Source of the DNA: an uncultured Mollicutes bacterium
Lineage (GTDB): Bacteria; Bacillota_I; Bacilli_A; ML615J-28; CAG-313
Direction of reading: 5' to 3'
DNA length: 64,000 nucleotides
Assembly: GCA_900538885.1 (NCBI GenBank)
Contig: UQAI01000002.1
Location: forward strand, 19,211 to 83,210
In this document: one piece after another, positions 1 to 64,000 of the stretch
How positions within the stretch are numbered: position 1 is the first letter of the stretch
Layout of the letters: every line of letters starts with the position of its first letter
Made by a program: the position numbers and the translations under genes
Notes under the pieces: model-generated
Told to the model about the DNA's origin: nothing
The model's input: only the letters and a program-made list of their open reading frames with translations
Database searches by the model: none

Positions 1-11
1 TAATTAACCAA

Positions 12-329
12 ATGATTAAAGAATATGATGTAGAAACGGAATATCGAAATGCTTATGATGTTGCTAGTAAGTACCAAAAGCAAAACACTAAATATCCAAT
101 TAAAAAACAAAAAGAATTAATTTATCAAAAATTATTAAGAAGCGGATATCATAGTGAAGTTATCAACAAGGTTTTAGAAAGCCTAGAGTATGGTGAAGAT
201 TCACAAGAAAATCTTGAAAAAGAATATTTAAAAATTGTTTCAAAAACAACAGATCGTAATAAAATTATTACCTCACTTCTTGCGAAAGGATATAAATACG
301 AAGACATAAAAAAACTATTCAATAAATAG
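12..329 (+). CDS. recX: RecX-like regulatory protein, C-terminal part. It may be N-terminally truncated by the window edge.
   Basis: ORF at window start. Repeated helical KGY...I..L modules (LLRSGYHSEVINKVLESL, LLAKGYKYEDIKKLF) are typical of RecX three-helix repeats. Confidence 0.4.
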   Translation: MIKEYDVETEYRNAYDVASKYQKQNTKYPIKKQKELIYQKLLRSGYHSEVINKVLESLEYGEDSQENLEKEYLKIVSKTTDRNKIITSLLAKGYKYEDIKKLFNK

Positions 330-372
330 TCTAAAAAAAATAAAGTGTTCATATATATTAGTGGTGATATAA

Positions 373-513
373 ATGAATACAAAAAAGAAACTCGTTAAAG
401 AAGGACTCCGTAATATTGGTAATAATTTAGTGAAAGAACAAGAAATAGAAAAAAACTTGTACTATGAAATTTCTAAAGAAATTCATCAAGACAAGAAAAA
501 AACAAATAAATAA
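373..513 (+). CDS. Small hypothetical protein, 46 aa (MNTKKKLVKEGLRNIGNNLVKEQEIEKNLYYEISKEIHQDKKKTNK).
   Basis: Short ORF absent from the track (<60 aa). It has a weak GTGGTGA RBS and sits between recX and the riboswitch. No recognisable domain. Confidence 0.2.
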   Translation: MNTKKKLVKEGLRNIGNNLVKEQEIEKNLYYEISKEIHQDKKKTNK

Positions 514-514
514 A

Positions 515-650
515 TTCAGGGCAGGGTGCAATTCCCGACCGGTGGTATAGTCCACGAGCATTAGCATGATTTGGTGAAATTCCAAAACCGATAGTGATAG
601 TCTAGATAAAAGAATTAATAAAATAATGCCCTCATAGGGGCATTTTTCTT
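515..650 (+). promoter_or_regulatory. FMN riboswitch (RFN element) with an intrinsic terminator as its expression platform.
   Basis: Near-consensus RFN core CAGGGCAGGGTGCAATTCCCGACCGGTGGTATAGTCC...GGTGAAATTCCAAAACCGATAGTGATAGTCTAGATAAAAGAA. This is followed by hairpin TGCCCTCATAGGGGCA plus a T-run at 627-650, immediately upstream of the RBS (AGAGG) of the downstream ORF. Confidence 0.85.
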
Positions 651-661
651 TAGAGGTGAAT

Positions 662-2377
662 ATGAAAAATCGTCGAGAATTAATTAATAGAATCACAAAA
701 GTTGGAATATTTGGAGCGATAAGTGTCGTTTTGTATGACTTTGTTAAATTTCCACTTCCTTTTTTTCCATCATTTTTAGAAATTAATTTTTCAATGTTAC
801 CTATCATTTTAATAGCACTTGCATATGGGCCAATTGATGCTTGTATTATTGTAATATTAAGATTTTTATTAAAACTTCCATTATCACATACGGCTTATGT
901 AGGTGAATTAGGTGATCTAATTATTGGACTTTTAATAGTGATTCCAAGTAGTTTATGTTATAAATTTAACCGCACCAAAAAAGGTGGATTAATAGCTTTA
1001 ATTATAGCTTTTTTTGTTTGGATTTTTGTGGGGACATTATCAAATTTAATTACCATTCCAATTTATATTAAAATGTTTTATGGTAATGCTACTAATTTAA
1101 TTAAAGATTTAACAATGATTCCAGGGGTTACGGAATCCAATTATATGCTAAAATATTTACTATTTGGAGCTCTTCCTTTTAATGCTTTAGTAGCGATTGT
1201 TGTATGTTTAATTACTTACTTTGTATATAAAAAAATATCAATAATATTTAAACATGATTTTTTAAATCATCAAGAAAATAGCCAAAAAGTAATGGTAATG
1301 ATTGATTCATTTAAAGGAACATTAACATCTAAAAAGGCTGGTAATATCGTAAAAGAAACTATTCAAAATAAAAATATCAAAGTAGATGTAATTTCCATTT
1401 CTGATGGTGGCGAAGGATTCCTTGAAGTTATAAAAGAAGCTAAAAAACTTGAGTATAAAAAACTTGATGTGCACGATGCAATAGGAAGAATTCATCAAGC
1501 AAGATATTTGTATGATAGTAAAAATCTTACTGCTTATTTTGAACTTGCGGAAACATGCGGCATTAATAATCTAAAAAAAGAAGAACTTGATCCATATCAT
1601 GCTTCTAGCTATGGATTAGGCGAACAAATTAAAAAAACATTATCAATCAATAAAACTAAAAAAATAGTTGTAGGTATTGGAGGAAGTGCAAGCTCAGATG
1701 CGGGAAGTGGAATGCTTGAGGCGCTTGGTGTTAAATTCTATGATAAACAAGGAAACTTAATAACTAACCTAAATAACGCATCACTCGCAAAAGTAGAAGA
1801 TGTTGATATAATAGAAACTAGTACCATTTTAAAAGATATTGAAATAGTTGTTTTAACTGATGTTACTAATCCTCTTCTTGGTGAAAAAGGTGCTGTATAT
1901 GTGTTTAGTCCCCAGAAAGGTGCAACACCAAATGATTTACCTGTGTTAGAATCCCATATTAAACATTTTGTTGATGTTATAAAAACAAAACTACCTAATT
2001 GTGATTTATCAAATACCTCAGGTGATGGTGCTGCAGGCGGGGTAGGATTTGCTTTTAGTAAAATTTTAAAAGGTACCCTAAAGTCAGGTGCTGATACAAT
2101 CCTCGATTTAGTAGATTTTAAACAAATATGTGAATCGTATGATGTAGTTATAACAGGAGAGGGAAAATTTGATAGTCAAACCTTAAATGGTAAAATCATT
2201 AAAGGTATAATGGAATATAAACCAAAACGTCTAATAGTTGTAACAGGTACTTCAGAAATTACAACTAATCAAGCTGAAGTATATGCGATAGTACCCAATA
2301 TTTGTACTTTAAATGAATCACTTAAAAATCCTGAAGAATCATTACGCAAACTCGTTAAAACAATAAAATTTAAATAA
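662..2377 (+). CDS. Fusion protein: an N-terminal RibU-like ECF transporter S component (about 200 aa, multi-TM) fused to a C-terminal glycerate kinase family domain (GlxK/GarK, PF02595-like).
   Basis: The N-terminal half matches riboflavin S-component features (NRRELINRITKVGIFGAISVVL...LPFNALVAIVV, like RibU LPFNALQ). The C-terminal half has glycerate-kinase motifs MIDSFKGTLTS, ISDGGEG, GIGGSASSDAGSGMLEALG, VLTDVTNPLLGEKGAVYVFSPQKGA, ITGEGKFDSQTLNGK. It is a single uninterrupted frame. The likely start is ATG 662 (the track uses GTG 656), with RBS AGAGG. Confidence 0.8.
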   Translation: MKNRRELINRITKVGIFGAISVVLYDFVKFPLPFFPSFLEINFSMLPIILIALAYGPIDACIIVILRFLLKLPLSHTAYVGELGDLIIGLLIVIPSSLCYKFNRTKKGGLIALIIAFFVWIFVGTLSNLITIPIYIKMFYGNATNLIKDLTMIPGVTESNYMLKYLLFGALPFNALVAIVVCLITYFVYKKISIIFKHDFLNHQENSQKVMVMIDSFKGTLTSKKAGNIVKETIQNKNIKVDVISISDGGEGFLEVIKEAKKLEYKKLDVHDAIGRIHQARYLYDSKNLTAYFELAETCGINNLKKEELDPYHASSYGLGEQIKKTLSINKTKKIVVGIGGSASSDAGSGMLEALGVKFYDKQGNLITNLNNASLAKVEDVDIIETSTILKDIEIVVLTDVTNPLLGEKGAVYVFSPQKGATPNDLPVLESHIKHFVDVIKTKLPNCDLSNTSGDGAAGGVGFAFSKILKGTLKSGADTILDLVDFKQICESYDVVITGEGKFDSQTLNGKIIKGIMEYKPKRLIVVTGTSEITTNQAEVYAIVPNICTLNESLKNPEESLRKLVKTIKFK

Positions 2378-2428
2378 GTTGAAAAAAATTGTAAATAGTG
2401 CTAAAATATGGTCAAGAGGTATAGAAAT

Positions 2429-3097
2429 ATGAGTGAAAATAGAAAATGTAGTAATTGTGGATTTGAATTAAATGAGGGGGCAATGTTTTGTACAAACTGT
2501 GGGATGAGACAGGTTATAAAAGCAGTTCAAGAACCAAAACCACGCTGTGTTGAGTGCGGTCATGAAATTGATAAAGATACAGTATTTTGTACAACATGCG
2601 GAGTAAAACAACCTAAAAACACACAACCAACAATACCAGTAGTTAAACAAACAAAAACATGTGTTAATTGTGGTGCCCCATTAGATGATGATTCAGTATT
2701 TTGTACAGAATGTGGAGCCAAAATAGAAAAAGAAGGAAAAGAAAAAGTAGTCTTAGAAGAAACAACTAAAAACGTATGTCCAACTTGCAAGGCAGTGTTA
2801 GAAGAAGGAGCTTCATTTTGTACAGAATGTGGAGCCAAAATAGAAAAAGAAGGAAAAGAAAAGGTAGTCTTAGAAGAAACAACTAAAAACGTATGTCCAA
2901 CTTGCAAGGCAGTGTTAGAAGAAGGAGTTTCATTTTGTACAGAATGTGGAGCCAAAATAAAAGGTGAAACTCCATCAAGTCATAGTGATAACTCAGTTGA
3001 AGTACTTAAGAAACTAAAAGAACTCCGCGAGTTAGAACTTATTACTGAAGAAGAATACATTGAAAAGAAAAAAGAAGTATTAAATAATTTAAGATAA
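2429..3097 (+). CDS. Cytoplasmic protein with five zinc-ribbon repeats and a C-terminal SHOCT domain.
   Basis: Five CxxC-(11-12)-CxxC units (CSNCG..FCTNCG, CVECG..FCTTCG, CVNCG..FCTECG, CPTCK..FCTECG x2). C-terminal VEVLKKLKELRELELITEEEYIEKKKEVL is SHOCT-like. RBS AGAGG lies before ATG 2429. ATG 2408 falls inside the promoter TTGAAA-17-TAAAAT. Confidence 0.7.
   Translation: MSENRKCSNCGFELNEGAMFCTNCGMRQVIKAVQEPKPRCVECGHEIDKDTVFCTTCGVKQPKNTQPTIPVVKQTKTCVNCGAPLDDDSVFCTECGAKIEKEGKEKVVLEETTKNVCPTCKAVLEEGASFCTECGAKIEKEGKEKVVLEETTKNVCPTCKAVLEEGVSFCTECGAKIKGETPSSHSDNSVEVLKKLKELRELELITEEEYIEKKKEVLNNLR
2699..2960 (+). repeat. 117-bp direct tandem repeat: two full copies plus about 27 bp of a third, differing at 2 positions. 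It encodes a duplicated 39-aa zinc-ribbon unit.
   Basis: Copies at 2699-2815 and 2816-2932 differ only by aaaaagtag/aaaaggtag and gagcttc/gagtttc. The period is 117 bp, so it is frame-preserving. Confidence 0.9.
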
Positions 3098-3106
3098 CAA
3101 AGAAAT

Positions 3107-3134
3107 GATTTGGGCCTCCAAATCTTTCTTTTTG
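3107..3134 (+). terminator. Rho-independent terminator after the zinc-ribbon gene.
   Basis: Hairpin GATTTGG-gcct-CCAAATC followed by TTTCTTTTT. Confidence 0.5.
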
Positions 3135-3144
3135 GAGGAAATAA

Positions 3145-4683
3145 ATGGGTTGGTTTAATTATCTAGGATTAATAATGATTGTGGTGTTACTCACGCCTAA
3201 CATCATTTGTTATATGAAAAACAAAGAAGCTTTTGATAATAATAGTAGTATAAGTAAAGGACTAGAAAATACTGAAAAGTTTAGTCGTTTAGGTTCAATG
3301 TTGTTATTAGTATTTAATATTCCATATACTTACATTGGATTTTATTTTGATAGTGCATTAGTCGTTTATATTATTATAAACAGTTGTTTATTACTAGCGT
3401 ATGTTTTAACGTGGATAATTTTATGGAAAAAAAACACATGCATAAAAGCATTGCTTTTATCACTACTACCTACTATTATGTTTGTATTTTCTGGTATTAT
3501 GGTTGTGAGTATTCCTCTTATAATACTATCAATAATTTTCATGATTACTCATATTATGATATCAATGAAAAGTGGTCTTAAAAATGATGAAAAGCCAAAA
3601 AAGAAAAAGAGAATAATAATAACTTTATTTGTTTTTTTTATTGCCTTAGTATCTGTAGTAATTTTAACTATTATTGGCATAATAACTAATCGATTATATT
3701 CATTAAAAAAATTAGATTCTATGAGTATATCTGATATGATTGAATATGATGTAACTAGTGGAAATAAAAAAATTAGTATAGCTTATATTGATCATGGTAA
3801 CATAACATACTATGTTAATAATAGAGTTAGTGATGAAATTTATGATTATGAAATTGGATCGTTAAGTAAAACTTTTGTTGGATTATTAATTAGCAAAGCA
3901 GAAGCTGAACATAAATTAAGTTTAGATGATTCAATTAGTAAATATTTAGATTTAGAAGAAGATAAATATTATCCAACTATTGAACGTTTACTTACCCATA
4001 CATCAGGATACAAACCTTACTATTTTGAAGGACAAATGATTAAAAACAAATTAGCACAAGTAAGTAATGATTTTTATGGTATTAGTAAAAATAAAATAAT
4101 TGAAAGAGTAAAAAAAGAAGAACTAAGTGATCGAGATTATCCTTTTGAATATTCTAACTTTGGTATCGCGGTAGTGGGGCTTGTGTTAGAAAGTATTTAT
4201 AAGACGGATTTTACTAGCTTAATGAACGCATATATTAAAAATGAATTAGGATTAAGTGATACTGCTGTTTTAAAAGAAGGTAGAAATCTTTCTGGTTATT
4301 GGTCTTGGCAAAATCAAGATGGTTACATACCTGCAGGTGCGATTAAATCAAATATTGTAGATATGGCTAATTATTTATCTTTATACATGAATAATAGTTT
4401 AGATTACATAGGTTCTACAACTTCTAAAATAAAAACCATCAATGCTAATAATCAAGTATATGAAAAAATGAATATCCGGATGGATGCCATCGGAATGACA
4501 TGGGTGATTGATGAAACCAATAATCTAATATGGCATAATGGCGGAACTTCTAAATTTAACACCTATATGGGCTTTAATATGGAAAAAACAAGAGGAGTAG
4601 TCATTTTAAGTAATCTTGGGCCAAATGAAAGAATATCAATGAGTGTAATTGGTGCGAAGATATTAATAGAAGGATATAGATGA
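3145..4683 (+). CDS. Membrane-anchored serine hydrolase. An N-terminal polytopic domain (about 5 TM) is fused to a beta-lactamase/transpeptidase-fold domain (class C / PF00144-like).
   Basis: RBS GGAGG. Hydrophobic N-terminal 190 aa. Catalytic motifs are SxxK (SLSKTF), YxN (EYSNFG) and HxG (WHNGGT). Confidence 0.75.
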   Translation: MGWFNYLGLIMIVVLLTPNIICYMKNKEAFDNNSSISKGLENTEKFSRLGSMLLLVFNIPYTYIGFYFDSALVVYIIINSCLLLAYVLTWIILWKKNTCIKALLLSLLPTIMFVFSGIMVVSIPLIILSIIFMITHIMISMKSGLKNDEKPKKKKRIIITLFVFFIALVSVVILTIIGIITNRLYSLKKLDSMSISDMIEYDVTSGNKKISIAYIDHGNITYYVNNRVSDEIYDYEIGSLSKTFVGLLISKAEAEHKLSLDDSISKYLDLEEDKYYPTIERLLTHTSGYKPYYFEGQMIKNKLAQVSNDFYGISKNKIIERVKKEELSDRDYPFEYSNFGIAVVGLVLESIYKTDFTSLMNAYIKNELGLSDTAVLKEGRNLSGYWSWQNQDGYIPAGAIKSNIVDMANYLSLYMNNSLDYIGSTTSKIKTINANNQVYEKMNIRMDAIGMTWVIDETNNLIWHNGGTSKFNTYMGFNMEKTRGVVILSNLGPNERISMSVIGAKILIEGYR

Positions 4684-4778
4684 TAATATAAACATTATGT
4701 AACTATAATTGACGATATGGATTTGTAAGGTTAGTGAATAATTAAATATTAAAAAACCAGGACAGCTAGTGTTCTGGT

Positions 4779-5591
4779 TTATTCTTTATGTTCAAAAAAG
4801 TTTTTAAGAAATTTTAACACCCCTTGATTTTTCGCATCATCAGTTTGGTATTTAGCATGTTTTAATAGTTCAGGGTGTGCATTCTTCATCGCAACACTGA
4901 TATGAGCAGATTCAAGTAGTCCAATATCGTTGTGTCCATCGCCTATCGCAATCGTATGTTTATGATCGATATGATAGTACTCAATTGCTTCTAAAAATCC
5001 TTTCTTTTTATCAACTAAAGGATTATATATTTCCACAATATTAAATCCATCCATATACCAATAGCGTGAAAAAAGTTTGCCATGATATTCATTTTGAATG
5101 TAATTTTCAAATAAATTAATGTGGTCTTTATCAATAAAGAAAAGTGCACCATTAGGATTGTCAGGTAAACTATCCTTTAATTCACCAATATGAAGGATAC
5201 CACCATCAACATGCAAGAAAGGGTGAATTTCATCATTATAATTCATCACATAAATATCATCAATAATTTCACAAAAAACATTAATTAAGGCTGGTCTAAT
5301 ATGTTCAATAATTTCTAATAAATCATCTTTATCAATTCTTAAATCAGTAACAGGAAATGATGAATCGGTAGGATTAGTAACCCTCGCGCCATTATAATTA
5401 ATAAGAGGAGTATTAAGCCCTAACTTTTTATAAATAAAATAACTTGAGCGAAATGGTCTTCCGGTAGCGAGCATAATAATGTTTCCGTCATCTTTTAGTT
5501 TTCGTAAATATGCGAAAGTCTCATCATCACAAGTGCTAAAGTCAGGCATAAGGGTTCCATCTAAATCTAATACAATTAAATAAGGTTTCAT
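4779..5591 (-). CDS. Cof-type HAD-IIB family phosphatase.
   Basis: N-terminal MKPYLIVLDLDGTLM (DxDGT motif). Also ATGRPF, and AIGDGHNDIGLLESAHISVAMKNA (GDGxND). RBS GGAGG lies 6 nt before ATG 5591. The track's longer TTG 5609 start is unlikely. Confidence 0.8.
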   Translation of the reverse strand: MKPYLIVLDLDGTLMPDFSTCDDETFAYLRKLKDDGNIIMLATGRPFRSSYFIYKKLGLNTPLINYNGARVTNPTDSSFPVTDLRIDKDDLLEIIEHIRPALINVFCEIIDDIYVMNYNDEIHPFLHVDGGILHIGELKDSLPDNPNGALFFIDKDHINLFENYIQNEYHGKLFSRYWYMDGFNIVEIYNPLVDKKKGFLEAIEYYHIDHKHTIAIGDGHNDIGLLESAHISVAMKNAHPELLKHAKYQTDDAKNQGVLKFLKNFFEHKE

Positions 5592-5730
5592 AAGCATCCT
5601 CCATTTCAATTTATAATTATAACTTAATTTGTCGATAATTGCAATGAAAAAAGTTTCTTATTTTTTTGGTTGCACTTTTAAAGTATTTGTAGTAAAATTA
5701 ATAGATAGCAAATATAAGGGAAAAAAGAAT

Positions 5731-6546
5731 ATGACAATACTCAGCATTCAAAATATTGATGATTTTTTTACTGATTTATTTAAGAAATTAGGAGAAACAT
5801 TTACAATCCAAACATTTATTGTATTATTAATAGGAATAATTTTAGGTTTTGTTATTTGTGGTGCACTATATGGCTTGATGATGATTTTTTCATTAAAAAG
5901 TGAACAAACCACTAGGAAGGATAAAAAATTAAACATTACTCCTAATAATGAAAAAATAATAAAAGAAGTCGAAGAAATCAAAAGTAAATTCTTAGAAACT
6001 TCTGAGGGATTTACAATGAAAGAAAGATTTCAATATTTAGGATCCACAGTTATGGAAACTATCAATGTTGTGGCCGCGGAATACTATCCTGAGTCTAAAT
6101 ATCCTTTATATGAGTTAACGATTGAAGAATTAATAGTCTTTTTAAGGTATTTGTCATATCGTATTGAAGAAGTGTTTAACAAACCATTTTTAAAAGCTTT
6201 TAAGAAAATGACTATTTCACAAATGTTTAGATTTATGGAAACAAGGAAAAAGATAAGCGACAATAAAGCAGTTAAAGCCGCAACTAAACTGAATAGTAGT
6301 AAATTTAAACAAATAATTATGGGTATTGTCAATTATGCTAATCCCATATATTGGATTAAAAAATTGGTAGTTGGTACTACCATTAATATTGCGATTCGTA
6401 AAATGTGTATTGTAATTATTGATATTGTTTCTGATGAAACTAATAAAACATATAGTAAAGCTATCTTCAATAAAGAACAACAAATATATCAAGAAGAAAT
6501 TAACAAAGAATTACAACAAATAGAGGAGGATATGAAAAATGAGTAA
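5731..6546 (+). CDS. Hypothetical membrane protein with an N-terminal TM segment and a charged, coiled-coil-rich cytoplasmic part. It is translationally coupled to the ftsK-like gene.
   Basis: Hydrophobic stretch FIVLLIGIILGFVICGALYGLMMIF. Its stop overlaps the downstream start (ATGAGTAA). The track ORF starts at 5629, but ATG 5731 with RBS AAGGGA is more plausible. Confidence 0.5.
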   Translation: MTILSIQNIDDFFTDLFKKLGETFTIQTFIVLLIGIILGFVICGALYGLMMIFSLKSEQTTRKDKKLNITPNNEKIIKEVEEIKSKFLETSEGFTMKERFQYLGSTVMETINVVAAEYYPESKYPLYELTIEELIVFLRYLSYRIEEVFNKPFLKAFKKMTISQMFRFMETRKKISDNKAVKAATKLNSSKFKQIIMGIVNYANPIYWIKKLVVGTTINIAIRKMCIVIIDIVSDETNKTYSKAIFNKEQQIYQEEINKELQQIEEDMKNE

Positions 6547-8596
6547 AGAAACTGAAACAAAACGTGAATTTTATGTGTTTCGTGTAACTAGAGAAAACGA
6601 ACCAACCCCAGTAGAAGATAATCAAAAAGATGAAAAATATATAATATCACCTCATCATGGAAAGCAACCAGATAAAACCGTAAATGAAAGAATGGGTTAT
6701 CATCGTGATCCTTCGACCTATGATTTTATTAGACCAAATCGTGGCTTAAATAAAGAATATTATGAACGTTATCAACAAGATTTAGAAAAAGAAAAAAGAA
6801 ATACAATTAGACTTGATGAAGAAACAACAACTACAGTAGAACCAGTTATATCAAGTAATAACATAAAAGAAGAAGATTATGTTGGTAGTAGAGGCTATTA
6901 TGTTGATGAAACTGAGACAGATAATGCTTCAATTGAAGATTTACCAGATGATTTCTTTTATTCTTTTGAAGAAGAAAAGCCTTCAAACGTTCACCATACT
7001 CCAAGCTCATCAAAGATTGAACCAAAAGAAAAGTCTGAACCAGTTGTTTCAATGCCTAAACCAAGAATGGCAAGTAACCCAGGACTAGAAAAATTAGAAG
7101 AAAAGCGTAGTCCAGTTGTTGAAATTAAAGCTCCAAAAGTTAGTAAATATATACCACCAAAACTAGAATTTCTAAAAAGAACTAATGAAACCGAAGTAGA
7201 TGACGTTAAAGAAGCTGAACATCAAAAAGAAGTTATTAACCAAACCTTAAAAGATTCAGGTATTAAGGCAGAAGTAGCCGGTTATGTATTTGGACCTACG
7301 GTTACCCAATTTATGATTAAAGTTGCTCCAGGAGTAAATGTAAGTGTCATCAACAACTGTGCAAGTAACCTTGCGATGTATTTAGAGGCTGAAAAAATTA
7401 GAATTCAAACCCCAATTCCTGGTAAACCTTATGCAGGAATTGAAGTGCCAAAAAGTGCAAAATACCGTAACATTGTTCATTTAGGTGACATCATTGCTAG
7501 TAAGGAATTTAAAGATACTAAATACAAAATTCCAGTTGTTGTTGGTAAAGACAATTATGGTAGTGCGATGATTTGTGATATTGCGGAAATGCCACACTGC
7601 TTAGTAGCTGGTACAACTAAATCTGGTAAAAGTGTTTGTTTAAATACTTTTATTATTAGTTTACTATATCATTTTTCACCACGTGATTTAAGACTTGTTT
7701 TAATGGATCCTAAAAGAATTGAACTTACAATGTATGAAGAGATTCCTCATCTTGCGATGCCAGTAATAACTGATAAAGAATATTTCCCATCTGCTCTTGG
7801 TTGGGTTTATGAGGAAATGGAACGCCGTTATAAAATGTTTGAATATTATGGTGAAAAAGATTTCAAAGAATTTAATGAACGTTTATTGAAAGAGAAAAAA
7901 CAAAAACTTCCATACATTGTTATGATCATTGATGAATTTGGTGATTGGTTTACAGGTGCTAGTGAAGAAGTCGAAGATATGACTCAAAAAATTGCGGCGA
8001 AAGCTCGTGCAGCCGGCATCCACGTAATCCTTGCTACACAACGTCCATCAAAAGATGTTATTAAAGGTTCAATCAAGGCAAACTTCGATACTCGTTTAGC
8101 ATTTAAAGTATCATCATTTGAAGACTCTAAAGTAATTCTTGGTTCGAGTGGAGCTGAAAAACTTGAAGGTTATGGTGACATGCTTATTAAATATGCCGGA
8201 AGAATTGAAAAAAGACTACAAGGTGCCTTTGTTGGAAATGATGAAATTAAAACAGTTATCTCATATCTTAAAGAAAACAACAAATGTGATTATATTGTAA
8301 CTAAAGAAGAAATTATGCAATCAACTACGACAAGACAAATGGCTCAAAACATTGGTACTGGCCGTACTTCTGGGGTAGATGATGAAAGATTTGAAGAGGT
8401 AGCATACTATGTTGTTCGTAACAAGAATGCTTCAAACAACGCTCTCCTTAGAGAATTTGGTATGGGATTTAACCGCGTTAATGATATTTTAATAGCCCTT
8501 GAAAAATTAGGAGTATTAGGTCCTACTATTAAAGGAAAACAACGTGAAGTTTTAGTTGATGAGTATCAACTAGAAGATATTTTAAAGAATATGTAA
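6539..8596 (+). CDS. ftsK: FtsK/SpoIIIE-family DNA translocase lacking any N-terminal transmembrane domain (SftA-like).
   Basis: Walker A AGTTKSGKS, Walker B IVMIIDEFGD, ILATQRPS, and a C-terminal gamma winged-helix region (YYVVRNKNASNNALLREFGMGFNRVNDILIALEKLGVLGP). The N-terminal 200 aa are hydrophilic with no TM helix. Confidence 0.85.
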   Translation: MSKETETKREFYVFRVTRENEPTPVEDNQKDEKYIISPHHGKQPDKTVNERMGYHRDPSTYDFIRPNRGLNKEYYERYQQDLEKEKRNTIRLDEETTTTVEPVISSNNIKEEDYVGSRGYYVDETETDNASIEDLPDDFFYSFEEEKPSNVHHTPSSSKIEPKEKSEPVVSMPKPRMASNPGLEKLEEKRSPVVEIKAPKVSKYIPPKLEFLKRTNETEVDDVKEAEHQKEVINQTLKDSGIKAEVAGYVFGPTVTQFMIKVAPGVNVSVINNCASNLAMYLEAEKIRIQTPIPGKPYAGIEVPKSAKYRNIVHLGDIIASKEFKDTKYKIPVVVGKDNYGSAMICDIAEMPHCLVAGTTKSGKSVCLNTFIISLLYHFSPRDLRLVLMDPKRIELTMYEEIPHLAMPVITDKEYFPSALGWVYEEMERRYKMFEYYGEKDFKEFNERLLKEKKQKLPYIVMIIDEFGDWFTGASEEVEDMTQKIAAKARAAGIHVILATQRPSKDVIKGSIKANFDTRLAFKVSSFEDSKVILGSSGAEKLEGYGDMLIKYAGRIEKRLQGAFVGNDEIKTVISYLKENNKCDYIVTKEEIMQSTTTRQMAQNIGTGRTSGVDDERFEEVAYYVVRNKNASNNALLREFGMGFNRVNDILIALEKLGVLGPTIKGKQREVLVDEYQLEDILKNM

Positions 8597-8614
8597 AAAT
8601 AAAAGGAGGTAACT

Positions 8615-9601
8615 ATGCCTAAAAAAAATAAATTAGAAAAGTATTTTGAAGAAAACAATAGTATGATGGACCGCTTTACCATCAACTCAAAAATTACTAA
8701 TAGAATAATTGGATTTATTATTTGTAGCGTTTGTTACCCTCTTTTAACTTTATCAAAAAGATACAATGCCATTTATGGTAATGAAGTAAATACTACAAAT
8801 ACAGTAGATTACATAAGAATTATTATGATTTGTTGTTATGTTATAGCAGGACTTGGTTTTCTCTATTTACTTCTTGAATTAATAATTCCAAGTAAAATTA
8901 ATAAATTAACAAAAAACATAAAGTTTACGGCGAAAAAAGCAATATTTAATACTCTTGATTGGTTATTAATAATTCCAATCTGTTGTAATATTGCAATATT
9001 CATGTATAGTTATTTGTTTATCATTAATCAAATAAGTGGTACTTCAATGGTGCCAACAATTGAAGACAGTGAAAGTGTATTTGTTTCATATTTAGATAGA
9101 GTAGATAGATTTGATGTAGTTATTGCGAAAATAACTCCTGAAGATAATATTGGTATACTATCTGAACAATATTATATTAAAAGAGTAATTGGTATGCCAG
9201 GTGATAGGGTAACTTGGAACTGGTCTAATAGTACCTTAAAGATTAATGGTGAACTTATCAATGAAGGTTACTTTCCATCTGATTATTTAAACTCGGAACG
9301 AGACAAAGAAAAGGCAGGACTATCAAAAGAACAAATAAATAGAATTAGTGAAGCCGAAAGCTTTGATGGTGAGTTTACGTATAAAAAATATAATAAAGAC
9401 ACAAAAAAATACGAAATAATTACCACAACAATTATTCCTGATGGTTACTACTTTGTTATGGGTGATAACCGTAATCAAGGTGGCAGTAAAGATAGTAGAG
9501 TAATTGGCCTAATACCAAGTAAAAACATTATTGGAGTTGCGAAATACCATGTTGTTGGAATTATCCCATGGGGTAAAATTGCCAAACAAACTATCAAATA
9601 A
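8615..9601 (+). CDS. lepB: Signal peptidase I (long form, 3 N-terminal TM segments).
   Basis: RBS AAGGAGG. Catalytic boxes GTSMVPT (Ser), YIKRVIGMPGD (Lys) and GDNRNQGGSKDSRVIG. Confidence 0.8.
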   Translation: MPKKNKLEKYFEENNSMMDRFTINSKITNRIIGFIICSVCYPLLTLSKRYNAIYGNEVNTTNTVDYIRIIMICCYVIAGLGFLYLLLELIIPSKINKLTKNIKFTAKKAIFNTLDWLLIIPICCNIAIFMYSYLFIINQISGTSMVPTIEDSESVFVSYLDRVDRFDVVIAKITPEDNIGILSEQYYIKRVIGMPGDRVTWNWSNSTLKINGELINEGYFPSDYLNSERDKEKAGLSKEQINRISEAESFDGEFTYKKYNKDTKKYEIITTTIIPDGYYFVMGDNRNQGGSKDSRVIGLIPSKNIIGVAKYHVVGIIPWGKIAKQTIK

Positions 9602-9785
9602 CTTTATATTGATAAAAAAACATTGAAATTGATTTCAACTGAAATAAATTAAAAGATTTGAAATGATAGTAACAATGTATTATGATAGAAAATGAATTTG
9701 AAAATAATAAATGAAAATGAAAAGAAAATATCATCTACGAATATCAATTGATAAGTGGGGAGTTATGAAAAACTAAAGGAGAGTA

Positions 9786-10415
9786 TTGCTGGAAGATAAT
9801 AAATTAATTATATATAAAAATAATGAAGGTAATATTATAGTAGATGCCATTTATAAAGATGAAACATTATGGTTATCGCAAAAAGGAATGTCTAAGGTAT
9901 TTGAAGTAGGTGTTCCATCAATATCGAAACATTTAAAAAATATATTTGAAGAAAATGAATTAGACAAATAATCAGTTGTTTCCAAAATGGAAATAACTGC
10001 TAAAGATGGTAAAGAATATAATACTGAAGTTTATAGTTTAGATGCCATAATCGCTGTTGGATATAGAATTAATTCGAAAAAAGATCATATGGGATTAACA
10101 ACTTGGAAAAATTCTCCCGATGGTTTAATATATAAATATGATGTAATTGTTGCAAAGAATTATTTAAACGAAGAAGAAATGAATAATTTAAAAGATTTAA
10201 CAAATATATTTTTAGTATTTGCTGAGGATGAAGCAAAACAAAGACATATTATGACAATGAAGGAAGCTGGCTATATTGTTGCACTTGCACATGATGCAGT
10301 TGAAAAAGCTGAAAAAGAATATGAAAAATTTAGAGTTATACAAGATCAAAAATACATTTCTTCAATGGATGAATTCTATAATAAATATTTAAATGAAAAT
10401 AACGATAGTGAATAA
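9786..10415 (+). pseudogene. RhuM-family (virulence protein RhuM) gene interrupted by an in-frame TAA stop at 9969-9971.
   Basis: ORFs 9786-9971 and 9987-10415 are in the same frame. Together they reconstitute a RhuM-like sequence (LIIYKNNEGNIIVDAIYKDETLWLSQKGMSKVF...HLKNIFEENELDK*SVVSKMEITAKDGKEYNTEVYSLDAIIAVGYRINSKK). Confidence 0.7.
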
Positions 10416-10496
10416 AGAAAATAGGGGTAATAACGAATTATGGAAAACCTTTATATAAGAAGGTGAAAATTATGATTATAGCATATACTAAAAAAT

Positions 10497-11153
10497 ATGA
10501 TGAATGCATTTTTGCAATTTAATGGTAAAGAAATATTACACAATGTGGGAAAAATATCGGCTAATGTTGCAAAAGAATTAGCTTATGAAGAGTATGCTAA
10601 TGATGAAAAATGGCAACAACTTGTTGCCAAATTACCTTGGGGTCATAATTTATTACTAATTGAAAAAATCAAAAACAAAGATATTAGAAAAATATATACT
10701 GAAAATACTATTAAAAATGGCTGGAGTAGAAATGTATTATTAGAATTAGGGAAAGGATTTAGTTTTGTCGGTAATCAATATAAAATTTCGGTTGATAATC
10801 AAGATTATTATATTGATTTACTATTTTATCATTTGGAACTTAGATGTTATGTAGTTGTTGAATTAAAAACAAGTGAATTTAAACCAGAATATATAGGGCA
10901 ATTAGGATTTTATGTAACAGCGGTTAATGAAACAATAAAAAAAGAGTGTGATTCACCTTCGATTGGTTTATTATTATGTAGAGGAAAGAACAGAGTAACG
11001 GTAGATTGGTCTTTGAAATCTACAAATGTTCCTATAGGCGTTTCAACTTATAAATTGAAAGAACAACTACCAAAAGAATTAATAGATAAATTACCAACAG
11101 AAGAAGACATAAATTTATATTTGAATGTAGGGAAAGGTGGTAACAATGAATAA
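10497..11153 (+). pseudogene. YhcG-like (DUF1016) PDDEXK nuclease, C-terminal two-thirds only. The N-terminal domain is missing.
   Basis: PDDEXK core YYIDLLFYHLELRCYVVVELKTSEFKPEYIGQLGFY and a C-terminal LPTEEDI tail typical of YhcG. No upstream sequence encodes the N-terminal DUF1016_N part. Confidence 0.55.
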
Positions 11154-12024
11154 CGAAAATAAAACAAATATCAACTGGTATCCTGGTCATATGGCTAAGG
11201 CTATTCGAGAAATAAATGAAAAAATAAAGTTAGTTGATGTTGTGATAGTTCTACTTGATGCTAGAGTTCCTCATGCTTCTTTTAATCCTGAACTTAAAAA
11301 AATGTTACAAAATAAAAGAACTTTATATATTTTGACTAAAAAGGATAAAGCAGATGATATAGAAACTAAAAAATGGTTAACATATTATCAAAAACAAAAC
11401 ATAAGGGCTATTAGTATTAACACGAAAGATCAAAAAGAAATTAAACAAGTATATAAAGAATTAGAAAATATAATGGCAGATAAACGAATTAGTGATGCGA
11501 AAAAAGGCTTGCGTCCACGTCCAATTAAAACAATGATGACAGGCATTCCTAATGTTGGTAAATCAACACTTATAAATGCTTTAGTAGGTAAAAAAGTAAC
11601 GATAGTTGGTGATAAACCTGGTGTAACCAAAAATCAACAATGGATACGCATCAACCAAAATATCGAATTACTCGATACTCCAGGGGTTTTATGGCCTAAA
11701 TTTGAAGATGAAACAATTGGATTTAATCTAGCAATTACAGGAGCGATTAAAGATTCTATTCTTCCAGTTCATGATATTGCGAAATATTTTGTTGAATATT
11801 TAGATAAATATTATCCATCTGCTTTAAATTTAAGATACAAAGAAACATTGCCAGAAGATAGTGAAAGTAAAATTACCAAAATTGGTGAAATTGAAAACAT
11901 TAGATTTGGAAATAAAGAAGTAAATGTTGATGAAACATCTAGATATTTACTTCAATTATATCGTAATAATGCTTTCGGTAAAATAACTTTAGATAGGGTA
12001 ACTTATGAAGAAAGTAATAATTGA
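11146..12024 (+). CDS. rbgA: Ribosome biogenesis GTPase A (YlqF/RbgA).
   Basis: INWYPGHMAKA N-terminus. Circularly permuted GTPase motifs (TKKDK, GIPNVGKSTLINAL, DTPG). RBS AAAGGTGG before ATG 11146. Confidence 0.85.
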   Translation: MNNENKTNINWYPGHMAKAIREINEKIKLVDVVIVLLDARVPHASFNPELKKMLQNKRTLYILTKKDKADDIETKKWLTYYQKQNIRAISINTKDQKEIKQVYKELENIMADKRISDAKKGLRPRPIKTMMTGIPNVGKSTLINALVGKKVTIVGDKPGVTKNQQWIRINQNIELLDTPGVLWPKFEDETIGFNLAITGAIKDSILPVHDIAKYFVEYLDKYYPSALNLRYKETLPEDSESKITKIGEIENIRFGNKEVNVDETSRYLLQLYRNNAFGKITLDRVTYEESNN

Positions 12025-12649
12025 TAATTATATTTTTGAAAGAAAACTTCATGATGAAGGATACACCCTTATTGCGGGAGTTGATGAAGTAGGTCGTGGC
12101 CCATTAGCGGGTCCCGTAGCCGCAACAGCTATCATTATGCCTAAAGATTGCTATATTGAAGGAGTTACTGACTCTAAAAAAGTTTCACCCAAAAAACGAA
12201 AAGAATTAAAAAACCAAATCTTAGAAAAAGCGATAGCCGTATCAACAATTTTTATAAATGAAAAAATAATTGATGAAGTAAATATTTATGAAGCTACCAA
12301 ACTTGCAATGTATCAAGCAATAAATGAATTAGATCCTAAACCAGATTATGTTTTGATTGATGCAATGCCACTAGATTTAGATATTCCTCATGAATCAATT
12401 ATTAAAGGTGATGAAAAGAGTTTCACAATTGCTTGTGCAAGTATTATTGCGAAAGAAGCAAGAGATGAACTTATGGATGAGTTTGATCAAAAATATCCTG
12501 AATATGATTTTAAACAAAATAAAGGATATCCTACTAAAAAACATCGTAATGCCCTTCTTACTTATGGGGTAACTCCAATTCACCGTAGAACATATGGCCC
12601 AGTAAAAGTTGCCATTCAAAAACAGATAGTAAATAAATATGAAAATTAA
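12005..12649 (+). CDS. rnhB: Ribonuclease HII.
   Basis: IAGVDEVGRGPLAGPVAATAII, DSKK, and LIDAMPL motifs. It overlaps the rbgA end, conserving the ylqF-rnhB synteny of Bacilli. Confidence 0.9.
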   Translation: MKKVIIDNYIFERKLHDEGYTLIAGVDEVGRGPLAGPVAATAIIMPKDCYIEGVTDSKKVSPKKRKELKNQILEKAIAVSTIFINEKIIDEVNIYEATKLAMYQAINELDPKPDYVLIDAMPLDLDIPHESIIKGDEKSFTIACASIIAKEARDELMDEFDQKYPEYDFKQNKGYPTKKHRNALLTYGVTPIHRRTYGPVKVAIQKQIVNKYEN

Positions 12650-12804
12650 AACTAATGACTATGAGTTTATCATTAATTCTTAGGCATTAGTCTTTTTTGA
12701 AAAAATTCGTTGATTTATTCTATTGACTAATAACAAAAAATATAGTATAATTACTTTGGAAAAACATAACAATATATATTATTTCAAAATAGAGGGAAAT
12801 ACAT

Positions 12805-14094
12805 ATGAATTTAATAAAGAGAGATCTATATCTTAAACAATTAATTAATAGAAAAGAAAATGGTTTAATTAAAATAATTACTGGTATAAGACGCTGTGGG
12901 AAAAGCTATTTGCTATTTAAAATTTTTTACAACTATTTAATTGAATTAGGAATAAAAGAAGATAATATTATTACACTTGCTTTGGATGATGATAAGAACC
13001 GTGAATATCGTAATCCTGATAAACTTTCTGATTATTTATATTCAAGAATTACAAATAAGAACGAAATGTTCTATATTTTTTTGGATGAGATTCAATTTGC
13101 ATTTAGTTTTAAAAATAATGATGATGGTTACTCTCGTGTATATGGAATTTTAAATGGCCTACTACGTTTGGATAATGTTGATATTTATGTTACAGGTTCT
13201 AATTCCAAATTCTTATCTTCTGATATTATGACCGAGTTTAGAGACCGTGGCGATGAAGTGCGAGTTTATCCGTTATCTTTTTCTGAATTTTATTCATCAA
13301 ATCTTTGGAATGATAAATATGAAGCCTGGAATGAGTATACTAGGTTTGGTGGATTACCTATGATATTAACTAAAAAAACCGATGATGAAAAGAGCAATTA
13401 TTTAAAGAATTTGTTGAATAAGACTTACATTCAAGATGTAATAGAAAGAAATAATTTGAAAGGAAATAACATAATTGATACGCTAGTTGATATACTTGCT
13501 TCATCAATTGGTTCATTGACAAACCCGACAAAACTTGCAAGAACTTTTGCATCAAATAATATTAAAACCACCGATGTAACGCTAGCAACTTATATAGATT
13601 ATTTAATTGATGCTTTTATGATTAACAAGGCTCAAAGATACGATATAAAAGGGAAAAAATATATTGATTCGCCTTTTAAATTTTATTTTACAGATATTGG
13701 AATTCGTAATTGTCGATTAAATTATCGCCAACAAGAGCCAACACATATAATGGAAAATATAATTTATAATGAACTATTAATTCGTGGTTATAATGTCGAT
13801 GTTGGTATAATAGAGCATACAACAAGAAATAAAGAAGGTAAACAAAAGAATATTCAACAAGAAGTTGATTTTATTTGTAATACTGCAGATAATCGTTATT
13901 ATATTCAATCAGCATTTTCAATACCTAATGAAGAAAAAATGATTCAAGAAACATCGCAGTTAGATAAAATTGGTGATTCATTTAAAAAAATAATTATAAC
14001 CCAAGATTTAGGTAAACCATGGCGTACTGATAAGGGCTATTTAGTTATTAATATTTTAGATTTCTTATTAAATCCATCTAGTTTAGATATATAA
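12805..14094 (+). CDS. AAA-family ATPase with a DUF4143 C-terminal domain (COG1373-like).
   Basis: Walker A GIRRCGKSYLL, Walker B IFLDEIQ. It has its own promoter (TTGACT-17-TATAAT, about 12742-12770) and a downstream terminator. Confidence 0.75.
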   Translation: MNLIKRDLYLKQLINRKENGLIKIITGIRRCGKSYLLFKIFYNYLIELGIKEDNIITLALDDDKNREYRNPDKLSDYLYSRITNKNEMFYIFLDEIQFAFSFKNNDDGYSRVYGILNGLLRLDNVDIYVTGSNSKFLSSDIMTEFRDRGDEVRVYPLSFSEFYSSNLWNDKYEAWNEYTRFGGLPMILTKKTDDEKSNYLKNLLNKTYIQDVIERNNLKGNNIIDTLVDILASSIGSLTNPTKLARTFASNNIKTTDVTLATYIDYLIDAFMINKAQRYDIKGKKYIDSPFKFYFTDIGIRNCRLNYRQQEPTHIMENIIYNELLIRGYNVDVGIIEHTTRNKEGKQKNIQQEVDFICNTADNRYYIQSAFSIPNEEKMIQETSQLDKIGDSFKKIIITQDLGKPWRTDKGYLVINILDFLLNPSSLDI

Positions 14095-14111
14095 TAAAAA
14101 TTAAAATAAGG

Positions 14112-14150
14112 CATTCAAGTAACTACAATTACTTGAATGGTTTATCTTAT
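14112..14150 (+). terminator. Terminator hairpin after the DUF4143 gene.
   Basis: Perfect 11-bp stem CATTCAAGTAA-ctacaa-TTACTTGAATG followed by a U-rich stretch. Confidence 0.5.
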
Positions 14151-14238
14151 AAAAATTGGCACAATATGGTAGCTTTTTCTTGACAACTAAAATTCTAAAT
14201 GATATAATTTTTTCTAGAAAAATAGAGGTGGAAGGATA

Positions 14239-16359
14239 ATGAAATTACTAATTGTGGAATCACCAGCAAAATGTAAAACAATTGCCAATTATTTAGGGGA
14301 TGAATATAAAGTAGATTCCAGTATTGGTCACATTCGTGATTTAAAAATTAAAGGTAAAGGTGGATTTGGAGTTGATATTGAAAATAATTTTCAACCTGAA
14401 TATTCAATTTTACAAGATAAAATGGAAGTAGTTAAACACTTAAAACAAGATGCGGATGCGGCAGAGCACGTATATCTTGCAACCGACCCCGACCGTGAAG
14501 GCGAGGCAATCAGCTGGCATTTAAGTGAAGTGTTAAACGAACCTAAAGAAAAAGTATCACGTATTGTTTTTAATGAAATTACTAAATCAGCTGTAACTAA
14601 GGCTATTAAAAATGACCGTCAAATTAATATGGATTTAGTACATTCTCAAGAATCAAGAAGAATCCTTGATAGAATTATCGGCTTTAGATTATCAGGCTTA
14701 TTACAACAAAAAATTGGCTCTAAATCAGCTGGTCGTGTACAATCAGTAGCCTTAAAATTGATTGTTGATCGTGAAAGAGAAATAGAAGCATTTGATAAAC
14801 AAGAATATTGGGACTTATATGCTAATTTAAAGAAAAATGTAAACAATAATGAATTTTTGTTAAAAGCTAAATTCATTGGAACTAAAGATGAAAAGATAGA
14901 TCTAAAAAATGAAGATGATGTTAATAAAGTTATTGAAAGAATAAACGATGGTGAATATGTTGTTGATGAGATAAATAAGAAAGTTCGTGCTCGTCCTTCT
15001 AAACCTCCATTCATTACTTCAACCCTTCAACAAGATGCAGGTGTTAAATATAATTATAATGCGAAAAGAGTAATGAGCATTGCCCAAAAACTTTATGAAG
15101 GTGTTGAACTAGGCAGTGAACGTGTTGGTTTAATTACCTACATGCGTACTGACTCAATTCGTTTATCTGATGAGTTTATAGATAGTGTTAAAACATATAT
15201 CACAGATAAATATGGTGAAAAGTATTATAAAGGAATGAAAAAGGCTGGACAAAAAGGCAAGAATATTCAAGATGCCCATGAAGCTATTCGTCCCACTAAT
15301 ATTAACAGAACTCCAGAAAGTGTAAAAAAATATTTACCTGCTGATGAGTTTAAGCTTTATTCATTAATTTATAATCGCGCTCTTGCATCATTAATGAGTG
15401 ATGCTAGTATTGAAAACACAACTGTTGATGTATTAAATCATGAATATTTATTTAATCTAACTGGTGAAAAAGTCTTATTCAACGGTTTTCTTGCGGTATA
15501 CGAAGAATCAAGCCTTGATGATGAAGAAAAAATAGAAGGCCTACCTGAGTTTACTAAAGGTGAAGTTCTTGAATTAATTGAACTACATAAAGAACAAAAG
15601 TTTACAGCTCCTCCATATCGTTATACTGAAGCTAGACTTATTAGAAAAATGGAAGAACTAGGAATTGGTCGTCCTTCAACTTATGCCTTAACAATGGAAA
15701 CACTAAGGGCTAGAGGCTATGTTAGTATGGAAAAAAGAACCTTTGTTCCAACACCTCAAGGTAGACTTACAGTGGAACAATTAGAAAAATTCTTTTCTGA
15801 AATTATTAACGTTAAATACACTGCGGAAATGGAAAATACCTTAGATGAAATTGCGGCAGGAAAAACTGTATGGTATGAAGAACTAAAGAAATTCTATGAT
15901 ATGTTTGCACCATTAATTGAGAATGCTCGTGATAATATGGTTAAAATATATCCAAAGATGACTGATGAGACTTGTCCAGTATGTGGACTTCCACTTCTTA
16001 TTCGTCGTGGCCCATATGGTGAGTTTACCGCATGTTCAGGTTACCCTCATTGCAAGTTTATCAAGAAAAAAGAAAAAGCGGAACCTGTATCAACTGGCGT
16101 TATTTGTCCAGTATGTGGTGAAGGTGAAATTGTTGAACGTATTAGTGCAAGAGGAAGATCAAAGGGTACAAAATTCTATGCTTGTAGTAGATATCCAAAA
16201 TGCAAAGCAACTTACTCAGGAATCCCTCAAAAAGAGAAATGCGAAGTGTGTGGAGCCCCAATGATTGACGATAATGGTACCATTAGATGTGGTAATGAGC
16301 ACTGCAAAACTAATGAAGCATTGCATAAAGTCCGTACAAGAAAACAAAAAATAGAATAA
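14239..16359 (+). CDS. topA: DNA topoisomerase I with three C-terminal zinc-ribbon motifs.
   Basis: TOPRIM N-terminus (LLIVESPAKCKTI, ATDPDREGEAISWH), active-site region GLITYMRTDS, and C-terminal CPVCG...C x3. Confidence 0.95.
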   Translation: MKLLIVESPAKCKTIANYLGDEYKVDSSIGHIRDLKIKGKGGFGVDIENNFQPEYSILQDKMEVVKHLKQDADAAEHVYLATDPDREGEAISWHLSEVLNEPKEKVSRIVFNEITKSAVTKAIKNDRQINMDLVHSQESRRILDRIIGFRLSGLLQQKIGSKSAGRVQSVALKLIVDREREIEAFDKQEYWDLYANLKKNVNNNEFLLKAKFIGTKDEKIDLKNEDDVNKVIERINDGEYVVDEINKKVRARPSKPPFITSTLQQDAGVKYNYNAKRVMSIAQKLYEGVELGSERVGLITYMRTDSIRLSDEFIDSVKTYITDKYGEKYYKGMKKAGQKGKNIQDAHEAIRPTNINRTPESVKKYLPADEFKLYSLIYNRALASLMSDASIENTTVDVLNHEYLFNLTGEKVLFNGFLAVYEESSLDDEEKIEGLPEFTKGEVLELIELHKEQKFTAPPYRYTEARLIRKMEELGIGRPSTYALTMETLRARGYVSMEKRTFVPTPQGRLTVEQLEKFFSEIINVKYTAEMENTLDEIAAGKTVWYEELKKFYDMFAPLIENARDNMVKIYPKMTDETCPVCGLPLLIRRGPYGEFTACSGYPHCKFIKKKEKAEPVSTGVICPVCGEGEIVERISARGRSKGTKFYACSRYPKCKATYSGIPQKEKCEVCGAPMIDDNGTIRCGNEHCKTNEALHKVRTRKQKIE

Positions 16360-16382
16360 AAAATAAAAAAATGTCGAAAAAG

Positions 16383-16412
16383 TGAGAGAAAATACTTGAT
16401 TTTTCTCTTTCT
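16383..16412 (+). terminator. Terminator after topA. It overlaps the -35 of the downstream sRNA promoter.
   Basis: Hairpin GAGAGAAAA-tacttga-TTTTCTCTT plus a T-rich tail. Confidence 0.5.
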
Positions 16413-16430
16413 TTGTGCTATAATGTTTAT

Positions 16431-16521
16431 GTAACGTTGTGTTACACATATCCCCTACAAGTTGTGGTTTATCCACAATCCCTTCCTATCAGGTGGTATC
16501 CCCCCACCTGATTTTGTTTTG
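16431..16521 (+). ncRNA. Candidate small RNA of about 90 nt with its own sigma-A promoter and an intrinsic terminator. Identity unknown.
   Basis: Consensus promoter TTGATT(16396)-17 nt-TATAAT(16419). Three stem-loops: GTAACgttgtGTTAC, TTGTGGtttatCCACAA, and CAGGTGGtatccccccACCTG plus a T-run. The loops are C-rich (CCCCT, TCCC, CCCCCC). Confidence 0.45.
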
Positions 16522-16655
16522 TTAATAATTTTATGATATCATTATACACGAAAGTTCTTTAATATAAATAGTATTAAAGGACTTTTTTCTTTTCCAAATT
16601 CTTGAAAAAATATGAATAATATAGTATAATACATTAGAAAGTAGAGGTGCCATAT

Positions 16656-17636
16656 ATGGGTCTATTTGATTTTCTTAAAAAGAAACCTAAAGATGATAAA
16701 TCTAAAAAGTATAATATAGGAATGAAAAAAACCAGAAAAGGCTTATTAGGTAAACTAAAAGCCGTACTATCAGGATATAATGAAGTTACAGAAGATTTAT
16801 TTGATGATCTAACTGATGCTTTTATCATGGCTGATATTGGTGTTGAAACTACACTTGATTTTATTGACGCATTAAAAGAAGATGAACGTGTAAAAAATGT
16901 AAAAAATGCAATGGAATTACAACCAATTATTGTTGATAAAATGTTTGAACTTTATTTAAAAAATGAACTTGTTAACAATAATTTAAATATTAATCCTAAT
17001 GGATTATCAGTCTTTTTATTTGTTGGTGTTAATGGTGTTGGTAAAACCACTACGATTGCGAAAATAGCATATCGACTAAAGAACCAAGGAAAGAAAGTTT
17101 TACTTGCGGCGGGAGATACATTTAGAGCTGGAGCTATTGATCAACTTCAAGTATGGGCTAGTCGTATTGGTGTTGATATTGTAACAAAGGTAAGTGGATC
17201 TGATCCATCAAGTGTAATTTATGATGCCATCATAAAAGCCAAAGCAGAAAAATATGATGTTTTATTATGTGATACAGCTGGAAGACTTCAAAATAAAGTA
17301 AACCTAATGAAAGAACTTGAGAAAATGAATAAAGTAATTTCTCGTGAAGTTGAAAATGGACCACAGGAAACACTACTTGTTATTGACGCAACAACTGGTC
17401 AAAATGGTTTATCTCAAGCTGAAGCCTTTATGGAAGTAACAAATATTACTGGTGTTATCCTTACTAAACTTGATGGTACAAGTAAAGGCGGAATTGTTCT
17501 TGCGATAAGAGATAAATATAATATTCCTATTAAAATGGTAGGTCTTGGTGAAAAAATGGAAGACCTTGAGTATTTTGACTTAGAAGATTATATTGGTGGA
17601 TTATTTATTGCGAGTGAAGATGATGAAGATGAATGA
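16656..17636 (+). CDS. ftsY: Signal recognition particle receptor FtsY.
   Basis: NG domain motifs GVNGVGKTTTIAKIA, DTFRAGAIDQL, CDTAGR, TKLDGTSKGG. Promoter TTGAAA-17-TATAAT at 16602-16630. Start ATG 16656 (the track used GTG 16647). Confidence 0.9.
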   Translation: MGLFDFLKKKPKDDKSKKYNIGMKKTRKGLLGKLKAVLSGYNEVTEDLFDDLTDAFIMADIGVETTLDFIDALKEDERVKNVKNAMELQPIIVDKMFELYLKNELVNNNLNINPNGLSVFLFVGVNGVGKTTTIAKIAYRLKNQGKKVLLAAGDTFRAGAIDQLQVWASRIGVDIVTKVSGSDPSSVIYDAIIKAKAEKYDVLLCDTAGRLQNKVNLMKELEKMNKVISREVENGPQETLLVIDATTGQNGLSQAEAFMEVTNITGVILTKLDGTSKGGIVLAIRDKYNIPIKMVGLGEKMEDLEYFDLEDYIGGLFIASEDDEDE

Positions 17637-17949
17637 TTTAGAAAAAAAAGATTATTATAATACCCTATATGGTTATTATAAAACATTACTAACTGACAAA
17701 CAACAAAGCATCTTTTCAAGTTACTATGAAGAAGACTATAGCCTTAGTGAAATAGCTGAAAACCTGGAGGTTAGTCGAAATGCAGTTTGGGATACTTTAA
17801 AAAAAGTAATTGATAAGTTAGAAGAATATGAAAAGAAATTAGAACTTTATGAATTTGATTTAAAGTTGGAAGAATACTTAAAAAAATTAGAAAAATGTAC
17901 TAATGAAGATGGTTTAAAAATCATTGAAGAAATTAGAGAAATGGAGTAG
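17629..17949 (+). CDS. ylxM: YlxM/p13-like putative DNA-binding protein of the ftsY-ffh operon.
   Basis: About 106 aa with helix-turn-helix (LSEIAENLEVSRNAVWDTLKK). Conserved position between ftsY and ffh. The start overlaps the ftsY stop (ATGA). Confidence 0.75.
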   Translation: MNDLEKKDYYNTLYGYYKTLLTDKQQSIFSSYYEEDYSLSEIAENLEVSRNAVWDTLKKVIDKLEEYEKKLELYEFDLKLEEYLKKLEKCTNEDGLKIIEEIREME

Positions 17950-17952
17950 TGT

Positions 17953-19359
17953 ATGCCATTTGAGAGTTTATCCGATCGAATTCAAATGTCGCTTAGACGT
18001 TTAACGGGTCGTGGCAAAATTAATGAAAAAGATATAGATGAGGCAATGCGGGAGATTAGAGTCTCTCTACTTGAAGCCGATGTTAACTATAAAATAGTAA
18101 AACAATTTATCGCGGATATAAAAGAAAAAGCCTTAGGTGAAAGAGTTATGAAGTCTCTTACCCCTGGCGATCAAGTTGTTAAAATAGTTTATGAAGAACT
18201 AGTAAAATTAATGGGCGAAGAAGCCGTTCCAATTAATTTGAAAAAATCAGGTACAAGTGTCATACTTATGGCTGGTTTACAAGGTAGTGGTAAAACCACT
18301 CATGCTGGTAAACTCGCATTATATTTACGCAAGAATAACAATTTAAAACCATTACTTGTTGCTGCTGACGTTTATCGTCCTGCCGCAATCAATCAATTGG
18401 TTCAACTTGGTAAACAACTTGACATAGAAGTATTCCAAATGGGAATTTTAACTAAACCTCAAGTAATAGTTAAAAAAGCGTTAGAATACGCAAGATTAAA
18501 CAATTTTAATTTAGTAATCATTGATACCGCTGGACGTTTACAAATTGATGAAGCTTTAATGCAAGAATTAGTTGATATTAAAGAAATTGCTCATCCTGAT
18601 GAAATCTTACTAACAATTGATGCGATGACTGGTCAAGATGCTGTTAATGTTGCATCAACTTTCCATGATAAATTAGATGTTACAGGATGCCTACTAACTA
18701 AACTTGATAGTGACACTCGTGGTGGTGCTGCTCTGTCAATTAGATATATGACTAATATCCCAATTAAATTTGTAGGTATGGGTGAAAAACTAGATCAACT
18801 TGAAGTATTCCATCCAGACCGTATGGCTAAACGTATTCTTGGTATGGGTGATGTATTATCATTCATTGAAAAAGCAACGGCAAATATTGATGAAGATGAT
18901 GCCATGAAACTTGCTGAAAGAATTCAAAAAGGCTTATTTAATTATAATGATTTCTTAGATCAAATTAAAACAATTAAAAAAATGGGTTCATTAAAAGGTT
19001 TACTTGGTTTAATTCCAGGAATTGGTTCAAAAATAAGAAACCTTAATATTGATGATAAACAATTTGTTTTCATTGAAGCTATCATTGGTTCAATGACTAA
19101 AGAAGAAAGAAAAAACCCAGATTTAATTAATAAGAGTCATTCACGTAAATCGAGAATTGCCAATGGTTCAGGTAGAACATATCAAGAAATCAACAACTTG
19201 ACTAAACGTTTTGAAGATATGAAAAAACAAATGGAAAGCATGTCAAAAATGGATGAAGACCAAATGGAAAAAATGTCAAAAGGTCAAGCACCAATGCCAA
19301 TGCCTAAGATGAAGGCTAAAAAAGGTAAAGGAAAGAATAAAGGAGGCTTCCGTATTTAG
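17953..19359 (+). CDS. ffh: Signal recognition particle protein Ffh.
   Basis: GLQGSGKTT, DTAGR, TKLDSDTRGGAALS, and a Met-rich C-terminal M domain. Confidence 0.95.
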   Translation: MPFESLSDRIQMSLRRLTGRGKINEKDIDEAMREIRVSLLEADVNYKIVKQFIADIKEKALGERVMKSLTPGDQVVKIVYEELVKLMGEEAVPINLKKSGTSVILMAGLQGSGKTTHAGKLALYLRKNNNLKPLLVAADVYRPAAINQLVQLGKQLDIEVFQMGILTKPQVIVKKALEYARLNNFNLVIIDTAGRLQIDEALMQELVDIKEIAHPDEILLTIDAMTGQDAVNVASTFHDKLDVTGCLLTKLDSDTRGGAALSIRYMTNIPIKFVGMGEKLDQLEVFHPDRMAKRILGMGDVLSFIEKATANIDEDDAMKLAERIQKGLFNYNDFLDQIKTIKKMGSLKGLLGLIPGIGSKIRNLNIDDKQFVFIEAIIGSMTKEERKNPDLINKSHSRKSRIANGSGRTYQEINNLTKRFEDMKKQMESMSKMDEDQMEKMSKGQAPMPMPKMKAKKGKGKNKGGFRI

Positions 19360-19572
19360 GAAGTCTTTTTTACAGCGAAATTTAATTGACTGTTAGTCAG
19401 TTAAATTATATAATGATAGTATGAAATACAATAACAGTTATACTAATAATTATACATATATGACTAATTCACTTAGAGATTTAAAATTGATAGATCCAAA
19501 CATTAATTTTGTGGAAGGATTATTAAATAAAAGTGTAAAAGCTCATATAGAATATTTAGTGGGAAAAACAAA

Positions 19573-20104
<532 letters not shown>

Positions 20105-20213
20105 ATAAAAAAACTATATAGTAAATTAGAAACAGATCTAATTTATCATATAGTTTTTCTTGTTGTAAATAAGTTTAAAAAAATACCAATTTAGTGTATA
20201 ATGTAATAGATGA

Positions 20214-20786
20214 CTAAATCTTTTTTAATAAGCGTAATGCTTGTTTTACGGCATCTTTTAGTTCAGTTGAATCATCAATTACTAATTTCTTAGTAACGTT
20301 TTTAATTTCAACATTACTATAACCTAAAGATTTAAGAGCGATACCTACATTTTCTAATTTTTCACTATTAGATTTAGTGGTAGCATCTGCTGTAAAGTTG
20401 ACTTTACCTTTTAAGTCAAGAATGATTTGTTGACTAAGTTTATTACCAATACCAGGGAAACTACAAAAATATTTAGCATTACTATCGTCAAGAGCTTGAA
20501 CAATTTCGCCAATTGTACTAGAAGCAAGAATCGCAAGGGCTCCTTTTGGTCCTAAACCTTTAACACTAATTAAACTAATAAACATTTGCTTTTCTTCGAT
20601 GGTTCCAAAACCATAAAGTTCAATGGCATCTTCACGAACATTTTGATATACATAAATAGTGGTGCTACTATCCTTTTCAAATTGATAGGGATTAGGGACT
20701 TTAACTAAGTAACCAACGCCATAACATTCGATGGTAATGTGTGTAGCACAAACTTCTGTGATTTGACCTTTAAAATAACTATACAT
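20214..20786 (-). CDS. ruvA: Holliday junction DNA helicase subunit RuvA.
   Basis: MYSYFKGQITEV N-terminus and HhH motifs (LISVKGLGPKGALAIL, FPGIGNKLSQQIILDLKGK). It is on the minus strand. Confidence 0.9.
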   Translation of the reverse strand: MYSYFKGQITEVCATHITIECYGVGYLVKVPNPYQFEKDSSTTIYVYQNVREDAIELYGFGTIEEKQMFISLISVKGLGPKGALAILASSTIGEIVQALDDSNAKYFCSFPGIGNKLSQQIILDLKGKVNFTADATTKSNSEKLENVGIALKSLGYSNVEIKNVTKKLVIDDSTELKDAVKQALRLLKKI

Positions 20787-20866
20787 AATACACCTCTTAT
20801 TACGTGTATTATAGCACAAAATTAGATTTATTGCAAAAAGAAAGGGTGACTTTTTTGGAAAATATA

Positions 20867-21853
20867 ATGGATAAAAAACAAATTGATGGTGATGAACTTG
20901 AAGTCACCTTACGTCCGAAATATTTAAGTGAATATGTTGGACAAGATGAAATTAAAGAAATGATGAAAGTTTTCATCTCAACGGCTCGTGATCGTGGTGA
21001 AAGTCTAGACCATGTTTTACTTTATGGTCCTCCAGGACTTGGTAAAACAACACTTGCTAATATCATAGCGAATGAAATGAAAACAAACTTAAAAGTAACA
21101 ACCGGACCTGCTTTATCGCGTCCTGGAGATCTTGCCTCTATTCTTTCATCACTTGAACCAGGTGATATTTTATTTATCGATGAAATTCACCGTATTCCTA
21201 AAGTAATTGAAGAAATTCTTTATTCCGCAATGGAAGATTATGCGATTGACATTGTAATGGGGAAAGACACTAATGCGATGACGCTTAGAATTGATCTTCC
21301 TCCATTTACTTTGGTAGGGGCGACCACTAGATTTGGTGATTTAACCGCTCCAATGCGAGATCGTTTTGGAATCGTTCATCAATTGAAGTATTACACAACT
21401 AGTGAACTTGGAACAATCATTAAGAGAACATCATCAATTTTCTCATTTTCAATAGATGATGATGCGGTAGTAGAACTTGCAAGAAGATCACGAGGAACTC
21501 CGCGTATTGCTAATCGTTTATTTAGACGAATTAGAGATTTTGCTCAATATGAGGGATTAACCCATATTACTAAAGAAATAACTGATTATGCTTTAAATAA
21601 AATGAACATTGATAAGGGTGGACTTGACATTACTGACCGTAAGTATTTAAAGTGTTTAGTTGAACGTTTTAATGGAGGACCTGCGGGAATTGAAGCACTA
21701 GCATCAACTATTTCAGAAGAAGCAGTAACTCTAGAAGATGTTAATGAACCATACTTACTTCAAGAAGGTTACATTGTTAGAAGCCATCGTGGTAGAGTTG
21801 CTACTGAAAAAACATATGAACATTTAGGAATTAAAAGAGGTGGAATGTTTTGA
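20867..21853 (+). CDS. ruvB: Holliday junction DNA helicase RuvB.
   Basis: [12 protein letters not shown], Walker [19 protein letters not shown], and DEIHR. It is on the plus strand, divergent from ruvA. Start ATG 20867 (the track's GTG 20804 is unlikely). Confidence 0.9.
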
Positions 21854-22875
21854 AACTAGAAGAATTTGATTATTATTTACCCGAAAGACTAATTGCTCAA
21901 ACTCCTCTTGAAAAAAGAAGTAATTCAAGATTATTAGTACTTGACAAAAAAACGGGAGAAATAGAACACAAACATTTTTATGACTTAACTAGTATGTTAA
22001 CAGATAATGATGTTTTAGTTTTAAATGATACAAAAGTATTACCTTCAAGAATTTATGGCGAAAAAGAAGACACAAAAGCATGGATTGAAGTATTACTATT
22101 AAAAGAGATTAGACCAAATGTATGGGAAACCCTAACTAGACCAGCTAAAAGAGTTAAAGAGGGCACCATAATTTCCTTTAATGGAGGAATCCTTAAAGCT
22201 AAATGTATCGGAGTTGGTCCGGATGGTGAACGAACTTTTGAAATGATGTATGATGGAATCTTCATTGAAATTCTTGAAAAAATAGGAATGATGCCACTTC
22301 CTCCTTATATTCATGAAAAATTAGATGATGGTGATAGATATCAAACGGTTTATGCGAAAGAATATGGAAGTGCTGCAGCACCAACAGCTGGGCTCCATTT
22401 CACAAAAGAAATGCTTGAAGAATTAAAACAAAAAGGCGTTACGGTATGTTACATTACTTTACATGTAGGCCTAGGCACTTTTAGACCTGTAACAACCGAA
22501 ACAGTAGAAGACCATCATATGCATAGTGAAACATATCATATGGACCAAGCTACTGCTGATATTTTAAATCAAGCAAAATTAGATCATAAGCGTATCATTA
22601 GTGTTGGTACAACTTCAACCAGAACGCTTGAAAGTATTTACAACAAATATGGCAAGTTTGTAGAAACTTGTGAAGATACAAGTATCTTTATTTATCCACC
22701 TTATGAGTTTAAAGCAATAGATGCTTTAATCACAAATTTTCATTTACCTAAATCAACCCTTGTAATGCTTGTAAGTGCTCTTGCGGGAAAAGATAATATC
22801 ATGAGAGCATATAAAGAAGCAGTTGATAAGGAATATCGCTTTTTCTCATTTGGTGATGCAATGTTTATTAAGTAG
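21850..22875 (+). CDS. queA: S-adenosylmethionine:tRNA ribosyltransferase-isomerase.
   Basis: Near-collinear with Bacillus QueA ([16 protein letters not shown]...[13 protein letters not shown]...[11 protein letters not shown]...[12 protein letters not shown]). The TTG start overlaps the ruvB stop. Confidence 0.9.
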
Positions 22876-22883
22876 ATGATATT

Positions 22884-23807
22884 ATGAAAAACTTTAAAAA
22901 TATAAGAATAGTTGATAATTTTTATCAAACATCATCTTTTTTCCCAATGCCACTTACCCTTGTGGGAACACTAGATGAAAATGGAAACACTAGTTTTGGT
23001 GCATATTCTTTGTGCTTTCCTTATTATATAGCTGGTAAAGATTATTACGCAATGATTCTTGAATGCCGTAATAGTTCTAACACTTGTAAAGGCATTTTAA
23101 GAAGTGGAAAATGTACAATTAATTTTTTACCATATTCTAAACGAATCTTTAAAGAACATGTTCGTTTAGGTTATCCCGGAGATACACCTGAAGAAAAAAT
23201 GAAAGATTTCAAATTTAATGTTGAAACTTCAATTTCTCAAGATGAAGATCCAAATCATAACTATCCTAAAATAATAAGTGAGGCCTTACAGGTTTTCGAA
23301 TGTACTTGGGTAAGTGAATTAGATAATGCAAGTAATGATGAAATAAAAGAAGAATATGATGGCCCATATCATAATTTTAATGGAATTACCTCAAAATATG
23401 GTGCTCATTTCATTCTTAAAATCGATCGCATTTTAGTAAAAGATAAATACTATGATGCTTTAATTAATGGAGTTAACACCCATAATTTTTGCCCACTTCC
23501 TACTAATTGGGGATACCGCGATTCTACTAATTTTTGGTGTTCTGCTTTCCGTACTCCAAAACCTGAAAAGGTCCCTAAACGTGAGGTTGACTTAACCTCT
23601 GTTCGTTATGCCGCATCAAGAGCTGATGATAAAATCAAATTTTCTGATGATGCATTAATGAAATTAGTAAAAGTACCAAGACCATTTTTGAAACTAGTTA
23701 TTAATGGTTGTATAAACTGGGCTAAAGAAAATAATTGTACTTTAATTACTTCAAAAGAGATGGATATCATTAACGATAAACGAAGAAAAGAAAAAGTCAA
23801 AAAATAA
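22884..23807 (+). CDS. Hypothetical protein. The N-terminal roughly 110 aa resemble a flavin-reductase-like FMN-binding split barrel. The C-terminal 190 aa have no recognisable domain.
   Basis: FFPMPLTLVGTLDENGNTSFGAYS...CTINFLP resembles the PF01613 core (P.PV.LVTT.D..G..N...S). Otherwise it appears to be an orphan. Confidence 0.4.
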   Translation: MKNFKNIRIVDNFYQTSSFFPMPLTLVGTLDENGNTSFGAYSLCFPYYIAGKDYYAMILECRNSSNTCKGILRSGKCTINFLPYSKRIFKEHVRLGYPGDTPEEKMKDFKFNVETSISQDEDPNHNYPKIISEALQVFECTWVSELDNASNDEIKEEYDGPYHNFNGITSKYGAHFILKIDRILVKDKYYDALINGVNTHNFCPLPTNWGYRDSTNFWCSAFRTPKPEKVPKREVDLTSVRYAASRADDKIKFSDDALMKLVKVPRPFLKLVINGCINWAKENNCTLITSKEMDIINDKRRKEKVKK

Positions 23808-24006
23808 ATATTATGTAAAAGAATCCTAAATTAATTAGGATTTTTTGTTTATTGTAATTTATTTATAGGAAATAATTGCTAATTAAAAAATAAAAAATGA
23901 TGGTTATTTTGTCTAAAAAAAGAAGCAATTACAAGTTAATAATTAAAACATATGCAAAAAAATGAAAGATGTGGTATAATAAATTTAGAAAATGGGGTGA
24001 TATCGC

Positions 24007-25845
24007 ATGAATGATCAAGGTATTTATTACTTTCACCAAGGCACAAGTGCTGAAGCATATGACTTATTAGGTTCACATTACACACCGACGGAAACAACAT
24101 TTAGAGTGTGGGCTCCAAATGCTAGAAGTGTTAGTGTGGTTGGTGATTTTAATGCTTGGGATAAGACAAAGAATATCATGAATAAAATTACCGCCGAAGG
24201 TTTATATGAGGTAGTAATTAAAAATGTTAAAGAATATGATTGTTATCAATATGCGATAACATCTCGAACTGGTAAAGTAATTATGAAAAGTGATCCCTAT
24301 GCTTTTCATAGTGAACTTAGACCAAAACGAGCATCTAAAGTATACGATTTAGATAAATACAAATTTACTGATGAAAAGTGGATGAAAAATAGAAAGAATG
24401 TTCAAAACTATCATGCTCCTATCAATATTTATGAGGTGCATTTAGGTTCTTGGCGAAAATATCATGATGGTGAGACTTTTGATTATATTAAGACAGCCCA
24501 TGAGTTAAGTGATTACGCAGTGAAAATGGGATATACGCATATTGAAATATTACCAATATCAGAATATCCATATGACCCTTCATGGGGCTATCAAGTTACT
24601 GGATATTATTCTGTAACCTCTAGATATGGGACTCCTAGTGATTTTATGGAATTTATAAATATATGTCATAATAAGGGCTTAGGAGTAATTTTAGACTGGG
24701 TTCCCGGACATTTCACTAAAGATAATCATGGTCTTATTAATTTTGATGGTGATAATGTTTATGAACCAAGTGATGAAACAAGAAAAGAAAATAAGGGATG
24801 GGGTACTAGATGTTTTGATTATGGAAGATGTGAAGTTCAAAGTTTTTTAGTATCAAACGCTATGTTTTTTGTGAAGAAATTTCATATTGATGGAATTAGA
24901 ATGGATGCGGTAGCTTCAATGCTTTATCTAGATTATGGTAAAAATGATGGTGAATGGCATCCAAATAGTTTTGGAACCAACATTAATTTAGAAGCGGTAG
25001 CGTTCTTAAAGAAATGTAATGATGCAATTCATCAAGCTTATCCTGAAGTTTTAATGATTGCTGAAGAATCCACCGCATACCCTAAGATAACAGTACCTAC
25101 TGAGTATGGGGGATTAGGATTTGATTATAAATGGAATATGGGATGGATGAATGATACTTTATCCTACATTAAAGATGATCCAATATATCGTCAGTATCAT
25201 CATGATAAATTAACATTCCAAATGACTTACATTTATAGTGAACACTATATCTTACCACTTAGTCATGATGAAGTTGTGCATATGAAAGGATCATTAATCA
25301 ATAAAATGCCTGGTTCATATGAACAAAAATTTGCAGGTCTTAAAGTTTATCTTACCTATATGATGACACACCCTGGTAAAAAATTGTTATTTATGGGTGG
25401 AGAAATAGGACAATTTAGAGAATGGAACGAAGACCGTGAAATTGATTGGTCAGTCTTACAATATCAACAACATCAAGGACTTCAAAAATATAATGAACAT
25501 TTAAATAATTTATATAAAACATCAATTGCTTTATATGAGAATGATTATAACTGGGATGGCTTTAAATGGTTAGTTGTAAATGATAATACACGAAATGTTT
25601 TATCCTATGCAAGAATGTCACAAGGCGAAGAGATGTTAGTTATCCTAAACTTCTCATTTAATATGTGGTTTGATTATAAAATTTCAGATGTAGAGAATGG
25701 TGAGTATGAAATCATACTTGCAAGTGATGATGAAGAATATGGTGGTACTCACCACTTAAAAGGCCAAAAATATAAAGTAGAGAATAATGAACTAGTGATA
25801 TCAATACCATATAGTTCAGGAATAATATTAAGAAAGGTAAAATAG
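24007..25845 (+). CDS. glgB: 1,4-alpha-glucan branching enzyme.
   Basis: GH13 motifs DWVPGHF, GIRMDAV, EESTAYP, and an N-terminal CBM48-like region. Confidence 0.9.
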   Translation: MNDQGIYYFHQGTSAEAYDLLGSHYTPTETTFRVWAPNARSVSVVGDFNAWDKTKNIMNKITAEGLYEVVIKNVKEYDCYQYAITSRTGKVIMKSDPYAFHSELRPKRASKVYDLDKYKFTDEKWMKNRKNVQNYHAPINIYEVHLGSWRKYHDGETFDYIKTAHELSDYAVKMGYTHIEILPISEYPYDPSWGYQVTGYYSVTSRYGTPSDFMEFINICHNKGLGVILDWVPGHFTKDNHGLINFDGDNVYEPSDETRKENKGWGTRCFDYGRCEVQSFLVSNAMFFVKKFHIDGIRMDAVASMLYLDYGKNDGEWHPNSFGTNINLEAVAFLKKCNDAIHQAYPEVLMIAEESTAYPKITVPTEYGGLGFDYKWNMGWMNDTLSYIKDDPIYRQYHHDKLTFQMTYIYSEHYILPLSHDEVVHMKGSLINKMPGSYEQKFAGLKVYLTYMMTHPGKKLLFMGGEIGQFREWNEDREIDWSVLQYQQHQGLQKYNEHLNNLYKTSIALYENDYNWDGFKWLVVNDNTRNVLSYARMSQGEEMLVILNFSFNMWFDYKISDVENGEYEIILASDDEEYGGTHHLKGQKYKVENNELVISIPYSSGIILRKVK

Positions 25846-25848
25846 AAT

Positions 25849-27048
25849 ATGTATAATAGTAAAAAATGTATTGCAATGTTATTAGCTGGTGGTCAAGGAA
25901 GCCGTTTATACGCACTTACCACAAAGGTTGCTAAACCAGCCGTATCATTTGGTGCGAAATATCGAATTATTGATTTCACTTTATCAAATTGTGTAAATTC
26001 AAATATTGATACTGTTGGAGTACTTACTCAGTATCAACCACTAATCTTAAATGAATATATTGGTAATGGTCAACCTTGGGATCTAGACCGTACATATGGT
26101 GGAGTTCAAATTTTACCACCTTATCAAGCTAAAGATCGTATGGACTGGTATAAAGGCACAGCTAATGCTATTTTTCAAAATATTGGTTATATTGAAAAAT
26201 ATAATCCTGAACATGTTTTAATCTTATCAGGAGACCATATTTATAAAATGGACTATAACAAAATGTTAGAGTATCATATTAAAAATAATGCGGACTGTAC
26301 TATTGCGGTACTTGAAGTGCCACTAAGTGAGGCCAGCCGTTTTGGTATTATGAATACTGATGAGAATAATCGTATTGTAGAATTTGAAGAAAAGCCAAAA
26401 GTGCCAAAGAGTAATAAAGCTTCAATGGGAATTTATATTTTCAAAAAAGAAAAACTTGTAGAATACTTAAAAGCGGATAATGAAGATCCTAAATCACAAA
26501 ATGACTTTGGCAAAAATATTATTCCTAATATGTTAAATGCCGGTGAAAAGATGGTAGCCTATCCGTTTAAAGGATACTGGAAAGATGTTGGTACAATTGA
26601 TAGTTTATGGGAAGCAAACCAAGATTTAATTGGTGAACACCCTAAATTTGATATCTATAATCCACATTGGAAAATTCATTCTCGTAATATTGGGATCGAA
26701 CCACAATATATTGGTGAAGATGCTAAAATTGTTAATTCATTAATTACTGGTGGAGCTAAGGTTGAAGGTACAGTTATTAATAGTACAATTGGCTCTAAGG
26801 TAGTAATTGAAAAAGGTGCTGTAGTTAAAGATAGCGTAATTTTCTCAAATGTTACAATTGAAAAAGGTGCGAAGATTAATTATAGTATTATTGATGAAAA
26901 TGTTATAATTGGTAAAAAAGCCATAGTAGGAGCTGAAAAAGCAGAAGGCGTTAAAATTGCGGTTATAGGCCGTGATGTTAAGGTTGATGCAGGTGCAATT
27001 GTTGAAGCAGGCTCTAATATTGAACACGACGTTAGAAAGGAGGAATAA
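25849..27048 (+). CDS. glgC: Glucose-1-phosphate adenylyltransferase.
   Basis: [28 protein letters not shown], and a left-handed beta-helix C-terminus. Confidence 0.9.
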
Positions 27049-27049
27049 G

Positions 27050-28165
27050 ATGAACGCTGCAGGTATTATTTTTGCGAATTTACAAAATGAAATGTTAGAT
27101 GAGTTAACCCGTAAAAGAACAACTGCTTCCTTACCATTTGGAGGACGTTATCGTTTAATTGACTTTGCTCTTTCTAATATTGTTTGTGCCGACATCGTTA
27201 ATGTTGCGGTAATAGCACAAAAGAATTATCAGTCATTAATGGACCATGTGGGTTCAGGTAAAGATTGGGACTTATCACGTCGTAATGGCGGCTTAACAAT
27301 TTTTCCACCATTTAGTAACTATAAGAGTGATTTCCTTTATACTAATCGCTTAGAAGCCTTAAAAACAATTAGAGGTTTTATCTCAAAAGTTAAAGATGAT
27401 ATAATTGTTTTAATGGATTGTGATAGTGTTAATGTTATTGATTTTGAAAAAGTAATTAATGAACATCTTGAAAGACAAGCAGATATTACAGTGCTATATC
27501 AAGAATGCACAGTTCCAAGTACACTTAAAAATCATATGAGTTTTGAGGTTTCAGATAATGGGAGAATTACTAAAGGAACATTAACATCAGATGAAGGCAA
27601 AAAAGCTAAAGTTGGTATTAATGTTTGGGTTATGAGTCGTCGTCTTTTACAAAGTGCAGTTGATGAAGCTATTTCATTAGGTTTAAATAACTTTGAAAGA
27701 GACATAATATTAAATAATATATCTAGTTTAAAAGTATATGGATATAAATATACAGGAATTTATTTACCAATTACTTCAATGGAAGACTATTACAAAAATA
27801 ATATGAAACTACTTGATCCAAGTATTCGTGAGGCTATTTTTGAACAAGAAGATCACCACATCTACACTAAGGTTAGAGACTCAGCTCCAACAAGATATGG
27901 AAATGATGCTAAAGTTGAAAATAGTTTTATCGCTGACGGATGTGAAATTGAAGGAACCGTTATCAATAGCATTCTTTTTAGAGGTGTAAAAGTTGGTAAA
28001 GGAACAGTAGTTAAAAATTCAATTTTAATGCAAGATACTATTACAGGTAATAATGTAACATTAGAGTGCGTAATTACGGATAAGAATGTTGCGATTAGAG
28101 ATCGTAATCATCTTGCAGGATGTGAAAAAATACCATACTATTTAAGTAAAAATGCGATGGTATAA
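27050..28165 (+). CDS. glgD: Glycogen biosynthesis protein GlgD (the regulatory, non-catalytic ADP-glucose pyrophosphorylase subunit).
   Basis: Paralogous to GlgC (AAGIIFANLQN..LPFGGRYRLIDF) but without the GGxGxR motif. RBS GGAGG lies before ATG 27050 (the track ORF starts upstream, inside glgC). Confidence 0.8.
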   Translation: MNAAGIIFANLQNEMLDELTRKRTTASLPFGGRYRLIDFALSNIVCADIVNVAVIAQKNYQSLMDHVGSGKDWDLSRRNGGLTIFPPFSNYKSDFLYTNRLEALKTIRGFISKVKDDIIVLMDCDSVNVIDFEKVINEHLERQADITVLYQECTVPSTLKNHMSFEVSDNGRITKGTLTSDEGKKAKVGINVWVMSRRLLQSAVDEAISLGLNNFERDIILNNISSLKVYGYKYTGIYLPITSMEDYYKNNMKLLDPSIREAIFEQEDHHIYTKVRDSAPTRYGNDAKVENSFIADGCEIEGTVINSILFRGVKVGKGTVVKNSILMQDTITGNNVTLECVITDKNVAIRDRNHLAGCEKIPYYLSKNAMV

Positions 28166-28225
28166 TAATCAGTTAATGAAAAAAAATAATAAAGAATAAT
28201 TTTCTATCTAGGAGGATATTTATAT

Positions 28226-29689
28226 ATGAATAGTAAAGAACAAACAGTTAAAAAGATTACATTTATCGCTTCTGAATGTCAACCATTTATCGCATCAGGT
28301 GGCTTAGGTGATGTTGTGGGTTCACTTCCTTTACGTATTGCTAAACAAACTAAAGGTGAATACGAACTTACCGTAATCTTACCATATTATTCAAAAATAA
28401 ATGAAAAGTATCGTAATAAACTTGTCTATGTTGGACAAACTACCGTTAACCTATCATGGCGTAAACAATATTGTGGTATTTTTAAGTATGAAGAAAAAAA
28501 TGTAAAGTATTACTTTATCGATAATGAATATTATTTTAAACGTGATAATCTATATGGCTATTTTGATGATGGTGAACGTTTTGCATATTTCAGTAAAGCC
28601 GCAATCGATGTAATGCTATACTTAGATGAAGTGCCAGATATTATTCATGTTCATGATTGGCAAACAGGTCTCGTACCAATTTATTTACGTACTTTATATT
28701 ATGGTGATGTTCGTTTAATGAATGTTAAAACAATATTTACTATTCATAACATTGAGTATCAAGGCTTATTCTCATTTGATGATGATATTATTGAAGATGT
28801 ATTTGGTATCTCTATTAATGATGCATACATTTTTGAATATCGTGGTTCAATCAATATTATGAAAGGAGCAATGGAAGCCGCAAACTATGTGACAACAGTT
28901 AGTCCAAGTTACGCGGAAGAAATTTGTACACCTGAGTATGCTCATGGCTTGGAAGATGAAATTAACCGAATTAAGGCCGAAAATAAATTAGTTGGTATTT
29001 TAAATGGTATTGATAAAAACTTTTATAATCCAGCCAAGGATAAAGCTTTATTCGCAAATTATGATCGTAATGATTTTACAAGTAAAGGTCTAAATAAAGT
29101 TGAATTACAAAAAATGTTAAATTTACCAGTTGATGAAAGTGTTCCAATGATTGGAATGGTAACAAGACTTGTTGGACATAAAGGTTTAGAATTTATTAAA
29201 GCAGGCTTTAACGAACTTATGGAAATGAATATTCAACTTGTAATTCTTGGTACTGGTGATCCATATTATGAAGGATACTTAAAAGATATGGAAGTTAAAT
29301 ATCATAATAAATTTAGAGCAGTTATTGCATTTAATCAAGATTTATCACGTAAGATTTATGGATCTGCTGATTTATTCTTAATGCCATCAGCGTCTGAACC
29401 TTGTGGCTTATCACAAATGATAGCAGCACGTTATGGTGCAATCCCAATGGTTAGAGAAACAGGTGGATTAAAAGATAGTATTATTGATTATAGTAAAACA
29501 AATGGAAATGGTTATACTTTTACAGGAATGGATTATCATGAGATGTTAAACATGATTAGAAGAGCTGTGAATGATTATCATCAACCTACTTGGAACGAGA
29601 AAGTCGGAAAGACAATGAATGTTGATTTTGGATGGAGCAGTAGTGCTAAGAAATATGTTTCAATGTATGACAAAATTTTAAATAGTTAA
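28226..29689 (+). CDS. glgA: Glycogen synthase (ADP-glucose type).
   Basis: ASECQPFIASGGLGDVVGSLP N-terminal motif, and a GT-B C-terminus (PSASEPCGLSQM). Confidence 0.9.
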   Translation: MNSKEQTVKKITFIASECQPFIASGGLGDVVGSLPLRIAKQTKGEYELTVILPYYSKINEKYRNKLVYVGQTTVNLSWRKQYCGIFKYEEKNVKYYFIDNEYYFKRDNLYGYFDDGERFAYFSKAAIDVMLYLDEVPDIIHVHDWQTGLVPIYLRTLYYGDVRLMNVKTIFTIHNIEYQGLFSFDDDIIEDVFGISINDAYIFEYRGSINIMKGAMEAANYVTTVSPSYAEEICTPEYAHGLEDEINRIKAENKLVGILNGIDKNFYNPAKDKALFANYDRNDFTSKGLNKVELQKMLNLPVDESVPMIGMVTRLVGHKGLEFIKAGFNELMEMNIQLVILGTGDPYYEGYLKDMEVKYHNKFRAVIAFNQDLSRKIYGSADLFLMPSASEPCGLSQMIAARYGAIPMVRETGGLKDSIIDYSKTNGNGYTFTGMDYHEMLNMIRRAVNDYHQPTWNEKVGKTMNVDFGWSSSAKKYVSMYDKILNS

Positions 29690-29716
29690 TAACTATTTAA
29701 ATAGAAAGGTAATGAA

Positions 29717-32143
29717 ATGACAACAGGATCAGTAGAAACACATGATGTGAAAAAACGTCTTGAAGATAAACTTTCCAACTATTTTGGGGTTTCTCCTCAA
29801 GACGCAAGTATAGACCAAATATATAAAGCTGTAAGTATGACTGTAGTAGATATCTTACTAGAAAAGAAAAAACAATATAATAGAAAAGTTAAAGAACAAA
29901 AAGCTAAACGTATTTATTATTTATGTATGGAATTTTTAGTAGGTCGCAGTCTAAAAACAAATCTTTATAATTTAGGAGTTGTTGACAAATATGCCAAAGT
30001 TCTTAAAGATTATGGAATTGAATTAGATGATGTTTATGAACAAGAAAATGATGCAGGACTTGGTAATGGTGGATTAGGTCGCCTCGCTGCATGTTATATG
30101 GATTCCCTTGCATCTTTAGCGTACCCCGCTACAGGCTTTTCAATTCGTTATGAATATGGCTTATTTAAACAAAAAATAGTAAATGGATGGCAAACTGAAA
30201 TGCCAGATGTATGGCTACCAGGGGGAGAAGTATGGCTTGTTCCTCGTAGTGATAGAGCGTTAAAGGTTCATTTTGGTGGATGGATTAGTGAAAAATATGT
30301 GGATGGAAAAATGAAGGTTGAATACCATGATGATAAGGTAGTAGAAGCAATGCCATACGACTTATTAATTTCAGGCGGCGATAGCGATGCTATTTCAACT
30401 CTTCGTCTATGGAGAGCTCGCAATGCAACTGAATTTGACATGAAGTCATTCTCACAAGGCGATTATTTCACCGCAATGGAAGAAAACGCTAAAGCTGAGT
30501 TAATATCAAAGGTTCTTTATCCATCAGATGATCACTATGAAGGAAAGACTCTAAGACTCAAACAACAATATTTCTTGGTAAGTGCTTCCATGCAAAATAT
30601 TGTAAATGATCATGTTAAAAGATATGGAGATTTACACACTTTACCAGACTATGCCGCAATCCATATTAATGATACGCACCCTGCTCTTTGTGTGCCAGAA
30701 TTAATGCGTTTATTAATGGATGAACATGGCTTTGGTTGGGATGAAGCATGGGATATTGTGACTAAGTGTTTAGCTTATACCAATCATACCGTTTTAGCAG
30801 AAGCCCTTGAAACTTGGGATGAAGCTTTACTTGCTAGAACACTTCCCCGTATTATCAGCATTATTTATGAAATTAATCGTCGTTATGTTTTAGAAATTCA
30901 AAAACTTAATCCTAATGATTGGAATAAAATCAATCGTATGGCTATTGTGGGAAATGGTAGAATTAGAATGGCTAATTTAAGTGTTATTGCGAGTCATACG
31001 GTTAATGGAGTATCGGCCCTACATAGTGATATTATTAAAAATAGTATCTTTAAAGATTTCTATGAAATGACACCAAACAAGTTTACAAACGTAACTAATG
31101 GTATTGCTCATCGCCGATGGCTTCATCAATCTAATCCGCGTTTATCGGCTCTTTTAAATGATTCAATTGGAACATCTTGGTATAAAGATGCAAGTCGTTT
31201 AAAAGATTTTAGAAAATACGAGGATGATGAAAAAGTTTTAGAAGAATTGGGAAAAATCAAATATTTAAATAAATGTGATTTCGTTAATTCAATTTATCGT
31301 AAACAAGGTATAATAATTGACCCATATACAAGATTTGATGTGCAAGTTAAAAGACTTCATGAATATAAAAGACAATTATTAAATGTTTTAAAAATAATTA
31401 GTTTATACAATAAATTGAAAGAAAATCCCAACTTAGATGTAACCCCTCAAACCTTTATTTTTGGAGCGAAAGCAGCACCAGGATATTACCGTGCTAAAGA
31501 AATTATTGAATTAATTAATTATATTTCACGTGATATTGAAATGCATCCAGAAATTAAAAAGAAACTTAATGTAGTGTTTGTTGAAGACTATTGTGTAACT
31601 CTAGCTGAAAAATTAATGCCAGCCAGTGAAATTAGTGAACAAATATCATTAGCCGGAAAAGAAGCAAGTGGAACTGGTAACATGAAGTTTATGATTAATG
31701 GTGCCATAACCTTTGGTACGATGGATGGAGCCAATGTTGAAATTTGTGATGCCGTTGGTGATGATAACATCTTTATTTTTGGTATGACTGCCAAAGAAGT
31801 AGATGAACTATGGAAACATGGATATAATTCAACATATTATTACAATAATAATAGCGAAATTAGAAAAATAATAGCAAGTCTTAAAAAAGGATTTGCGGGA
31901 AAAAGTTTTGAAAATATTGCGGACTACCTATTAACAAGTAATGGTATAGCAGACCAATATATGTGTCTTGCGGATTTTGAAAGTTATATGGATACTTATC
32001 AAAAGATGGATACTATCTACCAAGATAAGTTAAAATTCAACAAAATGTCACTTGTTAATATCAGTGAAGCAGGCAGATTTGCTGCAGATCGTAGTATAAA
32101 AGAATATGCAGATCGTATTTGGGGACTAAAGCCTGTCAAATAA
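29717..32143 (+). CDS. glgP: Glycogen/maltodextrin phosphorylase.
   Basis: EAxGTGNMKFM pyridoxal-phosphate site (EASGTGNMKFMINGA) and the GT35 fold throughout. Confidence 0.9.
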   Translation: MTTGSVETHDVKKRLEDKLSNYFGVSPQDASIDQIYKAVSMTVVDILLEKKKQYNRKVKEQKAKRIYYLCMEFLVGRSLKTNLYNLGVVDKYAKVLKDYGIELDDVYEQENDAGLGNGGLGRLAACYMDSLASLAYPATGFSIRYEYGLFKQKIVNGWQTEMPDVWLPGGEVWLVPRSDRALKVHFGGWISEKYVDGKMKVEYHDDKVVEAMPYDLLISGGDSDAISTLRLWRARNATEFDMKSFSQGDYFTAMEENAKAELISKVLYPSDDHYEGKTLRLKQQYFLVSASMQNIVNDHVKRYGDLHTLPDYAAIHINDTHPALCVPELMRLLMDEHGFGWDEAWDIVTKCLAYTNHTVLAEALETWDEALLARTLPRIISIIYEINRRYVLEIQKLNPNDWNKINRMAIVGNGRIRMANLSVIASHTVNGVSALHSDIIKNSIFKDFYEMTPNKFTNVTNGIAHRRWLHQSNPRLSALLNDSIGTSWYKDASRLKDFRKYEDDEKVLEELGKIKYLNKCDFVNSIYRKQGIIIDPYTRFDVQVKRLHEYKRQLLNVLKIISLYNKLKENPNLDVTPQTFIFGAKAAPGYYRAKEIIELINYISRDIEMHPEIKKKLNVVFVEDYCVTLAEKLMPASEISEQISLAGKEASGTGNMKFMINGAITFGTMDGANVEICDAVGDDNIFIFGMTAKEVDELWKHGYNSTYYYNNNSEIRKIIASLKKGFAGKSFENIADYLLTSNGIADQYMCLADFESYMDTYQKMDTIYQDKLKFNKMSLVNISEAGRFAADRSIKEYADRIWGLKPVK

Positions 32144-32222
32144 AAGCGAATAAGTTTATTTTTTGTAACAAATTTAGTATAATAGTTAAGGAAAAAAATT
32201 AGTAGGGTTAGGAGGAATAAAT

Positions 32223-33206
32223 ATGGAGACAAAAGATCCTAAAAAACAAATAAGATCAATCGGTGTATTAACTTCTGGTGGTGATGCTCCTGGTATGAAT
32301 GCTGCTATTCGTGCCGTTGTCAGAACAGCACTAAATTTTGGTATTGACGTATATGGAATATATGATGGATACCGCGGTTTAGTTGAAGGTAACATTGTTA
32401 AGATGGATCGTTCTTCAGTTACTGATATCATTAATAGAGGTGGCACTATCTTAGGTTCTGCTAGATTAAAAGAATTTGCTTCTCCTGAAGTTACCCAAAT
32501 AGGAATTGATAACCTAAGAAAACTTGGAATCGATGCCTTAGTAACAATTGGTGGAGATGGCACATATCATGGTGCTTTAAGAATGAGTAGAATGGGATTA
32601 AATTGTATTGGTCTTCCTGGAACCATTGACAATGATATTGCATCAACTGAATATACAATTGGCTTTAACACAGCTGTAAATACAGCACTAGATGCAATCG
32701 ATAAATTACGTGATACTTGTAACTCTCATCAAAGATGTTCAATAGTTGAAGTAATGGGCCGTTATTGTGGAGATATAGCATTTGCATCTGCTCTTGCAGG
32801 TGGTGCTGATATGGTTATAACCTCAGAAACTGGTTTTGATCTTCCAACAGTAATTGATATGTGTAAAAAATATAAAGAAGAAAATCGTAGACACATCATT
32901 ATCATAATTACTGAACATATTACTGATGTTCATGAACTTGCGAAAAAGATTGAGGAACATTCAGGATATAGTGCAAGAGCAACAGTACTTGGCCATATTC
33001 AACGTGGTGGATGTCCAACCGCATATGACAGAAATTTAGCTAGTCGCTTAGGCTCAGCAGCTGTAGAAGAACTAGTAGCAGGTAAAGGCGGCCTATGTAT
33101 GGGTATTTTTGATAATAAGGTTGTAGCAACCCCAATCGAAGATGCTTTCAAAATGACTAAATCAATGTATGCTGGTTATGAAAGTTTAATAAAAAGATTA
33201 TCATAA
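32223..33206 (+). CDS. pfkA: ATP-dependent 6-phosphofructokinase.
   Basis: GVLTSGGDAPGMNAAIRAVV, GGDGT, MGRYCGDIA, and RATVLGHIQRGG. Confidence 0.9.
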   Translation: METKDPKKQIRSIGVLTSGGDAPGMNAAIRAVVRTALNFGIDVYGIYDGYRGLVEGNIVKMDRSSVTDIINRGGTILGSARLKEFASPEVTQIGIDNLRKLGIDALVTIGGDGTYHGALRMSRMGLNCIGLPGTIDNDIASTEYTIGFNTAVNTALDAIDKLRDTCNSHQRCSIVEVMGRYCGDIAFASALAGGADMVITSETGFDLPTVIDMCKKYKEENRRHIIIIITEHITDVHELAKKIEEHSGYSARATVLGHIQRGGCPTAYDRNLASRLGSAAVEELVAGKGGLCMGIFDNKVVATPIEDAFKMTKSMYAGYESLIKRLS

Positions 33207-33214
33207 AGAATACA

Positions 33215-33247
33215 CACTTCATATTTCGGTATGAAGTGCCCTTTTTA
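33215..33247 (+). terminator. Terminator after pfkA.
   Basis: Hairpin CACTTCATA-tttcgg-TATGAAGTG followed by CCCTTTTT. Confidence 0.55.
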
Positions 33248-33338
33248 CTTCTTTTCTTGAAATAAAATATCTGATATGTTACAATTATGGTAAATGATGC
33301 TTTATAATAGCATATAATAATGAGAAAGGAGAACTTGA

Positions 33339-34211
33339 ATGAAAAAAATATTTTTATTATTAATGATGATCGTGTTAGCATTTGCCTTGCCAGGTTGTAT
33401 TAAAACAACAACAAATTATGATGAAGATTTTGAAAATGTTAGTAGGATATTAGAACTTACTTATATGAAAAGGGATATGATTACGTATGATTTTGAGGAT
33501 GAAGTTAATAGAATACAAGATGGTACTCATACCTTTTATACAACTAGATTAATTGATGATAAAAGCTATTATTATTGTGGATATTTTGATCCTGAAATAA
33601 CAGAAACACCAGGCTGGTTATCTTATGAATCAAGTAAAAAAGGAACATGGTTAAGGTATGATAAACAAGAAGACATACCAACAACGTATGGTGGTAAAAA
33701 AATATTTTTTAAATACAAAGTCTACATTATAAAAGTAGAAAAGGACATAATAAATAATAAAACATATAATAGAAAAATTAAATATTATCAGGATATGTTT
33801 GATGGACTTTTAGGACCTGGAAATTTTAGAAAAGGTAATAATTTATTATTGTTCTACCGTAAAAATTTATCTTTAGCACACTTTAATATTCATGGAGTTC
33901 AAAATGTGTTTTTTACAAATTTTAATTATCTTTGGACTCATCAGTTAGAAATAAATGAAGATCAAAGTAAAGATATTGTTTTTGATAATTATCAAAAAAC
34001 TTATAGCACAATAACAGGTGAACTAGAAAAAAGTACATATGTTTTTCCAGATGAAGTAAGACAATACTTCAAAATATTAGAACCATATGCTAGAGAAGAT
34101 CCAACCCTAGATGAAAATCCATATAGTTCAAAATATACATATGTAGTATATACAAAAGTTAGAATTAACCTTGATATTATAACTGCACTAGTGAAAGGAG
34201 AACTTGAATAA
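33339..34211 (+). CDS. Lipoprotein of unknown function.
   Basis: Signal peptide with lipobox LPGC (MKKIFLLLMMIVLAFALPGC). An A7 tract immediately follows the ATG. Confidence 0.7.
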   Translation: MKKIFLLLMMIVLAFALPGCIKTTTNYDEDFENVSRILELTYMKRDMITYDFEDEVNRIQDGTHTFYTTRLIDDKSYYYCGYFDPEITETPGWLSYESSKKGTWLRYDKQEDIPTTYGGKKIFFKYKVYIIKVEKDIINNKTYNRKIKYYQDMFDGLLGPGNFRKGNNLLLFYRKNLSLAHFNIHGVQNVFFTNFNYLWTHQLEINEDQSKDIVFDNYQKTYSTITGELEKSTYVFPDEVRQYFKILEPYAREDPTLDENPYSSKYTYVVYTKVRINLDIITALVKGELE

Positions 34212-36888
34212 AAAAACAATATTTGGTTTAATGGTGTTTGGAATAGTTATTTTCTTGTTTACTATTACAAGTACTAGAATTAATGCACATAGAAGGTTAC
34301 TATTAGTTGATTATGATGAATGTGAAAGTGATGATAAATTATGGTATTATTTAAATGAAGAAGATTTAAAAGATACAAATGGAATTCATAAATATTACCA
34401 TTTACCACAAGATGTCACAACAATTAAATATTATTTTTCAGAAGTAGGTGAAAAAGGTAGAGACATAACCTGGAATTCTGAAGTTAGTGCTACAATGGCT
34501 GAAGAAGTGAAAACTGCTTATGTTAACAGTATGAAAAAATGGAATGATGTGTATTATTATACTTATGATGAAGATGGCAATATGACAAAAAATCGTATAA
34601 TTAATATTGTCGAAGGAACTGAAGAAGACAATAATCTAATTATTTATCCAGAATATGCTCATGAAAGTAATTTAGCTTCAACATACCATTTGGATTCTTC
34701 AATTAAAATACCAACGGGCAGTATAACTGAGCATTATCATTATGATAAATGGTACATGAAAGTGTCGCCAGGAGCATTTAATAATCTACATAGTAAAGAA
34801 GAACTAGCAATTTCATATGAACGTACAGGTGCACATGAAATTGGTCATGTATTAGGCTTAAATGATATCGATAACTGTTGTTCTAAAATACCAAAAGATA
34901 AAGGGCATCACACAGATGCACTGATGGGGTATGGAAAAATAATTGATAGAAAATGTGATATTACATATAAAGATATTGCTGGAGTTAGTGTGACAAGGGG
35001 ATTCCATGATGAAATTGATCATGTATGGATGAAAAGAATAGAAGAAGATGGAACAAAATCTTTAATTTGTGCATTATGTAATGGAGTTAAAAGAAATGTA
35101 AGTTTGGACGCAGATGGTTCATATCGTGGCAGTTACGTAAGAGAATATAAAAGTTGTGATCATTATGGAGGAACAAACGCAGAAATGCTAGTAGTAGCAG
35201 AAGCTAAAAATAAACTATTTGTTAAATGCTTATATTGTCGAAGAATTGAAGAAATAGTTGTTGATGACACATATTCAATGGGAAGTTATACGCCTACAAT
35301 AAATCGTGAAATATCTTTATCAAATAGTCAAATTAAATATTACGAACTAAATGTAAATTATGCTAAAAATTATGAATTTTTAGTTCAAGGGACATCAAAA
35401 GTTAATTTTGAAATATTATCAGAAAATTATAATATAGTTAAAACAACTGATATAGATAATAATGATAACATTATGCATACCATTGTGCAACTACCAATAG
35501 GAAAATACTATCTTAAAGTTATAAATGATAGTGATGAACTAAACACAGTAAATTTCAAAATTCAATCAAGAACCACAATATATTTAAGTCAAAATTGCGA
35601 TAATGATATATTACTGAATAATTTTAATGGCATTATTGATTACTATTTTGTTAATGATGACAAACCTGGTTTTTATAGGTTTACGATAAGCGGTGAAATG
35701 AAAGATGGTACAACAGTTACGTATCCATTAAATTGTATTAGAGTCTATGATAATGAAAATAAAATAACACCAATGAAAAAAATTGATAATGAATTAGACT
35801 ATAAAAATGTTGCAACCAACGAGTATGGTGATAATAGTATGATAGTGCTTTTACCAAGAACTGGATATTATTATCTAAGTATTAATTTTTATCAAGAAGG
35901 ATTAAATAAATTGATACTTAGAATTGAAAATACTGAGGAAAGTTCAAACTTAAATTTGTTTAATTTGTCTGAAACAGGAAGTGATACAGCTGTTGTTTTC
36001 AATGAGGAAACAAGAGGTGATAAATTTAAATCATTAATTCTTGAACAAAAGGGTCAATTTGTTATTTCCACAAATTACTTAGGAAGTTTACAAAATAAAG
36101 TTTCAATTATTGTAATTAAAGTTAATTATAATAGTGCTCGCAACTTATATACTTTTAGTACACAAATGCTTAGTTTGTTAGATGAAGAAAATCCATATAC
36201 CGTGACAATTCTTACATTAGATGCTGGAGAATATTATATAGGATATCTCAATAACTATGATTCAGGCAGCGTTATAATTGAGTTTGAAAGACTAATTACA
36301 GTTTCTGGTAGTAAGTATTTGATAACTGATCCTAGTGCTGATACACTTTATGGTAGCGAGGTAAGGTATAATAATGGAGCGTTTCAGGGGATAACTGTGA
36401 CAATTGGATTTACTAGATTTATTTATTTTGATAGTACATTTATAGAAGTTCCGTCTTTGTCACGACTTGATTATGATTGGTATTCAAGTGATGAATCAAT
36501 AGCTACAATATCACCATATGGAACTTTATTTGGTAAAAATGCTGGAACTGTTAAAATAATGGCAGTACACAAAAGTAACCCAACTATTGTTTTTGTTAAA
36601 GAATTTATAGTGAAAAAGGATAATAGGATTGAAGATTTAACAATTGATATTGTTGATACAGTTAATTATGCTGAGAGTGGACAATTATATCAAATTAGAT
36701 TGACTGATGAAAATTCGCCATATCCATTAAATTCATTATATGACTGGAGAATTCTTCCGCCTAATAATTACGAAAAAGTAAGTTCAATTGGTACTTTTCA
36801 TATAAATAATACAGGATTAATAGTAGTAGAAGGAAGATACAAACTCAATTCTAAGGTTGTAATTAGATTAACAATTACAGCTAAATAA
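34204..36888 (+). CDS. Large secreted or anchored protein with a metzincin-like zinc metallopeptidase domain (M10-like) and a C-terminal Big_2 Ig-like domain.
   Basis: HEIGHVLGLND (HExxHxxGxxD) plus a Met-turn-like DALMGYG. C-terminal Big_2-like segment (DYDWYSSDESIATISPYGTLFGKNAGTVKI). N-terminal signal or anchor. The start is uncertain: TTG 34204 overlaps the upstream stop, and the ancestral ATG is mutated to ATA. Confidence 0.65.
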   Translation: MNKKTIFGLMVFGIVIFLFTITSTRINAHRRLLLVDYDECESDDKLWYYLNEEDLKDTNGIHKYYHLPQDVTTIKYYFSEVGEKGRDITWNSEVSATMAEEVKTAYVNSMKKWNDVYYYTYDEDGNMTKNRIINIVEGTEEDNNLIIYPEYAHESNLASTYHLDSSIKIPTGSITEHYHYDKWYMKVSPGAFNNLHSKEELAISYERTGAHEIGHVLGLNDIDNCCSKIPKDKGHHTDALMGYGKIIDRKCDITYKDIAGVSVTRGFHDEIDHVWMKRIEEDGTKSLICALCNGVKRNVSLDADGSYRGSYVREYKSCDHYGGTNAEMLVVAEAKNKLFVKCLYCRRIEEIVVDDTYSMGSYTPTINREISLSNSQIKYYELNVNYAKNYEFLVQGTSKVNFEILSENYNIVKTTDIDNNDNIMHTIVQLPIGKYYLKVINDSDELNTVNFKIQSRTTIYLSQNCDNDILLNNFNGIIDYYFVNDDKPGFYRFTISGEMKDGTTVTYPLNCIRVYDNENKITPMKKIDNELDYKNVATNEYGDNSMIVLLPRTGYYYLSINFYQEGLNKLILRIENTEESSNLNLFNLSETGSDTAVVFNEETRGDKFKSLILEQKGQFVISTNYLGSLQNKVSIIVIKVNYNSARNLYTFSTQMLSLLDEENPYTVTILTLDAGEYYIGYLNNYDSGSVIIEFERLITVSGSKYLITDPSADTLYGSEVRYNNGAFQGITVTIGFTRFIYFDSTFIEVPSLSRLDYDWYSSDESIATISPYGTLFGKNAGTVKIMAVHKSNPTIVFVKEFIVKKDNRIEDLTIDIVDTVNYAESGQLYQIRLTDENSPYPLNSLYDWRILPPNNYEKVSSIGTFHINNTGLIVVEGRYKLNSKVVIRLTITAK

Positions 36889-36991
36889 TGATGATTTTGA
36901 ATAAAAAATAATAAAAAGGTACGTTTGTACCTTTTTTCGTGTTTTTTCTATAAAACTATTTTATATAATATATGAAATAGAGGTGAAAAAT

Positions 36992-38957
36992 ATGAATAAA
37001 AAAATTATTGACAATTGTAGTGTTAATCTTTCTTTCCTTATTATATAGAAAAAATGTATATGCATCTAGTACAACTAAAGTACATTTAATATTTAATAAA
37101 ATTTCATATGATGCTGGAGAAGAAATAAAACTGACAATTAATTTAGAAAACTTTAGTAAACTAAATGAAACTAAGGTTATCATTAAATGTAATGATAATG
37201 CTTTTGTTCCAATTATGAAAAATGATAGATATGGACAAATTACTAATAATTCAATATATGAATCACCAATTATTAATGAATATGTTTTGGGTGGATATTT
37301 GAGATTTCAACTTCATAAAGATAATTTATCTGAAGGATACTATTCAGGATATAAGAATAATGTAGGGGAGTTTTATTTTGAAACAAGAAAGAAAATAACA
37401 AATATTTATGATTATTTTAGAAATGGTAATTTTGAATCTTTAACCACAGGCATTAATGTTTCATTATATGATATTTATAATCAAGAGATTTCAACGGAAT
37501 TTAAATGGAGTGAAAAAATTAAAGTTGATTGGAATGTTGATAAATACCAACTAGAAGTTTATGATGAAATTCCTCTTTTTGTTAATGATATTAATATTAC
37601 AAATCGTAATGAAAATGAATATGATTTATTTTTTCAAGATAAAATTAATAATAAAAATCTAGGGAGTCAAGTAGTGACAATTGCAATTTATGACAAAGTA
37701 AATGCTGATTATATTTTACTATCCAAAGTGGTAGAAGTGGTTGATACAACTTCGCCTGTGATTACAGGTAGTAATAATATAAGTGTTGAAAGTAATAAAT
37801 TACGTGATTTTAAAATTACTGAGTATTTTGTGGCTAGCGATAATTATGATAAAACTCCTGAGGTTGTGATTACTTATTATGATGTTGATAATAAATTAAT
37901 TAATAATCAAAATCTTTTTTTAGAATATTTATTAACTCATGTCCAAGCTAAAGTTGTCATAAAAAGTTTAGATAGTAGTGGTAATGCTAGTGATGAATTT
38001 GAAATAATAATTGAAATAAAAGATGTAGAAGCACCAACAGTTGATTATCCCAAAGAAATTAACATAAAAGATGTAGAAATTGCAGATTTTGACTTTATGA
38101 ATTATGTAACAGTAACCGATGACTATGATTCTAATCCTAGATTTATAATTACATATTTGTGTGAAAATATAGAAATAGAAGACCAAATAGATGCACTATT
38201 ACGAGGAAAAAAAGTAATTGTAAGATATTACGTAGAGGATAAAAGCAGTAATAAAACGCAAAATTACGAGACGAAAATTGAGGTTTTAGATACTACACCA
38301 CCAATAATTAATAATGTTGAAAATATAGAAATAACGGATCAAGAAGCCATTAATTTTGATTTTTCCAAGTTAGTTAGTATTAGTGATAATATTGATAAAA
38401 ACCCTAAAATTAATTTTACATATTATCTTGAAAGTCAGGAAGTATCACGTGATGAATGGAAAAAAGCAATAGTTAGGGGACATAAAGGCGTAATCAAATA
38501 TTATGGAATTGATGCAAGTAATAATAAAACAAGCGCGTTCGATACGGAAATAATCGTTTGTGATATTACACCGCCAGTTATTAAAATTCACAATATTAAA
38601 GAGGGAAATAAGTATCTAAAAATAGAAAAACTAGACTATGAGGTGTTAGATAACTTTGATGGAAATATTGATATTAGTGTAACTCTTAATGGGGTCGAAT
38701 ACCATAATGAAGGAATTACTAAACCTGGTGAATATGTATTTAAAGTAACAGCAGTTGATTCAAGTGGAAATGAATCAATTAAAGAAGTAAAATTTGAAAT
38801 TATTGAAAACAATGTCATAGGTTGTGGGGGAGATATTGAATGCTATTTGGATAATTATTTTGTGGTAGTGGTTATTGCGGGGATCTTAATGGCAATTATT
38901 TTAACAATTTTTATTGTAAGACTTTGTCTTTGGCAAAAGAAAAAGCAAGTAAAATAA
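36992..38957 (+). CDS. Cell-surface protein with four tandem Ig-like (DUF5011-like) repeats and a C-terminal TM anchor. The 5' end is frameshifted in a poly-A(7) tract.
   Basis: ATG 36992 with RBS GAGGTG gives MNKKII and then a stop. The long frame (track start TTG 37008) has no RBS. Removing one A from A7 (36998-37004) restores MNKKLLTIVVLIFLSLL... Repeats of D.T.P.I...D.YD..P...SGN. C-terminal VVVVIAGILMAIILTIFIV. Confidence 0.6.
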
Positions 38958-39052
38958 AAAACTTTAATGCTTATAAGATAATTTACTTTCCAAAAAAATA
39001 TGAATATGCTATAATATCTTAGTTAATTAATGGATAGATAGGAGATAGAAAT

Positions 39053-40978
39053 ATGTCAAAATGTTATATAACAACCCCAATTTATTATTCTAGTGGTAGT
39101 GTTCATATTGGAAATAGTTACACTACTGTTGCTTGTGATGCGTTAGCTAGATATAATCGTAGTATGGGACGAGATACTTTTTATCTAACTGGTATGGATG
39201 AACATGGATTAAAGATTGCGGAAGCAGCCGAAAAAGCAGGAATTAGTCCTCAAACTTTTGTTGATAAGATTGCTGAAGGAACTAAAACTTTGTGGCAAAA
39301 TTTAAAGATCACTAACGACTATTTTATTAGAACAACAGATCAAAACCATGTCGAAGCAGTTCAAAAAATATTTGAACAACTACTTAAGACTGGCGACATT
39401 TATTTAGGATCATATCAAGGCAATTATTGTGTTTCTTGTGAAGCATATTTTCCAAAATCTCAACTTGGTGAAGGTGATACTTGTCCTGATTGTGGTAAGC
39501 CTACTAAGTTAATTTCTGAAGAATGTTATTTTTTAAACTTGAAAAAATATCAAAAACGTTTATTAGAATTTATCGAAAATCATCCGGATTTTATTCAACC
39601 ATCTACGAGAAGAAATGAAGTAATTTCTTTCATTAAGGGTGGCCTTGAAGATTTATGCGTAAGTAGAACTTCATTTAACTGGGGCATAAGTGTGCCAAGT
39701 AACCCTAAACATGTAATTTATGTTTGGATTGATGCGTTATCAAATTATTTAACTGCCCTAGGATTTATGCAAGAAGATGATAGCTTATATCAAAAATATT
39801 GGGTTAATAATGATCATATCTATCAAATAGTTGGTAAAGATATTTTAAGATTCCATGCCATTTATTGGCCAATTATGTTAATGGCTTTAAATGTACCAAT
39901 TAACTATAAATTATATGTACATGGTTGGATTTTAAATCGTGATGGTAAAATGTCAAAGTCTAAAGGTAATATTGTTTATCCAATGGATATTGTTAATAAT
40001 TATGGTGTTGATGCTTTAAGATATTATTTAACTAAAGAGTTACCGCTTGGTAATGATGGATTATTTAGTTATGAACGTTTCTTTGAACGTTATAATAATG
40101 ATCTTGCTAATGACTTAGGAAATTTAGTTAGTCGTACTGTTTCGATGGTTGAAAAATATTTTGGTGGTGTTGTTCCAACTTCTTGTGGACATGTAACTTC
40201 ATTTGATGAAGCCCTTGAAACTGTGTGCAACGAGAATATCACTAAATATCAACAAAAAATGGAAGCTTTTGAATTACAAGATGCATTAGAAGCTGTTTGG
40301 ACAATTGTAAGAAGAGCTAACAAATATATTGATGAAACAGCTCCTTGGGCTTTAAGTAAAGATGAAGCTAAAAAAGAAGAACTAGCAAGTGTTATGTACC
40401 ATTTAGTGGAAACACTAAGAATTGTTGCAATTCTTGTATCACCATGTCTTGTGGAAAGTGCACCAAAAATCCTTTATAGTTTAGGAATTGAAAATGAACC
40501 TTTAAATATTAATGGATTATGCTTTGGTAAAGAATATAAAAATATAAAAGTTCAAAAAATTGAACCATTATTCAAACGTCTTGATGTCGCAGTAGAACTT
40601 GAAAAAGTAAAAAAGGAAACGCCAATTCCTACTGCGCCAAAAGAAGAGAAAAAAGTTAGTGAAATAACAATTGATGATTTCGCAAAAGTAAATCTTCAAA
40701 TTGGTGAAATAATTTCATCAAAACGTCATGAAAATGCCGATAAATTATTGGTGTCCCAAATTAAAATTGGTGATGAAGTTAGGCAAATAGTTTCAGGTAT
40801 TGCGAAAAACTACAAACCTGAAGAAATAATTGGTAAAAAAGTTATAGTTGTAACTAATTTAAAACCTGTTAAAATTAGAGGAGTTGAATCATATGGTATG
40901 GTTCTTTGTGCTTCAAACAATGACAAACTTGAAATCATTGAAGTAAAAGAAGTACCTAGTGGTTCAATCGTGAAGTAA
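39053..40978 (+). CDS. metG: Methionine--tRNA ligase with a C-terminal tRNA-binding (EMAP/Trbp111-like) domain.
   Basis: HIGNSYT (HIGH), KMSKS, zinc knuckle CVSCE...CPDCG, and C-terminal VNLQIGEI...GIAKNY...VVTNLKP. Confidence 0.95.
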   Translation: MSKCYITTPIYYSSGSVHIGNSYTTVACDALARYNRSMGRDTFYLTGMDEHGLKIAEAAEKAGISPQTFVDKIAEGTKTLWQNLKITNDYFIRTTDQNHVEAVQKIFEQLLKTGDIYLGSYQGNYCVSCEAYFPKSQLGEGDTCPDCGKPTKLISEECYFLNLKKYQKRLLEFIENHPDFIQPSTRRNEVISFIKGGLEDLCVSRTSFNWGISVPSNPKHVIYVWIDALSNYLTALGFMQEDDSLYQKYWVNNDHIYQIVGKDILRFHAIYWPIMLMALNVPINYKLYVHGWILNRDGKMSKSKGNIVYPMDIVNNYGVDALRYYLTKELPLGNDGLFSYERFFERYNNDLANDLGNLVSRTVSMVEKYFGGVVPTSCGHVTSFDEALETVCNENITKYQQKMEAFELQDALEAVWTIVRRANKYIDETAPWALSKDEAKKEELASVMYHLVETLRIVAILVSPCLVESAPKILYSLGIENEPLNINGLCFGKEYKNIKVQKIEPLFKRLDVAVELEKVKKETPIPTAPKEEKKVSEITIDDFAKVNLQIGEIISSKRHENADKLLVSQIKIGDEVRQIVSGIAKNYKPEEIIGKKVIVVTNLKPVKIRGVESYGMVLCASNNDKLEIIEVKEVPSGSIVK

Positions 40979-41023
40979 CAAATATCATAATATCAAGAAA
41001 GGCAAGAAAGCTTTAAAAGTAAT

Positions 41024-42106
41024 ATGAAAACAAAAAATAATAATTTAGTTTCACTTCAAGAAAAACAAGCAGCAGAAATTGAAAATGAAGAATATATTAA
41101 AAAAGAATCTTTAAAAAGAAAAATTAAATCGTATGCTTTAGTAACAATTGGTACCATTGTCTATTCATTTGGTATTGTTTGGTTTTTACAACTTGGTGGT
41201 TTTTTCTCTAGTGGAGTTGCCGGAATTTCACAAATTATTGTAAAACTACCTTCACTTTGGGGAGGACCAAACCTTCAAAAATATTTAGGTTTAACCATTG
41301 GATTAATTAATACACCACTAATCATTTTAGGTTGGCGTGGTGTGAGTAAACGATATGCTATTTTAACGGTTGTATCAGTTGTGTTACAAACTCTTATGGC
41401 AAGTTTACTTACAAACTTTACGAATAGTCCGCTAATTAGTCTGCTAATTGGTGATGGTAAAGGAATGGGCATAGTTGAAGCAATAAGAACAGGAAACTTA
41501 AATATTTTTACTACTAATCCCATAATGGAAAATACTGCAGCTTTTGAAGAAATTCAAAATAGTCTAGACACAGGTACTAAAATATTACTAGCTCTATGTG
41601 GTGGTGGTATCACTGGTTTTGGTATTTCTCTATGTCTAAAATCAGGCGGTTCAAGTGGCGGTATGGATATTGTTGCTTGTTACCTACAACAAAAGAAACG
41701 TATCGCATTTACAAGATATTCATCAATTTGTGATTCAATTATTGTTTTAACTTCTAGTATCTTTAGTGTTGAAAATGTTTTATATACATTAATTAGATTA
41801 GTAACAACCCTAAAAGTAATTGATACAATTTATACAAGTTATAAGATTACAAGACTTGAAGTAATCACATCTAAAGGTGATGAAATCAGAAATGTCTTAA
41901 TCAAAAAATTTCATCATGGCATTACTATTTTTGAAGCAGTTGGTGGTTATACTCTATCTGATCGTAAAGTGCTTGAAATATATGTTTCAGCCTATGAAAT
42001 TCATGAATACTTAAGACTAATTCATAATATTGATCCATTTGCTTTTGTTAGTACAACCAAGAGTAAAATTATAAATGGTAATTATATTCAAAAAACAATA
42101 CTTTAA
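41024..42106 (+). CDS. YitT-family membrane protein (DUF161 transmembrane region plus DUF2179 C-terminal domain).
   Basis: Multiple TM helices with a glycine-rich GGxSGG motif (LKSGGSSGGMDIVA). C-terminal soluble domain. Confidence 0.6.
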   Translation: MKTKNNNLVSLQEKQAAEIENEEYIKKESLKRKIKSYALVTIGTIVYSFGIVWFLQLGGFFSSGVAGISQIIVKLPSLWGGPNLQKYLGLTIGLINTPLIILGWRGVSKRYAILTVVSVVLQTLMASLLTNFTNSPLISLLIGDGKGMGIVEAIRTGNLNIFTTNPIMENTAAFEEIQNSLDTGTKILLALCGGGITGFGISLCLKSGGSSGGMDIVACYLQQKKRIAFTRYSSICDSIIVLTSSIFSVENVLYTLIRLVTTLKVIDTIYTSYKITRLEVITSKGDEIRNVLIKKFHHGITIFEAVGGYTLSDRKVLEIYVSAYEIHEYLRLIHNIDPFAFVSTTKSKIINGNYIQKTIL

Positions 42107-42139
42107 TAAATGTTGAAGCAGAGAGCTTAAATCTATATA

Positions 42140-42257
42140 GGTATTACATTTGACAATTAATGCAAAAAGGTGTATAATATTACCGATACATTAGCCGAAA
42201 GGCACCCACAAACTTAAGCCCTCAAAAGCAAAAAGCTAAATTAGGAGGAAAAATAAA
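42140..42257 (+). promoter_or_regulatory. rplM promoter (TTGACA-17-TGTATAAT) and a structured 5' leader that may be an L13 autoregulatory leader.
   Basis: TTGACAATTAATGCAAAAAGGTGTATAAT, then an 80-nt leader (GCCGAAAGGCACCCACAAACTTAAGCCCTC) ahead of RBS AGGAGG. Confidence 0.4.
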
Positions 42258-42704
42258 ATGCGTACAACATATATGCAAACTGCGGAAAACGCAAGAGAAA
42301 ATCGTAAATGGTACGTGATTGATGCCGAAGGACTAGTACTTGGTCGTTTAGGTGTTGCAGTCGCTACAGTATTAAAAGGAAAACACAAACCTACATATAC
42401 TCCTCACATTGATGGTGGAGATTATGTAATCGTTGTAAATGCCGAAAAAGTTGCTTTAACAGGTAACAAACTTGAAGGTAAGAAGTATTATCGTCACTCT
42501 CAATATGCAGGTGGCTTAAAAACTCGTACAGCTCAAGAAATGTTAGACAAGCAACCACAAAAAATTGTTGAATTAGCTATTAGAGGAATGTTACCAAAAG
42601 GCGTAAATGGTGATAATATGTACCGTCGTCTATTTGTGTATGTAGGCCCAGAACACGAACAAGCTGCTCAAAAGCCTGAAAAATTCCCATTAGAGATTAA
42701 GTAG
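42258..42704 (+). CDS. rplM: 50S ribosomal protein L13.
   Basis: KWYVIDAEGLVLGRLGVAVATVLKGKHKPTYTPH. Confidence 0.95.
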   Translation: MRTTYMQTAENARENRKWYVIDAEGLVLGRLGVAVATVLKGKHKPTYTPHIDGGDYVIVVNAEKVALTGNKLEGKKYYRHSQYAGGLKTRTAQEMLDKQPQKIVELAIRGMLPKGVNGDNMYRRLFVYVGPEHEQAAQKPEKFPLEIK

Positions 42705-42714
42705 GAGGTAAAAT

Positions 42715-43107
42715 ATGGAAAAAGCAGTATATCAAGCTACTGGCCGTCGTAAAAGCTCAATTGCACGTGTTCGTTTAGTTCCAGGAACTGGCAAGTTTGA
42801 AGTTAACGGTCGTAATTTCGTAGAGTACATTCCTTCTGCCGCAACTCGTCTAGACGTTTTACAACCTGTTGCTATTACAGGTGTAGGAACTCAATATGAT
42901 ATCCTAGTAAACGTTTGTGGCGGTGGTATTAGCGGTCAAGCAGGTGCTATTCGTTTAGGCATAGCTAGAGCTTTAATGTTAGTTAATCCCGATTTCCGTG
43001 GACCATTAAAGAAGGCTGGACTTATTACTCGTGACCCTCGTAGTACTGAACGTAAGAAATACGGTCTAAAGAAAGCACGTCGTGCACCTCAATTCTCAAA
43101 ACGTTAA
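42715..43107 (+). CDS. rpsI: 30S ribosomal protein S9.
   Basis: [16 protein letters not shown] ... [16 protein letters not shown]. Confidence 0.95.
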
Positions 43108-43146
43108 TCGTACATTTGTATCGAACGCTAGACGCTTATGTTTATT

Positions 43147-43181
43147 TAAGACCACAAGTTTCTTGTGGTCTTATTTTTTTA
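43147..43181 (+). terminator. Terminator after rpsI.
   Basis: Perfect hairpin AAGACCACAAG-tttc-TTGTGGTCTT plus T8. Confidence 0.7.
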
Positions 43182-43197
43182 AAGGAGAATAGGATAT

Positions 43198-43440
43198 ATG
43201 AAACAAAACAAAATGTTTATCTTAAGTATTGTCTTAATAACAGTTGGCTTTATTGGCGGTGGTCTTTTCGCAATAGCTAATTCGATTAATATTCTTGCGA
43301 AAGAAACTTCAAAAAATCCAATTCCTGCTGATTATTCAATTTGTGGTATTATACTATTTATATTATTAATTCTTGCAATAATTGGTATGATTCTATTGAT
43401 TTGTACTTTATTTTCAAATAAAGAAAACGATAAAAAGTAG
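43198..43440 (+). CDS. Small two-TM membrane protein, 80 aa.
   Basis: RBS AAAGGAG. Two hydrophobic helices. It ends 8 nt before cysS. Confidence 0.45.
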   Translation: MKQNKMFILSIVLITVGFIGGGLFAIANSINILAKETSKNPIPADYSICGIILFILLILAIIGMILLICTLFSNKENDKK

Positions 43441-43448
43441 GTGAAAAT

Positions 43449-44798
43449 ATGAAACAAACAATAAAACTATATAATTCGCTAAGTAATAGCATTGAAGAAT
43501 TTAAACCAATCAAAGAAAACGAAATATCAATGTACGTTTGTGGCCCTACTGTATATAATGATATTCATATTGGTAATGGACGCCCAGTTATTTTCTTTGA
43601 TGTTGTGAAAAGATTATTTGAGTATCTCGGCTATAAAGTAACAATGGTTGAAAATTTCACAGATATTGATGATAAAATTATTAAAAAAGCTTTAGAAGAA
43701 GAGGTTCCAGAAAAAGAAATTAGTGAGCGTTATATTAAGGCCTTTTTAGAAGTTTGTGATAAGGCGGGATGTGAAAATGATATTATTCATCCTAAAGTAA
43801 CTGAAAACATTCCAGAAATTCTTGATTTTATTACTAAACTTGTAGATAATGGTAATGCCTATGTTGCTGGTGATGATGTTTATTTTAGAGTGCGTAGTGT
43901 ACCATCATATGGAATGTTAAGTAATCAAAAACTAGAAGAACTAGATATGGGTGCCAGAATTGATGTTAATCTTCAAAAAGAAGATCCCCGTGATTTTACT
44001 TTATGGAAAAAAACAAGTGATACTGGCTGTAAATGGGATAGTGCGTTTGGCGCGGGAAGACCAGGATGGCATACAGAATGTGTAGTCATGATTCATAAAA
44101 TCTTAGGTGATAAAATTGATATTCATGGTGGAGGTATTGATTTAAAGTTTCCACATCATGAAAATGAAATTGCTCAATCAATGGCCCTTTATCATAATTC
44201 CATCGCAAATTATTGGTTACATAATGCTAGAATCGATTTAAAGGGTGAAAAGATGAGTAAATCACTAGGCAATGTAGTATGGCTAAAAGATGTACTAGCT
44301 AACTATCCTTATCAAGCATATCGCTTATTTATTCTTGCTAATCACTATCGTCAAAATGTTAGTTATTCTGATGAAACATTACAAAGTATGACAAATGAAT
44401 GGCAAAAACTTCGTAAGGCTTATGTTAGTTTATATCGTAAATTAGAACTTAAAAATAAACTTAACTTTAAAAAAGCTAGTTCAAACGATATGGAAAACTT
44501 TTTAAATGAAATGTGCTATGACTTTAATACCGCAAATGCTTTAACTGTTATTTATGAGCATGTTAAAACAATAAATAAGAGTATGAGAGATCCAAATGCA
44601 AGTGATGAAACCCTTCTTAATGAACTTCTTGCTCTTCATGATATGTTCACAATATTTGGTTTAGATCCATTAGTTAAGCCATTAGCAAAAGAAGAAATAG
44701 AACTTGTAAATAATTGGAATGAGGCTCGTAAAAATAAAGATTTTGAAACAGCTGATGTTTTAAGAACTAAAATCACAAATGCAGGTATTGAATTATAA
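43449..44798 (+). CDS. cysS: Cysteine--tRNA ligase.
   Basis: CGPTVYNDIHIGNGRP (HIGH), zinc-site C/H residues, and KMSKSLGN. Confidence 0.95.
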   Translation: MKQTIKLYNSLSNSIEEFKPIKENEISMYVCGPTVYNDIHIGNGRPVIFFDVVKRLFEYLGYKVTMVENFTDIDDKIIKKALEEEVPEKEISERYIKAFLEVCDKAGCENDIIHPKVTENIPEILDFITKLVDNGNAYVAGDDVYFRVRSVPSYGMLSNQKLEELDMGARIDVNLQKEDPRDFTLWKKTSDTGCKWDSAFGAGRPGWHTECVVMIHKILGDKIDIHGGGIDLKFPHHENEIAQSMALYHNSIANYWLHNARIDLKGEKMSKSLGNVVWLKDVLANYPYQAYRLFILANHYRQNVSYSDETLQSMTNEWQKLRKAYVSLYRKLELKNKLNFKKASSNDMENFLNEMCYDFNTANALTVIYEHVKTINKSMRDPNASDETLLNELLALHDMFTIFGLDPLVKPLAKEEIELVNNWNEARKNKDFETADVLRTKITNAGIEL

Positions 44799-45181
44799 TG
44801 AGATATGAACTACTTAATGGTGCTAATTTGGCATATATTGGTGATGCATACTATGAATTAGTGATTAGAAAATATTTAATTGATAAAGGAATTACCAAGA
44901 ATAAAGAATTAAAAAAACAAAGTTTAAAATTTGTGAGTGCTAGTTCACATGAAAAAATATATGAAAAAATAAAAGATGAACTGACTGAAGAAGAACAAAA
45001 AATTTATTTAAGAGGCCGCAATAACGCTCCAAGTAGCCATCGTAAAAATGTTGATCAAGCATCATATGTGGTGTCAACAGGCTTAGAGGCAGTTATTGGA
45101 TATTTATATTTAATGAAGATGAACGACAGACTTAATTATTTAATGGACCTAATTATCAAGAAGGGAGAAGAAATATGCTAA
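44798..45181 (+). CDS. mrnC: Mini-ribonuclease III.
   Basis: LNGANLAYIGDAYYELVIRKYL, and conserved cysS-mrnC-rlmB synteny. Confidence 0.85.
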   Translation: MRYELLNGANLAYIGDAYYELVIRKYLIDKGITKNKELKKQSLKFVSASSHEKIYEKIKDELTEEEQKIYLRGRNNAPSSHRKNVDQASYVVSTGLEAVIGYLYLMKMNDRLNYLMDLIIKKGEEIC

Positions 45182-45888
45182 TTTTTGGTAAAAATACAGT
45201 TAAAGAAGCAATTACAAAAAAAAGAAGTATTAAAACAATATATCTTAATCATGAAAAAGTTTTAAATGAACTCCCTAAAAATGAAGTGGTAAAAAATGCT
45301 AAAATAATTTTTATGCCACTTAAAGAAATGGATAAAATGGTAAAAGGAAACCATCAAGGTGTTATCGTGGAAATAAATGATGAATATCATTATCAATCAT
45401 TAAATAAAGTTATTGAAAAAAATAAAGATAAAGAAAATGTAAGTTTAATTATGTTAGATGGCTTAGAAGACCCCCATAATTTAGGGGCGATTCTTAGAAC
45501 TGCTGATGCGACGGGAATGGAAGGAATTATTATTCCTAAAAATCGCAGTGTAAGTTTAAATGCGACTGTAGCGAAAGTTTCAACAGGAGCCATTGAATAT
45601 ATTGATGTTGTCCAAGTAACAAACTTGGTTCAAACTATCAAAGAATTAAAAGAAAATGGATACTGGATAATTGGCCTTGAAATGGAAGGCTCTGTTGATT
45701 ATAAAGAACAAGATTACTTAGGAAAAAAAGTAATAATTATTGGGTCTGAAGGAAGGGGAATCTCCAGACTAGTAAAAGAAGAATGTGACTTTATGATTAA
45801 TATCCCTATGATTGGTCATGTAACATCGCTAAATGCATCAGTGAGTGCTAGTATTATTTTTTATGAAATATTAAGACAAAGGGGATAA
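45175..45888 (+). CDS. rlmB: 23S rRNA 2'-O-methyltransferase of the SpoU/TrmH family (RlmB/YacO).
   Basis: SPOUT motifs DGLEDPHNLGAILRTADA and IGSEGRGIS..IPM.G.V.SLNASV. Confidence 0.85.
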   Translation: MLIFGKNTVKEAITKKRSIKTIYLNHEKVLNELPKNEVVKNAKIIFMPLKEMDKMVKGNHQGVIVEINDEYHYQSLNKVIEKNKDKENVSLIMLDGLEDPHNLGAILRTADATGMEGIIIPKNRSVSLNATVAKVSTGAIEYIDVVQVTNLVQTIKELKENGYWIIGLEMEGSVDYKEQDYLGKKVIIIGSEGRGISRLVKEECDFMINIPMIGHVTSLNASVSASIIFYEILRQRG

Positions 45889-45896
45889 AAAAATAG

Positions 45897-46445
45897 ATGG
45901 TAGGGGAGAAAAAGGATAAACTATTTAATTACAATGATTATGAACTTTTATATATGGCAAGTGATGATAGCGTAGAAGCGATAGATATTTTACTTAAGAA
46001 ATATCGATATTTAGTACTTCGCATAATAAAAGATTTCAAAATTGAACAAAATAAAAAAGAAGATTTTCTTCAAGAAGGTCTTTTAATGGTTAATAAAGCA
46101 ATTAAAACATATAAAATAAATAGTAAGATGACATTTACTAAATATGTTGAAATGCTTGTTAATCATCGTTTCATTGATATGTTACGCAAAAAACAAAATG
46201 AAAAGATAATGCCGCTAGAAGATTTTGAGTACGTTTATGTGGCTGCGGAAACACCAAAGATACTTGCGGAAAGTTCAATATATGATTATACTGGCCTTTC
46301 GAAATTAGAACAGAAAATTTATAATTTGAGATTTCTAGAAGGCAAAACATATAAAGAAATTAGTGAGCTATTGGGGATGAATATAAAACAAATATATTCT
46401 GCAGTTGATAGAATTAAAAAGAAAAGGCACAAGATTGCAATATAA
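45897..46445 (+). CDS. sigH: Short sigma-70 family factor, SigH-like by position and sequence (182 aa).
   Basis: Region 2 (LVLRIIKDF...FLQEGLLMVNKAIKTYK...FTKYVEMLVNHRFIDMLRK) and region 4 HTH (KTYKEISELLGMNIKQIYSAVDRIKKK). It sits between rlmB and rpmG-secE-nusG, as sigH does in Bacilli. Confidence 0.55.
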   Translation: MVGEKKDKLFNYNDYELLYMASDDSVEAIDILLKKYRYLVLRIIKDFKIEQNKKEDFLQEGLLMVNKAIKTYKINSKMTFTKYVEMLVNHRFIDMLRKKQNEKIMPLEDFEYVYVAAETPKILAESSIYDYTGLSKLEQKIYNLRFLEGKTYKEISELLGMNIKQIYSAVDRIKKKRHKIAI

Positions 46446-46513
46446 ACAAGTTAAACGCTTGACAAAAATGGCATTATCTAGTAAAATTAATTAGTCAAGG
46501 TGGTGTTGTAATT

Positions 46514-46663
46514 ATGAGAGAAAAAGTAATTTTAGTATGTGAAGAATGTTTATCAAGAAATTACATAACTGAAAAAAATAAATTAAATACAACCACACGA
46601 ATTAGTGTAAAAAAATATTGCCCTCGCTGCAATAAGCATACTATTCACAAAGAAACTAAATAG
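46514..46663 (+). CDS. rpmG: 50S ribosomal protein L33 (zinc-ribbon form).
   Basis: 49-aa [52 protein letters not shown] with RBS AAGGTGG. It is not in the track because it is shorter than 60 aa. Confidence 0.9.
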
Positions 46664-46675
46664 GAGGAATTTCAT

Positions 46676-47074
46676 ATGGCTGAAAACGAAAAAAAGAATC
46701 GTGCGATGAGCGTGTTACTAAGAGAACACAAATGGGAGAATTTAATTCTTGCAATACTTGCTATTTTCGCAATTGAACTTGGAGTATTACTACTTTCAAA
46801 AACTTATTTATCAATTCCTGAAGATGCATTCATTATTGGTAAATATTGGAAACAATTTGCATGGATACTAGTTGTTTTAGGTGCTGTATCATTAATTTTG
46901 TCAGTATCTTCATTCTTTGTTCCAAGTTTAGCAGAAATTAAACACATTAAAGGCCTTAAAAAAGTTGAATTCTTTGGTAATGTTGTTAAAGTTATCATCT
47001 TCTCTGTAGTGCTTGCTTTATTCTTCACATTATGCGATTGGGCTATAGAGTCAATTATTGATTTGTTTAAATAA
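46676..47074 (+). CDS. secE: Preprotein translocase subunit SecE with an N-terminal extension (3 TM in total).
   Basis: C-terminal SecE signature LAEIKHIKGLKKVEFFGNVVKVIIFSVVLALFFTLCDWAIESII. RBS GGAGG. Conserved position before nusG. Confidence 0.8.
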   Translation: MAENEKKNRAMSVLLREHKWENLILAILAIFAIELGVLLLSKTYLSIPEDAFIIGKYWKQFAWILVVLGAVSLILSVSSFFVPSLAEIKHIKGLKKVEFFGNVVKVIIFSVVLALFFTLCDWAIESIIDLFK

Positions 47075-47089
47075 TATCGGACGATAGTT

Positions 47090-47650
47090 ATGAATGATTT
47101 TGGCTTTGAAAATGAACGTGCGTGGTATGTAGTACAATCATATTCTGGCATGGAACAAGCGGCTAAAAGAAATCTTGAAAGACGTATTGTTTCGATGAAT
47201 ATGCAAGATTACATATTTAGAGTTTTGATTCCTGAGACAACAAGATACGAAAAAAAGAAAAATGGAGAACTTAAAGAAATTGTTGAAAAAGTATATCCAG
47301 GTTATATTTTTGTTGATATGATCGTTACCGATGAATCTTGGTTTGTTGTTCGTAATACACCAATGGTTACTGGTTTCTTAGGATCAAGTGGTGGTGGTGC
47401 GAAGCCTGTTCCTCTACCAAATGAAGAGATAATTCCAATTCTTCGTGATTGTGGAATTACTATAGAAGTAAATATGGACTTTAAAGTTGGAGATACTGTC
47501 AATGTAGTGGCTGGCCCATTTACAGGACAAACTGCTAATGTTGAATCAATAGATATGGAAAATCAAAAAGTAACAGTGCTAGTTGATTTCTTTGGTAGAC
47601 AAACTCCTCAAGAACTTCGTTTTGATGAAGTTCAAGCTATTAAAGACTAA
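47090..47650 (+). CDS. nusG: Transcription termination/antitermination factor NusG.
   Basis: AWYVVQSYSGMEQ NGN domain and a C-terminal KOW (VGDTVNVVAGPFTGQTANV). Confidence 0.9.
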   Translation: MNDFGFENERAWYVVQSYSGMEQAAKRNLERRIVSMNMQDYIFRVLIPETTRYEKKKNGELKEIVEKVYPGYIFVDMIVTDESWFVVRNTPMVTGFLGSSGGGAKPVPLPNEEIIPILRDCGITIEVNMDFKVGDTVNVVAGPFTGQTANVESIDMENQKVTVLVDFFGRQTPQELRFDEVQAIKD

Positions 47651-47776
47651 ATGGATAATTAATAAAGCTATGAGATGAAATATTCTTATAGCTTTTTTTT
47701 CTAAAAAACTTTGTAAACTGTTTGTTAAAAAAAACATAATAAGATATAATAATATACGAAAAGGAGAATTATTAAT

Positions 47777-48781
47777 ATGAATATTAAATACTTTAAATAT
47801 GAAGAAATAAAAACAAGAATTCCTGATGTAGAACATGATGTCTACAATTTATTTTATGAAGTAATATGTGAAGAAGATTTTTTCAAAAAAATATCATTTG
47901 ACGAATTTAATCGTATATTATTCTTAAATAGATTCTTTAAAAAAGAAGGAACTTTCCTAGCTTATGATTACAATACACTAGTTGGTTTTATCAGTGCTAA
48001 TATTCGTGATATGGATAAAGGCAATGAAAAAGCAGCAGGATATTTAAATACAATAATGGTAAAAAAAGAATATCGTCGTCAAGGCATTGGTAAAACCTTA
48101 CTTGATATGGCTGAAGAATATATAAAGGAAGAAGGAATGAAATACTCAAGATTTGTTTTCTTAAGTCAAATTAACTATCCTTGGTATATTCCTCATTCTG
48201 ACCACCATGAGCATCCAGGTGCACCAGCTGTAAGAATTAATTCTGAACTATATTTCTTCTTATTACATAATCATTATTACATTAATAGCATTCATGAAGG
48301 TTTCCATTTACCACTTGCTGAATATGAAATGCCAAAATCAGTATTAGAAAGAATGGAAAAAAATAAAAAAGAAGGCTTTACTGTTGAAGTATATGATGAA
48401 AATAAACACTTTGGAGTCGAAGAATTTTGTAATAAAATAGATAATCCTGGATTTGCAGGAGCTATCAGAAATAACCTAAAACGTGAAAAACCATATCCTT
48501 TCCTTATTGCGGCGCACAATGGACAAATGGTAGGTTGGACTGGCCCAATGTATAATGAACCAACCGGTCGTGGCCATTTAGATGGAATTTGTGTTGATCC
48601 AGAAACAAGAGGAGGAGGTTTAGGAAAAGCCTTATTCTGCATGCTTTGTGAATATTCAAAACACAATGGTGCTAAGTATATGACATTCTTCACTGGACTT
48701 GACAATCCTGCTCGTCGTATTTATTTATTTGCAGGCTTTAAGATTGCTCAAAGTTTCGCTGATATGAAAAAAGATTTATAA
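47777..48781 (+). CDS. Acetyltransferase with two tandem GNAT domains.
   Basis: Two acetyl-CoA motif A segments (RRQGIGKTLL and RGGGLGKALF). It is inserted between nusG and rplK. Confidence 0.7.
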   Translation: MNIKYFKYEEIKTRIPDVEHDVYNLFYEVICEEDFFKKISFDEFNRILFLNRFFKKEGTFLAYDYNTLVGFISANIRDMDKGNEKAAGYLNTIMVKKEYRRQGIGKTLLDMAEEYIKEEGMKYSRFVFLSQINYPWYIPHSDHHEHPGAPAVRINSELYFFLLHNHYYINSIHEGFHLPLAEYEMPKSVLERMEKNKKEGFTVEVYDENKHFGVEEFCNKIDNPGFAGAIRNNLKREKPYPFLIAAHNGQMVGWTGPMYNEPTGRGHLDGICVDPETRGGGLGKALFCMLCEYSKHNGAKYMTFFTGLDNPARRIYLFAGFKIAQSFADMKKDL

Positions 48782-48938
48782 GAGTTAATAATTTAAATTC
48801 AAAAAATAGGTAATAAATTCGGATAATTTATTGCCTTTTTTCTTGTTTGTTTAGGAAAAAATCACCAAGTAAAATTATAATATAAAGTGAAACTCATTGG
48901 ATTTTATTGTGGTACTTTTAAAATATAGTGTTTTTAGT

Positions 48939-48967
48939 TTGACAAATTGGCAAAATTAAAGTATAAT
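48939..48967 (+). promoter_or_regulatory. Sigma-A promoter for the rplK-rplA operon (TTGACA-17-TATAAT). About 115 nt of leader follow.
   Basis: TTGACAAATTGGCAAAATTAAAGTATAAT. The downstream leader before RBS AGGAGGT may be an L1-binding autoregulatory leader. Confidence 0.5.
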
Positions 48968-49083
48968 AATAGACGCGTGCAATGACGCTTATACTATAAA
49001 TACAGAAATTAAATAACTATGTGGGAGAGTGACTGTATCACTCATAAACCACATCACACAGACAAATGAAGGAGGTGTGTCTC

Positions 49084-49515
49084 GTGGCAAAAGCTAAACA
49101 AATTAAAAAAGTCGTTAAGCTACAAATTCAAGCAGGCAAGGCTAATCCAGCTCCACCAGTAGGTCCAGCTCTAGGTCAAGCAGGTGTTAATATTCAACAA
49201 TTTTGTAGTCAATTTAACGATAAAACAGCAGGAATGATTGGTTATGTTATTCCAGTAGAAATCTACGTTTATGATGACCGTTCATTCACATTTATTACAA
49301 AGACCCCACCTGCATCTGACTTATTAAAGAAAGCAGCAGGCATTTCTAAAGGTTCTGATAACTCTAAAAAGAATACAGTTGCTACAATTAAACGTGCTAA
49401 GTTAATGGAAATTGCACAAATGAAGATGCCAGATCTTAATGCTTACACAGTAGAAGCAGCAGCAAATATCGTTGCAGGAACCGCAAGAAATATGGGTATT
49501 GCGATTGAAGACTAG
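49084..49515 (+). CDS. rplK: 50S ribosomal protein L11.
   Basis: GTG start 49084 with [42 protein letters not shown]. The track's ATG 49066 adds a non-conserved extension. Confidence 0.9.
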
Positions 49516-49610
49516 TCTTCAAACAACTAAATAGATTGTAACACAAAATTGTGTGAATCTAATTGTGGGAGGAAAATCCCGTTTATACCACATTTAGGAG
49601 GAAATATATA

Positions 49611-50303
49611 ATGGCAAAAAGAGGAAAAAAATATCAAGAAGCGTTAAAGCTTGTTGACCGTACAAAAAGATATTCATTAGATGAAGCAGTAGAACTTGTT
49701 AAAAAAACAAACATTGCTAAATTTGATGCAACAGTTGAATGTGCAGCGCGTTTAAATATCGACCCTCGTAAAGCTGAACAAAATCTACGTGGTGCCGTAT
49801 CATTACCTAATGGTACTGGTAAAACAGTTAGAGTTTTAGTTATCACTAAAGGTGCTAAAATTGAAGAAGCTTTAAAAGCAGGTGCTGATTATGCAGGTGA
49901 AACTGAATATCTAGAAAAGATTAAAGGCGGTTGGTTTGAATTTGATACTGTTATTGCAAGTCCTGATATGATGGGTGAACTTGGTAAATTAGGTCGTATC
50001 TTAGGTCCTAAAGGTTTAATGCCAAACCCTAAAACTGGAACAGTAACAATGGATATTGAAAAAGTAGTTAAAGAATTTAAAGCAGGTAAAGTTGAATATC
50101 GTACTGATAAAGTTGGTAACATTCAAGTTCCTGTTGGTAAAGTTTCATTTGACTCTAATAAATTAAAAGAGAATATTCAAACAATTTATCGTCAATTAAT
50201 GCGTATTAAACCTTCAACAGTTAAGGGCGTTTATATGCAAAACTTTACAATCACAACAACAATGGGTCCTGGCATCAAAGTTGCTATGGAAACTATTGAA
50301 TAG
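49611..50303 (+). CDS. rplA: 50S ribosomal protein L1.
   Basis: ATG 49611 with [20 protein letters not shown]...[15 protein letters not shown]. Confidence 0.9.
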
Positions 50304-50417
50304 TTTTAAAAAAGTCGTATTAGTATAGTATATAGTATAAAAGTCTCTGCCGTAGACAGTAGGTGCTACGTTGTAGCTTAATTTCCTACCGAGGAAAAAT
50401 TTCAGGAGGTGAAAACA
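50304..50417 (+). promoter_or_regulatory. rplJ leader region: internal promoter plus a structured element, putatively the L10(L12)4 autoregulatory leader.
   Basis: TAGTATAGTATATAGTATAAAA AT-rich -10-like region, then GTCTCTGCCGTAGACAGTAGGTGCTACGTTGTAGC stem-loops ahead of RBS AGGAGGTG. Confidence 0.4.
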
Positions 50418-50903
50418 ATGAATGAAGCGACAATCGCTAAAAAACAACAAGAGGTCCAAGTTGTAGCAGACAAAATTGCTCAAGCTGGATCAACAGTATT
50501 CGTTGATTACCTAGGATTAACTGTAGCTGAAGTAACTGAACTTCGTAGAAAGCTACATGCTGAAAACTGCGAAATGAAAGTTGTTAAAAACAACATTTTA
50601 CGCCGTGCATCATCACAAGCAGGTTATTCTGCAGTTGATGAACACTTAGTAGGCCCAAGTGCTCTTGTAACATCAAAAGATGAAGTTACAGCCGCAAAAC
50701 TTATTTATGCATTCTTAAAAGACCATGACAAACTATCAGTTAAAGCTGGTATCGTTAGCGGTCAAGTTATGAGTGAAAAAGACCTAAAGGCTTTATCAAC
50801 TCTACCAAACAAGGAAGGCATGATTTCAATGCTATTAAGTGTACTACAAGCTCCAATGCGTGGACTTGCATGTGTTATTAAAGCAGTATCAGAAAAAGAA
50901 TAA
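50418..50903 (+). CDS. rplJ: 50S ribosomal protein L10.
   Basis: ATG 50418 after AGGAGGTG. VFVDYLGLTVAEVTELRRKL. Confidence 0.9.
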   Translation: MNEATIAKKQQEVQVVADKIAQAGSTVFVDYLGLTVAEVTELRRKLHAENCEMKVVKNNILRRASSQAGYSAVDEHLVGPSALVTSKDEVTAAKLIYAFLKDHDKLSVKAGIVSGQVMSEKDLKALSTLPNKEGMISMLLSVLQAPMRGLACVIKAVSEKE

Positions 50904-50925
50904 TTAATTAGGAGGAACAAACGAA

Positions 50926-51297
50926 ATGGCAAAAATTAGTAATGAAGAATTTATTGCAGCTATTAAAGAAATGAGCGTTTTAGAATTAAACGATTTAGTA
51001 AAGGCAATTGAAGAAGAATTTGGTGTAACAGCAGCAGCTCCAGTAGCAGTTATGGCTGGCGGTGCAGCAGCAGAAGAAGAACAATCAAACGAAGTTAATT
51101 TAGTATTAGTTAACGCAGGTGCTGGTAAGATTGGTGTTATCAAACTAGTACGTGAAGTTACTGGCTTAGGCTTAAAAGAAGCTAAAGAACTTGTTGATGG
51201 TGCTCCAAAACCTATCAAAGAAAAAATCACACCAGAAGAAGCAGAAGCACTTAAAGCTAAATTTGTTGAAGCTGGCGCTGAAGTTGAAATTAAATAG
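50926..51297 (+). CDS. rplL: 50S ribosomal protein L7/L12.
   Basis: Ala/Glu-rich hinge and C-terminus [28 protein letters not shown]. Confidence 0.95.
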
Positions 51298-51310
51298 TTT
51301 AGCTAGCATA

Positions 51311-51341
51311 AAACCTGGGGATCAAAACTCAGGTTTTTACT
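51311..51341 (+). terminator. Terminator after rplL.
   Basis: AAACCTGgggatcaaaactCAGGTTTTT. Confidence 0.6.
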
Positions 51342-51359
51342 TTATAAGGCGGTGATAAT

Positions 51360-51956
51360 ATGAGTAATCAATACTTTGAAAACAATGAAAATTTAAAAAG
51401 TGATATATTTGAAATTAATTATTATTTCAAAAATCACACCATTAAATTTATAAGTGATGCTGGAGTTTTTTCGCGTAAAGGTATTGATTTTGGTAGTAGT
51501 TTACTACTTAAAACAATATGCATAAAAGAAAGCACCGAGACTATCCTTGATGTTGGATGTGGTTATGGAACGCTTGGTATTACACTTGGACTTACTAATC
51601 CAAATACCACAATTGATATGGTTGATGTTAACTTGCGTGCACTTGATTTAACGAGAAAAAATGCTTTAGCAAATTCGGTTAATAATGTTAATATTTACGA
51701 AAGCAATATGTATGAAAATGTTAATAAAAACTTTGATATGATAGTTACTAACCCTCCAATTAGAGCTGGAAAAAAGATTGTTCATGGCATTATTTTAGAT
51801 GCGTACGATCATCTAAATGTTGGTGGAAGTATGTGGTGTGTTATTCAAAAAAAACAAGGAGCAGAATCGGCGATAAAAGCCTTAAAGGAAAAATATAAAG
51901 ATGTAAGAGTTGTTTGTAAAGATAAATTGTATTATATTATCGAAGCAATTAGATAG
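51360..51956 (+). CDS. Class I SAM-dependent methyltransferase (YbxB/RsmC-like small MTase domain).
   Basis: VLDVGCGYGTLG (motif I) and VTNPPIRAGKK (NPPx). Conserved ybxB position between rplL and rpoB. Confidence 0.75.
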   Translation: MSNQYFENNENLKSDIFEINYYFKNHTIKFISDAGVFSRKGIDFGSSLLLKTICIKESTETILDVGCGYGTLGITLGLTNPNTTIDMVDVNLRALDLTRKNALANSVNNVNIYESNMYENVNKNFDMIVTNPPIRAGKKIVHGIILDAYDHLNVGGSMWCVIQKKQGAESAIKALKEKYKDVRVVCKDKLYYIIEAIR

Positions 51957-52085
51957 GAAATAATTATAAAGTAAAATAATGATGAGTGAAAGAGTAAATG
52001 TGATCTTTTTCGCTCATTTTTTTAAAAAACAACTTAAGTAGGCATAATTTGCTTAAGATTTTTTGTTAAAAAAAGTATGTTTTAC

Positions 52086-52115
52086 TTGACAAATTGTTCA
52101 AAACTATAGTATAAT
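52086..52115 (+). promoter_or_regulatory. rpoBC promoter (TTGACA-18-TATAAT). It is nearly identical in sequence to the rplK promoter.
   Basis: TTGACAAATTGTTCAAAACTATAGTATAAT versus the rplK TTGACAAATTGGCAAAATTAAAGTATAAT. Confidence 0.5.
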
Positions 52116-52197
52116 AAGTCGTTATGATATAATGTGGTAGAATGCACAATTTTTTGGACTACCAGTTTCTCAAATAAAAATAAAAGAGGTGGATGAT

Positions 52198-55100
52198 TTG
52201 AGTTACAAAAATGTACAATATGGTAGAAGTAGAATTCGTCGTAATTATGCGAGAGTTCAAACTAATGTTGAATTACCAAACTTAATCGAGGTTCAAACTG
52301 AATCATTTAAATGGCTATTAGAGGATGGAATTGCTGAATTATTTAAAGAAATTTCTCCAATTAAAGATCATGGAGATGGTGAAAAATTTGAATTACATTT
52401 TGGCGCACATGAATTTGATGAACCAAAATACACAATTAAAGAAGCTAAAATGCATAGTGTTAACTATTCACGTGCATTAAGAGTGAATGTTGAATTAGAA
52501 AATAAAGAAACCGGTGAAGTAAAAGAAGATAAGATCTTTATGGGTGAATTCCCTGTTATGACACCTTGGGGTACCTTTATTATTAATGGTTCGGAGCGTG
52601 TTATCGTTACCCAAATTGTTCGTTCAGCTGGTGCTTTCTTCTCAGTTGAAGTAGATAAAAAGTCTGGTCAAAGATTATTCTCTGGTCAAATCATTCCTAC
52701 TCGTGGAGCTTGGATTGAATTTGAAATGGGCTCTAAAGATATTTGGTATGGTAAATTAGACCGTTCTAAAAAAATTCCTCTAACAACGTTTATCCGTGCA
52801 TTAGGCGTTAAGAGTAATCCTGAAATCATTGATTTGTTCGTTGGACAAGATGAACGTCGACCTAAAAAGATAATAACTTATTTTAACAATACTTTCGGTA
52901 AAGATGATAGTTTCGCAGAAGATGATGCTATTCGCCAATTATATGATGTTTTAAGACCTGGTGAAAAAACATCTGCAGATACTGCTAGAAAGTTTATCGC
53001 AAGTAGATTATTTGAGGTTCGTCGTTATGACCTTGCTAATGTTGGACGATACAAGATTAATAAAAAGCTTGATGTTGTCACAAGAGCAATTGGACATCGC
53101 CTTGCTGATGACATTGTAAATCCAGAAACTGGTGAAATCATTTTACCTGCTGGAACTGAAATTAACTATAAGAAAAATATTGATTTAAATGGTGAAAAAG
53201 TTAGTACATTTGATATTCTAGATCAAAACCGTGAAGCTTTCCGTAAGACTTTTGAATACGAGATTATGCTACAAGGTAACAGCGTTGTTCTAGAAGTATT
53301 AAATATCCTAGTACGTACTAATGAAGGTGATGCTTATATTAGATTGCTTGGTAATGATCAAAGAGAAGATCGTAATCATGTTGTATTATCTGATATCTTC
53401 GCAGCTCTATCTTATTACATTAATCTTCATGTTGGTGTAGGTAAGATTGATGATATCGACCATTTAGGAAATCGTCGTTTACGTTTAATTGGTGAATTAT
53501 TACAAAATCAATTCCGTATTGGTTTAACAAAACTAGAAAAGAATGTGCGTGATAGAATGTCAACTTCAGTTGAAACTAAGAGTGTAACTGCTCAAAACTT
53601 AGTTAACATTCGTCCACTTACTTCAACAATTCGTGAATTCTTTGGTAGTAGCCAATTATCACAATTTATGGACCAAATTAACCCATTGTCTGAACTTACT
53701 CATAAAAGACGTTTGTCAGCTTTAGGTCAAGGTGGTTTAACACGTGATCGTGCTGGTTTCGAGGTTCGTGATGTTCACCCTTCACATTATGGCCGTATTT
53801 GTCCGGTTGAAACACCAGAAGGTCAAAACATTGGTCTAATTAACTCATTAGCATCATATGCTAGAGCTAATCGATTTGGATTTATTGAAACTCCATATTT
53901 GGAAGTTGATAAAAAAGTAATTAAGAAACCAGATGGAACTGAAGAAATTAGAGCTGTAATTACTGATCGTAAGATTTATCTAACTGCTGATAAAGAAGAA
54001 AAATATGTAATAGCTCAAGCCAACGTTAACATGGCAACAGATCCAGAAACTGGTGAAATTTATATAGATGATGAAAGAAAAATCGTTGATGGCGTTGAAG
54101 TTGTTAATGACATTGTTATCGCTCGTAAAGCTGGTGAATTCGTTGAAAAACATAAACATGAAGTTGATTTAATTGACGTATCACCTAAACAGGTAGTAGC
54201 AATTTCAACGGCTTGTATCCCATTCCTAGAACACGATGATACGACTCGTGCGCTAATGGGTGCGAACATGCAACGTCAAGCAATTCCGCTACTTAAGCCA
54301 GAAGCTCCATTTGTAGGTACTGGTATTGAATATAAGGCTGCACATGATGCTGGTGTTGCGATTTGTACAGATGTTGATGGTGTTGTTTCTTATGTTGATG
54401 GCTTACGTGTTGAAGTTATTGACAAAGAAGGCAAACCACATAATTTTGAACTCACTAAGTATGAACGTTCTAACCATTCTACATGTGTTAACCAACGTCC
54501 AATTGTTGTAGTTGGTGAAAAAGTAAAAGTTGGTGATATCCTTGCGGATGGACCATCAATGGATCAAGGAGAACTTGCATTAGGTCGAAATGTAGTAATT
54601 GCCTTTATGACTTGGAATGGTTATAACTTTGAAGATGCAGTTATTATGAGTGAACGTTTAGTTCAAGATGATGTTTATACGTCGATTCATATTGAAGAAT
54701 ATCATGTAGAAGTACGTGATACAAAACTAGGTAAAGAAGAAATCACAGCTGACCTTGATGGTGAAAGTAAAGATTCAATCGCAAATCTAGATGAACATGG
54801 TATTGTAAGAATTGGTTCAGAAGTAAAAGAAGGAGATACCCTTGTTGGTAAAGTTACTCCAAAAGGTCAAACTGAACCTACTCCAGAAGAACGTTTAAGT
54901 CAAGCGTTATTCTCAGATAATTCTAAAGAAGTAAGAGTTACTTCACTTAAGGTTCCACATGGTGGCGGTGGTATCGTTAATAAGATTGAACGTTTCACGA
55001 GAAAGAGCGGTGCGGAGTTACCTCCTGGAGTTAATGAAGTAGTACGTGTATACATTGTTCAAAAACGTAAGATTTCTGAAGGCGATAAAATGTCTGGTCG

Positions 55101-55884
55101 TCATGGTAATAAAGGTGTTATCTCAAAGATTTTACCAATTGAAGATATGCCATTTATGTCAGATGGTACACCAATTGACATTATGCTAAACCCACAAGGT
55201 GTTCCATCACGTATGAATATTGGACAAGTACTAGAAATCCACTTAGGTATGGCAGCGAAGAAATTAGGCGTCCATGTTGCAACTCCAGTATTTGATGGTG
55301 TAAGACATGAAGACTTAGTAGCTATTATGAAAGAAGCTCGTGAAAAAGATAAAGCCGACGCGATTGCTGATCCACGTAATGCGAAAACGATATTTGATGA
55401 AAATGGTAAAACATATTTATATGATGGTCGTACAGGACGTCAATTTGATAATAAAATTTCAGTAGGTGTCATGTATATGATTAAACTTGCTCACATGGTT
55501 GATGATAAACTACATGCTCGTAGTGAAGGTCCTTACACTTTGGTTACACAACAACCTATGGGTGGTAAAGCCCAAAATGGTGGACAACGTTTTGGTGAAA
55601 TGGAAGTTTGGGCTCTAGAAGCATATGGTGCTGCTCATACTTTACAAGAAATGATGACAATTAAGTCTGACGATATTATTGGTCGTAACAAAGTTTATAA
55701 AGCTATCATTGATGGCGAAGCATTACCTACTCCAGGTATTCCTGAAGCCTTCCGTGCTTTAATCAAGGAATTACAAGGCTTAGGCTTAAGAGTTCGTTTA
55801 ATTGATGAAGATGGTAAAGATGTTGCGAATGAAAGTTTAGTTGATCAATTTGCTGAAGTACAAGCAAGCAAAAGAGGACTATAA
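52198..55884 (+). CDS. rpoB: DNA-directed RNA polymerase beta subunit.
   Basis: Collinear with bacterial RpoB throughout. The likely TTG start at 52198 lies 8 nt after AAGAGGTGG. The track's ATG 52189 is too close to the RBS. Confidence 0.95.
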   Translation: MSYKNVQYGRSRIRRNYARVQTNVELPNLIEVQTESFKWLLEDGIAELFKEISPIKDHGDGEKFELHFGAHEFDEPKYTIKEAKMHSVNYSRALRVNVELENKETGEVKEDKIFMGEFPVMTPWGTFIINGSERVIVTQIVRSAGAFFSVEVDKKSGQRLFSGQIIPTRGAWIEFEMGSKDIWYGKLDRSKKIPLTTFIRALGVKSNPEIIDLFVGQDERRPKKIITYFNNTFGKDDSFAEDDAIRQLYDVLRPGEKTSADTARKFIASRLFEVRRYDLANVGRYKINKKLDVVTRAIGHRLADDIVNPETGEIILPAGTEINYKKNIDLNGEKVSTFDILDQNREAFRKTFEYEIMLQGNSVVLEVLNILVRTNEGDAYIRLLGNDQREDRNHVVLSDIFAALSYYINLHVGVGKIDDIDHLGNRRLRLIGELLQNQFRIGLTKLEKNVRDRMSTSVETKSVTAQNLVNIRPLTSTIREFFGSSQLSQFMDQINPLSELTHKRRLSALGQGGLTRDRAGFEVRDVHPSHYGRICPVETPEGQNIGLINSLASYARANRFGFIETPYLEVDKKVIKKPDGTEEIRAVITDRKIYLTADKEEKYVIAQANVNMATDPETGEIYIDDERKIVDGVEVVNDIVIARKAGEFVEKHKHEVDLIDVSPKQVVAISTACIPFLEHDDTTRALMGANMQRQAIPLLKPEAPFVGTGIEYKAAHDAGVAICTDVDGVVSYVDGLRVEVIDKEGKPHNFELTKYERSNHSTCVNQRPIVVVGEKVKVGDILADGPSMDQGELALGRNVVIAFMTWNGYNFEDAVIMSERLVQDDVYTSIHIEEYHVEVRDTKLGKEEITADLDGESKDSIANLDEHGIVRIGSEVKEGDTLVGKVTPKGQTEPTPEERLSQALFSDNSKEVRVTSLKVPHGGGGIVNKIERFTRKSGAELPPGVNEVVRVYIVQKRKISEGDKMSGRHGNKGVISKILPIEDMPFMSDGTPIDIMLNPQGVPSRMNIGQVLEIHLGMAAKKLGVHVATPVFDGVRHEDLVAIMKEAREKDKADAIADPRNAKTIFDENGKTYLYDGRTGRQFDNKISVGVMYMIKLAHMVDDKLHARSEGPYTLVTQQPMGGKAQNGGQRFGEMEVWALEAYGAAHTLQEMMTIKSDDIIGRNKVYKAIIDGEALPTPGIPEAFRALIKELQGLGLRVRLIDEDGKDVANESLVDQFAEVQASKRGL

Positions 55885-55900
55885 AAAGAGGTGAATTAAT

Positions 55901-58900
55901 TTGAGTAAATACAAAGAAATACAAATTGGTATTGCATCACCTGAAGATATTGTATCATGGGCAAATCCTGTGTTACAAGGTAAAAAATTTACATACAATC
56001 CTTTAAGAAAAGATAAAGTTACATATATAGATGATAATGGTGAAGAAGTTGAATATACTTTAAAAGGCGAAGTAAAGAAACATGAAACTATTAATTATCG
56101 TACTTTAAAACCTGAAAGAGATGGTTTATTCTGTGAAGTTATTTTCGGCCCTACTAAGGATTATCAATGTGCTTGTGGACGTTCTAAAAAGAATTTAGGC
56201 GAACATAAGGTATGTGAAAAGTGCGGTGTTGAATTAACCGAAAGTAAAGTAAGACGTGAAAGAATGGGCTACATTGCTCTTGCTGCACCAGTTGTTCATA
56301 CATGGTATTTAAGAAATACTCCAAGTAAAATAGCAATCTTACTTGATATGAAAACAAAAGATGTGGAAGACATAGTTTATCTTGCATCATACATTATTAC
56401 AGAAGTAATGGATGATGAATATGAAGAATTATTTGTTGGACGTATCTTAAGTGAACAAGAACACAGCGTATTCAAACGCCGTTATCCATTTAAATATAAA
56501 GCTAAAACGGGGGCTGAAGCTATCAAGTATTTATTAAAACAACTTGATTTAGGCGAAATTATTACCGAAATTCGTCAAGAATTACATAATGCTCCAAAAC
56601 AAAGAAAAGAAAAATTAATTAAGAGACTAGAAATAGTTGAAGCATTCTATAAATCAGATAATAAACCTGAATGGATGGTAATGGATGTTGTTCCAGTAAT
56701 TCCACCCGATTTACGTCCAATGGTTCAACTAGATGGTGGCCGTTTTGCTACTACAGACTTAAATGATTTATATCGTCGTATTATTAATCGTAATAATCGT
56801 TTAAGAAAACAATTTGAACAAAATGCCCCAGACTTAATTACTAAGAATGAAAAACGTATGTTACAAGAAGCAGTAGATGCTTTAATTGATAACTCAAAGC
56901 GTAATAAACGTATGGTTGTTGACAAAAATAGACCACTTAAATCACTATCTGATATTTTAAGAGGTAAACAAGGTCGTTTCCGTCAAAACCTACTAGGTAA
57001 ACGTGTTGACTATTCAGGTCGTTCAGTTATTGTTATTGGACCAGATCTAAAGATGTACCAATGTGGTATTCCAAGAGAAATGGCTTTAATCTTATTTAAA
57101 CCATTTATCATTAGTTATTTGAGAAAGAAAGACCAATTAGCTAATGCTGAAATAGTTCCTGGAGTAATGCAACCAATAAGCAATAAAGACCGTGCAGGTA
57201 TTCAAAAGGCTAAAAAGTTAATTGAACAAGGTGCGCCAGAAGCAATGGAAGCGCTAGAAAAGATAATTGTTGAACACCCAGTTTTATTAAACCGTGCTCC
57301 AACTCTACATAGACTATCTATTCAAGCATTCGAACCTAAACTAGTTGAAGGCAAAGCAATTAGACTACATCCACTAGTAACAACTGCCTTTAATGCGGAC
57401 TTCGATGGTGACCAAATGCCAGTGCATGTACCACTATCTGAAGAAGCTCAAGCTGAAGCTCGTTTATTAATGCTTGCATCTAAAAATATTTTAGCTCCTA
57501 AAGATGGTAAGCCAATTGTTACACCATCACAAGATATGATTCTTGGTAACTACTATTTAACAATTGAAAGCCATCAAAATGAACATGAATACAAAACATA
57601 TGAAGAAGTAATAGAAGCGTATAAAAAACAAATTATTACTTTTGGAACAAACATTATTCTAAATGATGATAAAATTTATCGTAATATAAAAGAATTACAA
57701 GATGATGTTGAAAGCGGCAATGCTCCAAGCGTTGGTAAATTCTATATTCCTGCACGTGAAGGCAAAGCTTATCGTAATGCATCAGAAGTAGAAATAGCTT
57801 ATGAACGTGGCGATATTGACTTTCATACAAGATTTGTAATTCCTGCTAGTGCAGTTGGTCGTCCATTTGTACATATTAGCAATAAGATTGATCCAGAAAG
57901 TGATGAATATAAAGCATTAGTTAAGAAAAATGAAGAGTTAACAAATAAATATTTGGTAACTACATACGGTAAACTAATCGTTAACCAAATCTTCCCTGAT
58001 GGCTTCTCATATGTAAATGAACCAACAGTTAAAAACCTTGCGGTTGGAACTCCTGAAAAATATTTCTTGGATCATGGTACTAACTATAAAGAATTCATTA
58101 AGAATGCTCCATTAGTAGAACCATTTAAGAAAAAATTCTTAAGCCAAATCATAAGTGAAGTATTTAAACAAGCAAAACTTGCTGAAACATCTAAGACTCT
58201 TGATAAGATGAAAGATATTGGTTTCTATTACTCAACTATGGCTGGTATTACTGTTTCTGCTTTCGATGTTGTTAGAATTGATAAGAAAGAAGAAATCATT
58301 GAAGAAACTGAAAAGAAAGTTCAAAAATATAAACAAATGTATCGTCGTGGTACAATGAAAGATTCAGAACGTCACCGTAATATTGTACGTGAATGGTTAG
58401 GTGCAACTTCCAAAATTGAAAAAGCCATTAAAGTTATCATGGATGAAAATGCTAAGACAAATCATATTTTCATGATGGCCGACTCTGGTGCTCGTGGTAG
58501 CTCATCTAACTTCACACAACTTGCTGGTATGCGTGGACTAATGGCTAAGCCTAATGGTGACCAAATGGAAATTCCAGTTAAGGCTTGCTTTATTGAAGGT
58601 ATGTCAATGTCAGAGTTCTTCATTTCTACACATGGTGCGAGAAAAGGTTCAACTGACACAGCCTTAAAGACAGCTGAATCAGGTTATTTAACTCGTCGTC
58701 TTGTAGACGTTTCTCAAGATGTAACAGTTAAAGAAGTTGATTGTGGAACTGATAAAGGTATGGTTGTGACTACTCTATATAAGAATGATTCTGTTCAAGA
58801 TAAAGATAACGTAGATAATGTCTTAGTATCATTGAAAGACCGTATCGTTGGTCGTTTCGCTGCAAAACCTGTATATGGTAGAAATAGTGAAGGAAGAAAG

Positions 58901-59959
58901 GCATTACTTGTTGACAAAGGTGAATTTATTACGGAAGAAATCGCTGACCGTATTGTAGCAAGCAAGATTGAAGCTGTTGAAGTAAGAACTCTACTTACAT
59001 GTGACTGTGAAAATGGCGTTTGTGTAAAATGCTATGGATCTGACCTATCAACCACAAACATTGTTGAAAACGGCGAAGTTGTTGGTATCGTTGCGGCTCA
59101 ATCAATTGGTGAACCGGGTACTCAGTTAACAATGCGTACTTTCCACTCAGGTGGTGTTGCTGGTGCTGCTGATGATATCACTCAAGGTCTTCCACGTATT
59201 CAAGAATTGTTTGAAGCACGTGAACCAAAAGGTAAAGGCATTATTTCTGAAATTAAAGGTACAGTTGAAAGTATTACTCAAAAGAATGATAACCGTTTTG
59301 AAATTGTTATCAAGAGCCCAATTGAAGGTAATGACAAGACTTATTTAACTGACAGTGGTAAAAAACCAGTTGTTAAAGTTGGTCAAGAAGTTCATCCTGG
59401 TGACCTTGTTTCAGAAGGTTTAATTCATCCAAAAGAATTATTACGTGTTGGTAGTGTTGATCAAGTTGAAAAATATATTTTGAAAGAAGTTCAAAAAGTA
59501 TATCGTTCACAAGGTGTTGATATTTCTGATAAACACGTTGAAATAATCATTAAGCAAATGTTACAAAAAGTTGTAGTAATTGATGAGGGAGGCACAGAAT
59601 TATTACCTGGTACATTTATTTCTAAACCTGAATTATTGAAGGTAATTAGAGATTGTCTTGAAAAAGGCATTCGTGTACCATCTGTAAAACCTGTAATTTT
59701 AGGTATTACACGTGCATCACTTAAAGCTGATTCATTCTTGTCAGCCGCATCATTCCAAGAAACAACAAGAGTATTAACTGAAGCCGCAATCCGTGGTAAA
59801 ATTGATAAACTTGAAGGATTAAAAGAAAATATCATTATCGGTGGTTTAATCCCTGCTGGTACTGGTTTAGTTGAAGAAAAAGATATTCATCTAATTCCAA
59901 CTGATCCAGAAGATGAATTTGAAGTTCCTGCAAGTTCTGATCATATTGTTATTAAGTAA
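55901..59959 (+). CDS. rpoC: DNA-directed RNA polymerase beta' subunit.
   Basis: Zinc finger CACGRSKK...[14 protein letters not shown] catalytic motif, and Firmicute-type lineage insertions. TTG start after AGAGGTG. Confidence 0.95.
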
Positions 59960-59969
59960 CTAGGCTTTA

Positions 59970-59999
59970 AAGACCATATTTGATATATGGTCTTTTTTT
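59970..59999 (+). terminator. Terminator after rpoC.
   Basis: AAAGACCATATttgaTATATGGTCTTTTTTT. Confidence 0.7.
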
Positions 60000-60052
60000 A
60001 TGCGCTTTTTTAAAAAATGTGTTATAATTTATGATAAAAGGAGGAGTGCCGA

Positions 60053-62365
60053 ATGATTTCACGTGTAGTTGTTAATAACCCAAGTAGTAATGTTGATATT
60101 AAATATGATTATGAAGTTCCAGCTAGCTTAGTTGATATCATAAAAATTGGAACTAGAGTTAAAGTTCCTTTTGGAAACGGCAACCGAGCACTTATGGGTT
60201 ATGTTGTTGAATTAAGTGATGAAACAACATATGATAAGAGATTAAAACAAATTATTGATGTTGTAGATTTAGAACCAATAATTACCAAAACACAATTAGA
60301 TCTTGCTGAATATATTAAAAAAGATACAGTTTGTCCTTTAATTCGTGCTATTAATTTAATGGTGCCAGACATTTTATTACTTAAACCGACAAAATACATC
60401 AAGGTAAATGATTATCAAAACCTAGATGCAAATCTTGCTGAAGCATTTAAAGGAAAAAACATAATAACATATACGAGTGTCCTTGCACCATATACTAGTA
60501 AAATAAAAAAAGCAATTGATAATCACCTTTTAGAAATATCATATGATGCGGTTGGCTTAAATGCTGTTAAACAAGTTACAAAATATGTACTAGATATGAA
60601 TAAATACTATATGTATATTGATAACTTTAGATCAGACATCCAACCTCTCATTCGGATGTTAGAAGGCTTAGAACCACTAACAAAAATCGAAATTAGTGAT
60701 CGCATTGATTTATCAATATATACAATTCAAAAAATGATTAAACTTGAATTACTTGTTCCAGTAAAACAAAGAGTGTCAAGAATTAAAATAAAAGAAATAC
60801 CAGTGACAGACCGCTTTATTAAAGCAAATTCATTGTATGATAATACAGTAACAAAATTAACTAGTGATCATACAAAGCCTTCATTATGGTGCCCTTCTTC
60901 TATAATCGAGACGGAAATGGTAATTGAACGAATAATTAGAAATAATGTTGAAAAAAATCAAAATACTTTAATTATTTGCCCTGATATATTAAGTAGTTAC
61001 CGAATGGCTAGTGTTGTCAGAAAAAAAACAAATCTTTCAGTTGCAATTCTTAACTCAAATCTTAGTAAGGGTGAATACTATGATACTGCCACGGAAATAA
61101 AAAATAATAATTATCGAGTTGTTGTTACAACGACAAAAGGAGCTTTTGTTGACTATCCCAATCTTAAGACGGTAATTTTATTAGATTCTGAAAATGATAA
61201 TTATTATAATGATCAAAGTCCTCGGTATAATCTAAAGAAGATAATGATGAAATATCAAGAATTAATTAATTGCGAATTAATTTTCCACTCATATTCCCCA
61301 CTTCTTGAAGATTATATTTTAGGAGTAAAAGGTTACTTAAATATTGTTGATAATAAAATAGAAAATACTATTAATAGTGAAGTAGTTAATTTAAAGTTAG
61401 AGTTATTAAAAGGCAATAATTCGATGATTTCTTTACGACTCTTAAAAGAAATGAAACTTACAAAAGCAAAAAACAAACAAACTTTAATTATTACCAATCG
61501 CAAATATTTCAGTAATTTTGTTATGTGCCGAAGTTGTGGAGAAATACTTAAATGTCCACGTTGCGATTTACCACTTCGCTATAGTAAAAATTCTAATCAA
61601 CTTATGTGCCCAACTTGCTCATATCGTACCTCAAAGCCTGATAAATGCCCAACATGTAGTGGAGAAACATTTAGAATGGAAGGGTCAGGTATGGAACAGT
61701 TAGTAAGTGATATTAATGAATTACTACCTAATTTTAAAACTATAACAATTGATAACCCAAATTACGATGAATTTATTGATAAAATGGGCGAAGTAGAAGA
61801 TAATAAGGTAGATGTAATTATCGCAACCGATGTATATTCTAGAAGTATTGTCGATAAAAACATTGGATTAGTTGTAATAATTAATCTAGATGAAGTGGCA
61901 GGTACAGCATCGTATCTTGCGAGTGAAAGAGCATATACAATGCTTATTCATGCTTCACAAAAAGTATTAAATAGTGATACAAAACTATTAATACAAACTT
62001 ATAATCCTGACAATTTTGTAATAACTTCATTTATTACCGGCAAATATCAAGATTATTTAAAAAAAGAAATTAATAATCGAAAGGAATTAAGGAATCCTCC
62101 TTTCTATTATGTAAATAGAATTTTAGTTAAAGCTAAATATGAAGAAATGTTTAAAGAGGCAAACATAATTAAAAAACTTCTTCAAGAAATGCTAGGGTAT
62201 AAAGTTTATATTATTGGCCCTACTTATAATCATCTTCATCAAGCAGCCCAATTAATAATTAAACATCAATTAAATAATATAGAAGATGTCTATAATAAAA
62301 TTTACGATAAATATCAAAATTCAACAATAGTGGTGATAATTGATAGATATCCAAGATACATGTAG
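60053..62365 (+). CDS. priA: Primosomal protein N' (PriA) homologue with degenerate ATPase motifs.
   Basis: N-terminal 3'-DNA-binding domain (VVVNNPSSNVDIKYDYEVP...GTRVKVPFGNGNRALMGYVVEL). Cys-rich zinc region CRSCGEILKCPRCDLPL...CPTCSY...CPTCSG. The helicase core aligns to E. coli PriA, but Walker A is absent and DEEHD is replaced by DSEND. Conserved priA-fmt synteny. Confidence 0.75.
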   Translation: MISRVVVNNPSSNVDIKYDYEVPASLVDIIKIGTRVKVPFGNGNRALMGYVVELSDETTYDKRLKQIIDVVDLEPIITKTQLDLAEYIKKDTVCPLIRAINLMVPDILLLKPTKYIKVNDYQNLDANLAEAFKGKNIITYTSVLAPYTSKIKKAIDNHLLEISYDAVGLNAVKQVTKYVLDMNKYYMYIDNFRSDIQPLIRMLEGLEPLTKIEISDRIDLSIYTIQKMIKLELLVPVKQRVSRIKIKEIPVTDRFIKANSLYDNTVTKLTSDHTKPSLWCPSSIIETEMVIERIIRNNVEKNQNTLIICPDILSSYRMASVVRKKTNLSVAILNSNLSKGEYYDTATEIKNNNYRVVVTTTKGAFVDYPNLKTVILLDSENDNYYNDQSPRYNLKKIMMKYQELINCELIFHSYSPLLEDYILGVKGYLNIVDNKIENTINSEVVNLKLELLKGNNSMISLRLLKEMKLTKAKNKQTLIITNRKYFSNFVMCRSCGEILKCPRCDLPLRYSKNSNQLMCPTCSYRTSKPDKCPTCSGETFRMEGSGMEQLVSDINELLPNFKTITIDNPNYDEFIDKMGEVEDNKVDVIIATDVYSRSIVDKNIGLVVIINLDEVAGTASYLASERAYTMLIHASQKVLNSDTKLLIQTYNPDNFVITSFITGKYQDYLKKEINNRKELRNPPFYYVNRILVKAKYEEMFKEANIIKKLLQEMLGYKVYIIGPTYNHLHQAAQLIIKHQLNNIEDVYNKIYDKYQNSTIVVIIDRYPRYM

Positions 62366-62376
62366 GAGGTAAAGAA

Positions 62377-63294
62377 ATGTTAAAAATAGTTTTTATGGGA
62401 ACTCCTTTATTTAGTGTTCCAATTTTAGAAGCCTTAATTAATGAATATGAGGTAATTGGTGTAGTGACACAACCAGATAAAAAAGTAGGAAGAAAACAAG
62501 AACTTATGGCATCTCCAGTTAAAGAGTGTGCATTAAAACATAATATTCCAGTGTTTCAACCTATAAAAATAAGAACAGACTATGAAGATATAGCTGCGTT
62601 AAAACCGGATCTAATTGTTACAGCCGCATATGGCCAAATAGTTGGGATGAAACTACTAAATACTCCAAAGTATCGCTCAATTAATGTTCATGCTTCACTT
62701 CTTCCTAAATATCGTGGTGGAGCGCCAATTCATGAAGCGATTAAACAAGGTGAATCAGAAACTGGCGTTACAATCATGTATATGGAAAAAGGTATGGATT
62801 CGGGTGATATATTAGCTCAAAAGAAAATTCCAATCACTGATGAGGATAATTCAGGAACCATGTTTGAAAAATTATCATTACTTGGTCGTGATTTACTATT
62901 AGAAGTAATACCTAAACTTGTTAATGGTGAGATTGAGCCAATTAAACAAGATGAAACTAAAGTTACTTTTGCTTATAATGTGACCAAAGAAGAGGAAAAA
63001 CTAGACTTTACAAAATCCGCTAGAACGGTATTTAATCATATAAGAGCGTACAATCCATTTCCTACAGCCTATATGGAATTAGGTGGTGACATAGTGAAAG
63101 TATATGACTCAAAAATTAATGATGAAACCCATAACAAAACTCCAGGTACTATTCTAAAAACGACAAAACACGGATTTTTAATGGCTTGTGGAAATGGTAC
63201 AACTCTAGAAATTCTAGAAGTTCAACCAAGTGGTAAAAAAAGAATGAAAGCAAGCGATTATGCTAACGGAGCTATTAGAAAATATTTAAAGTAG
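62377..63294 (+). CDS. fmt: Methionyl-tRNA formyltransferase.
   Basis: KIVFMGTP, VVTQPDK, SLLPKYRGGAPI, and a C-terminal domain. Confidence 0.9.
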   Translation: MLKIVFMGTPLFSVPILEALINEYEVIGVVTQPDKKVGRKQELMASPVKECALKHNIPVFQPIKIRTDYEDIAALKPDLIVTAAYGQIVGMKLLNTPKYRSINVHASLLPKYRGGAPIHEAIKQGESETGVTIMYMEKGMDSGDILAQKKIPITDEDNSGTMFEKLSLLGRDLLLEVIPKLVNGEIEPIKQDETKVTFAYNVTKEEEKLDFTKSARTVFNHIRAYNPFPTAYMELGGDIVKVYDSKINDETHNKTPGTILKTTKHGFLMACGNGTTLEILEVQPSGKKRMKASDYANGAIRKYLK

Positions 63295-63305
63295 GAGAAA
63301 GAAAG

Positions 63306-63845
63306 ATGAAACCAAAATTATATTATTCACGAGAAGAAATGCAAGAATTAAATACTCAAAAATTAAAAGAACGTGGTGTAACTGTTGAAGAAATTGCTTT
63401 AATAGCTTATCACCAACAAAGTAAATATAATAAAGGCGTTGATATGACAACTTGCATTGAAAGTGTAGAAAAAATACTATCATTAAGAGATATTTTTCAT
63501 CTATTACAATTGGGGGCTGAAATTGATCGCTTAACTGAAGAAGGAGCTTTTGAAGGCCCTATTCAAGATATTATGAGTTACGACCTTGGCGTATTTGGTG
63601 TTGATGAAATATTTGGACTAGATATTGCAAGACTTTATGGAGCAATAGGTCAAACTAATTTTGGGGATATTGATGTAAATAAACCTGGAATAGTAGCAAA
63701 ACTAAATGATGAAGGAAAAGGCGGGAAACCAAAATGTCATACTTTTCTTGATGATATTGTTGGAGCAATCGCTGCAGCCGCATCAACAAGAGTTGCCCAA
63801 ATTATTTCTGAAAATGAAGCAGAAGGAAAAAAAACTGATAAGTAA
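63306..63845 (+). CDS. PgpA-family (phosphatidylglycerophosphatase A-like) protein, apparently soluble.
   Basis: [14 protein letters not shown] and [16 protein letters not shown] resemble PgpA motifs (WDEFIG..., IMIDDIVAG). No TM helices. A weak call. Confidence 0.35.
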
Positions 63846-63847
63846 TT

Positions 63848-64000
63848 ATGGAATCAATTAAAAAAATATATAAAATAGGATATGGACCTTCAAGCTCACA
63901 TACAATGGGACCAGGTTACGCCGCAGAAAAGTTTTTGAAAAGAAACAATATGGCCGACTATTTTGAAGTAGAACTATTTGGTTCTCTTGCTTTAACTGGT
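63848..64000 (+). CDS. sdaA: L-serine dehydratase (iron-sulfur dependent), N-terminal part. It runs off the window end.
   Basis: [13 protein letters not shown] ... LFGSLALTG matches the SdaA N-terminal signature. Confidence 0.6.

Follow-up and report, generated by a model that had tools for sequence, protein, structure and literature searches.

In ECF vitamin importers the membrane subunits as a rule carry no further domain and draw on a common ATPase module. Vitamin uptake usually follows the pattern of operons that combine an ECF S component with its cognate salvage kinase (thiW-thiM), or of Pnu facilitators with kinase trapping (PnuC/NadR, RibM/PnuX with RibF). In such pairs the importer shares a transcript with an ATP-dependent kinase under the control of a sensor of the phosphorylated product, so that uptake is followed by trapping; the kinase comes from a family assigned to that vitamin, and the proteins are unfused. 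The FMN riboswitch-ribU units of the Firmicutes (B. subtilis ypaA, L. lactis ribU) have the RF00050 aptamer and a terminator directly 5' of RibU. S components are docked on EcfT by an AxxxA-type motif in helix 1 (PMC11109136). The plant protein AtFMN/FHy is a riboflavin kinase, of the PF01687 flavokinase family, fused to a HAD-type FMN hydrolase (PMC9678776). Among class-I glycerate kinases, one study describes E. coli GlxK as a binding partner and activator of allantoinase, an enzyme that itself binds the allantoin transporter (PMC10163214).

The locus described here lies in a window of 64,000 nt from an uncultured Mollicutes bacterium (GCA_900538885.1, UQAI01000002.1, positions 19,211-83,210, forward strand). 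As in the Firmicutes units, the aptamer and the terminator stand directly 5' of RibU, and as in the vitamin transporter/salvage-kinase pairs, the importer is co-transcribed with an ATP-dependent kinase under a sensor of the phosphorylated product. Unlike these pairs, the kinase belongs to a family without a known role in flavin metabolism, and both parts form one polypeptide. We consider this anatomy, that is, a riboswitch, a terminator and a single RibU::kinase protein, as practically certain. The features are as follows.

508-621, plus strand: FMN riboswitch aptamer (RFN element), matched by Rfam RF00050.
625-650, plus strand: intrinsic terminator forming the expression platform, from a terminator scan and the MFE and centroid folds.
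652-664, plus strand: Shine-Dalgarno sequence GAGG (653-656) and start codon ATG (662-664), read off the sequence; the protein P0001 starts at the same ATG.
662-2377, plus strand: ORF of the RibU::glycerate-kinase-family fusion, 571 aa, stop codon included, from the ORF list, PF12822 and PF02595 matches and the AlphaFold model.
662-1249, plus strand: RibU-type ECF S component, aa 1-196, six helices, with the small-xxx-Ala ECF-docking motif G15/A19.
698-700, plus strand: Lys13, where helix 1 ends on the cytoplasmic side; residue counts show it to be invariant in kinase-linked RibUs only.
983-988, plus strand: Gly108-Gly109, in the loop that connects helices 4 and 5 on the cytoplasmic side; the constraint is confined to kinase-linked RibUs (conservation and AlphaFold secondary-structure topology).
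1226-1285, plus strand: cytoplasmic extension of helix 6 with the signature Y189-x3-S193-x2-F196-K197-x-D199-F200, followed by a flexible hinge, aa 199-208.
1286-2374, plus strand: class-I glycerate-kinase-family domain, aa 209-571, with the predicted active site D215, K218, D248, D400, Q418, E500, D504 and K511.

The full RF00050 model (1-138) was aligned with window positions 508-621 of the plus strand with the score 102.3 bits (E 1.3e-22), the gathering score being 66.2. Hence the Rfam comparison proposed for the leader in the initial annotation came out positive, and its description as a textbook RFN element with an intrinsic terminator stands; only the start has to be moved, as the aptamer begins at 508 and not at 515, the beginning of the leader given there as 515-650. 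In the cmscan alignment the leader is identical with the consensus at its highly conserved blocks, GGGCAGGGUG, CCGG-GGUA, GGUGAAAUUCC, CCGA and AGUC. By published criteria (PMC6298564, with 3F2Q numbering), the FMN pocket has G residues in contact with the ribityl phosphate and A residues stacked on the flavin, while variant, non-FMN subtypes are A-substituted; such a variant seems improbable here, given that the aligned blocks agree with the canonical consensus. The terminator consists of a hairpin of 8 pairs at 625-644 and the U-run TTTTTCTTT, found both by the terminator scan and in the MFE and centroid folds. Fused, split and RibU-only loci alike (13 related loci) have an equivalent GC hairpin with a U-run 3' of the aptamer. 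An FMN riboswitch lies directly 5' of ribU in all 27 of 27 related genome loci, and it also precedes every split-gene locus for which the upstream sequence was at hand. The riboswitch is predicted to be canonical, FMN-sensing and transcription-terminating, and would repress the gene on binding FMN.

The ORF runs uninterrupted and without a change of frame from 656 (GTG) or 662 (ATG) to 2377. Its N-terminal part matches PF12822 (ECF_trnsprt) at aa 9-189 with 74.7 bits (1.2e-20, cut-off 30.7), and aa 210-568 match PF02595 (Gly_kinase) with 348.5 bits (5.6e-104) over profile positions 1-367 of 372, so that the family domain is complete, as had been claimed. No GGAGG-like site is present in AAAATAGCCAAAAAGTA, the sequence that precedes the internal ATGs at 1292 and 1298. 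P0001, a protein identical over all 571 aa, has 27 member sequences from independent assemblies. The search for S-component::glycerate-kinase fusions, which had also been proposed, retrieved the two-domain architecture in about 80 protein clusters of uncultured gut Bacilli with 43–100% identity; in the approximately 78 clusters besides P0001 (43–81% identity) one continuous frame passes through a conserved junction. Seven species-representative genomes carry the fusion. Among the MAGs in which it occurs are CAVJDT01, CAADXH01, CAZDPJ01, CAKPBI01, CAKPAZ01, CAMODB01 and ONHH01, together with the genomes of the proteins MBR6515387.1 and MGM9899693.1. It could be argued that a stop or a frameshift had been missed around 1240-1320 and that there are two genes in reality, the more so as split versions of the ribU/kinase pair occur in related species. 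However, the identical protein and the approximately 78 further two-domain clusters show that the junction is not a sequencing error, and we assign to an artefact a negligible probability. The open frame, the internal ATGs devoid of a ribosome-binding site and the fused clusters bear out the initial annotation, which had preferred a true fusion over two genes.

The N-terminal half had been taken for a RibU-like S component, and the PF12822 match agrees with this. It is nearer to RibU proteins of known structure than to the S components of other vitamins; the fold, the conserved core residues and the helix-1 docking motif are the same as in 3P5N and 5KBW. The docking motif is retained in the fusions, position 15 being G, A or S in 61/61 and position 19 being A in 58/61. 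The closest comparison is provided by 20 RibU-only orthologous loci from Anaeroplasmataceae and Acholeplasmatales, each of which looks just like the classical riboswitch-ribU unit. Since the binding and transport core and the docking motif are the same as in these 20 riboswitch-controlled orthologues, the cargo appears unchanged, and the RibU half probably binds and transports riboflavin, as suggested by the riboswitch and by the shared core residues. Genes for EcfA, EcfA' and EcfT were not seen among the approximately 25 window ORFs scanned (up to about 34 kb).

The kinase half has the two-domain fold of 1TO6 and 3CWC, and shares with these and with E. coli GlxK and GarK the glycine-rich loops and the eight predicted active-site residues. 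The latter correspond to D8, K11, D43, D191, Q209, E286, D290 and K297 of 1TO6; all eight are kept in the window protein and are invariant or nearly so in 117 tabulated sequences of the subfamily. The statement that all catalytic motifs are present therefore holds in the sense that the residues predicted from the ligand-free 1TO6 are kept; a ligand-bound structure does not exist. Based on these residues and the fold, the domain is predicted to be a catalytically intact kinase. Its identity with reference glycerate kinases is 30–37%. It passes the general glycerate kinase model TIGR00045 with 315.5 bits (cut-off 168.45), which counts against reading it as a flavin kinase. The equivalog models for GlxK and GarK failed (NF007401, 205.6 bits with the cut-off 625; NF007668, 187.4 bits with the cut-off 686), as expected of any distant member, these models being built around the enterobacterial enzymes. 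Position 309 of the window protein is Arg in 10/10 reference glycerate kinases and Leu in 86% of the subfamily; position 253 is Thr in 9/10 references and Phe in 100% of the subfamily. Gly372 is mostly Asn in the subfamily, and the C-terminal region of the subfamily is shorter. Of the findings that, by the initial annotation, would speak against its reading, a kinase domain that is a canonical GlxK is borne out only by half: the domain is a member of the family, but it fails the GlxK and GarK models and has the Arg and Thr replaced. As a proof of a new substrate the substituted residues were downgraded: Phe at 253 and residues other than Arg at 309 are frequent in 144 more distant, uncharacterised representatives of the family, and thus they are not a unique signature. 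Homology to known flavokinases (PF01687, archaeal RibK) was not detected, as the ORF had no matching Pfam or NCBIfam model; if riboflavin phosphorylation is real, the enzyme is therefore an analogue and not a family member. The window domain differs from class-I glycerate kinases in being membrane-tethered and flavin-controlled and in having no glycerate-related neighbours.

The pairing of ribU with the kinase is ancient, and a clade of uncultured Bacilli from gut and rumen maintains it in fused or translationally coupled form. In sister lineages the two genes are separate, the ribU stop and the kinase start overlapping or lying 1–13 nt apart. Among the standalone and C-terminally fused kinases with a looked-up context, 5 of 10 adjoin a separate ribU immediately upstream. 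The fused and split forms are interleaved in the kinase tree, which indicates repeated fusion or fission. Divergence of the two halves is correlated (r = 0.87 over 1830 pairs), with mean identities of 54% and 51%. The recX...ftsK neighbourhood around the ribU-kinase loci is syntenic as a whole, and the fusion is narrow, being found in 4 of the 150 best family representatives at 50% identity.

Unlike classical RibU, the kinase-linked proteins carry, or are translationally coupled to, a kinase of 363 aa, and they have a partner-specific cytoplasmic signature. Position 13 is Lys in 66/66 linked RibUs (61 fused and 5 split) and in none of the 20 RibU-only orthologues, which have F, L, I, M and others. 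The helix-6 signature from Y189 to F200 is likewise invariant in the fused and split forms and variable in the RibU-only orthologues. In total, K13, G108, G109, Y189, S193, F196, K197, D199 and F200 are invariant only in kinase-linked RibUs, and 9 of 10 linked-specific positions are cytoplasmic. Conservation of the cytoplasmic segments is higher by 0.22–0.31 in linked than in unlinked RibUs, whereas for the membrane and outer segments the difference ranges from −0.06 to +0.11. The five split RibUs carry the cytoplasmic signature too. Such a constraint on the cytoplasmic face, in fused and split forms alike, suggests docking of the kinase; descent within one clade could account for part of the signal, and the positions of the tail depend on one another. 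In the AlphaFold model of the ORF (pLDDT 88, pTM 0.62) the hinge residues 199-203 have pLDDT below 50. With this pTM and a low-confidence hinge the model gives no confident fixed orientation of the two domains, which counts against a flavin kinase.

A sister branch of the same kinase subfamily provides a second context. In 4/4 loci, with differing upstream genes, the kinase is encoded in an operon with a HAD phosphatase, truB and ribF, and in some cases the kinase and the HAD phosphatase are fused. The adjacency or fusion of a kinase and a HAD-IA phosphatase beside truB-ribF parallels AtFMN/FHy, with the difference that the sister-branch kinase is of the glycerate-kinase family and the HAD protein is most like phosphoglycolate phosphatases. 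The latter likeness suggests C2/C3 acid chemistry. A canonical bifunctional RibF is encoded two genes downstream of the kinase in the sister-branch genomes, so that a second riboflavin kinase would be redundant there. Both observations count against a flavin kinase, and the same is true for other subfamily members that adjoin nadC, DUF6873 or an AP_endonuc_2 gene with flavin genes absent from view, and for the failure to find a kinase residue that separates RibU-linked from unlinked members. The AP_endonuc_2 neighbour of the kinase P0104 was considered as a hydroxypyruvate isomerase, but the match was not significant. In tblastn searches with the sister-locus RibF, TruB and HAD proteins nothing was found in the window or in the fusion loci. 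A RibF profile search yielded 19 close sister-branch clusters followed by a steep drop, and the best 120 of its matches were all bifunctional; none of these 120 is labelled as coming from an annotated fusion-bearing MAG. Only two fusion proteins carry accessions by which they can be traced to a genome.

Our preferred explanation is that the kinase acts on what RibU imports. The kinase, joined to the end of helix 6 through a hinge of about 10 residues, would lie on the cytoplasmic side of RibU and would phosphorylate with ATP the flavin delivered by RibU, either from riboflavin to FMN or in a closely related reaction. This would make uptake irreversible, transport being followed by metabolic trapping, and the product would be the ligand that turns the operon off, closing a short feedback loop. 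At low FMN no terminator would form, and the importer and the kinase would be made in a strict 1:1 ratio; at high FMN both would be off. A physical or functional partnership of RibU and the kinase seems to us fairly probable. That the RibU-linked kinase phosphorylates flavin specifically is possible, although we lean slightly to the negative side. In its widest form the proposal would make the kinase-family domain a third, non-homologous type of riboflavin (flavin) kinase and the RibU unit a case of group-translocation-like coupled phosphorylation; the whole subfamily, including kinase::HAD beside ribF, would be a flavin-homeostasis module of genome-reduced gut Bacilli, with the FMN product shutting its own riboswitch, and in fusion-bearing genomes the kinase might even stand in for the kinase half of RibF. 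We regard this as speculative and rather doubtful. The initial annotation had proposed a kinase coupled to a flavin importer; the conserved pairing, the constraint on the cytoplasmic face of RibU and the relatives of the kinase beside ribF favour the idea, short of proving it.

The same data have to be weighed for an ordinary D-glycerate kinase, salvaging glycerate into glycolysis, that landed 3' of ribU in the ancestor of the clade, was inherited vertically and was repeatedly fused by stop loss or a frame shift, its flavin control and tethering being tolerated side effects. The TIGR00045 score, the eight predicted catalytic residues and the 1TO6/3CWC fold are all consistent with such an enzyme; the window has genes of glycolysis and of glycogen metabolism, and thus an outlet for phosphoglycerate, and the partner of the sister-branch kinase resembles phosphoglycolate phosphatases. 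Moreover, the subfamily is found in unrelated operons (nadC, DUF6873, AP_endonuc_2) and is sporadically fused to an ABC ATPase or to an Rrf2 regulator, which indicates that the kinase gene often overlaps whatever is upstream. Given the recX...ftsK synteny, the adjacency of ribU and the kinase could be plain inheritance, and a fusion in only 4 of the 150 best representatives fits as well. On the other hand, neither the kinase-dependent invariance of the RibU cytoplasmic face, split forms included, nor the second, independent juxtaposition with ribF is explained in this way. Genes for a glycerate transporter, tartronate semialdehyde reductase or mannosylglycerate hydrolase were found neither in the window nor in the looked-up contexts, while two of the reference glycerate kinases (Exiguobacterium, Pseudomonas) are in clearly glycerate-related operons. 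The Arg and Thr common to the reference enzymes are replaced, and an FMN off-switch over a housekeeping salvage enzyme has no obvious logic. On balance we consider a passenger of this kind rather unlikely, although it is the strongest rival and only somewhat less probable than flavin phosphorylation. The related suggestion in the initial annotation, which had not chosen between its two explanations, of a stop-codon-loss fusion of two unrelated neighbours agrees in its mode of origin with the separate coupled cistrons of the sister lineages; the word "unrelated" is made doubtful by the conservation of the pair at deep divergence, by the kinase-dependent constraint on RibU and by the relatives of the kinase beside ribF.

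Alternatively, the kinase may be docked on RibU without being a riboflavin kinase. It could act on another substrate of flavin turnover, such as a ribityl or polyol fragment or a flavin analogue, or serve as an ATP- or metabolite-dependent gate or helper of RibU toppling and the cycle of the ECF module. The constraint on the cytoplasmic face speaks for docking of this type, and so do the substituted candidate specificity residues; the retained AxxxA-type motif implies that the ECF module is still used and that the kinase must coexist with it. The reported E. coli GlxK assembly (PMC10163214) gives a precedent for a member of the family in a transporter-associated complex, and the contact of a class-I glycerate kinase with such a complex is like the one proposed here; as described there, GlxK-AllB-AllW differs in being non-covalent, in serving purine/allantoin catabolism with glycerate as the true substrate and in having no riboswitch. 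Nothing positive points to any particular alternative substrate or gating role, the full conservation of the catalytic residues argues for real phosphotransfer, and the same type of kinase works without RibU in other lineages. We therefore hold a docked kinase with another task to be improbable, and retain action on the imported flavin as the preferred reading.

A conserved S component to whose cytoplasmic face an enzyme is welded or docked would represent a novel ECF transporter architecture, and the question arises how such a subunit can topple on the ECF module while carrying a passenger domain of 40 kDa. Should the imported flavin be the substrate of the kinase, the enzyme would count as a new riboflavin kinase of the analogous kind; the protein would be the first vitamin importer covalently joined to a kinase, and the locus a compact case in which a riboswitch responds to the product of the protein under its control. 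Literature searches retrieved no paper joining glycerate kinase with an FMN riboswitch, or with riboflavin kinase and a riboswitch; all matches for RibU together with glycerate kinase were papers on RuBP and photorespiration, and the search for DUF6873 returned nothing. Thousands of "glycerate kinase" calls in gut metagenomes are made by family membership alone, and here the name may be wrong. Even if the enzyme is a plain glycerate kinase, the fused and split forms make up a natural series that is well documented and lends itself to studying the origin of gene fusions and their persistence in reduced genomes.

Other long members of the kinase family were considered as independent S-component fusions and rejected. 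The 228-aa N-terminus of P0113 has no Pfam match, and the others proved to be ABC_tran::kinase or Rrf2::kinase fusions or to carry unassigned extensions.

The anatomy of the riboswitch–RibU–kinase locus is secure. Its leader, described in the initial annotation as a textbook RFN element, indeed contains a full-length FMN aptamer (RF00050, 102.3 bits vs the gathering score of 66.2). The elements are as follows:

508–621, FMN aptamer
625–644, 8-bp GC-rich hairpin 3' of the aptamer, followed by a U-run
653–656, ribosome-binding site GAGG
662–2377, + strand, one frame from the ATG at 662 to the stop codon at 2375–2377 (571 aa)

Pfam assigns aa 9–189 to an ECF S-component domain and aa 210–568 to a complete domain of the glycerate kinase family (5.6e-104). 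The N-terminal half is specifically RibU-like, its matches in a PDB sequence search being RibU chains only. Among the NCBIfam models, the protein passes the general glycerate kinase model TIGR00045 (315 bits vs 168) and does not pass the equivalog models of enterobacterial GlxK and GarK. Its NCBI name is "glycerate kinase" only.

Homologues of the fusion were searched for among 5.8 billion proteins. The ORF had been proposed to be a true fusion, and this holds: other assemblies encode an identical protein, and the two-domain architecture recurs in about 78 further clusters (567–608 aa, 43–81% identity). An assembly or sequencing artefact is thereby excluded for practical purposes. The fusion is present in seven species-representative genomes, all of them MAGs of uncultured gut or rumen Bacilli/Bacillota. 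At 50% clustering, full-length fusions account for only four of the best 150 representatives, hence the fusion clade is real but narrow. The RibU and kinase halves co-diverge (r = 0.87, 1830 pairs; mean identity 54% and 51%, respectively), which points to similar purifying selection on both.

Genomic context was checked for ten kinases, standalone or C-terminally fused. Five of them (P0080, P0088, P0118, P0098 and P0094) have a separate ribU directly upstream of their gene and share the recX...ftsK neighbourhood of the window; the nearest standalone kinases are not encoded as independent glycerate kinase genes. From ribU stop to kinase start, the genes of these split pairs overlap (ATGA, or by 16 and 26 nt) or leave a gap of 1–13 nt, and an FMN riboswitch with a terminator precedes the pair wherever upstream sequence exists. 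Fused and split forms are interleaved on the neighbor-joining tree, and thus fusion or fission of the pair happened at least twice. Twenty more distant RibU orthologues from Anaeroplasmataceae, Acholeplasmatales and their relatives have the riboswitch and no kinase within 6 kb. This RibU-only arrangement is the classical one and the source of the kinase-linked form. The closest RibU-only orthologue (50% identity; L008 1097–1792, a rabbit-gut Bacilli MAG) retains G108, Y189, S193, K197 and D199 of the cytoplasmic signature of kinase-linked RibUs (numbering of the window protein) and ends in a 30-aa charged tail where linked forms have the kinase; both features may reflect secondary loss of the kinase partner.

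Most kinase-linked loci also contain a small conserved unannotated ORF (38–47 aa) between recX and the riboswitch. It is absent from RibU-only loci and has no match in Pfam or NCBIfam:

Window 373–513, + strand, small ORF, product MNTKKKLVKEGLRNIGNNLVKEQEIEKNLYYEISKEIHQDKKKTNK
L001 5712–5849, small ORF
L004 5643–5771, small ORF
L029 5670–5795, small ORF
L031 3911–4024, small ORF
L035 4013–4141, small ORF

The stop codon of the window copy touches the aptamer at its 5' edge; elsewhere the gap is about 37–45 nt. The ORF may belong to the riboswitch leader transcript.

The 20 RibU-only orthologues were set against 66 kinase-linked RibUs, of which 61 are fused and 5 split. Both groups keep the binding and transport core (Y25, F30, P33, F35-P36, F38-L39, F43-S44, G56, K71, T77, G81-E82, D85, W120, N128, P133, N160, Y165, P172-F173-N174, T185). 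Linked RibUs also retain the small-xxx-Ala motif of helix 1, by which S components dock on EcfT (PMC11109136), and hence a change of cargo or of ECF module use is improbable. At ten positions, invariance of at least 90% is confined to the linked group (K13, L50, G108, G109, Y189, S193, F196, K197, D199, F200). According to the topology of the structure model, nine of them are on the predicted cytoplasmic side: at the N-terminal end of helix 1, in the helix 4–5 loop or at the C-terminal end of helix 6. Conservation of cytoplasmic segments is 0.22–0.31 higher in linked than in unlinked RibUs, whereas for membrane and extracellular segments the difference is only −0.06 to +0.11. A simple binomial gives p of ~3e-5, a value that exaggerates the signal, given that the tail positions are non-independent and the linked proteins form one clade. 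All five split RibUs carry the signature.

Eight active-site residues of the kinase family were predicted from the ligand-free structure 1TO6 by Cheek et al. (PMC1079889). All are invariant here (D215, K218, D248, D400, Q418, E500, D504, K511), so the domain should be an active phosphotransferase. Ten glycerate kinases served as references for the subfamily: GlxK and GarK of E. coli, four enzymes from Firmicutes, one from Bacteroidota, one from Rhizobium, one from a mannosylglycerate operon and one encoded beside a sugar-diacid regulator. At position 309, Arg in all ten references, 86% of the subfamily have Leu; at position 253, the Thr adjoining the DGGEG motif in the references is always replaced by Phe. 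Other replacements are G372 to N, A398 to L and P513 to I, and the C-terminal segment is shorter. These replacements would fit an altered, less acidic substrate; this reading is weak, as the same replacements recur frequently across 144 uncharacterised representatives at greater distance and, to our knowledge, no ligand-bound structure exists to place residues 253 and 309.

Kinases of a sister branch within this subfamily are encoded in a tightly packed kinase–HAD(IA) phosphatase–truB–ribF–PNP–rpsO–pnp operon in all four loci examined, with differing upstream genes:

L033 5001–8566, sister-branch operon
L034 5001–8504, sister-branch operon
L045 5001–8540, sister-branch operon
L046 5001–8534, sister-branch operon

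Two of these loci encode a single kinase::HAD protein of 575–577 aa, a fusion reminiscent, in its flavin context, of AtFMN/FHy, the riboflavin kinase/FMN hydrolase of plants (PMC9678776). The HAD domain is most similar to phosphoglycolate phosphatases, below threshold, and RibF of these operons is the normal bifunctional enzyme. Other members of the subfamily overlap or abut an upstream DUF6873 gene (L037 4275–6086; we found no literature on this domain), nadC for quinolinate phosphoribosyltransferase, itself downstream of RNase J (L053 1587–3514), or an AP_endonuc_2 gene, with a YczE-like membrane protein encoded downstream (L047 741–3417).

The mechanism that we tentatively favour is that RibU would import flavin and the kinase would phosphorylate it at the transporter exit; phosphorylation would trap the flavin, and the FMN product would feed back on the riboswitch. 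Uptake followed by trapping is the usual logic of vitamin salvage operons. No ribF was found in the window or in the fetched fusion loci. Under the main alternative, the enzyme is a true glycerate kinase whose gene joined the ribU operon a single time and was carried along, its fusing and splitting being neutral. Within the subfamily, RibU-linked and unlinked kinases are not distinguished by any residue, and hence the kinase looks isofunctional in flavin and non-flavin contexts. Constraint gained only on the kinase-side face of RibU, and kept when the pair is split, is predicted by docking and not by neutral fusion. We consider a functional RibU–kinase partnership fairly probable, and the carried-along glycerate kinase somewhat less likely than the favoured mechanism. 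A docked kinase that acts on a different substrate or as a gate seems improbable to us.

Neither FMN riboswitches nor RibU nor riboflavin kinase was linked to glycerate kinases in any paper of the literature searched, and glycerate goes unmentioned in a recent survey (PMC11109136) of the S-component fold and fusions containing it. The FMN riboswitch–RibU unit is classical; the enzyme partner is previously undescribed, and there is a substantial chance that the locus hides a new analogue of riboflavin kinase.

Rare fusions of the glycerate kinase family include ABC_tran::kinase (P0191, 604 aa) and Rrf2 regulator::kinase (P0220, 543 aa). In P0134 (603 aa) the domain has a 235-aa C-terminal extension, and in P0113 (586 aa) it follows a 228-aa N-terminus, both of unassigned family. 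Other features of the window are:

2408–3097, ORF immediately following the fusion gene; its 229-aa protein consists of five zinc-ribbon units
2698–2959, + strand, 117-nt tandem duplication inside this ORF (2.2 copies, 98% identical)
4779–5609, − strand, Cof-type HAD-IIB phosphatase
9987–11153 and 12805–14094, + strand, RhuM-family and YhcG (PDDEXK nuclease) fragments and AAA_14/DUF4143 ATPase
50332–50414, + strand, ribosomal protein L10 leader (RF00557, 50.6 bits vs the gathering score of 44) upstream of the rplJ-rplL-rpoB-rpoC region

This duplication, apparently recent, has given the protein an additional zinc-ribbon repeat of 39 aa. The HAD-IIB phosphatase is a conserved neighbour of ribU and the kinase in the window and in loci L028, L029, L031 and L035; the window protein weakly matches, below threshold, the "YcsE-related riboflavin metabolism phosphatase" model (68 bits vs 220). 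The RhuM, YhcG and AAA_14 genes break the signal peptidase-ylqF-rnhB-topA order of related loci (L028, L029, L038) and are probably what is left of a mobile element or defence island.

Follow-up and report, generated by a model that had tools for sequence, protein, structure and literature searches.

A predicted small RNA gene with C-rich single-stranded regions between topA and ftsY in uncultured gut Bacilli

The spacer between topA and ftsY in the 64-kb stretch of DNA analysed here (referred to as the window; G+C content 30.8%) is predicted to carry a self-contained small RNA (sRNA) gene of ~90 nt. The combined observations are probably best accounted for by an independently transcribed, Rho-independently terminated sRNA that founds an undescribed family, belonging to the C-rich anti-Shine-Dalgarno class, for which the mRNA of a SigH-like sigma factor is the best candidate target. 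That a structured sRNA gene with its own transcription is truly present at the locus is, on sequence evidence, very probable. The family is conserved 3' of topA, and usually just 5' of ftsY, in a clade of gut Bacilli that are uncultured, low in GC and relatives of Acholeplasma and Izemoplasma. Bacilli of this kind (Acholeplasma-, Izemoplasma- and RFN20-like) are common in human and animal guts, and almost nothing is known of riboregulation in these uncultured, reduced-genome organisms. The family has covariation support, order-level conservation, defined putative seeds and a candidate target, and would extend the pairing logic of C-rich seeds and G-rich ribosome-binding sites, as found in Staphylococcus, Bacillus and Listeria, to a lineage that has no genetic system. 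No concept is overturned by a new family of a familiar kind, but its entry into RNA family databases could improve the annotation of metagenome-assembled genomes (MAGs).

Anatomy of the topA-ftsY spacer

The elements recognized in and around the spacer are listed below.

14239-16359, + strand: topA (DNA topoisomerase I, 706 aa; from the open reading frame list), upstream neighbour, given for context
16369-16380, + strand: box AAATGTCGAAAA, conserved, 5' of the sRNA promoter
16379-16414, + strand: AT-rich topA terminator hairpin, core GAGAGAAAA/UUUUCUCUU, weak, after the topA stop codon (fold)
16396-16424, + strand: putative sRNA promoter, with -35 TTGATT (16396-16401), a 17-nt spacer ending TGTGC, TG (16416-16417) and -10 TATAAT (16419-16424) (promoter scan)
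16430-16446, + strand: hairpin 1, UGUAAC-GUUGU-GUUACA (fold)
16447-16460, + strand: single-stranded C-rich region 1, CAUAUCCCCUACAA, more conserved than any other stretch, proposed main seed
16461-16479, + strand: hairpin 2, GUUGUGG-UUUAU-CCACAAU (fold)
16480-16487, + strand: single-stranded C-rich region 2, CCCUUCCU, proposed second seed
16488-16521, + strand: intrinsic terminator, with a 9-bp stem AUCAGGUGG/CCACCUGAU (16488-16512), a 7-nt loop UAUCCCC (16497-16503) and a U-tract UUUGUUUUG (16513-16521) (terminator scan)
16550-16586, + strand: second long AT-rich hairpin with a U-run, 3' of the sRNA terminator and 5' of the ftsY promoter
16602-16630, + strand: ftsY promoter, TTGAAA (16602-16607), 17-nt spacer, TATAAT (16625-16630), 11/12 consensus positions (promoter scan)
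16656-17636, + strand: ftsY (SRP receptor), ATG at 16656 (translation), downstream neighbour, given for context
17593-17949, + strand: ylxM-like gene (Pfam UPF0122), 3' of ftsY
17953-19359, + strand: ffh (SRP54 domains in relatives), 3' of the ylxM-like gene

The putative sRNA promoter matched the consensus at 10 of 12 positions and possesses an extended -10 TG. It had been called perfect in the preliminary description of this locus; it does lie where that description placed it, but near-ideal is the more accurate term. From the position of the -10 hexamer alone, the transcript is predicted to begin within ~2 nt of position 16430. The segment 16357-16416, which includes the topA terminator hairpin, folded at -12.5 kcal/mol (z = -3.8), and the -35 hexamer falls within the loop and 3' arm of this weak hairpin, in line with the overlap between promoter and topA terminator that had been noted previously. 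Equivalent hairpins also overlap the -35 hexamer in two related loci, L012 and L009.

The 94-nt stretch from 16428 to 16521 folded into three hairpins at -26.3 kcal/mol, as compared with -13.4 ± 2.5 kcal/mol for dinucleotide shuffles of the same stretch (z = -5.2; none of 200 shuffles folded as well). The three hairpins, the last of them a terminator followed by a U-tract, were thereby recovered at the positions described earlier. The stem at 16488-16512 was the sole terminator-like site that the scan returned within 16000-17000. Coding potential was not detected in the RNA, where the only AUG runs straight into UAA.

Downstream of the sRNA terminator, the segment 16522-16600 folded at -15.1 kcal/mol (z = -3.8), a value that reflects the second AT-rich hairpin. 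This hairpin is lineage-specific, being found only in the window, L001 and L002, with a different hairpin at its place in L208. It is possibly a back-up terminator or the remnant of an insertion.

Conservation, covariation and separability from neighbouring genes

Relatives of the locus were collected by a scan with FtsY, taking one genome per species, which returned 80 loci. MAGs of uncultured gut bacteria make up the closest of these, under labels that disagree (Bacilli bacterium, Erysipelotrichaceae, 'Staphylococcus sp. CAG:324', Anaeroplasma and Acholeplasmatales). By BLASTN and inspection, 17 of the 27 closest loci were seen to carry the element 5' of ftsY, representing 17 species-level genomes; the other 50, more distant FtsY loci lacked a C-rich motif of this type 5' of ftsY. 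All 17 members carry CAUAUYCCCU 3' of the first hairpin, and this part of region 1 was invariant among them and unpaired in each individual fold. Most members have CC(C)UUCYU 3' of the second hairpin, at the place of region 2; L022 and L023 are without region 2 and retain the C-rich terminator loop instead. The unpaired C-rich regions are the most conserved part of the element among relatives, which backs the likening of them to seed motifs in the preliminary description.

Single-sequence folds of the 17 members gave the same three-hairpin layout in every case, despite differing helix sequences, and a structure-anchored alignment revealed numerous kinds of compensatory pair in each of the three helices. 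A covariance model (R1) was built on 8 members from alignment A3 with the structure given above. It recovered all 17 members at 41-102 bits and detected one copy per locus, with no second copy in the 64-kb window. Weak matches (23-26 bits, E = 0.02-0.08) were obtained in two Izemoplasmatales MAGs (L028 and L030) and an Acholeplasmataceae MAG (L040). These sit exactly 5' of ftsY. On inspection they show clear promoters and terminators, with CUUAUCCCUUACA or ACUUAUCCCCUAUA after the first hairpin and, as the second C-rich strand, CACAUCCCCUUCCUUA or AUCCCCUUAAUUA; one additional hairpin occurs in L028 and in L030. A metagenome scan with the pattern CATATYCCCTAMAN{15,32}CCTTCYT returned 80 loci, of which R1 confirmed four (L090, L124, L131 and L146), the remainder being chance matches. 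In total, the covariance model identified 23 related loci 3' of topA, 20 of them confident and 3 weak.

Covariation was quantified on alignment A5, in which standard pairs occupied 91.0% of cells as compared with 59.4 ± 1.8% in shuffles, a percentage that is inflated since A5 was fitted to the model structure. Two-sided changes were seen at 21 of 22 pairs, and the covariation score was 0.750 as compared with 0.206 in shuffles (0 of 500 reached it) and at most 0.13 for slid registers. Individually, 5 of 6 pairs in hairpin 1 change on both sides among relatives, with 95.6% of cells paired, as do 7 of 7 pairs in hairpin 2, the loop of which varies in sequence and length. In the terminator, covariation extends to 9 of 9 pairs and 95.5% of cells are paired, and the loop is C-rich in most members. 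Despite the leaning of A5 towards the structure, the helices can be considered secure because of the independent single-sequence folds and the size of the effect. Other alignments were discarded: plain MAFFT alignments A1 and A4 misaligned hairpins of unequal length, and in A2, an N-padded structural alignment made by hand, MAFFT re-gapped hairpin 2 and the terminator.

The promoter is conserved together with the RNA. In the 21 members inspected, TTGnnn is followed by a 17-nt spacer, usually with TG at its end, and by a TATAAT-like -10 hexamer that sits 5-7 nt before hairpin 1; each confident copy inspected has its own promoter and terminator. In L208, where FtsY is 98% identical, the stretch that runs from hairpin 1 to the end of the terminator stem is identical to that in the window, and the promoter spacer and downstream spacer have diverged.

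These data can be set against the reading that there is no gene here, only the terminator or 3'-untranslated region of topA with a chance promoter-like match. AT-rich genomes are rich in promoter-like hexamers (8 were found in a 1-kb scan, with 5.4 expected), and the topA terminator does overlap the -35 hexamer. Nevertheless, promoter geometry is kept in the 21 inspected members while the surroundings diverge, the three helices covary, L208 is identical across the RNA and differs in its flanks, and in L017 the promoter is kept though an extra gene parts topA from the RNA. We regard this reading as scarcely credible. Conservation, synteny and the pattern in L208 therefore argue for an independent gene under purifying selection rather than a by-product of the topA terminator. 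The earlier proposal that the sRNA gene is independent and has C-rich seeds is accordingly strengthened by its occurrence at 23 loci with covarying helices, promoter, helices and terminator being conserved with compensatory changes in at least 20 species-level genomes.

The gene upstream of the RNA is topA at 23 of 23 member loci. By tblastn, TopA lies 44-200 nt 5' of the RNA in 22 of these and 831 nt away in L017, the locus with the extra gene. The topA and ftsY genes are also adjacent in relatives without the RNA, where a terminator alone occupies the spacer, namely in L005, L008, L010, L011, L020, L027 and L029. The first five of these are close relatives, and it follows from its absence there that the RNA is dispensable or has moved.

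A cis-acting function was also considered, in which the element would be a leader or attenuator of ftsY-ylxM-ffh that permits conditional read-through, with the C-rich strands sensing a factor. Across order-level divergence, almost every member has the RNA directly 5' of ftsY, and the RNA terminator ends only 20-135 nt ahead of the ftsY promoter, an arrangement that such a leader would explain. Against this, a strongly conserved ftsY promoter stands between the terminator and the start codon: TTGAAAAAA...ATATAGTATAAT is nearly invariant 5' of ftsY in L001-L024, and relatives that lack the RNA have the same promoter. A conserved alternative anti-terminator pairing was not found. Furthermore, in L131 the RNA lies 3' of topA and is followed by convergent genes without ftsY, and in L003 a 290-aa gene intervenes between the RNA and ftsY, which keeps its own promoter. 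Given that ftsY has its own conserved promoter and that the RNA is separable from it in L131 and L003, the RNA is not an ftsY leader, as the preliminary description had also held on the ground of a separate ftsY promoter; a leader or attenuator function is very unlikely.

Relationship to known RNA families

At gathering thresholds, Rfam models matched the window at two places only, an FMN riboswitch at 508-621 and an L10 leader at 50332-50414. A permissive scan (E ≤ 10) of positions 16300-16700 gave no RsaE, LhrC, SRP, 6S or other credible match, and L009 likewise gave no RsaE match at E ≤ 10. No Rfam family reaches threshold at this locus, the RsaE/RoxS, SRP_bact and 6S models to which the preliminary description had pointed included. 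SRP RNA and 6S RNA were without a match at E ≤ 10 in five permissive scans covering positions 16300-16700 and relatives, and identity with SRP RNA, 6S RNA, a riboswitch or a leader was discarded for want of Rfam support.

Among the relatives, the best scores of the RsaE model (RF01820) were 25.1 bits in L018 (E = 0.015) and 17.4 bits in L030 (E = 0.87), with a gathering score of 79. The best LhrC score (RF00616) was 27.4 bits, also in L018 (E = 0.013), with a gathering score of 110, and rli22 gave a sub-threshold 14.9 bits in L040. The weak likeness to RsaE is one of class only because C-rich sRNAs unrelated to it score as well or better; the Burkholderia anti-hemB RNA, for instance, reached 17.9 bits among the same sequences.

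The RsaE/RoxS RNAs contain unpaired UCCC or C-rich motifs that bind the Shine-Dalgarno (SD) sequence and block initiation (PMC2790875, PMC4409812, PMC6158497). The topA-linked RNA shows, as read from sequence, the same design: a trans-encoded RNA of ~90-115 nt, provided with its own sigma-A-type promoter, that begins with a hairpin, leaves several C-rich motifs (CCCC then U) unpaired and ends in a strong intrinsic terminator. The two seed copies of RsaE/RoxS can touch two G-rich sites on one mRNA (PMC6158497), a contact resembling that predicted below between the topA-linked RNA and the SigH-like mRNA.

It might accordingly be proposed that the topA-linked RNA is a highly diverged RsaE/RoxS orthologue, with the same regulatory role in redox or central metabolism, the family thereby being extended from Bacillaceae and Staphylococcaceae to Acholeplasma- and Izemoplasma-like Bacilli. 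The sub-threshold matches to RF01820 in L018 and L030 are full-length, and the alignment pairs 'stem + CACAUCCCCUUCCUU' of L030 with 'stem + UCCCAUCCCCUUUGUU' of RsaE. Both RNAs have a 5' hairpin, unpaired CCCC and a terminator, and the hosts of both are Bacilli. In addition, RsaE/RoxS has a ResD/SrrA site, a conserved 8-nt box near -65 (PMC4409812), to which the conserved box 5' of the -35 hexamer in the topA-linked family may be likened. However, the window and L009 lack a match at E ≤ 10, the best score is 25 bits as against 79, and LhrC (27.4 bits) and Burkholderia anti-hemB (17.9 bits) do as well or better. The synteny also differs, in that rsaE is always downstream of pepF (PMC2790875) and the topA-linked RNA sits 3' of topA in 23 of 23 loci. 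A 10-nt C-rich motif, CCCCUUUGUU, is duplicated in RsaE/RoxS (PMC4409812); this duplication is absent from all members of the topA-linked family, the motifs of which are CCCCUACAAG and CCCUUCCUAU. Moreover, the first C-rich region of RsaE is placed inside the 5' hairpin, whereas both main regions of the topA-linked RNA lie between helices. Finally, RsaE/RoxS is confined to Staphylococcaceae, Macrococcus and Bacillaceae (PMC2790875, PMC4409812, PMC6158497), hosts that differ from the uncultured, Acholeplasma-like Bacilli of the present family. Orthology is therefore improbable, and the label RsaE/RoxS-type, applied to the element in the preliminary description, holds as a description of class but not as family membership, given the scores and the missing pepF synteny and CCCCUUUGUU motif.

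Similar considerations apply to other C-rich RNAs. The UCCC motifs of LhrC, which pair with ribosome-binding sites, occur in one hairpin loop, along a single-stranded stretch and in the loop of the terminator; Listeria LhrC1-5 occur as several tandem or dispersed copies per genome. The topA-linked RNA also has a C-rich motif in the terminator loop. One copy was detected in the 64-kb window and one at each related locus, so far as these stretches go unlike the multicopy array of the LhrC group (LhrC1-5, rli22 and rli33; clan CL00114; Listeria). Its seed context (CAUAUCCCCUACA), synteny and host clade all differ. IsrR, FsrA and RsaA, C, D, G and H resemble it in having stem-loops parted by single-stranded C-rich regions; they differ in that there is no similarity by sequence or covariance model and no sign of iron or Fur control. 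The C-rich regions of IsrR, FsrA and the Rsa RNAs are considered to mask the Shine-Dalgarno sequence (PMC2790875; PMC9410917).

The possibility that the RNA acts mainly by binding protein, either as a sponge or decoy for a protein recognizing single-stranded C-rich RNA or as a partner of the SRP machinery, draws on its three repeated and exposed C-rich motifs on a stable scaffold and on its persistent linkage to ftsY and ffh, which is otherwise unexplained. The family search returned no SRP, 6S or protein-binding RNA family at E ≤ 10, and the hairpin loops vary in sequence and length, unlike the conserved domain IV loop of SRP RNA. The motifs are, furthermore, complementary to local ribosome-binding sites, with one conserved candidate mRNA offering two sites. 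A role mainly in protein binding is thus quite unlikely.

In summary of these comparisons, a putatively independent, non-coding transcription unit with a conserved promoter and terminator fits the C-rich anti-Shine-Dalgarno sRNAs, which form a functional class and not a homology family. The topA-linked RNA is most likely a new family within this known class of trans-acting sRNAs.

Candidate targets and mode of action

In the proposed mechanism, the three hairpins would hold two near-invariant C-rich stretches (CAUAUCCCCUACA and CCCUUCCU), and usually the terminator loop, in single-stranded form. These seeds would pair antisense with G-rich sequences, at the SD and in the first codons, of mRNAs from other genomic loci, and pairing would keep ribosomes from binding and possibly lead to decay. 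C-rich seeds of RsaE/RoxS, and likewise of LhrC and IsrR, block ribosome binding in this manner, possibly with decay. On balance, we favour action of the topA-linked RNA through its C-rich seeds at ribosome-binding sites.

Target prediction covered 64 kb of the source genome and a few further loci. In the window, where 53 genes were crudely called, 11 of 53 initiation regions fell below the 5th percentile of background with seed 1 and 10 of 53 with seed 2, where ~2.7 would be expected in each case, an enrichment that is not specific because any C-rich probe has affinity for G-rich ribosome-binding sites. Several individual candidates were discarded or gave no signal. The initiation region of topA (GGAAGGAU in the window) showed pairing in the window and L001-L003 only, that of ftsY contained no G-run complementary to the seeds, and that of GlgB (24007) scored well solely with a terminator-loop probe that included inaccessible stem bases.

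The best predicted target is the following.

45857-45936, + strand: initiation region of a SigH-like gene, with SD AAAGGGGAUA and codons 2-4 GUAGGGGAG

The gene itself (45897-46445) encodes a 182-aa sigma-70 family protein with Pfam regions 2 and 4. It lies in the order cysS, mini-RNase III-like gene, rlmB-like gene, sigma gene, rpmG, secE, nusG, which is the position of sigH in the B. subtilis gene order. The SD AAAGGGGAUA is complementary to UAUCCCCU, and codons 2-4, GUAGGGGAG, are complementary to UCCCCUAC. This initiation region ranked first of 53 for both seeds. Cofolding with the full-length RNA gave a ddG of -18.5 kcal/mol, as compared with a mean of -7.0 ± 3.5 kcal/mol over 52 initiation regions; in this cofold the SD is contacted by seed 2 and codons 2-4 by seed 1. 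The SigH-like mRNA would thus be clamped at two points, by seed 2 at the SD and by seed 1 at the early codons.

Homologues of the sigma protein with 90, 71, 53 and 46% identity (loci L200-L207) all keep an AGGGG(A/G)UA SD, part of the conservation of which may reflect protein coding because the SD lies within the last codons of the rlmB-like gene. They also possess at least one further complementary G-rich motif in the first codons, though the codons differ. Such early-codon motifs include AUAAGGGAUAAAGGGGAUA in L200 and AUGGGAAGGG in L206, and L204 reads AUAGGGGAA...AGGAAGGG, where AGGAAGGG is the exact complement of CCCUUCCU. The SigH-like site also ranked first of 21 genes in L200, and the sRNA of the same assembly agrees with that of the window along the three helices and the two C-rich strands. 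The presence of the RNA is tied to the sigma-gene motif in this one extra genome (L200/L208), and L201 and L208 come from one sample. The SigH-like mRNA is accordingly put forward as a tentative physiological target, a proposal that is as yet more doubtful than the general mode of action.

A bolder and somewhat less likely version of this proposal is that the sRNA serves as a dedicated brake on a SigH-type sigma factor, of the competence or sporulation type, through a two-seed clamp with co-evolving target sites that gates a developmental or DNA-uptake programme. Here, the target sites would persist by turnover of G-rich motifs, even as identity of the sigma protein among close relatives falls to 46-71%. 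If this were true, the RNA would gate such a programme in a widespread uncultured gut lineage.

A purely trans-acting role does not explain why the RNA stays so closely linked to topA and ftsY in different orders. This linkage could mean that expression of the RNA is coupled to supercoiling or to the demand for membrane biogenesis. The conserved box AAATGTCGAAAA upstream of the promoter may be a regulator site, an UP-like element or a piece of the topA terminator. As a mark of a regulon it was discarded, the window containing 8 matches with up to one mismatch where 9.2 would be expected and no enrichment elsewhere. In most members the box is placed 20-40 nt 5' of the -35 hexamer, and in L013, L018 and L023 it lies within the promoter spacer.

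Further elements between topA and ftsY

The interval containing the predicted sRNA gene carries three further elements:

16369-16380, box AAATGTCGAAAA, conserved in most loci with the sRNA
16550-16586, AT-rich hairpin with a 16-bp stem and a trailing U-run, lying after the sRNA terminator and before the ftsY promoter (z = -3.8 relative to shuffled sequences)
16602-16632, ftsY promoter

The ftsY promoter sequence TTGAAAAAA...ATATAGTATAATA was found nearly unchanged at the equivalent position throughout the related loci L001-L024, including those that lack the sRNA, although the surrounding spacer has diverged between species. The conservation exceeds what a promoter alone requires and, for that reason, the stretch may include an operator.

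The box AAATGTCGAAAA lies 20-40 nt 5' of the sRNA -35 hexamer in most members; in L013, L018 and L023 it falls within the spacer instead. It may serve as a regulator site or form a piece of the topA terminator. No enrichment of the box was observed elsewhere in the window, with 8 matches against 9.2 expected.

The AT-rich hairpin is confined to the window, L001 and L002. A different, GC-richer hairpin takes its place in L208, and no equivalent was found in L006 or L012.

Divergence and labelling among the relatives

The SigH-like sigma factor (window 45897-46445; homologues at L200, L204 and L206) has diverged very fast. Its identity to the window homologue is 71% in the assembly that contains L200 and L208, and 53% for L204, compared with FtsY identities of 98% for that assembly and 95% for L004 (L004 and L204 are both from CAZDPJ01). 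Rapid evolution, replacement or MAG chimerism may account for such low identity beside highly similar FtsY proteins.

The MAGs of this clade at L005, L008, L010 and L015 show 82-84% identity to the window's FtsY, and yet their record titles disagree, the labels being 'Prevotella sp.', 'Anaeroplasma bactoclasticum', 'Staphylococcus sp. CAG:324' and 'Staphylococcaceae'. On the sequence comparison, the record taxonomy for this clade is thus unreliable.

Other genes and RNA elements

12805-14094, AAA_14/DUF4143 ATPase gene, adjoining topA on its upstream side
508-621, FMN riboswitch (Rfam, 102 bits)
50332-50414, ribosomal protein L10 leader (Rfam, 50.6 bits)

Apart from the riboswitch and the L10 leader, nothing in the whole window scored above the Rfam threshold. 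At L003, a gene of 290 aa (2929-3801) is inserted between the sRNA and ftsY, and by eye its product resembles the C-terminal portion of an AAA_14/DUF4143-type protein. If that likeness holds, it would suggest that the AAA_14/DUF4143-type gene is mobile or duplicating.

The aldo/keto reductase gene at 19421-20105 is probably a frameshifted pseudogene: its coding sequence is broken up into short ORFs of 51, 132 and 45 aa, and the 132-aa one spans Pfam positions 15-127 of 291.

Follow-up and report, generated by a model that had tools for sequence, protein, structure and literature searches.

Start-proximal poly(A) runs and probable mutational decay of accessory surface-protein genes in an uncultured gut bacterium of the Bacilli

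Results

Organization of the locus

The locus lies in a 64-kb window (the whole stretch of DNA analysed), and all features described here are on the + strand. From left to right it comprises a pfk terminator hairpin (33215..33238), which was found with a terminator scan and is conserved in L003, where genes 1 and 2 are missing; a promoter-like site (33257..33285; TTGAAA, 17 nt, TACAAT, with an upstream TG), which had the top score in the region (10/12 positions); gene 1 (33339..34211); gene 2 (34204..36888); a second terminator hairpin (36913..36936), which also precedes gene 3 in genomes without genes 1 and 2; and gene 3. Genes 1 and 2 are an accessory two-gene cassette with a putative promoter of its own, bounded by the two hairpins, that of pfk on the left and the one preceding gene 3 on the right. 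The cassette is missing in sister species, in which the order is pfk, gene 3 and metS (L003, with pfk at 99.7% aa identity, and L006-L011); L004 is also without genes 1 and 2, and its contig stops short of metS. Two loci (L028/L029) carry a remnant, in which the promoter-like site is kept, exactly one copy of the module described below is fused straight to the gene 2 start, gene 1 is missing and gene 2 is internally deleted.

The reading of TGA as Trp was considered and rejected; the standard code was kept because the ORFs of the housekeeping genes glgP, pfk, metS, rpoB and rpoC are uninterrupted under table 11. Note that a TGA-as-Trp reading would alter the end of gene 1 in the alleles with a TGA stop.

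Products of genes 1 and 2

Gene 1 starts with ATG followed by A7 and encodes a 290-aa putative lipoprotein (MKKIFLLLMMIVLAFALPGC; MKKIFLLL...LPGC), of which the signal peptide closes, by eye, in a lipobox with Cys, as is characteristic of lipoproteins. Pfam gave no family for gene 1, its exact product was present on at least 8 contigs, and its dN/dS was 0.6-0.7. A weak homologue (22% identity, E 1e-7), with a signal ending in ...LICAVGC, is located in L024 upstream of a distant homologue of gene 2.

The N-terminal domain of the gene 2 product (dN/dS of gene 2, 0.4-0.5) has a matrix-metalloprotease/snapalysin fold with the motifs HEIGHVLGLND and ALMGY, and is followed by beta-rich and Big_2 domains. 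Across 42 homologues there was no variation at H211, E212, G214, H215, G218, D221 or M241, so that both the zinc motif HExxHxxGxxH/D and the Met-turn are present. The AlphaFold2 model of the domain had a pLDDT of 86.6, and Foldseek against the PDB gave MMP-1, -2, -11, -13 and snapalysin (E 5e-5 to 1e-3, target TM 0.5-0.63). The score against Pfam Peptidase_M10 was 20.8 bits, below the gathering cut-off of 24, which no member of the family alignment passed, and the PDB sequence search with genes 2 and 3 gave nothing significant. Gene 2 is thus predicted, on the basis of the model and the invariant residues, to encode a secreted protease of the metzincin fold. The product resembles the matrixins (MMP, M10) and snapalysin (M7) in its invariant HExGHxxGxxD and downstream invariant Met and in its predicted fold, which matches MMP catalytic domains and snapalysin, and has, unlike the MMPs and like snapalysin, Asp for the third His. 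It differs from both families in that its sequence similarity is under Pfam and PDB significance, in the addition of a Cys-rich segment and of beta-rich and Big_2 domains totalling about 550 aa, and in the pairing with an upstream lipoprotein gene.

A repeated module brackets gene 1

The first-pass annotation had described a 5' module common to the three genes and an identical string upstream of the first two. The string, GAAAGGAGAACTTGAAT[G/A]AAAAAA, is indeed present in exactly two places, 33324 and 34193; in the window allele of gene 2 (a4) the run after the G/A position is A6, not A7. Gene 3 does not belong to this repeat, as it has another ribosome-binding site and is alike only in its MNKK/A7 start. 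Module copy 1 (33324..33348), consisting of the ribosome-binding site GAAAGGAG, a 7-nt spacer, ATG and A7, was the same in 15/15 same-species loci. Module copy 2 (34193..34216) covers the end of gene 1 (last codons and stop) together with the gene 2 start, and its ATG position is ATA in allele a4. Dinucleotide shuffles expect 0.01 matches to the module string with 3 mismatches allowed, and 0/100 shuffles gave at least 2.

The 24-25-nt repeat (ribosome-binding site, ATG and A-run) is located at both ends of an 869-bp, gene-1-sized indel. The module pair is most likely the substrate or the footprint of recombination between both copies. The situation is like deletion or duplication between short direct repeats in that a 24-25-nt direct repeat brackets gene 1 and L028/L029 are single-copy; here, however, gene 1 may have been inserted together with a duplication of the module or may have been deleted later, and the distant homologous gene pair in L024 is without such a repeat.

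A7 runs against the genomic background

A7 was present near all three starts (33342-33348, 34210-34216 and 36998-37004), as the first-pass annotation had reported. The host genome is AT-rich (31% GC). The window contains 70 + strand A-runs of A7 or longer, and against this background the length of the three start runs was not unusual; the lysine codons AAA and AAG were used in a ratio of 598:137. A7 or longer was found within about 15 nt of the start in 4/51 putative gene starts, and 3 of those 4 starts are the M(N)KK secreted proteins, genes 1-3 (the tally is 3 when the start of gene 3 is set at TTG 37008; the 4th is the gene 3 ATG 36992). An M(N)KK signal-peptide start would be spelled AAA AAA plus a codon beginning with A, giving A7; because the signal peptides open in this way with lysine codons, we regard the A7 runs as a by-product of codon usage.

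The tracts were then compared across strains. Note that the comparison material was assembled contigs from different samples, and the differences in tract length are fixed between strains. The A7 of gene 1 showed no length difference, nor did that of gene 3 (15/15 same-species loci each), and the start run of gene 2 was variable. Among the five A-runs checked at the locus only this last one varied, the A7 runs at 33342, 33696, 35776 and 36998 being invariant.

The frameshift in gene 3 is an 8-bp deletion

The original start of gene 3 (36992..37048; ribosome-binding site GAGGTG, 6 nt, ATG) now opens an 18-codon out-of-frame ORF (MNKKIIDNCSVNLSFLII), which stops at TAG 37046-37048. The gene 3 body (37008..38957) is a 649-aa ORF with Ig-like (Big_3_3) repeats and a C-terminal membrane anchor, without the first 8 codons of a 657-aa protein. 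That ATG 36992 and the 649-aa ORF are in different frames was correctly seen in the first-pass annotation; its attribution to the slippage of one A failed, since the lesion is a deletion of 8 bp and the A-run is equally long in the intact alleles. At the junction (37004..37005), TAATCAAA has been lost between AAAT direct repeats: the intact allele reads ATGAATAAAAAAA-TAATCAAA-TTATTG, with the AAAT microhomology on the flanks. A human-gut metagenome contig (L001), which encodes the intact 657-aa protein, matches the window at every position of a 12,873-nt stretch apart from 8 extra nt just past A7. As L001 differs by those bases only and A7 is constant, the frameshift is assigned to an 8-bp microhomology deletion private to the window allele; it was not found in the 14 other same-species loci. 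The A7 did not vary in three other species (L003, L004 and L005) either. The homologues of gene 3 formed 34 clusters of 648-680 aa, except for one 399-aa partial, and the examined N-termini were all intact.

The deletion would uncouple the ribosome-binding site and ATG of gene 3 from its body, and the window gene 3 would then be a null allele; an assembly error is less likely. An artefact of the assembly or consensus of this metagenome-assembled genome, with the organism itself carrying an intact 657-aa gene, is suggested by the shortened 645-aa product (P0047) being on 1 contig (86,424 nt), whereas the intact allele, which is otherwise identical, is on 14, and by the base-for-base identity of L001 outside the 8-nt indel; we regard it as unlikely, as the loss of 8 bp between AAAT repeats is a typical product of replication slippage and atypical of short-read or homopolymer error, and as the A7 run itself is unaltered. 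Rescue of gene 3 by slippage of RNA polymerase or by ribosomal frameshifting on A AAA AAA, which would yield some full-length protein, was also considered. Transcriptional slippage on poly(A) is known in AT-rich reduced genomes, and one A less in the mRNA would give a plausible signal peptide (MNKKLLTIVV...). The run here is, however, A7, as against documented runs of about 9 or more, and the truncated allele is a singleton; moreover, four species have A7 in their intact in-frame alleles as well, so that it would not have been selected for rescue. We thus consider such rescue highly improbable.

Start alleles of gene 2

The in-frame TTG 34204 of gene 2, which reads MNKKTIFGLMVFG... and gives 894 aa, overlaps the gene 1 stop (TAA, 34209-34211); the alternative ATG 34231 gives 885 aa. 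The latter was selected by the gene caller. As the native start it is less likely, since the signal peptides of the homologues are about 27 aa long and open with a Lys-rich stretch, on which ground the long N-terminus was taken as native; ATG 34231 may serve as a fallback start.

Five start alleles were distinguished in 16 loci, with ATG or ATA and with a run (34210..34216 in the window) of 6, 7 or 8: A6 in a3 (L020/21) and, interrupted as A6G, in a2 (L019); A7 in a1 (L022/23) and a4; and A8 in a5. The loss of the gene 2 ATG to ATA, which the first-pass annotation had proposed, is in agreement with the ATG that other strains have at that position; as the sole change it does not account for the window allele, the ATA of which is out of frame with the body and which is also one base off the length of ATG-A7. 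All four combinations of {ATG, ATA} and {long, short} were present on two haplotype backgrounds, and therefore the 1-nt events have been recurrent, with at least 2 independent 1-nt deletions at this start. Alleles a4 and a5, the backgrounds of which are almost the same, are a single A apart, and another -1 event lies on a different background. Between a1 and a3 the ATG shifts in or out of frame with the body. Both -1 alleles have the in-frame TTG and an intact 894-codon ORF. Since a4 is the commonest allele (9/16 loci), is on two backgrounds and has an unbroken full-length ORF in the 8 loci spanning gene 2, it may be functional and selected rather than decaying. Two JGI metagenome pattern scans, which covered the start of gene 3 and the junction of genes 1 and 2, gave no match.

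The ancestral layout was likely a gene 1 TGA stop overlapping the gene 2 ATG (ATGA), followed by A7. The gene 2 start appears to be a small mutational hot spot, with G-to-A (ATG to ATA), A-to-G (interruption of the run) and one-base length changes in different strains. As for the direction, the alleles would fit either a loss of ATG or its gain by conversion from the gene 1 copy, and the L028/29 remnant is compatible with both. In the window allele the frame would leave only TTG 34204, poorly spaced at 3 nt past GGAG, or ATG 34231, and gene 2 is probably translated by ribosomes that end at the gene 1 TAA and then reinitiate.

Gene 2 of other strains has been damaged independently by GG to G, T4 to T3, A5 to A4, the loss of one C, CAA to TAA and a 2.6-kb deletion, and gene 3 has TAT to TAG in L028/29.

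Discussion

Phase variation through 5' A-runs, the main proposal of the first-pass annotation, finds no counterpart in genes 1 and 3 and a partial one in gene 2, the run of which is 6, 7 or 8 between strains. Homopolymeric tracts in the 5' coding region of genes for secreted or surface proteins, as expected of a contingency locus, are present, and length changes would alter the frame as in the classic simple-sequence-repeat loci. Classic contingency tracts, as generally described for Neisseria, Haemophilus, Campylobacter, Helicobacter and the surface lipoproteins of Mycoplasma, exceed the background length and vary reversibly at high rates in populations. Here, in contrast, A7 is genomic background, 2/3 of the runs are invariant and the lesion of gene 3 is outside the run. 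To our knowledge, phase variation is not known for such a lineage of uncultured gut Bacilli.

A closer parallel is inlA of Listeria monocytogenes, which has a 5' poly(A) tract with A7 in frame, a frameshifted A6 and an interrupted A2GA4 form; the frameshift arose at least 2 times independently, and the measured A6/A7 rates are about 1e-7 to 1e-8 (Orsi, Bowen & Wiedmann 2010, PMC2831843). Gene 2 is likewise a Firmicute secreted-protein gene with A7 in its first codons, with in-frame A7 (a1), frameshifted A6 (a3) and interrupted A6G (a2) alleles within the species. It differs from inlA in that its -1 alleles have alternative starts (the upstream in-frame TTG and the downstream ATG), the ATG is mutated to ATA in most strains, and the tract lies within a 24-nt repeat common to the upstream gene.

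With the inlA precedent in view, the gene 2 run could be a true contingency tract, in which slippage by 1 base shifts the body between a strong ATG frame and a weak upstream TTG frame and so raises, lowers or abolishes secretion of the protease in subpopulations. At least 2 independent length changes, confined to this one run of five, are as expected of a slippage-prone tract, and the -1 alleles have kept both the TTG and the full ORF. On the other hand, the window allele and a5 have lost the ATG itself, so that in neither can slippage bring back the strong start; the alleles are fixed per assembly and accompanied by irreversible lesions; A7 is very common genome-wide, and the four other runs are constant; and the rates measured for inlA are far under those of classic phase variation. 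We therefore hold this reading to be rather unlikely. A more specific form, a working dual-start contingency tract with an ATG at optimal spacing and a TTG four bases upstream in a different frame, is to our mind very doubtful. If it were true, 1-base slippage would toggle a secreted metzincin protease among strong, weak (coupled) and no translation, beyond plain ON/OFF.

What we consider probable is mutational decay of accessory surface genes, through many lesions that arose independently in different strains, plus one mildly slippage-prone run, with no programmed switch. As read from the assembled alleles, the defects in genes 2 and 3 are ordinary strain-level mutations. Gene 2 offers, at its start, a modest candidate for a hypermutable 5' tract of the inlA kind. 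For AT-rich Firmicutes in general, an MKK signal peptide is normally spelled with A7 after the start codon, and a frameshift beside A7 need not mean slippage. In gut populations of one uncultured species, a lipoprotein/metalloprotease-fold cassette and a conserved Ig-repeat surface protein appear to have been repeatedly inactivated, which could mean relaxed selection, or host or phage pressure on surface proteins.

The start of gene 3

A good ribosome-binding site precedes the gene 3 ATG at 36992. As the first-pass annotation had stated, this ATG is out of frame with the 649-aa body (37008-38957): the ATG frame stops after 18 codons. The accompanying arithmetic, that removal of one A puts the gene back in frame, was also right; the slippage from A6 to A7 that it implied did not happen. 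A human-gut metagenome contig (L001), found by exact-product look-up with gene 1, aligned with the window along 12,873 nt without mismatches, one 8-nt gap being the only difference. In L001, the start region reads ATGAATAAAAAAATAATCAAATTATTGACA, the product (MNKKIIKLLTIVV…) has 657 aa, the A7 run is equal in length to that of the window, and the segment missing from the window is TAATCAAA. Because this segment is flanked by two AAAT repeats, the lesion in the window resembles a microhomology deletion.

In the 90% cluster, 14 contigs carried the intact allele, otherwise the same as the window, and one carried the truncated product (P0047, its start called at GTG 37020). Gene 3 homologues (34 clusters), which have Big_3_3 Ig-like repeats and a C-terminal membrane anchor, were 648-680 aa long except for one 399-aa partial sequence; the signal peptide was intact at every N-terminus examined, and ATGAATAAAAAAATAAT was conserved in four lineages whose gene 3 proteins are 52-100% identical. 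A different lesion (TAT to TAG, codon 83) inactivates gene 3 in the loci L028 and L029. A Logan contig (L002) from the same run as L001 (ERR1912969) ends at 36959, 33 nt upstream of the gene 3 ATG and near the 8-bp indel site; the break might stem from a variant bubble in the sample or simply from low-complexity sequence.

The accessory cassette and the repeated module

The genome scan yielded 16 loci, in uncultured gut genomes with the labels Bacilli, Mollicutes or Acholeplasmatales. In L003 and L006-L011, pfk, gene 3, and metS were contiguous with no genes between, and in L004, gene 3 followed pfk before the contig stopped short of metS; the pfk protein of L003 is 99.7% identical to that of the window. 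This cassette-free order marks genes 1 and 2 as an accessory cassette of about 3.65 kb, with the pfk terminator (33215-33238) to its left, a promoter-like site of its own (33257-33285), and to its right a terminator hairpin (36913-36936) that lies upstream of gene 3 everywhere. Despite the pfk identity, gene 3 of L003 is only 85% and metS 92% identical to the window, and the synteny is conserved over lineages down to about 30% identity; gene 3 is a fast-evolving surface protein in conserved synteny.

Gene 1 (33339-34211) starts with ATG AAA AAA ATA and encodes 290 aa with a lipoprotein-type signal ending in …ALPGC; no match to any known family was found. Within the window, the module GAAAGGAGAACTTGAAT[G/A]AAAAAA has two occurrences only, at 33324 and 34193 (shuffles expect 0.01). 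It had been assigned to all three genes; it is common to genes 1 and 2 and is absent from gene 3. In L028 and L029, which are conspecific with the window (gene 3 identity about 99%), gene 1 is missing and gene 2 is largely deleted, and after pfk come the cassette promoter and a single module copy, the latter running directly into the gene 2 signal-peptide codons (…GAAAGAAGAACTTGAATGAAAAAAACAATATTTTG…). The repeat therefore marks both ends of an indel of 869 bp, the size of gene 1. At another genomic site, a distant gene 2 homologue (36% identity) also has an upstream lipoprotein gene, weakly similar to gene 1, and the pair is thus an old two-gene unit; no common 5' module was found between the two genes of that pair. 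Since the pair is old, loss of gene 1 via recombination between the copies is favoured; creation of the repeat when gene 1 was placed there is possible. The pfk terminator stem of L004 (about 9790-9830), AAAGGAGAAACTTGA, equals the module AAAGGAGAACTTGA except for one additional A, which may be a coincidence.

The haplotype of the window and L001 is set apart from all other strains by about 40 sites across gene 1, and by about 12 closely spaced positions in a 28-nt patch (33494-33521); gene 2 has mosaic blocks in common with different strains. These patterns point to inter-strain recombination.

The gene 2 product

Across the 73 clusters of the gene 2 family, the HExGHxxGxxD motif, an HH pair, and a Met are invariant. 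The predicted structure is confident (pLDDT 86.6) and matches MMP catalytic domains and snapalysin; sequence-level tests of this kinship failed. The family, which is without Pfam annotation, is secreted with an MMP/snapalysin-like predicted fold (window 34204-35283). Its mature N-terminus is conserved (AH..L.V.YD.C), and two CxxC pairs that are invariant (C289/C292 and C342/C345) suggest an additional zinc-binding module.

Start alleles of gene 2

The absence of an ATG at the gene 2 start was confirmed: ATA stands at 34208, where the homologous ATG would stand, and the ORF (34204-36888) opening at the in-frame TTG 34204 overlaps the gene 1 stop TAA (34209-34211). The change is not only a substitution; as the ATA is out of frame with the gene 2 body, the window allele is one base shorter than the ATG-A7 form. 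Sixteen same-species loci, compared after …CTTGAAT, carried five alleles: G+A7 (a1; L022 and L023), with ATG in frame (MKKT); G+A6+G (a2; L019), with ATG in frame (MKKA) and an intact 893-aa product; G+A6 (a3; L020 and L021), with ATG out of frame and TTG in frame (MNEKT); A+A6 (a4; the window and eight loci), with ATG lost and TTG in frame (MNKKT); and A+A7 (a5; L030 and L031), with ATG lost and TTG out of frame. In a1-a3, the gene 1 stop TGA overlaps the gene 2 ATG (ATGA), a layout typical of translational coupling.

Within 8 nt, ATG and ATA are thus each combined with both a long and a short run; mutation must have recurred to give all four combinations. Judged by flanking SNPs, a1, a4, and a5 share a downstream haplotype, and a2 and a3 share a different one; across gene 2, L030 (a5) is almost identical to L032-L035 (a4). 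These backgrounds imply that a pure A7/A8 change happened at least once and that a second event, of the -1 type, arose independently. From the ribosome-binding site, the spacing is 7 nt to the ATA but only 3 nt to the TTG. The old ATG frame (34208-34233) of the -1 alleles is a 7-codon mini-ORF (MKKQYLV in a3) whose TAA stop overlaps ATG 34231 (TAATG), a possible second route for termination-reinitiation into gene 2.

Phase variation or decay

The window has 31% GC; its + strand is A-rich (38% A), with 70 runs of A7 or longer in 64 kb and Lys codons AAA:AAG at 598:137. A7 runs are commonplace. This strand carries 49 of the 51 putative genes, and runs of A6 or longer are seven times commoner on it than T6 or longer, a strong strand and purine bias. 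A run of A7 or longer lies within about 15 nt of 4 of the 51 putative gene starts (three counted with TTG 37008 as the gene 3 start, plus the gene 3 ATG 36992), and three of the four belong to M(N)KK secreted proteins, genes 1, 2, and 3. Rfam searches (gathering thresholds) placed an FMN riboswitch at 508-621 (102 bits) and a ribosomal protein L10 leader at 50332-50414 (50.6 bits).

The four A7 runs in the locus other than that of gene 2 showed no length variation, which leaves phase variation of gene 1 unsupported. For gene 2, the run does vary in length, and recurrently; the alleles, however, are fixed per assembly, and with the strong start codon of the window allele destroyed, slippage cannot turn the gene back on. 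The closest precedent is the Listeria inlA 5' tract, with A7, A6, and interrupted alleles of independent origins and measured rates of about 1e-7 to 1e-8 (PMC2831843). Other strains carry many further independent gene 2 lesions: GG to G (34472), CAA to TAA (35386), T4 to T3 (near 35404), A5 to A4 (near 36532), a single C deletion (near 36655), and a 2.6-kb deletion. Gene 2 had a dN/dS of 0.4-0.5, and gene 1 one of 0.6-0.7. In view of the fixed alleles, the destroyed strong start, the poorly spaced TTG, and the many other lesions, phase variation of gene 2 is considered unlikely.

The first-pass observation is therefore real. Its reading is wrong for gene 3, lacks support for gene 1, and has only partial support for gene 2. 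The commonest allele, a4, keeps the full ORF intact in all eight loci spanning gene 2, and initiation at TTG or by coupling may be functional in it. The locus adds a new instance to known processes: microhomology deletion, direct-repeat indels, and frameshift polymorphism of a 5' poly(A) tract. Its pattern is most likely that of accessory surface-gene decay with one run somewhat more mutable.

Follow-up and report, generated by a model that had tools for sequence, protein, structure and literature searches.

A full-length PriA orthologue without ATPase motifs in an uncultured Bacilli lineage, a predicted scaffold for replication restart

PriA is the near-universal initiator of bacterial replication restart. 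The window (the whole 64-kb stretch of DNA that we analyzed, from an uncultured human-gut bacterium) carries a priA gene whose product is of PriA descent, whose motifs I and II are not conserved and which is nevertheless maintained, and it thus encodes a predicted PriA pseudohelicase. It is very probable that this is the genome's orthologous priA, that its SF2 motor was inactivated by evolution while selection held the remainder of the protein, and that the product serves as a fork-recognition and primosome scaffold. The ATPase-dead state and the restart-scaffold role are both predictions made from sequence, and the most likely role, from our analysis, would be to recognize forks by their structure and to assemble the primosome without unwinding. 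The gene and its retained parts are located as follows:

60053..62365, + strand: priA, full-length 770-aa PriA orthologue without any ATPase motif (pseudohelicase)
60053..60367, + strand: 3' DNA-binding domain (3'BD), aa 1-105, from Pfam PF17764, alignment to the E. coli 3'BD (2d7e/8fak) and conservation tables
60368..60862, + strand: winged helix and linker, aa ~106-270, the least conserved part, carrying a chance AEAFKGKN that is P-loop-like in some relatives
61514..61672, + strand: Cys-rich region, aa 488-540, with eight invariant Cys; the canonical CHxC is CPxC here
62123..62362, + strand: C-terminal domain, aa ~691-770, with 17 of 80 columns at least 90% conserved in the clade

The ORF is unbroken from its ATG start to the stop codon at its end, and its product is recognized as PriA by several independent comparisons. 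It scores 263.5 bits against NCBIfam TIGR00595 (cutoff 230), matches NF004066 at 7.3e-110 over aa 4-767, yet under the equivalog cutoff, and covers the whole Pfam PriA_3primeBD profile (PF17764; 2.9e-22, aa 4-105), while the PriA structures of E. coli and K. pneumoniae match at E ~1e-36. The initial annotation described the protein as collinear with E. coli PriA, which agrees with the HHalign comparison of the clade profile with the canonical PriA profile (probability 100%, E 4e-121, 718 collinear columns) and with the predicted structure. The AF2 model (pLDDT 86.8, pTM 0.81) was compared with the PDB by Foldseek; the nine best matches were all PriA, the first being E. coli PriA (8fak_H, TM 0.73/0.86), and the next family was Mfd, with a TM of ~0.33. 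All six parts of the PriA architecture are kept, namely the 3'BD, the winged helix, two RecA-like lobes, the Cys-rich zinc region and the C-terminal domain. The match to Pfam Zn_ribbon_PriA lies under its cutoff (19.5 vs 26). The clade proteins match none of Pfam DEAD, ResIII and PriA_C, and canonical members match all three. A match to Pfam Helicase_C (1.6e-07), considered as a sign of an active helicase, was rejected, since it covers aa 292-382, in lobe 1 instead of lobe 2, and reflects generic RecA-fold similarity.

Within this architecture the helicase motifs are gone. Their former positions are:

60881..60922, + strand: former motif I (Walker A), aa 277-290, SLWCPSSIIETEMV, with no Gly-rich loop and no Lys-Thr
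61172..61231, + strand: former motif II, aa 374-393, VILLDSENDNYYNDQSPRYN, in which DExH reads DSEN
61286..61300, + strand: former motif III, aa 412-416, HSYSP in place of the canonical GSATP
61823..61846, + strand: former motif V, aa 591-598, ATDVYSRS in place of the canonical GTQMxxKG; most of the motif is lost
61949..61972, + strand: former motif VI, aa 633-640, HASQKVLN in place of the canonical QxxGRAGR; neither arginine finger remains

The initial annotation had reported a missing Walker A and a DEEHD box reading DSEND, and the HMM alignment that it proposed as a check confirmed both losses. No GxGK[TS] stands at the Walker A position in the HMMER, MAFFT or HHalign alignments, where ..LWCPSSIIETEMV.. 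(aa 279-291) takes the place of the canonical LLHGVTGSGKTEV; VILLDSENDNY (aa 374-384) stands where canonical PriA has IIIDEEHDxSY, so that the catalytic Glu and the His of DExH are gone. The motif registers differ by one residue between aligners (HMMER sets E286 on the Walker A Lys and D378 on the Walker B Asp, and MAFFT and HHalign displace both registers by one relative to HMMER), and in either register the Gly-rich loop, the Lys-Thr/Ser and the catalytic Glu and His are absent. In the AF2 model, the former Walker A consists of a strand (277-280), three residues and a helix that begins at 284. Also lost is the invariant Gln that precedes motif I, and motif Ib is altered from GxRSA to TTxKG. 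Motif Ib contacts DNA in SF2 helicases, and if it does so in PriA, the ssDNA track may be partly altered too. The losses in motifs III, V and VI and of the upstream Gln, their lineage-wide extent and the precedent in D. radiodurans had all escaped the initial annotation.

Pattern searches gave the same picture. GK[ST] is absent from the protein, and a six-frame scan of 59900..62500 returned a single irrelevant minus-strand match beside a stop codon; DExH/D occurs nowhere in the 770-aa protein, and GRxGR in no clade member. General motif decay in an AT-rich genome was considered and ruled out, because Walker A is perfect in six other P-loop proteins of the window (FtsK, YlqF, an AAA_14 ATPase, FtsY, Ffh and RuvB).

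Outside the motor, the protein retains much of what is conserved in canonical PriA. Canonical PriA has 112 columns with a conservation of 90% or more; the clade has essentially lost 38 of them, chiefly in the ATPase motifs, and the 40 that are kept include residues of the 3'BD, all eight Cys, LNS..E, Y384/P390/Y392, IQTY.P, E672/R676/P683 and G722-P723. In the 3'BD, Y20, G33, F40-G41, G49, K65 (aligned with E. coli K61) and P105 are kept, and in the C-terminal domain G722-P723 and K737 are common to canonical PriA. C492, C495, C501, C504, C519, C522, C532 and C535 do not vary among 36 clade sequences and align with the canonical Cys, implying that two Zn sites are retained. That the DNA-binding and zinc-binding regions persist, as the initial annotation proposed, is thus supported by the PF17764 match and by the eight invariant Cys. 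The most conserved stretch of the clade, YYNDQSPRY, lies just after the former motif II, and two clade-specific stretches, ESDNYYNDQSPRY and CPxC (for CHxC), are more conserved than in canonical PriA.

The degenerate motifs are common to a whole lineage, which answers a question raised by the initial annotation. The same lesions are found in ~75 protein clusters (35-99% identity, all motif-less), and the same motif-less form in 44 GTDB species genomes, with clade protein lengths of 754-785 aa. The carriers are uncultured, low-GC Bacilli/"Mollicutes" with reduced genomes, from the gut or from bioreactors and digesters, all metagenome-assembled, with record titles such as 'Bacilli bacterium', 'uncultured Mollicutes', 'Staphylococcus sp. 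CAG:324', 'Acholeplasmatales bacterium' and similar. In this clade (group A), motif II reads D/N-x-E/D-S/N. A less eroded sister group (group B) is without Walker A or motif VI but keeps DEE, often with a Lys at the Walker A Lys column; its hosts are metagenome-assembled Acholeplasma-like genomes ('Acholeplasmataceae bacterium', 'Bacilli bacterium', 'Acholeplasma sp.'). Canonical full-length matches keep the motifs (37 of 37 when aligned, 39 of 39 by P-loop pattern), and GxGKT, DEEH, SAT, GTQM..KG and GRAGR are present in the canonical sample without exception. The gene is under strong purifying selection, the dead lobe 1 included: against orthologues of 92-94% identity, dN/dS is 0.068-0.097 for priA and 0.052-0.065 for lobe 1 alone.

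The surroundings of the gene bear on its descent and on what it might do. The neighboring features are:

59969..59995, + strand: terminator-like hairpin, 11-bp stem followed by a T run, immediately 3' of rpoC
60019..60045, + strand: extended -10-like TGtTATAAT and RBS AAGGAGG, read straight from the sequence
62377..63294, + strand: fmt (methionyl-tRNA formyltransferase), conserved gene downstream of priA
63306..63845, + strand: pgpA-like gene, third gene of the conserved priA-fmt-pgpA block

The AAGGAGG is placed 8 nt 5' of the priA ATG, and with the promoter-like site it provides priA with separate expression signals; fmt follows after a gap of 11 nt. The initial annotation took the priA-fmt synteny as a sign of orthology, and the relatives bear this out. 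A canonical-motif PriA (locus L051) also stands in the order priA-fmt-pgpA, and the priA locus of a group-B genome (L048), which encodes a less eroded PriA, reads gmk-rpoZ-..-priA-fmt-pgpA, an arrangement typical of Firmicutes. Because this order is common to canonical relatives, the priA described here is the positional orthologue. Among group-A loci, rpoB-rpoC-priA-fmt-pgpA is a conserved order, with rpoB-rpoC-priA in most of them. The adjacency to rpoC is absent at the priA of group B and of canonical relatives, which share priA-fmt-pgpA without it, and the adjacency is therefore a later rearrangement.

The conserved rpoB-rpoC-priA order could suggest that the protein has taken on a function other than restart, for example as a DNA-structure sensor or as a transcription-replication conflict factor behind rpoBC. 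Such a change would also suit the strong conservation of ESDNYYNDQSPRY and CPxC and the faster evolution of PriA relative to Fmt (identity ratio of 0.54-0.73 in the clade vs 1.0 in one canonical pair only), which could mean a relaxed or shifted function. However, rpoC and priA are set apart by the terminator-like hairpin and by priA's own promoter-like site and RBS, and group B and the canonical relatives have priA away from rpoC, so that co-transcription with rpoBC, considered as a functional link, is weakened. In addition, all that defines PriA fork recognition is retained, and motor loss is known to be compatible with restart. We regard a new function as unlikely.

It is highly unlikely that NTPase or translocase activity persists through a non-canonical or relocated nucleotide site. 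The candidates would be a string near aa 128 or a second, weak site of the E. coli type. An [AG]x4GK[ST] pattern does occur near aa 125-138 in ten clade members, a review proposes a second, weak nucleotide site for E. coli PriA (PMC5778457), and group B retains DEE and often the Lys noted above. Nevertheless, when the AxxFxGK[ST]-like string at aa ~128 was considered as a hidden P-loop, it was rejected: it belongs to the winged-helix region rather than to a strand-loop-helix of the RecA type, has GKN in the query and lacks conservation within the clade. Motif III and the Q residue have disappeared together with the catalytic Glu and the two arginine fingers, and K230R by itself abolishes the activity of E. 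coli PriA. The initial annotation named a functional Walker A elsewhere in the protein as a finding that would overturn its reading, and none was found in a helicase context. Given the weak second site proposed in E. coli, some nucleotide binding could conceivably persist here.

We give very little credence to the idea that the motif-less protein is a divergent paralogue with a subset of the functions, with a canonical PriA elsewhere in the genome acting as the helicase. The priA loci of relatives were examined over ~20 kb around each priA, a view that leaves some room for a second copy. However, the motif-less copy sits at the ancestral priA-fmt(-pgpA) position, no highly similar canonical PriA carries a 'Bacilli bacterium' or 'Mollicutes' MAG name, and both homologue searches show a sharp gap, with no match between 35% and 29% identity. 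The genomes of these bacteria are small and reduced (PMC7301438), making a duplicate priA unlikely. Finally, an assembly or frameshift artefact, or a decaying pseudogene with motifs hidden or eroding neutrally, might have been suspected from the faster divergence of PriA than of its neighbors (34-53% identity in the clade vs 64-86% for RpoC and 51-77% for Fmt), but it is refuted by the uninterrupted 770-aa ORF without a GK[ST] hidden in any frame, the exact protein on 21 independent human-gut metagenome contigs, the same lesions in 44 species, the low dN/dS (~0.07-0.10) in every domain, the confident AF2 model and the gene's own RBS and -10-like site, and with it falls the frameshift that the initial annotation had named as a way to be proved wrong.

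A restart scaffold at the genome's orthologous priA is thus the reading that we favor, and it could work as follows. The protein is predicted to be incapable of ATP hydrolysis or DNA unwinding. Abandoned forks and D-loops would be recognized via the 3'BD, which reads the 3' end of the nascent leading strand, with the winged helix, the C-terminal domain and the kept ssDNA-contacting loop after motif II as the other recognition surfaces. Reloading of the replicative helicase would then be nucleated through Gram-positive primosome partners of the DnaD / DnaB / DnaI type, so that PriA would be a structure-specific assembly platform rather than a helicase, comparable to E. coli PriA K230R and D. 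radiodurans PriA. No DnaD, DnaB, DnaI or RecG gene was found in the 64-kb window. In the group-B genome with locus L048, a DnaD-like gene lies in the region 5-8 kb upstream of priA (a DnaD-like gene was seen only in group B), as does a recG with intact GEVGSGKT and DEEH. Fork remodeling of the kind done by canonical PriA presumably passes to other enzymes such as RecG and RuvAB, whose motifs stay intact in these genomes; the RuvB of the window keeps GPPGLGKT.

It is possible, and we propose it only tentatively, that the PriA motor was dismantled stepwise in reduced-genome Mollicutes-related Bacilli and that the dead lobes gained conserved clade-specific surfaces. The series would begin with a canonical PriA at the priA-fmt-pgpA locus, pass through group B (Acholeplasma-like), in which the P-loop and arginine fingers are gone while DEE, S/T-P and GT remain, then reach group A (the gut lineage), in which every motif is gone, and end with the complete loss of priA in most Mycoplasmatales. 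The clade-specific surfaces (ESDNYYNDQSPRY, CPxC) could offer primosome partners a new docking platform. Were this true, it would amount to a long natural experiment in an organism of the DnaD/DnaB/DnaI type, revealing the parts of PriA that are needed for restart, and it would yield a minimal scaffold for study.

To our knowledge, the helicase motifs of PriA are regarded as almost invariant, with Deinococcus-Thermus as the sole published exception. Our literature search found no Mollicutes or Bacilli PriA pseudohelicase, and the protein described here would be the second natural one after that of Deinococcus. That the motor was lost a second time, independently and far more completely, is relevant to the question of how much PriA needs its helicase activity. 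The loss is fixed, under strong purifying selection, in a large uncultured Bacilli lineage that is abundant in human and animal guts, supporting the view that the essential job of PriA is fork recognition and primosome assembly, not unwinding, and extending this view to Gram-positive systems of the DnaD/DnaB/DnaI type. Residues that stay invariant without an ATPase constraint could provide a natural map of what a scaffold needs: the 3'BD pocket, the eight Cys, the loop that follows motif II, IQTY.P, ExxxR..P and the C-terminal domain. There is a consequence for annotation too: the labels now given to these proteins are 'primosomal protein N'' or 'replication restart helicase', although the proteins are almost certainly not helicases.

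In comparison with known systems, the protein resembles canonical Firmicute PriA (B. subtilis / S. aureus type) in its domain order, its length (~770-800 aa), the eight-Cys region, the 3'BD and the position upstream of fmt, but unlike it lacks GxGKT, DEEH, SAT, GTQM..KG and GRAGR. ATPase mutants of B. subtilis PriA reportedly remain functional, which we do not count as evidence here. A further divergent PriA lineage is formed by the actinobacterial 'primosome assembly protein PriA' (NCBIfam PRK14873 group), which is presumably flagged in UniProt as being without detectable helicase domains. It has been called 'smaller and very divergent' (Rocha 2005); its proteins are shorter (~650-700 aa), and the models of the group match our query at E 1e-12 to 1e-41, far under their cutoffs.

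The motor-dead E. coli variants K230R, K230A and K230D still support primosome assembly in vitro and offer a functional model for the protein described here; priA300 (K230R) is near wild-type in vivo and supports restart in vitro, while the K230 variants show defects in Mu transposition and the PriA-PriC pathway (PMC5778457). These are, however, laboratory point mutants with the other motifs intact, and they act via PriB and DnaT. The closest natural parallel is D. radiodurans PriA, which is inactive both as an ATPase and as a helicase but retains binding to ssDNA and forks and an interaction with DnaB (Lopper, Boone & Morrow 2015, PMC4504706). Both are full-length orthologues whose Walker A and B are degenerate across a lineage. 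In Deinococcus-Thermus, the P-loop is still recognizable, with Lys changed to Arg in GKT (PMC4504706), whereas nothing is left here of the Gly-rich loop, the motif VI arginines, motif III or the Q residue. The likely partners here, in a clade known from sequence alone, are of the Firmicute DnaD / DnaB / DnaI type, unlike those of D. radiodurans. As Deinococcus belongs to a different phylum, the loss of the motor here is independent.

The protein encoded by priA in the window is a PriA scaffold in which the fork-recognition and zinc modules are kept, the ATPase motifs are gone, and purifying selection is strong. The gene and the features around it are as follows.

55901..59959, rpoC, upstream neighbour of priA
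59969..59995, terminator-like hairpin in the rpoC-priA spacer, 11-bp stem and T run
60053..62365, + strand, priA, single unbroken ORF of 770 aa
62377..63294, fmt, with Formyl_trans_N/C domains
63306..63845, pgpA-like gene directly after fmt

The protein scores 263.5 bits against NCBIfam TIGR00595 (replication restart helicase PriA; cutoff 230), and the full-length PRK05580 models cover aa 4-767 at 7e-110, far under their own equivalog cutoffs. The Pfam PriA 3' DNA-binding domain (3'BD) is matched over its entire profile length (2.9e-22), the Cys-rich region is matched only below threshold, and there is no Pfam match to DEAD, ResIII, or PriA_C. PriA structures from E. coli and K. pneumoniae are matched at ~1e-36. 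Collinearity with E. coli-type PriA, proposed in the initial annotation, was corroborated by a profile-profile comparison of 36 members of the clade of query-type PriAs with 32 canonical PriAs (probability 100%, E 4e-121, 718 collinear columns). A confident AlphaFold2 model from the clade alignment (pLDDT 86.8, pTM 0.81) has only PriA as its best nine PDB matches; the top one, 8fak_H (E. coli PriA in a fork/PriB complex), gives a TM-score of 0.73 when query-normalised and 0.86 when target-normalised, and the next family, Mfd, reaches only ~0.33.

ATPase/helicase motifs in canonical PriA, the query, group A (query-type, motif-less PriAs), and group B (a less eroded sister group from Acholeplasma-like genomes)
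Motif I (Walker A): canonical, LLHGVTGSGKTEV; query, LWCPSSIIETEMV; group A, IPxxxxE; group B, FSNDEEFK, without Gly-rich loop or T/S, often with Lys in the old Lys column
Motif II (Walker B/DExH): canonical, IIIDEEHDxSY; query, VILLDSENDNY; group A, DxE[SN]DNY; group B, DEE[ND] kept
Motif III: canonical, GSATP; query, HSYSP; group A, SxxP; group B, S-[ST]-P kept
Motif V: canonical, GTQMxxKG; query, ATDVYSRS; group A, mostly lost; group B, GT(N) kept
Motif VI: canonical, QxxGRAGR; query, HASQKVLN; absent from groups A and B

Alignment to PriA HMMs upheld the loss of Walker A and the change of DEEHD to DSEND, both noticed initially, and extended the losses to motifs III, V, and VI and to the Gln upstream of motif I, which is invariant in canonical PriA and absent from the query. 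The HMMER and MAFFT/HHalign registers at motifs I and II are offset by one residue, and in both the glycine-rich loop, Lys-Thr/Ser, the catalytic Glu, and the His are missing. Only three residues separate the strand at 277-280 of the model from a helix beginning at 284, suggesting that a short turn has taken the place of the eight-residue phosphate-binding loop. A functional Walker A elsewhere in the protein, or one hidden by a frameshift, was not found: neither the protein nor the six frames of 59900..62500 contain GK[ST], save one irrelevant minus-strand match beside a stop codon. General motif decay was ruled out because the window encodes six more P-loop proteins, all with an intact textbook Walker A. 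That the protein is a cryptic NTPase is less well supported than the motor-less scaffold. In the winged-helix region (60410..60440, aa ~120-130), a conserved string, LAxxFxGKxxIxYT, stands at the homologous position in relatives and matches the P-loop pattern [AG]x4GK[ST] in ten of them, the query reading GKN; it was rejected as a P-loop since it has no RecA-like context.

Canonical PriA has 112 alignment columns conserved to 90% or more; the clade has essentially lost 38 of them, clustered in motif Ib and the ATPase motifs, and retains 40. As first claimed, the DNA-binding and zinc regions are kept: besides the 3'BD match, the clade retains Y20, G33, G49, K65 (aligned with E. coli K61), and P105 of the 3'BD, where F40 and G41 are invariant inside the clade, and all eight Cys, which groups A and B keep alike. 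Also retained are the LNSxLSxxE segment; N482, G546, D613, and IQTY.P; E672, R676, and P683; G722-P723 and K737 of the C-terminal domain; and, past motif II, Y384, P390, and Y392 of a loop that corresponds to the 'aromatic-rich loop' region in the structure of K. pneumoniae PriA.

Selection was measured against orthologues at two loci in other genomes, L001 and L002 (94% and 92% identical). The query differs from them by dS 0.46-0.51 and dN 0.03-0.04, giving dN/dS of 0.068-0.083 (0.097 for L001 vs L002), with 0.05-0.065 in the dead lobe 1, 0.08 in lobe 2 together with the Cys-rich region, and 0.04-0.12 in the C-terminal domain. The less well supported explanation that the gene is an artefact or pseudogene was rejected, because dN/dS is purifying, dead lobe 1 included. 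Within the clade, identities are 34-53% for PriA, 64-86% for RpoC, and 51-77% for Fmt. The PriA/Fmt identity ratio is 0.54-0.73 in the clade vs 1.0 in the single comparable canonical pair, and therefore the constraint on clade PriA appears relaxed relative to canonical PriA, yet clearly purifying.

The degenerate motifs are shared by relatives. In a word-indexed homologue search, 81 clusters (P0001-P0081) matched at 35-99% identity, and their precomputed Pfam annotation shows the 3'BD only, with or without a weak Helicase_C; below them, identity drops sharply to ≤29%, and every match in that lower range has DEAD, ResIII, PriA_C, and the Cys-rich region. None of the ~75 full-length clade members retains motif I, II, III, or VI, and 37/37 canonical matches in the same alignment retain all four. 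When each GTDB species was represented by a single genome, clade-type priA was found at 44 loci, all in uncultured metagenome-assembled genomes; their sources are digesters and the guts of humans, primates, ruminants, rabbits, and other hosts, and their titles include 'Bacilli bacterium', 'uncultured Mollicutes bacterium', 'Staphylococcus sp. CAG:324', 'Acholeplasmatales bacterium UBA11505', and 'Erysipelotrichaceae bacterium'. The clade likely belongs to GTDB order RFN20; some of these assemblies were entered in an RF39/RFN20 lineage study as human-gut 'uncultured Mollicutes'.

An exhaustive HMMER search with the clade profile against 1.84 billion representatives yielded 36 motif-less, full-length 50%-identity clusters, which fall into groups A and B (B, P0176-P0222). 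Group B proteins, where named, are 'primosomal protein N'' of Acholeplasma sp., Acholeplasmataceae bacterium, or Bacilli bacterium. With the motif columns masked, neighbour-joining split A+B from all canonical PriAs in 200/200 bootstraps, and A falls inside B. One ancient loss followed by stepwise erosion is the favoured though unproven history, because long-branch attraction could account for this grouping, A-B identity in PriA (~30%) is no higher than A-canonical identity (29-30%), and a comparison of Fmt did not group A and B genomes together. Seven canonical representatives (P0213, P0220, P0226, P0228, P0240, P0252, P0274) have GKT and DEEH with a variant motif VI (GRTGR, GRPGR, GRCGR, GRCAR, or GRIRN); the second arginine is absent from P0252 (GRIRN) and P0274 (GRCAR), which may be the first step of a similar erosion elsewhere.

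The order rpoB-rpoC-priA-fmt-pgpA is found in most of the 44 loci, and priA-fmt-pgpA in nearly all. A group B genome (loci L048/L049) reads recG - plsX - rnc - dnaD-like - nth - ... - gmk - rpoZ - ROK - priA - fmt - pgpA - ... - sdaA, which is the classical Firmicute gmk-rpoZ-..-priA-..-fmt neighbourhood, as in B. subtilis. The closest canonical-motif PriAs likewise lie immediately upstream of fmt, at locus L050 and, within priA-fmt-pgpA, at L051. Since motif-less and canonical PriAs have this position before fmt in common, the motif-less gene is the ancestral priA, no extra copy, so that the orthology first proposed from priA-fmt synteny holds and a paralogue beside a canonical copy is less well supported. 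The rpoC adjacency in group A is a later rearrangement.

The initial suggestion to look for alternative restart factors was answered in part: RecG and a DnaD-like protein are present at L048, and no restart partner was found within the 64-kb window, where RuvB is intact. In L048 (1488..5826, +), the motif-less priA is preceded, at a distance of 5-8 kb, by recG and the 204-aa DnaD-like gene; the RecG has intact GEVGSGKT and DEEH, and the DnaD-like protein matches DnaD_N and, weakly, DnaB_2. An older survey reported tenericutes to be without DnaD and DnaI homologues (PMC3290774).

In the window, priA is separated from rpoC by 93 nt and from fmt by 11 nt. Because the rpoC-priA spacer holds the terminator-like hairpin and, 3' of it, TGtTATAAT, which resembles an extended -10 element, and a ribosome-binding site (AAGGAGG) 8 nt 5' of the ATG, priA looks independently expressed. 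The identical protein occurs on 21 human-gut metagenome contigs. On one of these, L046, the position directly upstream of priA is taken not by rpoC but by an ISL3-family transposase (8444..9715, -), and thus the rpoC-priA junction is a rearrangement point in some strains. The window has ~30% G+C. All but one of its ORFs of at least 120 aa taken as real are on the + strand (the exception is a Cof-type hydrolase, 4779..5609), and every 2-kb bin has a positive GC skew; therefore, the entire window is on a leading strand, with extreme gene co-orientation. Its other features are listed here.

656..2377, +, 573-aa ORF: membrane domain weakly matching MPN527-family ECF transporter permease (aa 10-171), then complete glycerate kinase (aa 211-570)
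2408..3097, +, 229-aa protein, almost wholly four or five tandem zinc ribbons (DZR/Zn_Ribbon_1), no other domain
9987..10415, +, RhuM-family fragment (accessory island)
10497..11153, +, RhuM C-terminus (first 36 aa), then DUF1016/YhcG PDDEXK nuclease (accessory island)
12805..14094, +, AAA_14+DUF4143 ATPase (accessory island)
19573..19971, +, 132-aa ORF matching only the first ~120 of ~275 residues of aldo-keto reductases (DkgA/DkgB)
24007..32143, +, complete glycogen operon: glgB, glgC, glgD, glgA, glycogen phosphorylase
33339..38957, +, three consecutive ORFs (290/894/649 aa), where the GC content of the window is lowest (0.257-0.28)

The first ORF starts at GTG, so the mechanical ORF call may have joined an upstream gene to it as its N-terminal part. 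The small accessory island (9987..14094, +) lies between signal peptidase I and ylqF/rnhB/topA, and its 10497..11153 ORF suggests a disrupted or fused gene; 19573..19971 is probably a truncated remnant. The complete glycogen operon is notable in a reduced-genome gut lineage. The three low-GC ORFs match no Pfam/NCBIfam family except for one marginal Ig-like Big_3_3 match and may be lineage-specific surface proteins.

We propose that the protein would bind abandoned forks and D-loops by way of the 3'BD pocket, the kept loop after motif II, and surfaces of the winged-helix and C-terminal domains, and would recruit helicase loaders of the Gram-positive type with no unwinding of the lagging-strand arm. 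A new, non-restart function is less well supported. A literature search found no description of a PriA pseudohelicase in Mollicutes or Bacilli; most Mollicutes, to which this lineage is related, are without priA altogether (PMC1193525). The finding is of moderate interest to the replication-restart field and for annotation, and brings no new principle. The proposed role matches the known behaviour of motor-dead PriA. E. coli priA300 (K230R), without ATPase, helicase, or translocase activity, behaves near wild type and supports restart in vitro, its defects being confined to the PriA-PriC pathway, to Mu transposition, and to some stable DNA replication (PMC5778457). D. radiodurans PriA, likewise without ATPase/helicase activity, interacts with DnaB and binds ssDNA and forks with Kd of ~215 nM and ~108 nM, respectively (PMC4504706). 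A PriA pseudohelicase is thus already published for Deinococcus-Thermus (PMC4504706), where the lesion is mild, a Lys to Arg change in a still recognisable P-loop together with a poor Walker B, whereas the loss in the present clade is far more complete and, being in Bacilli at the Firmicute priA locus, independent.
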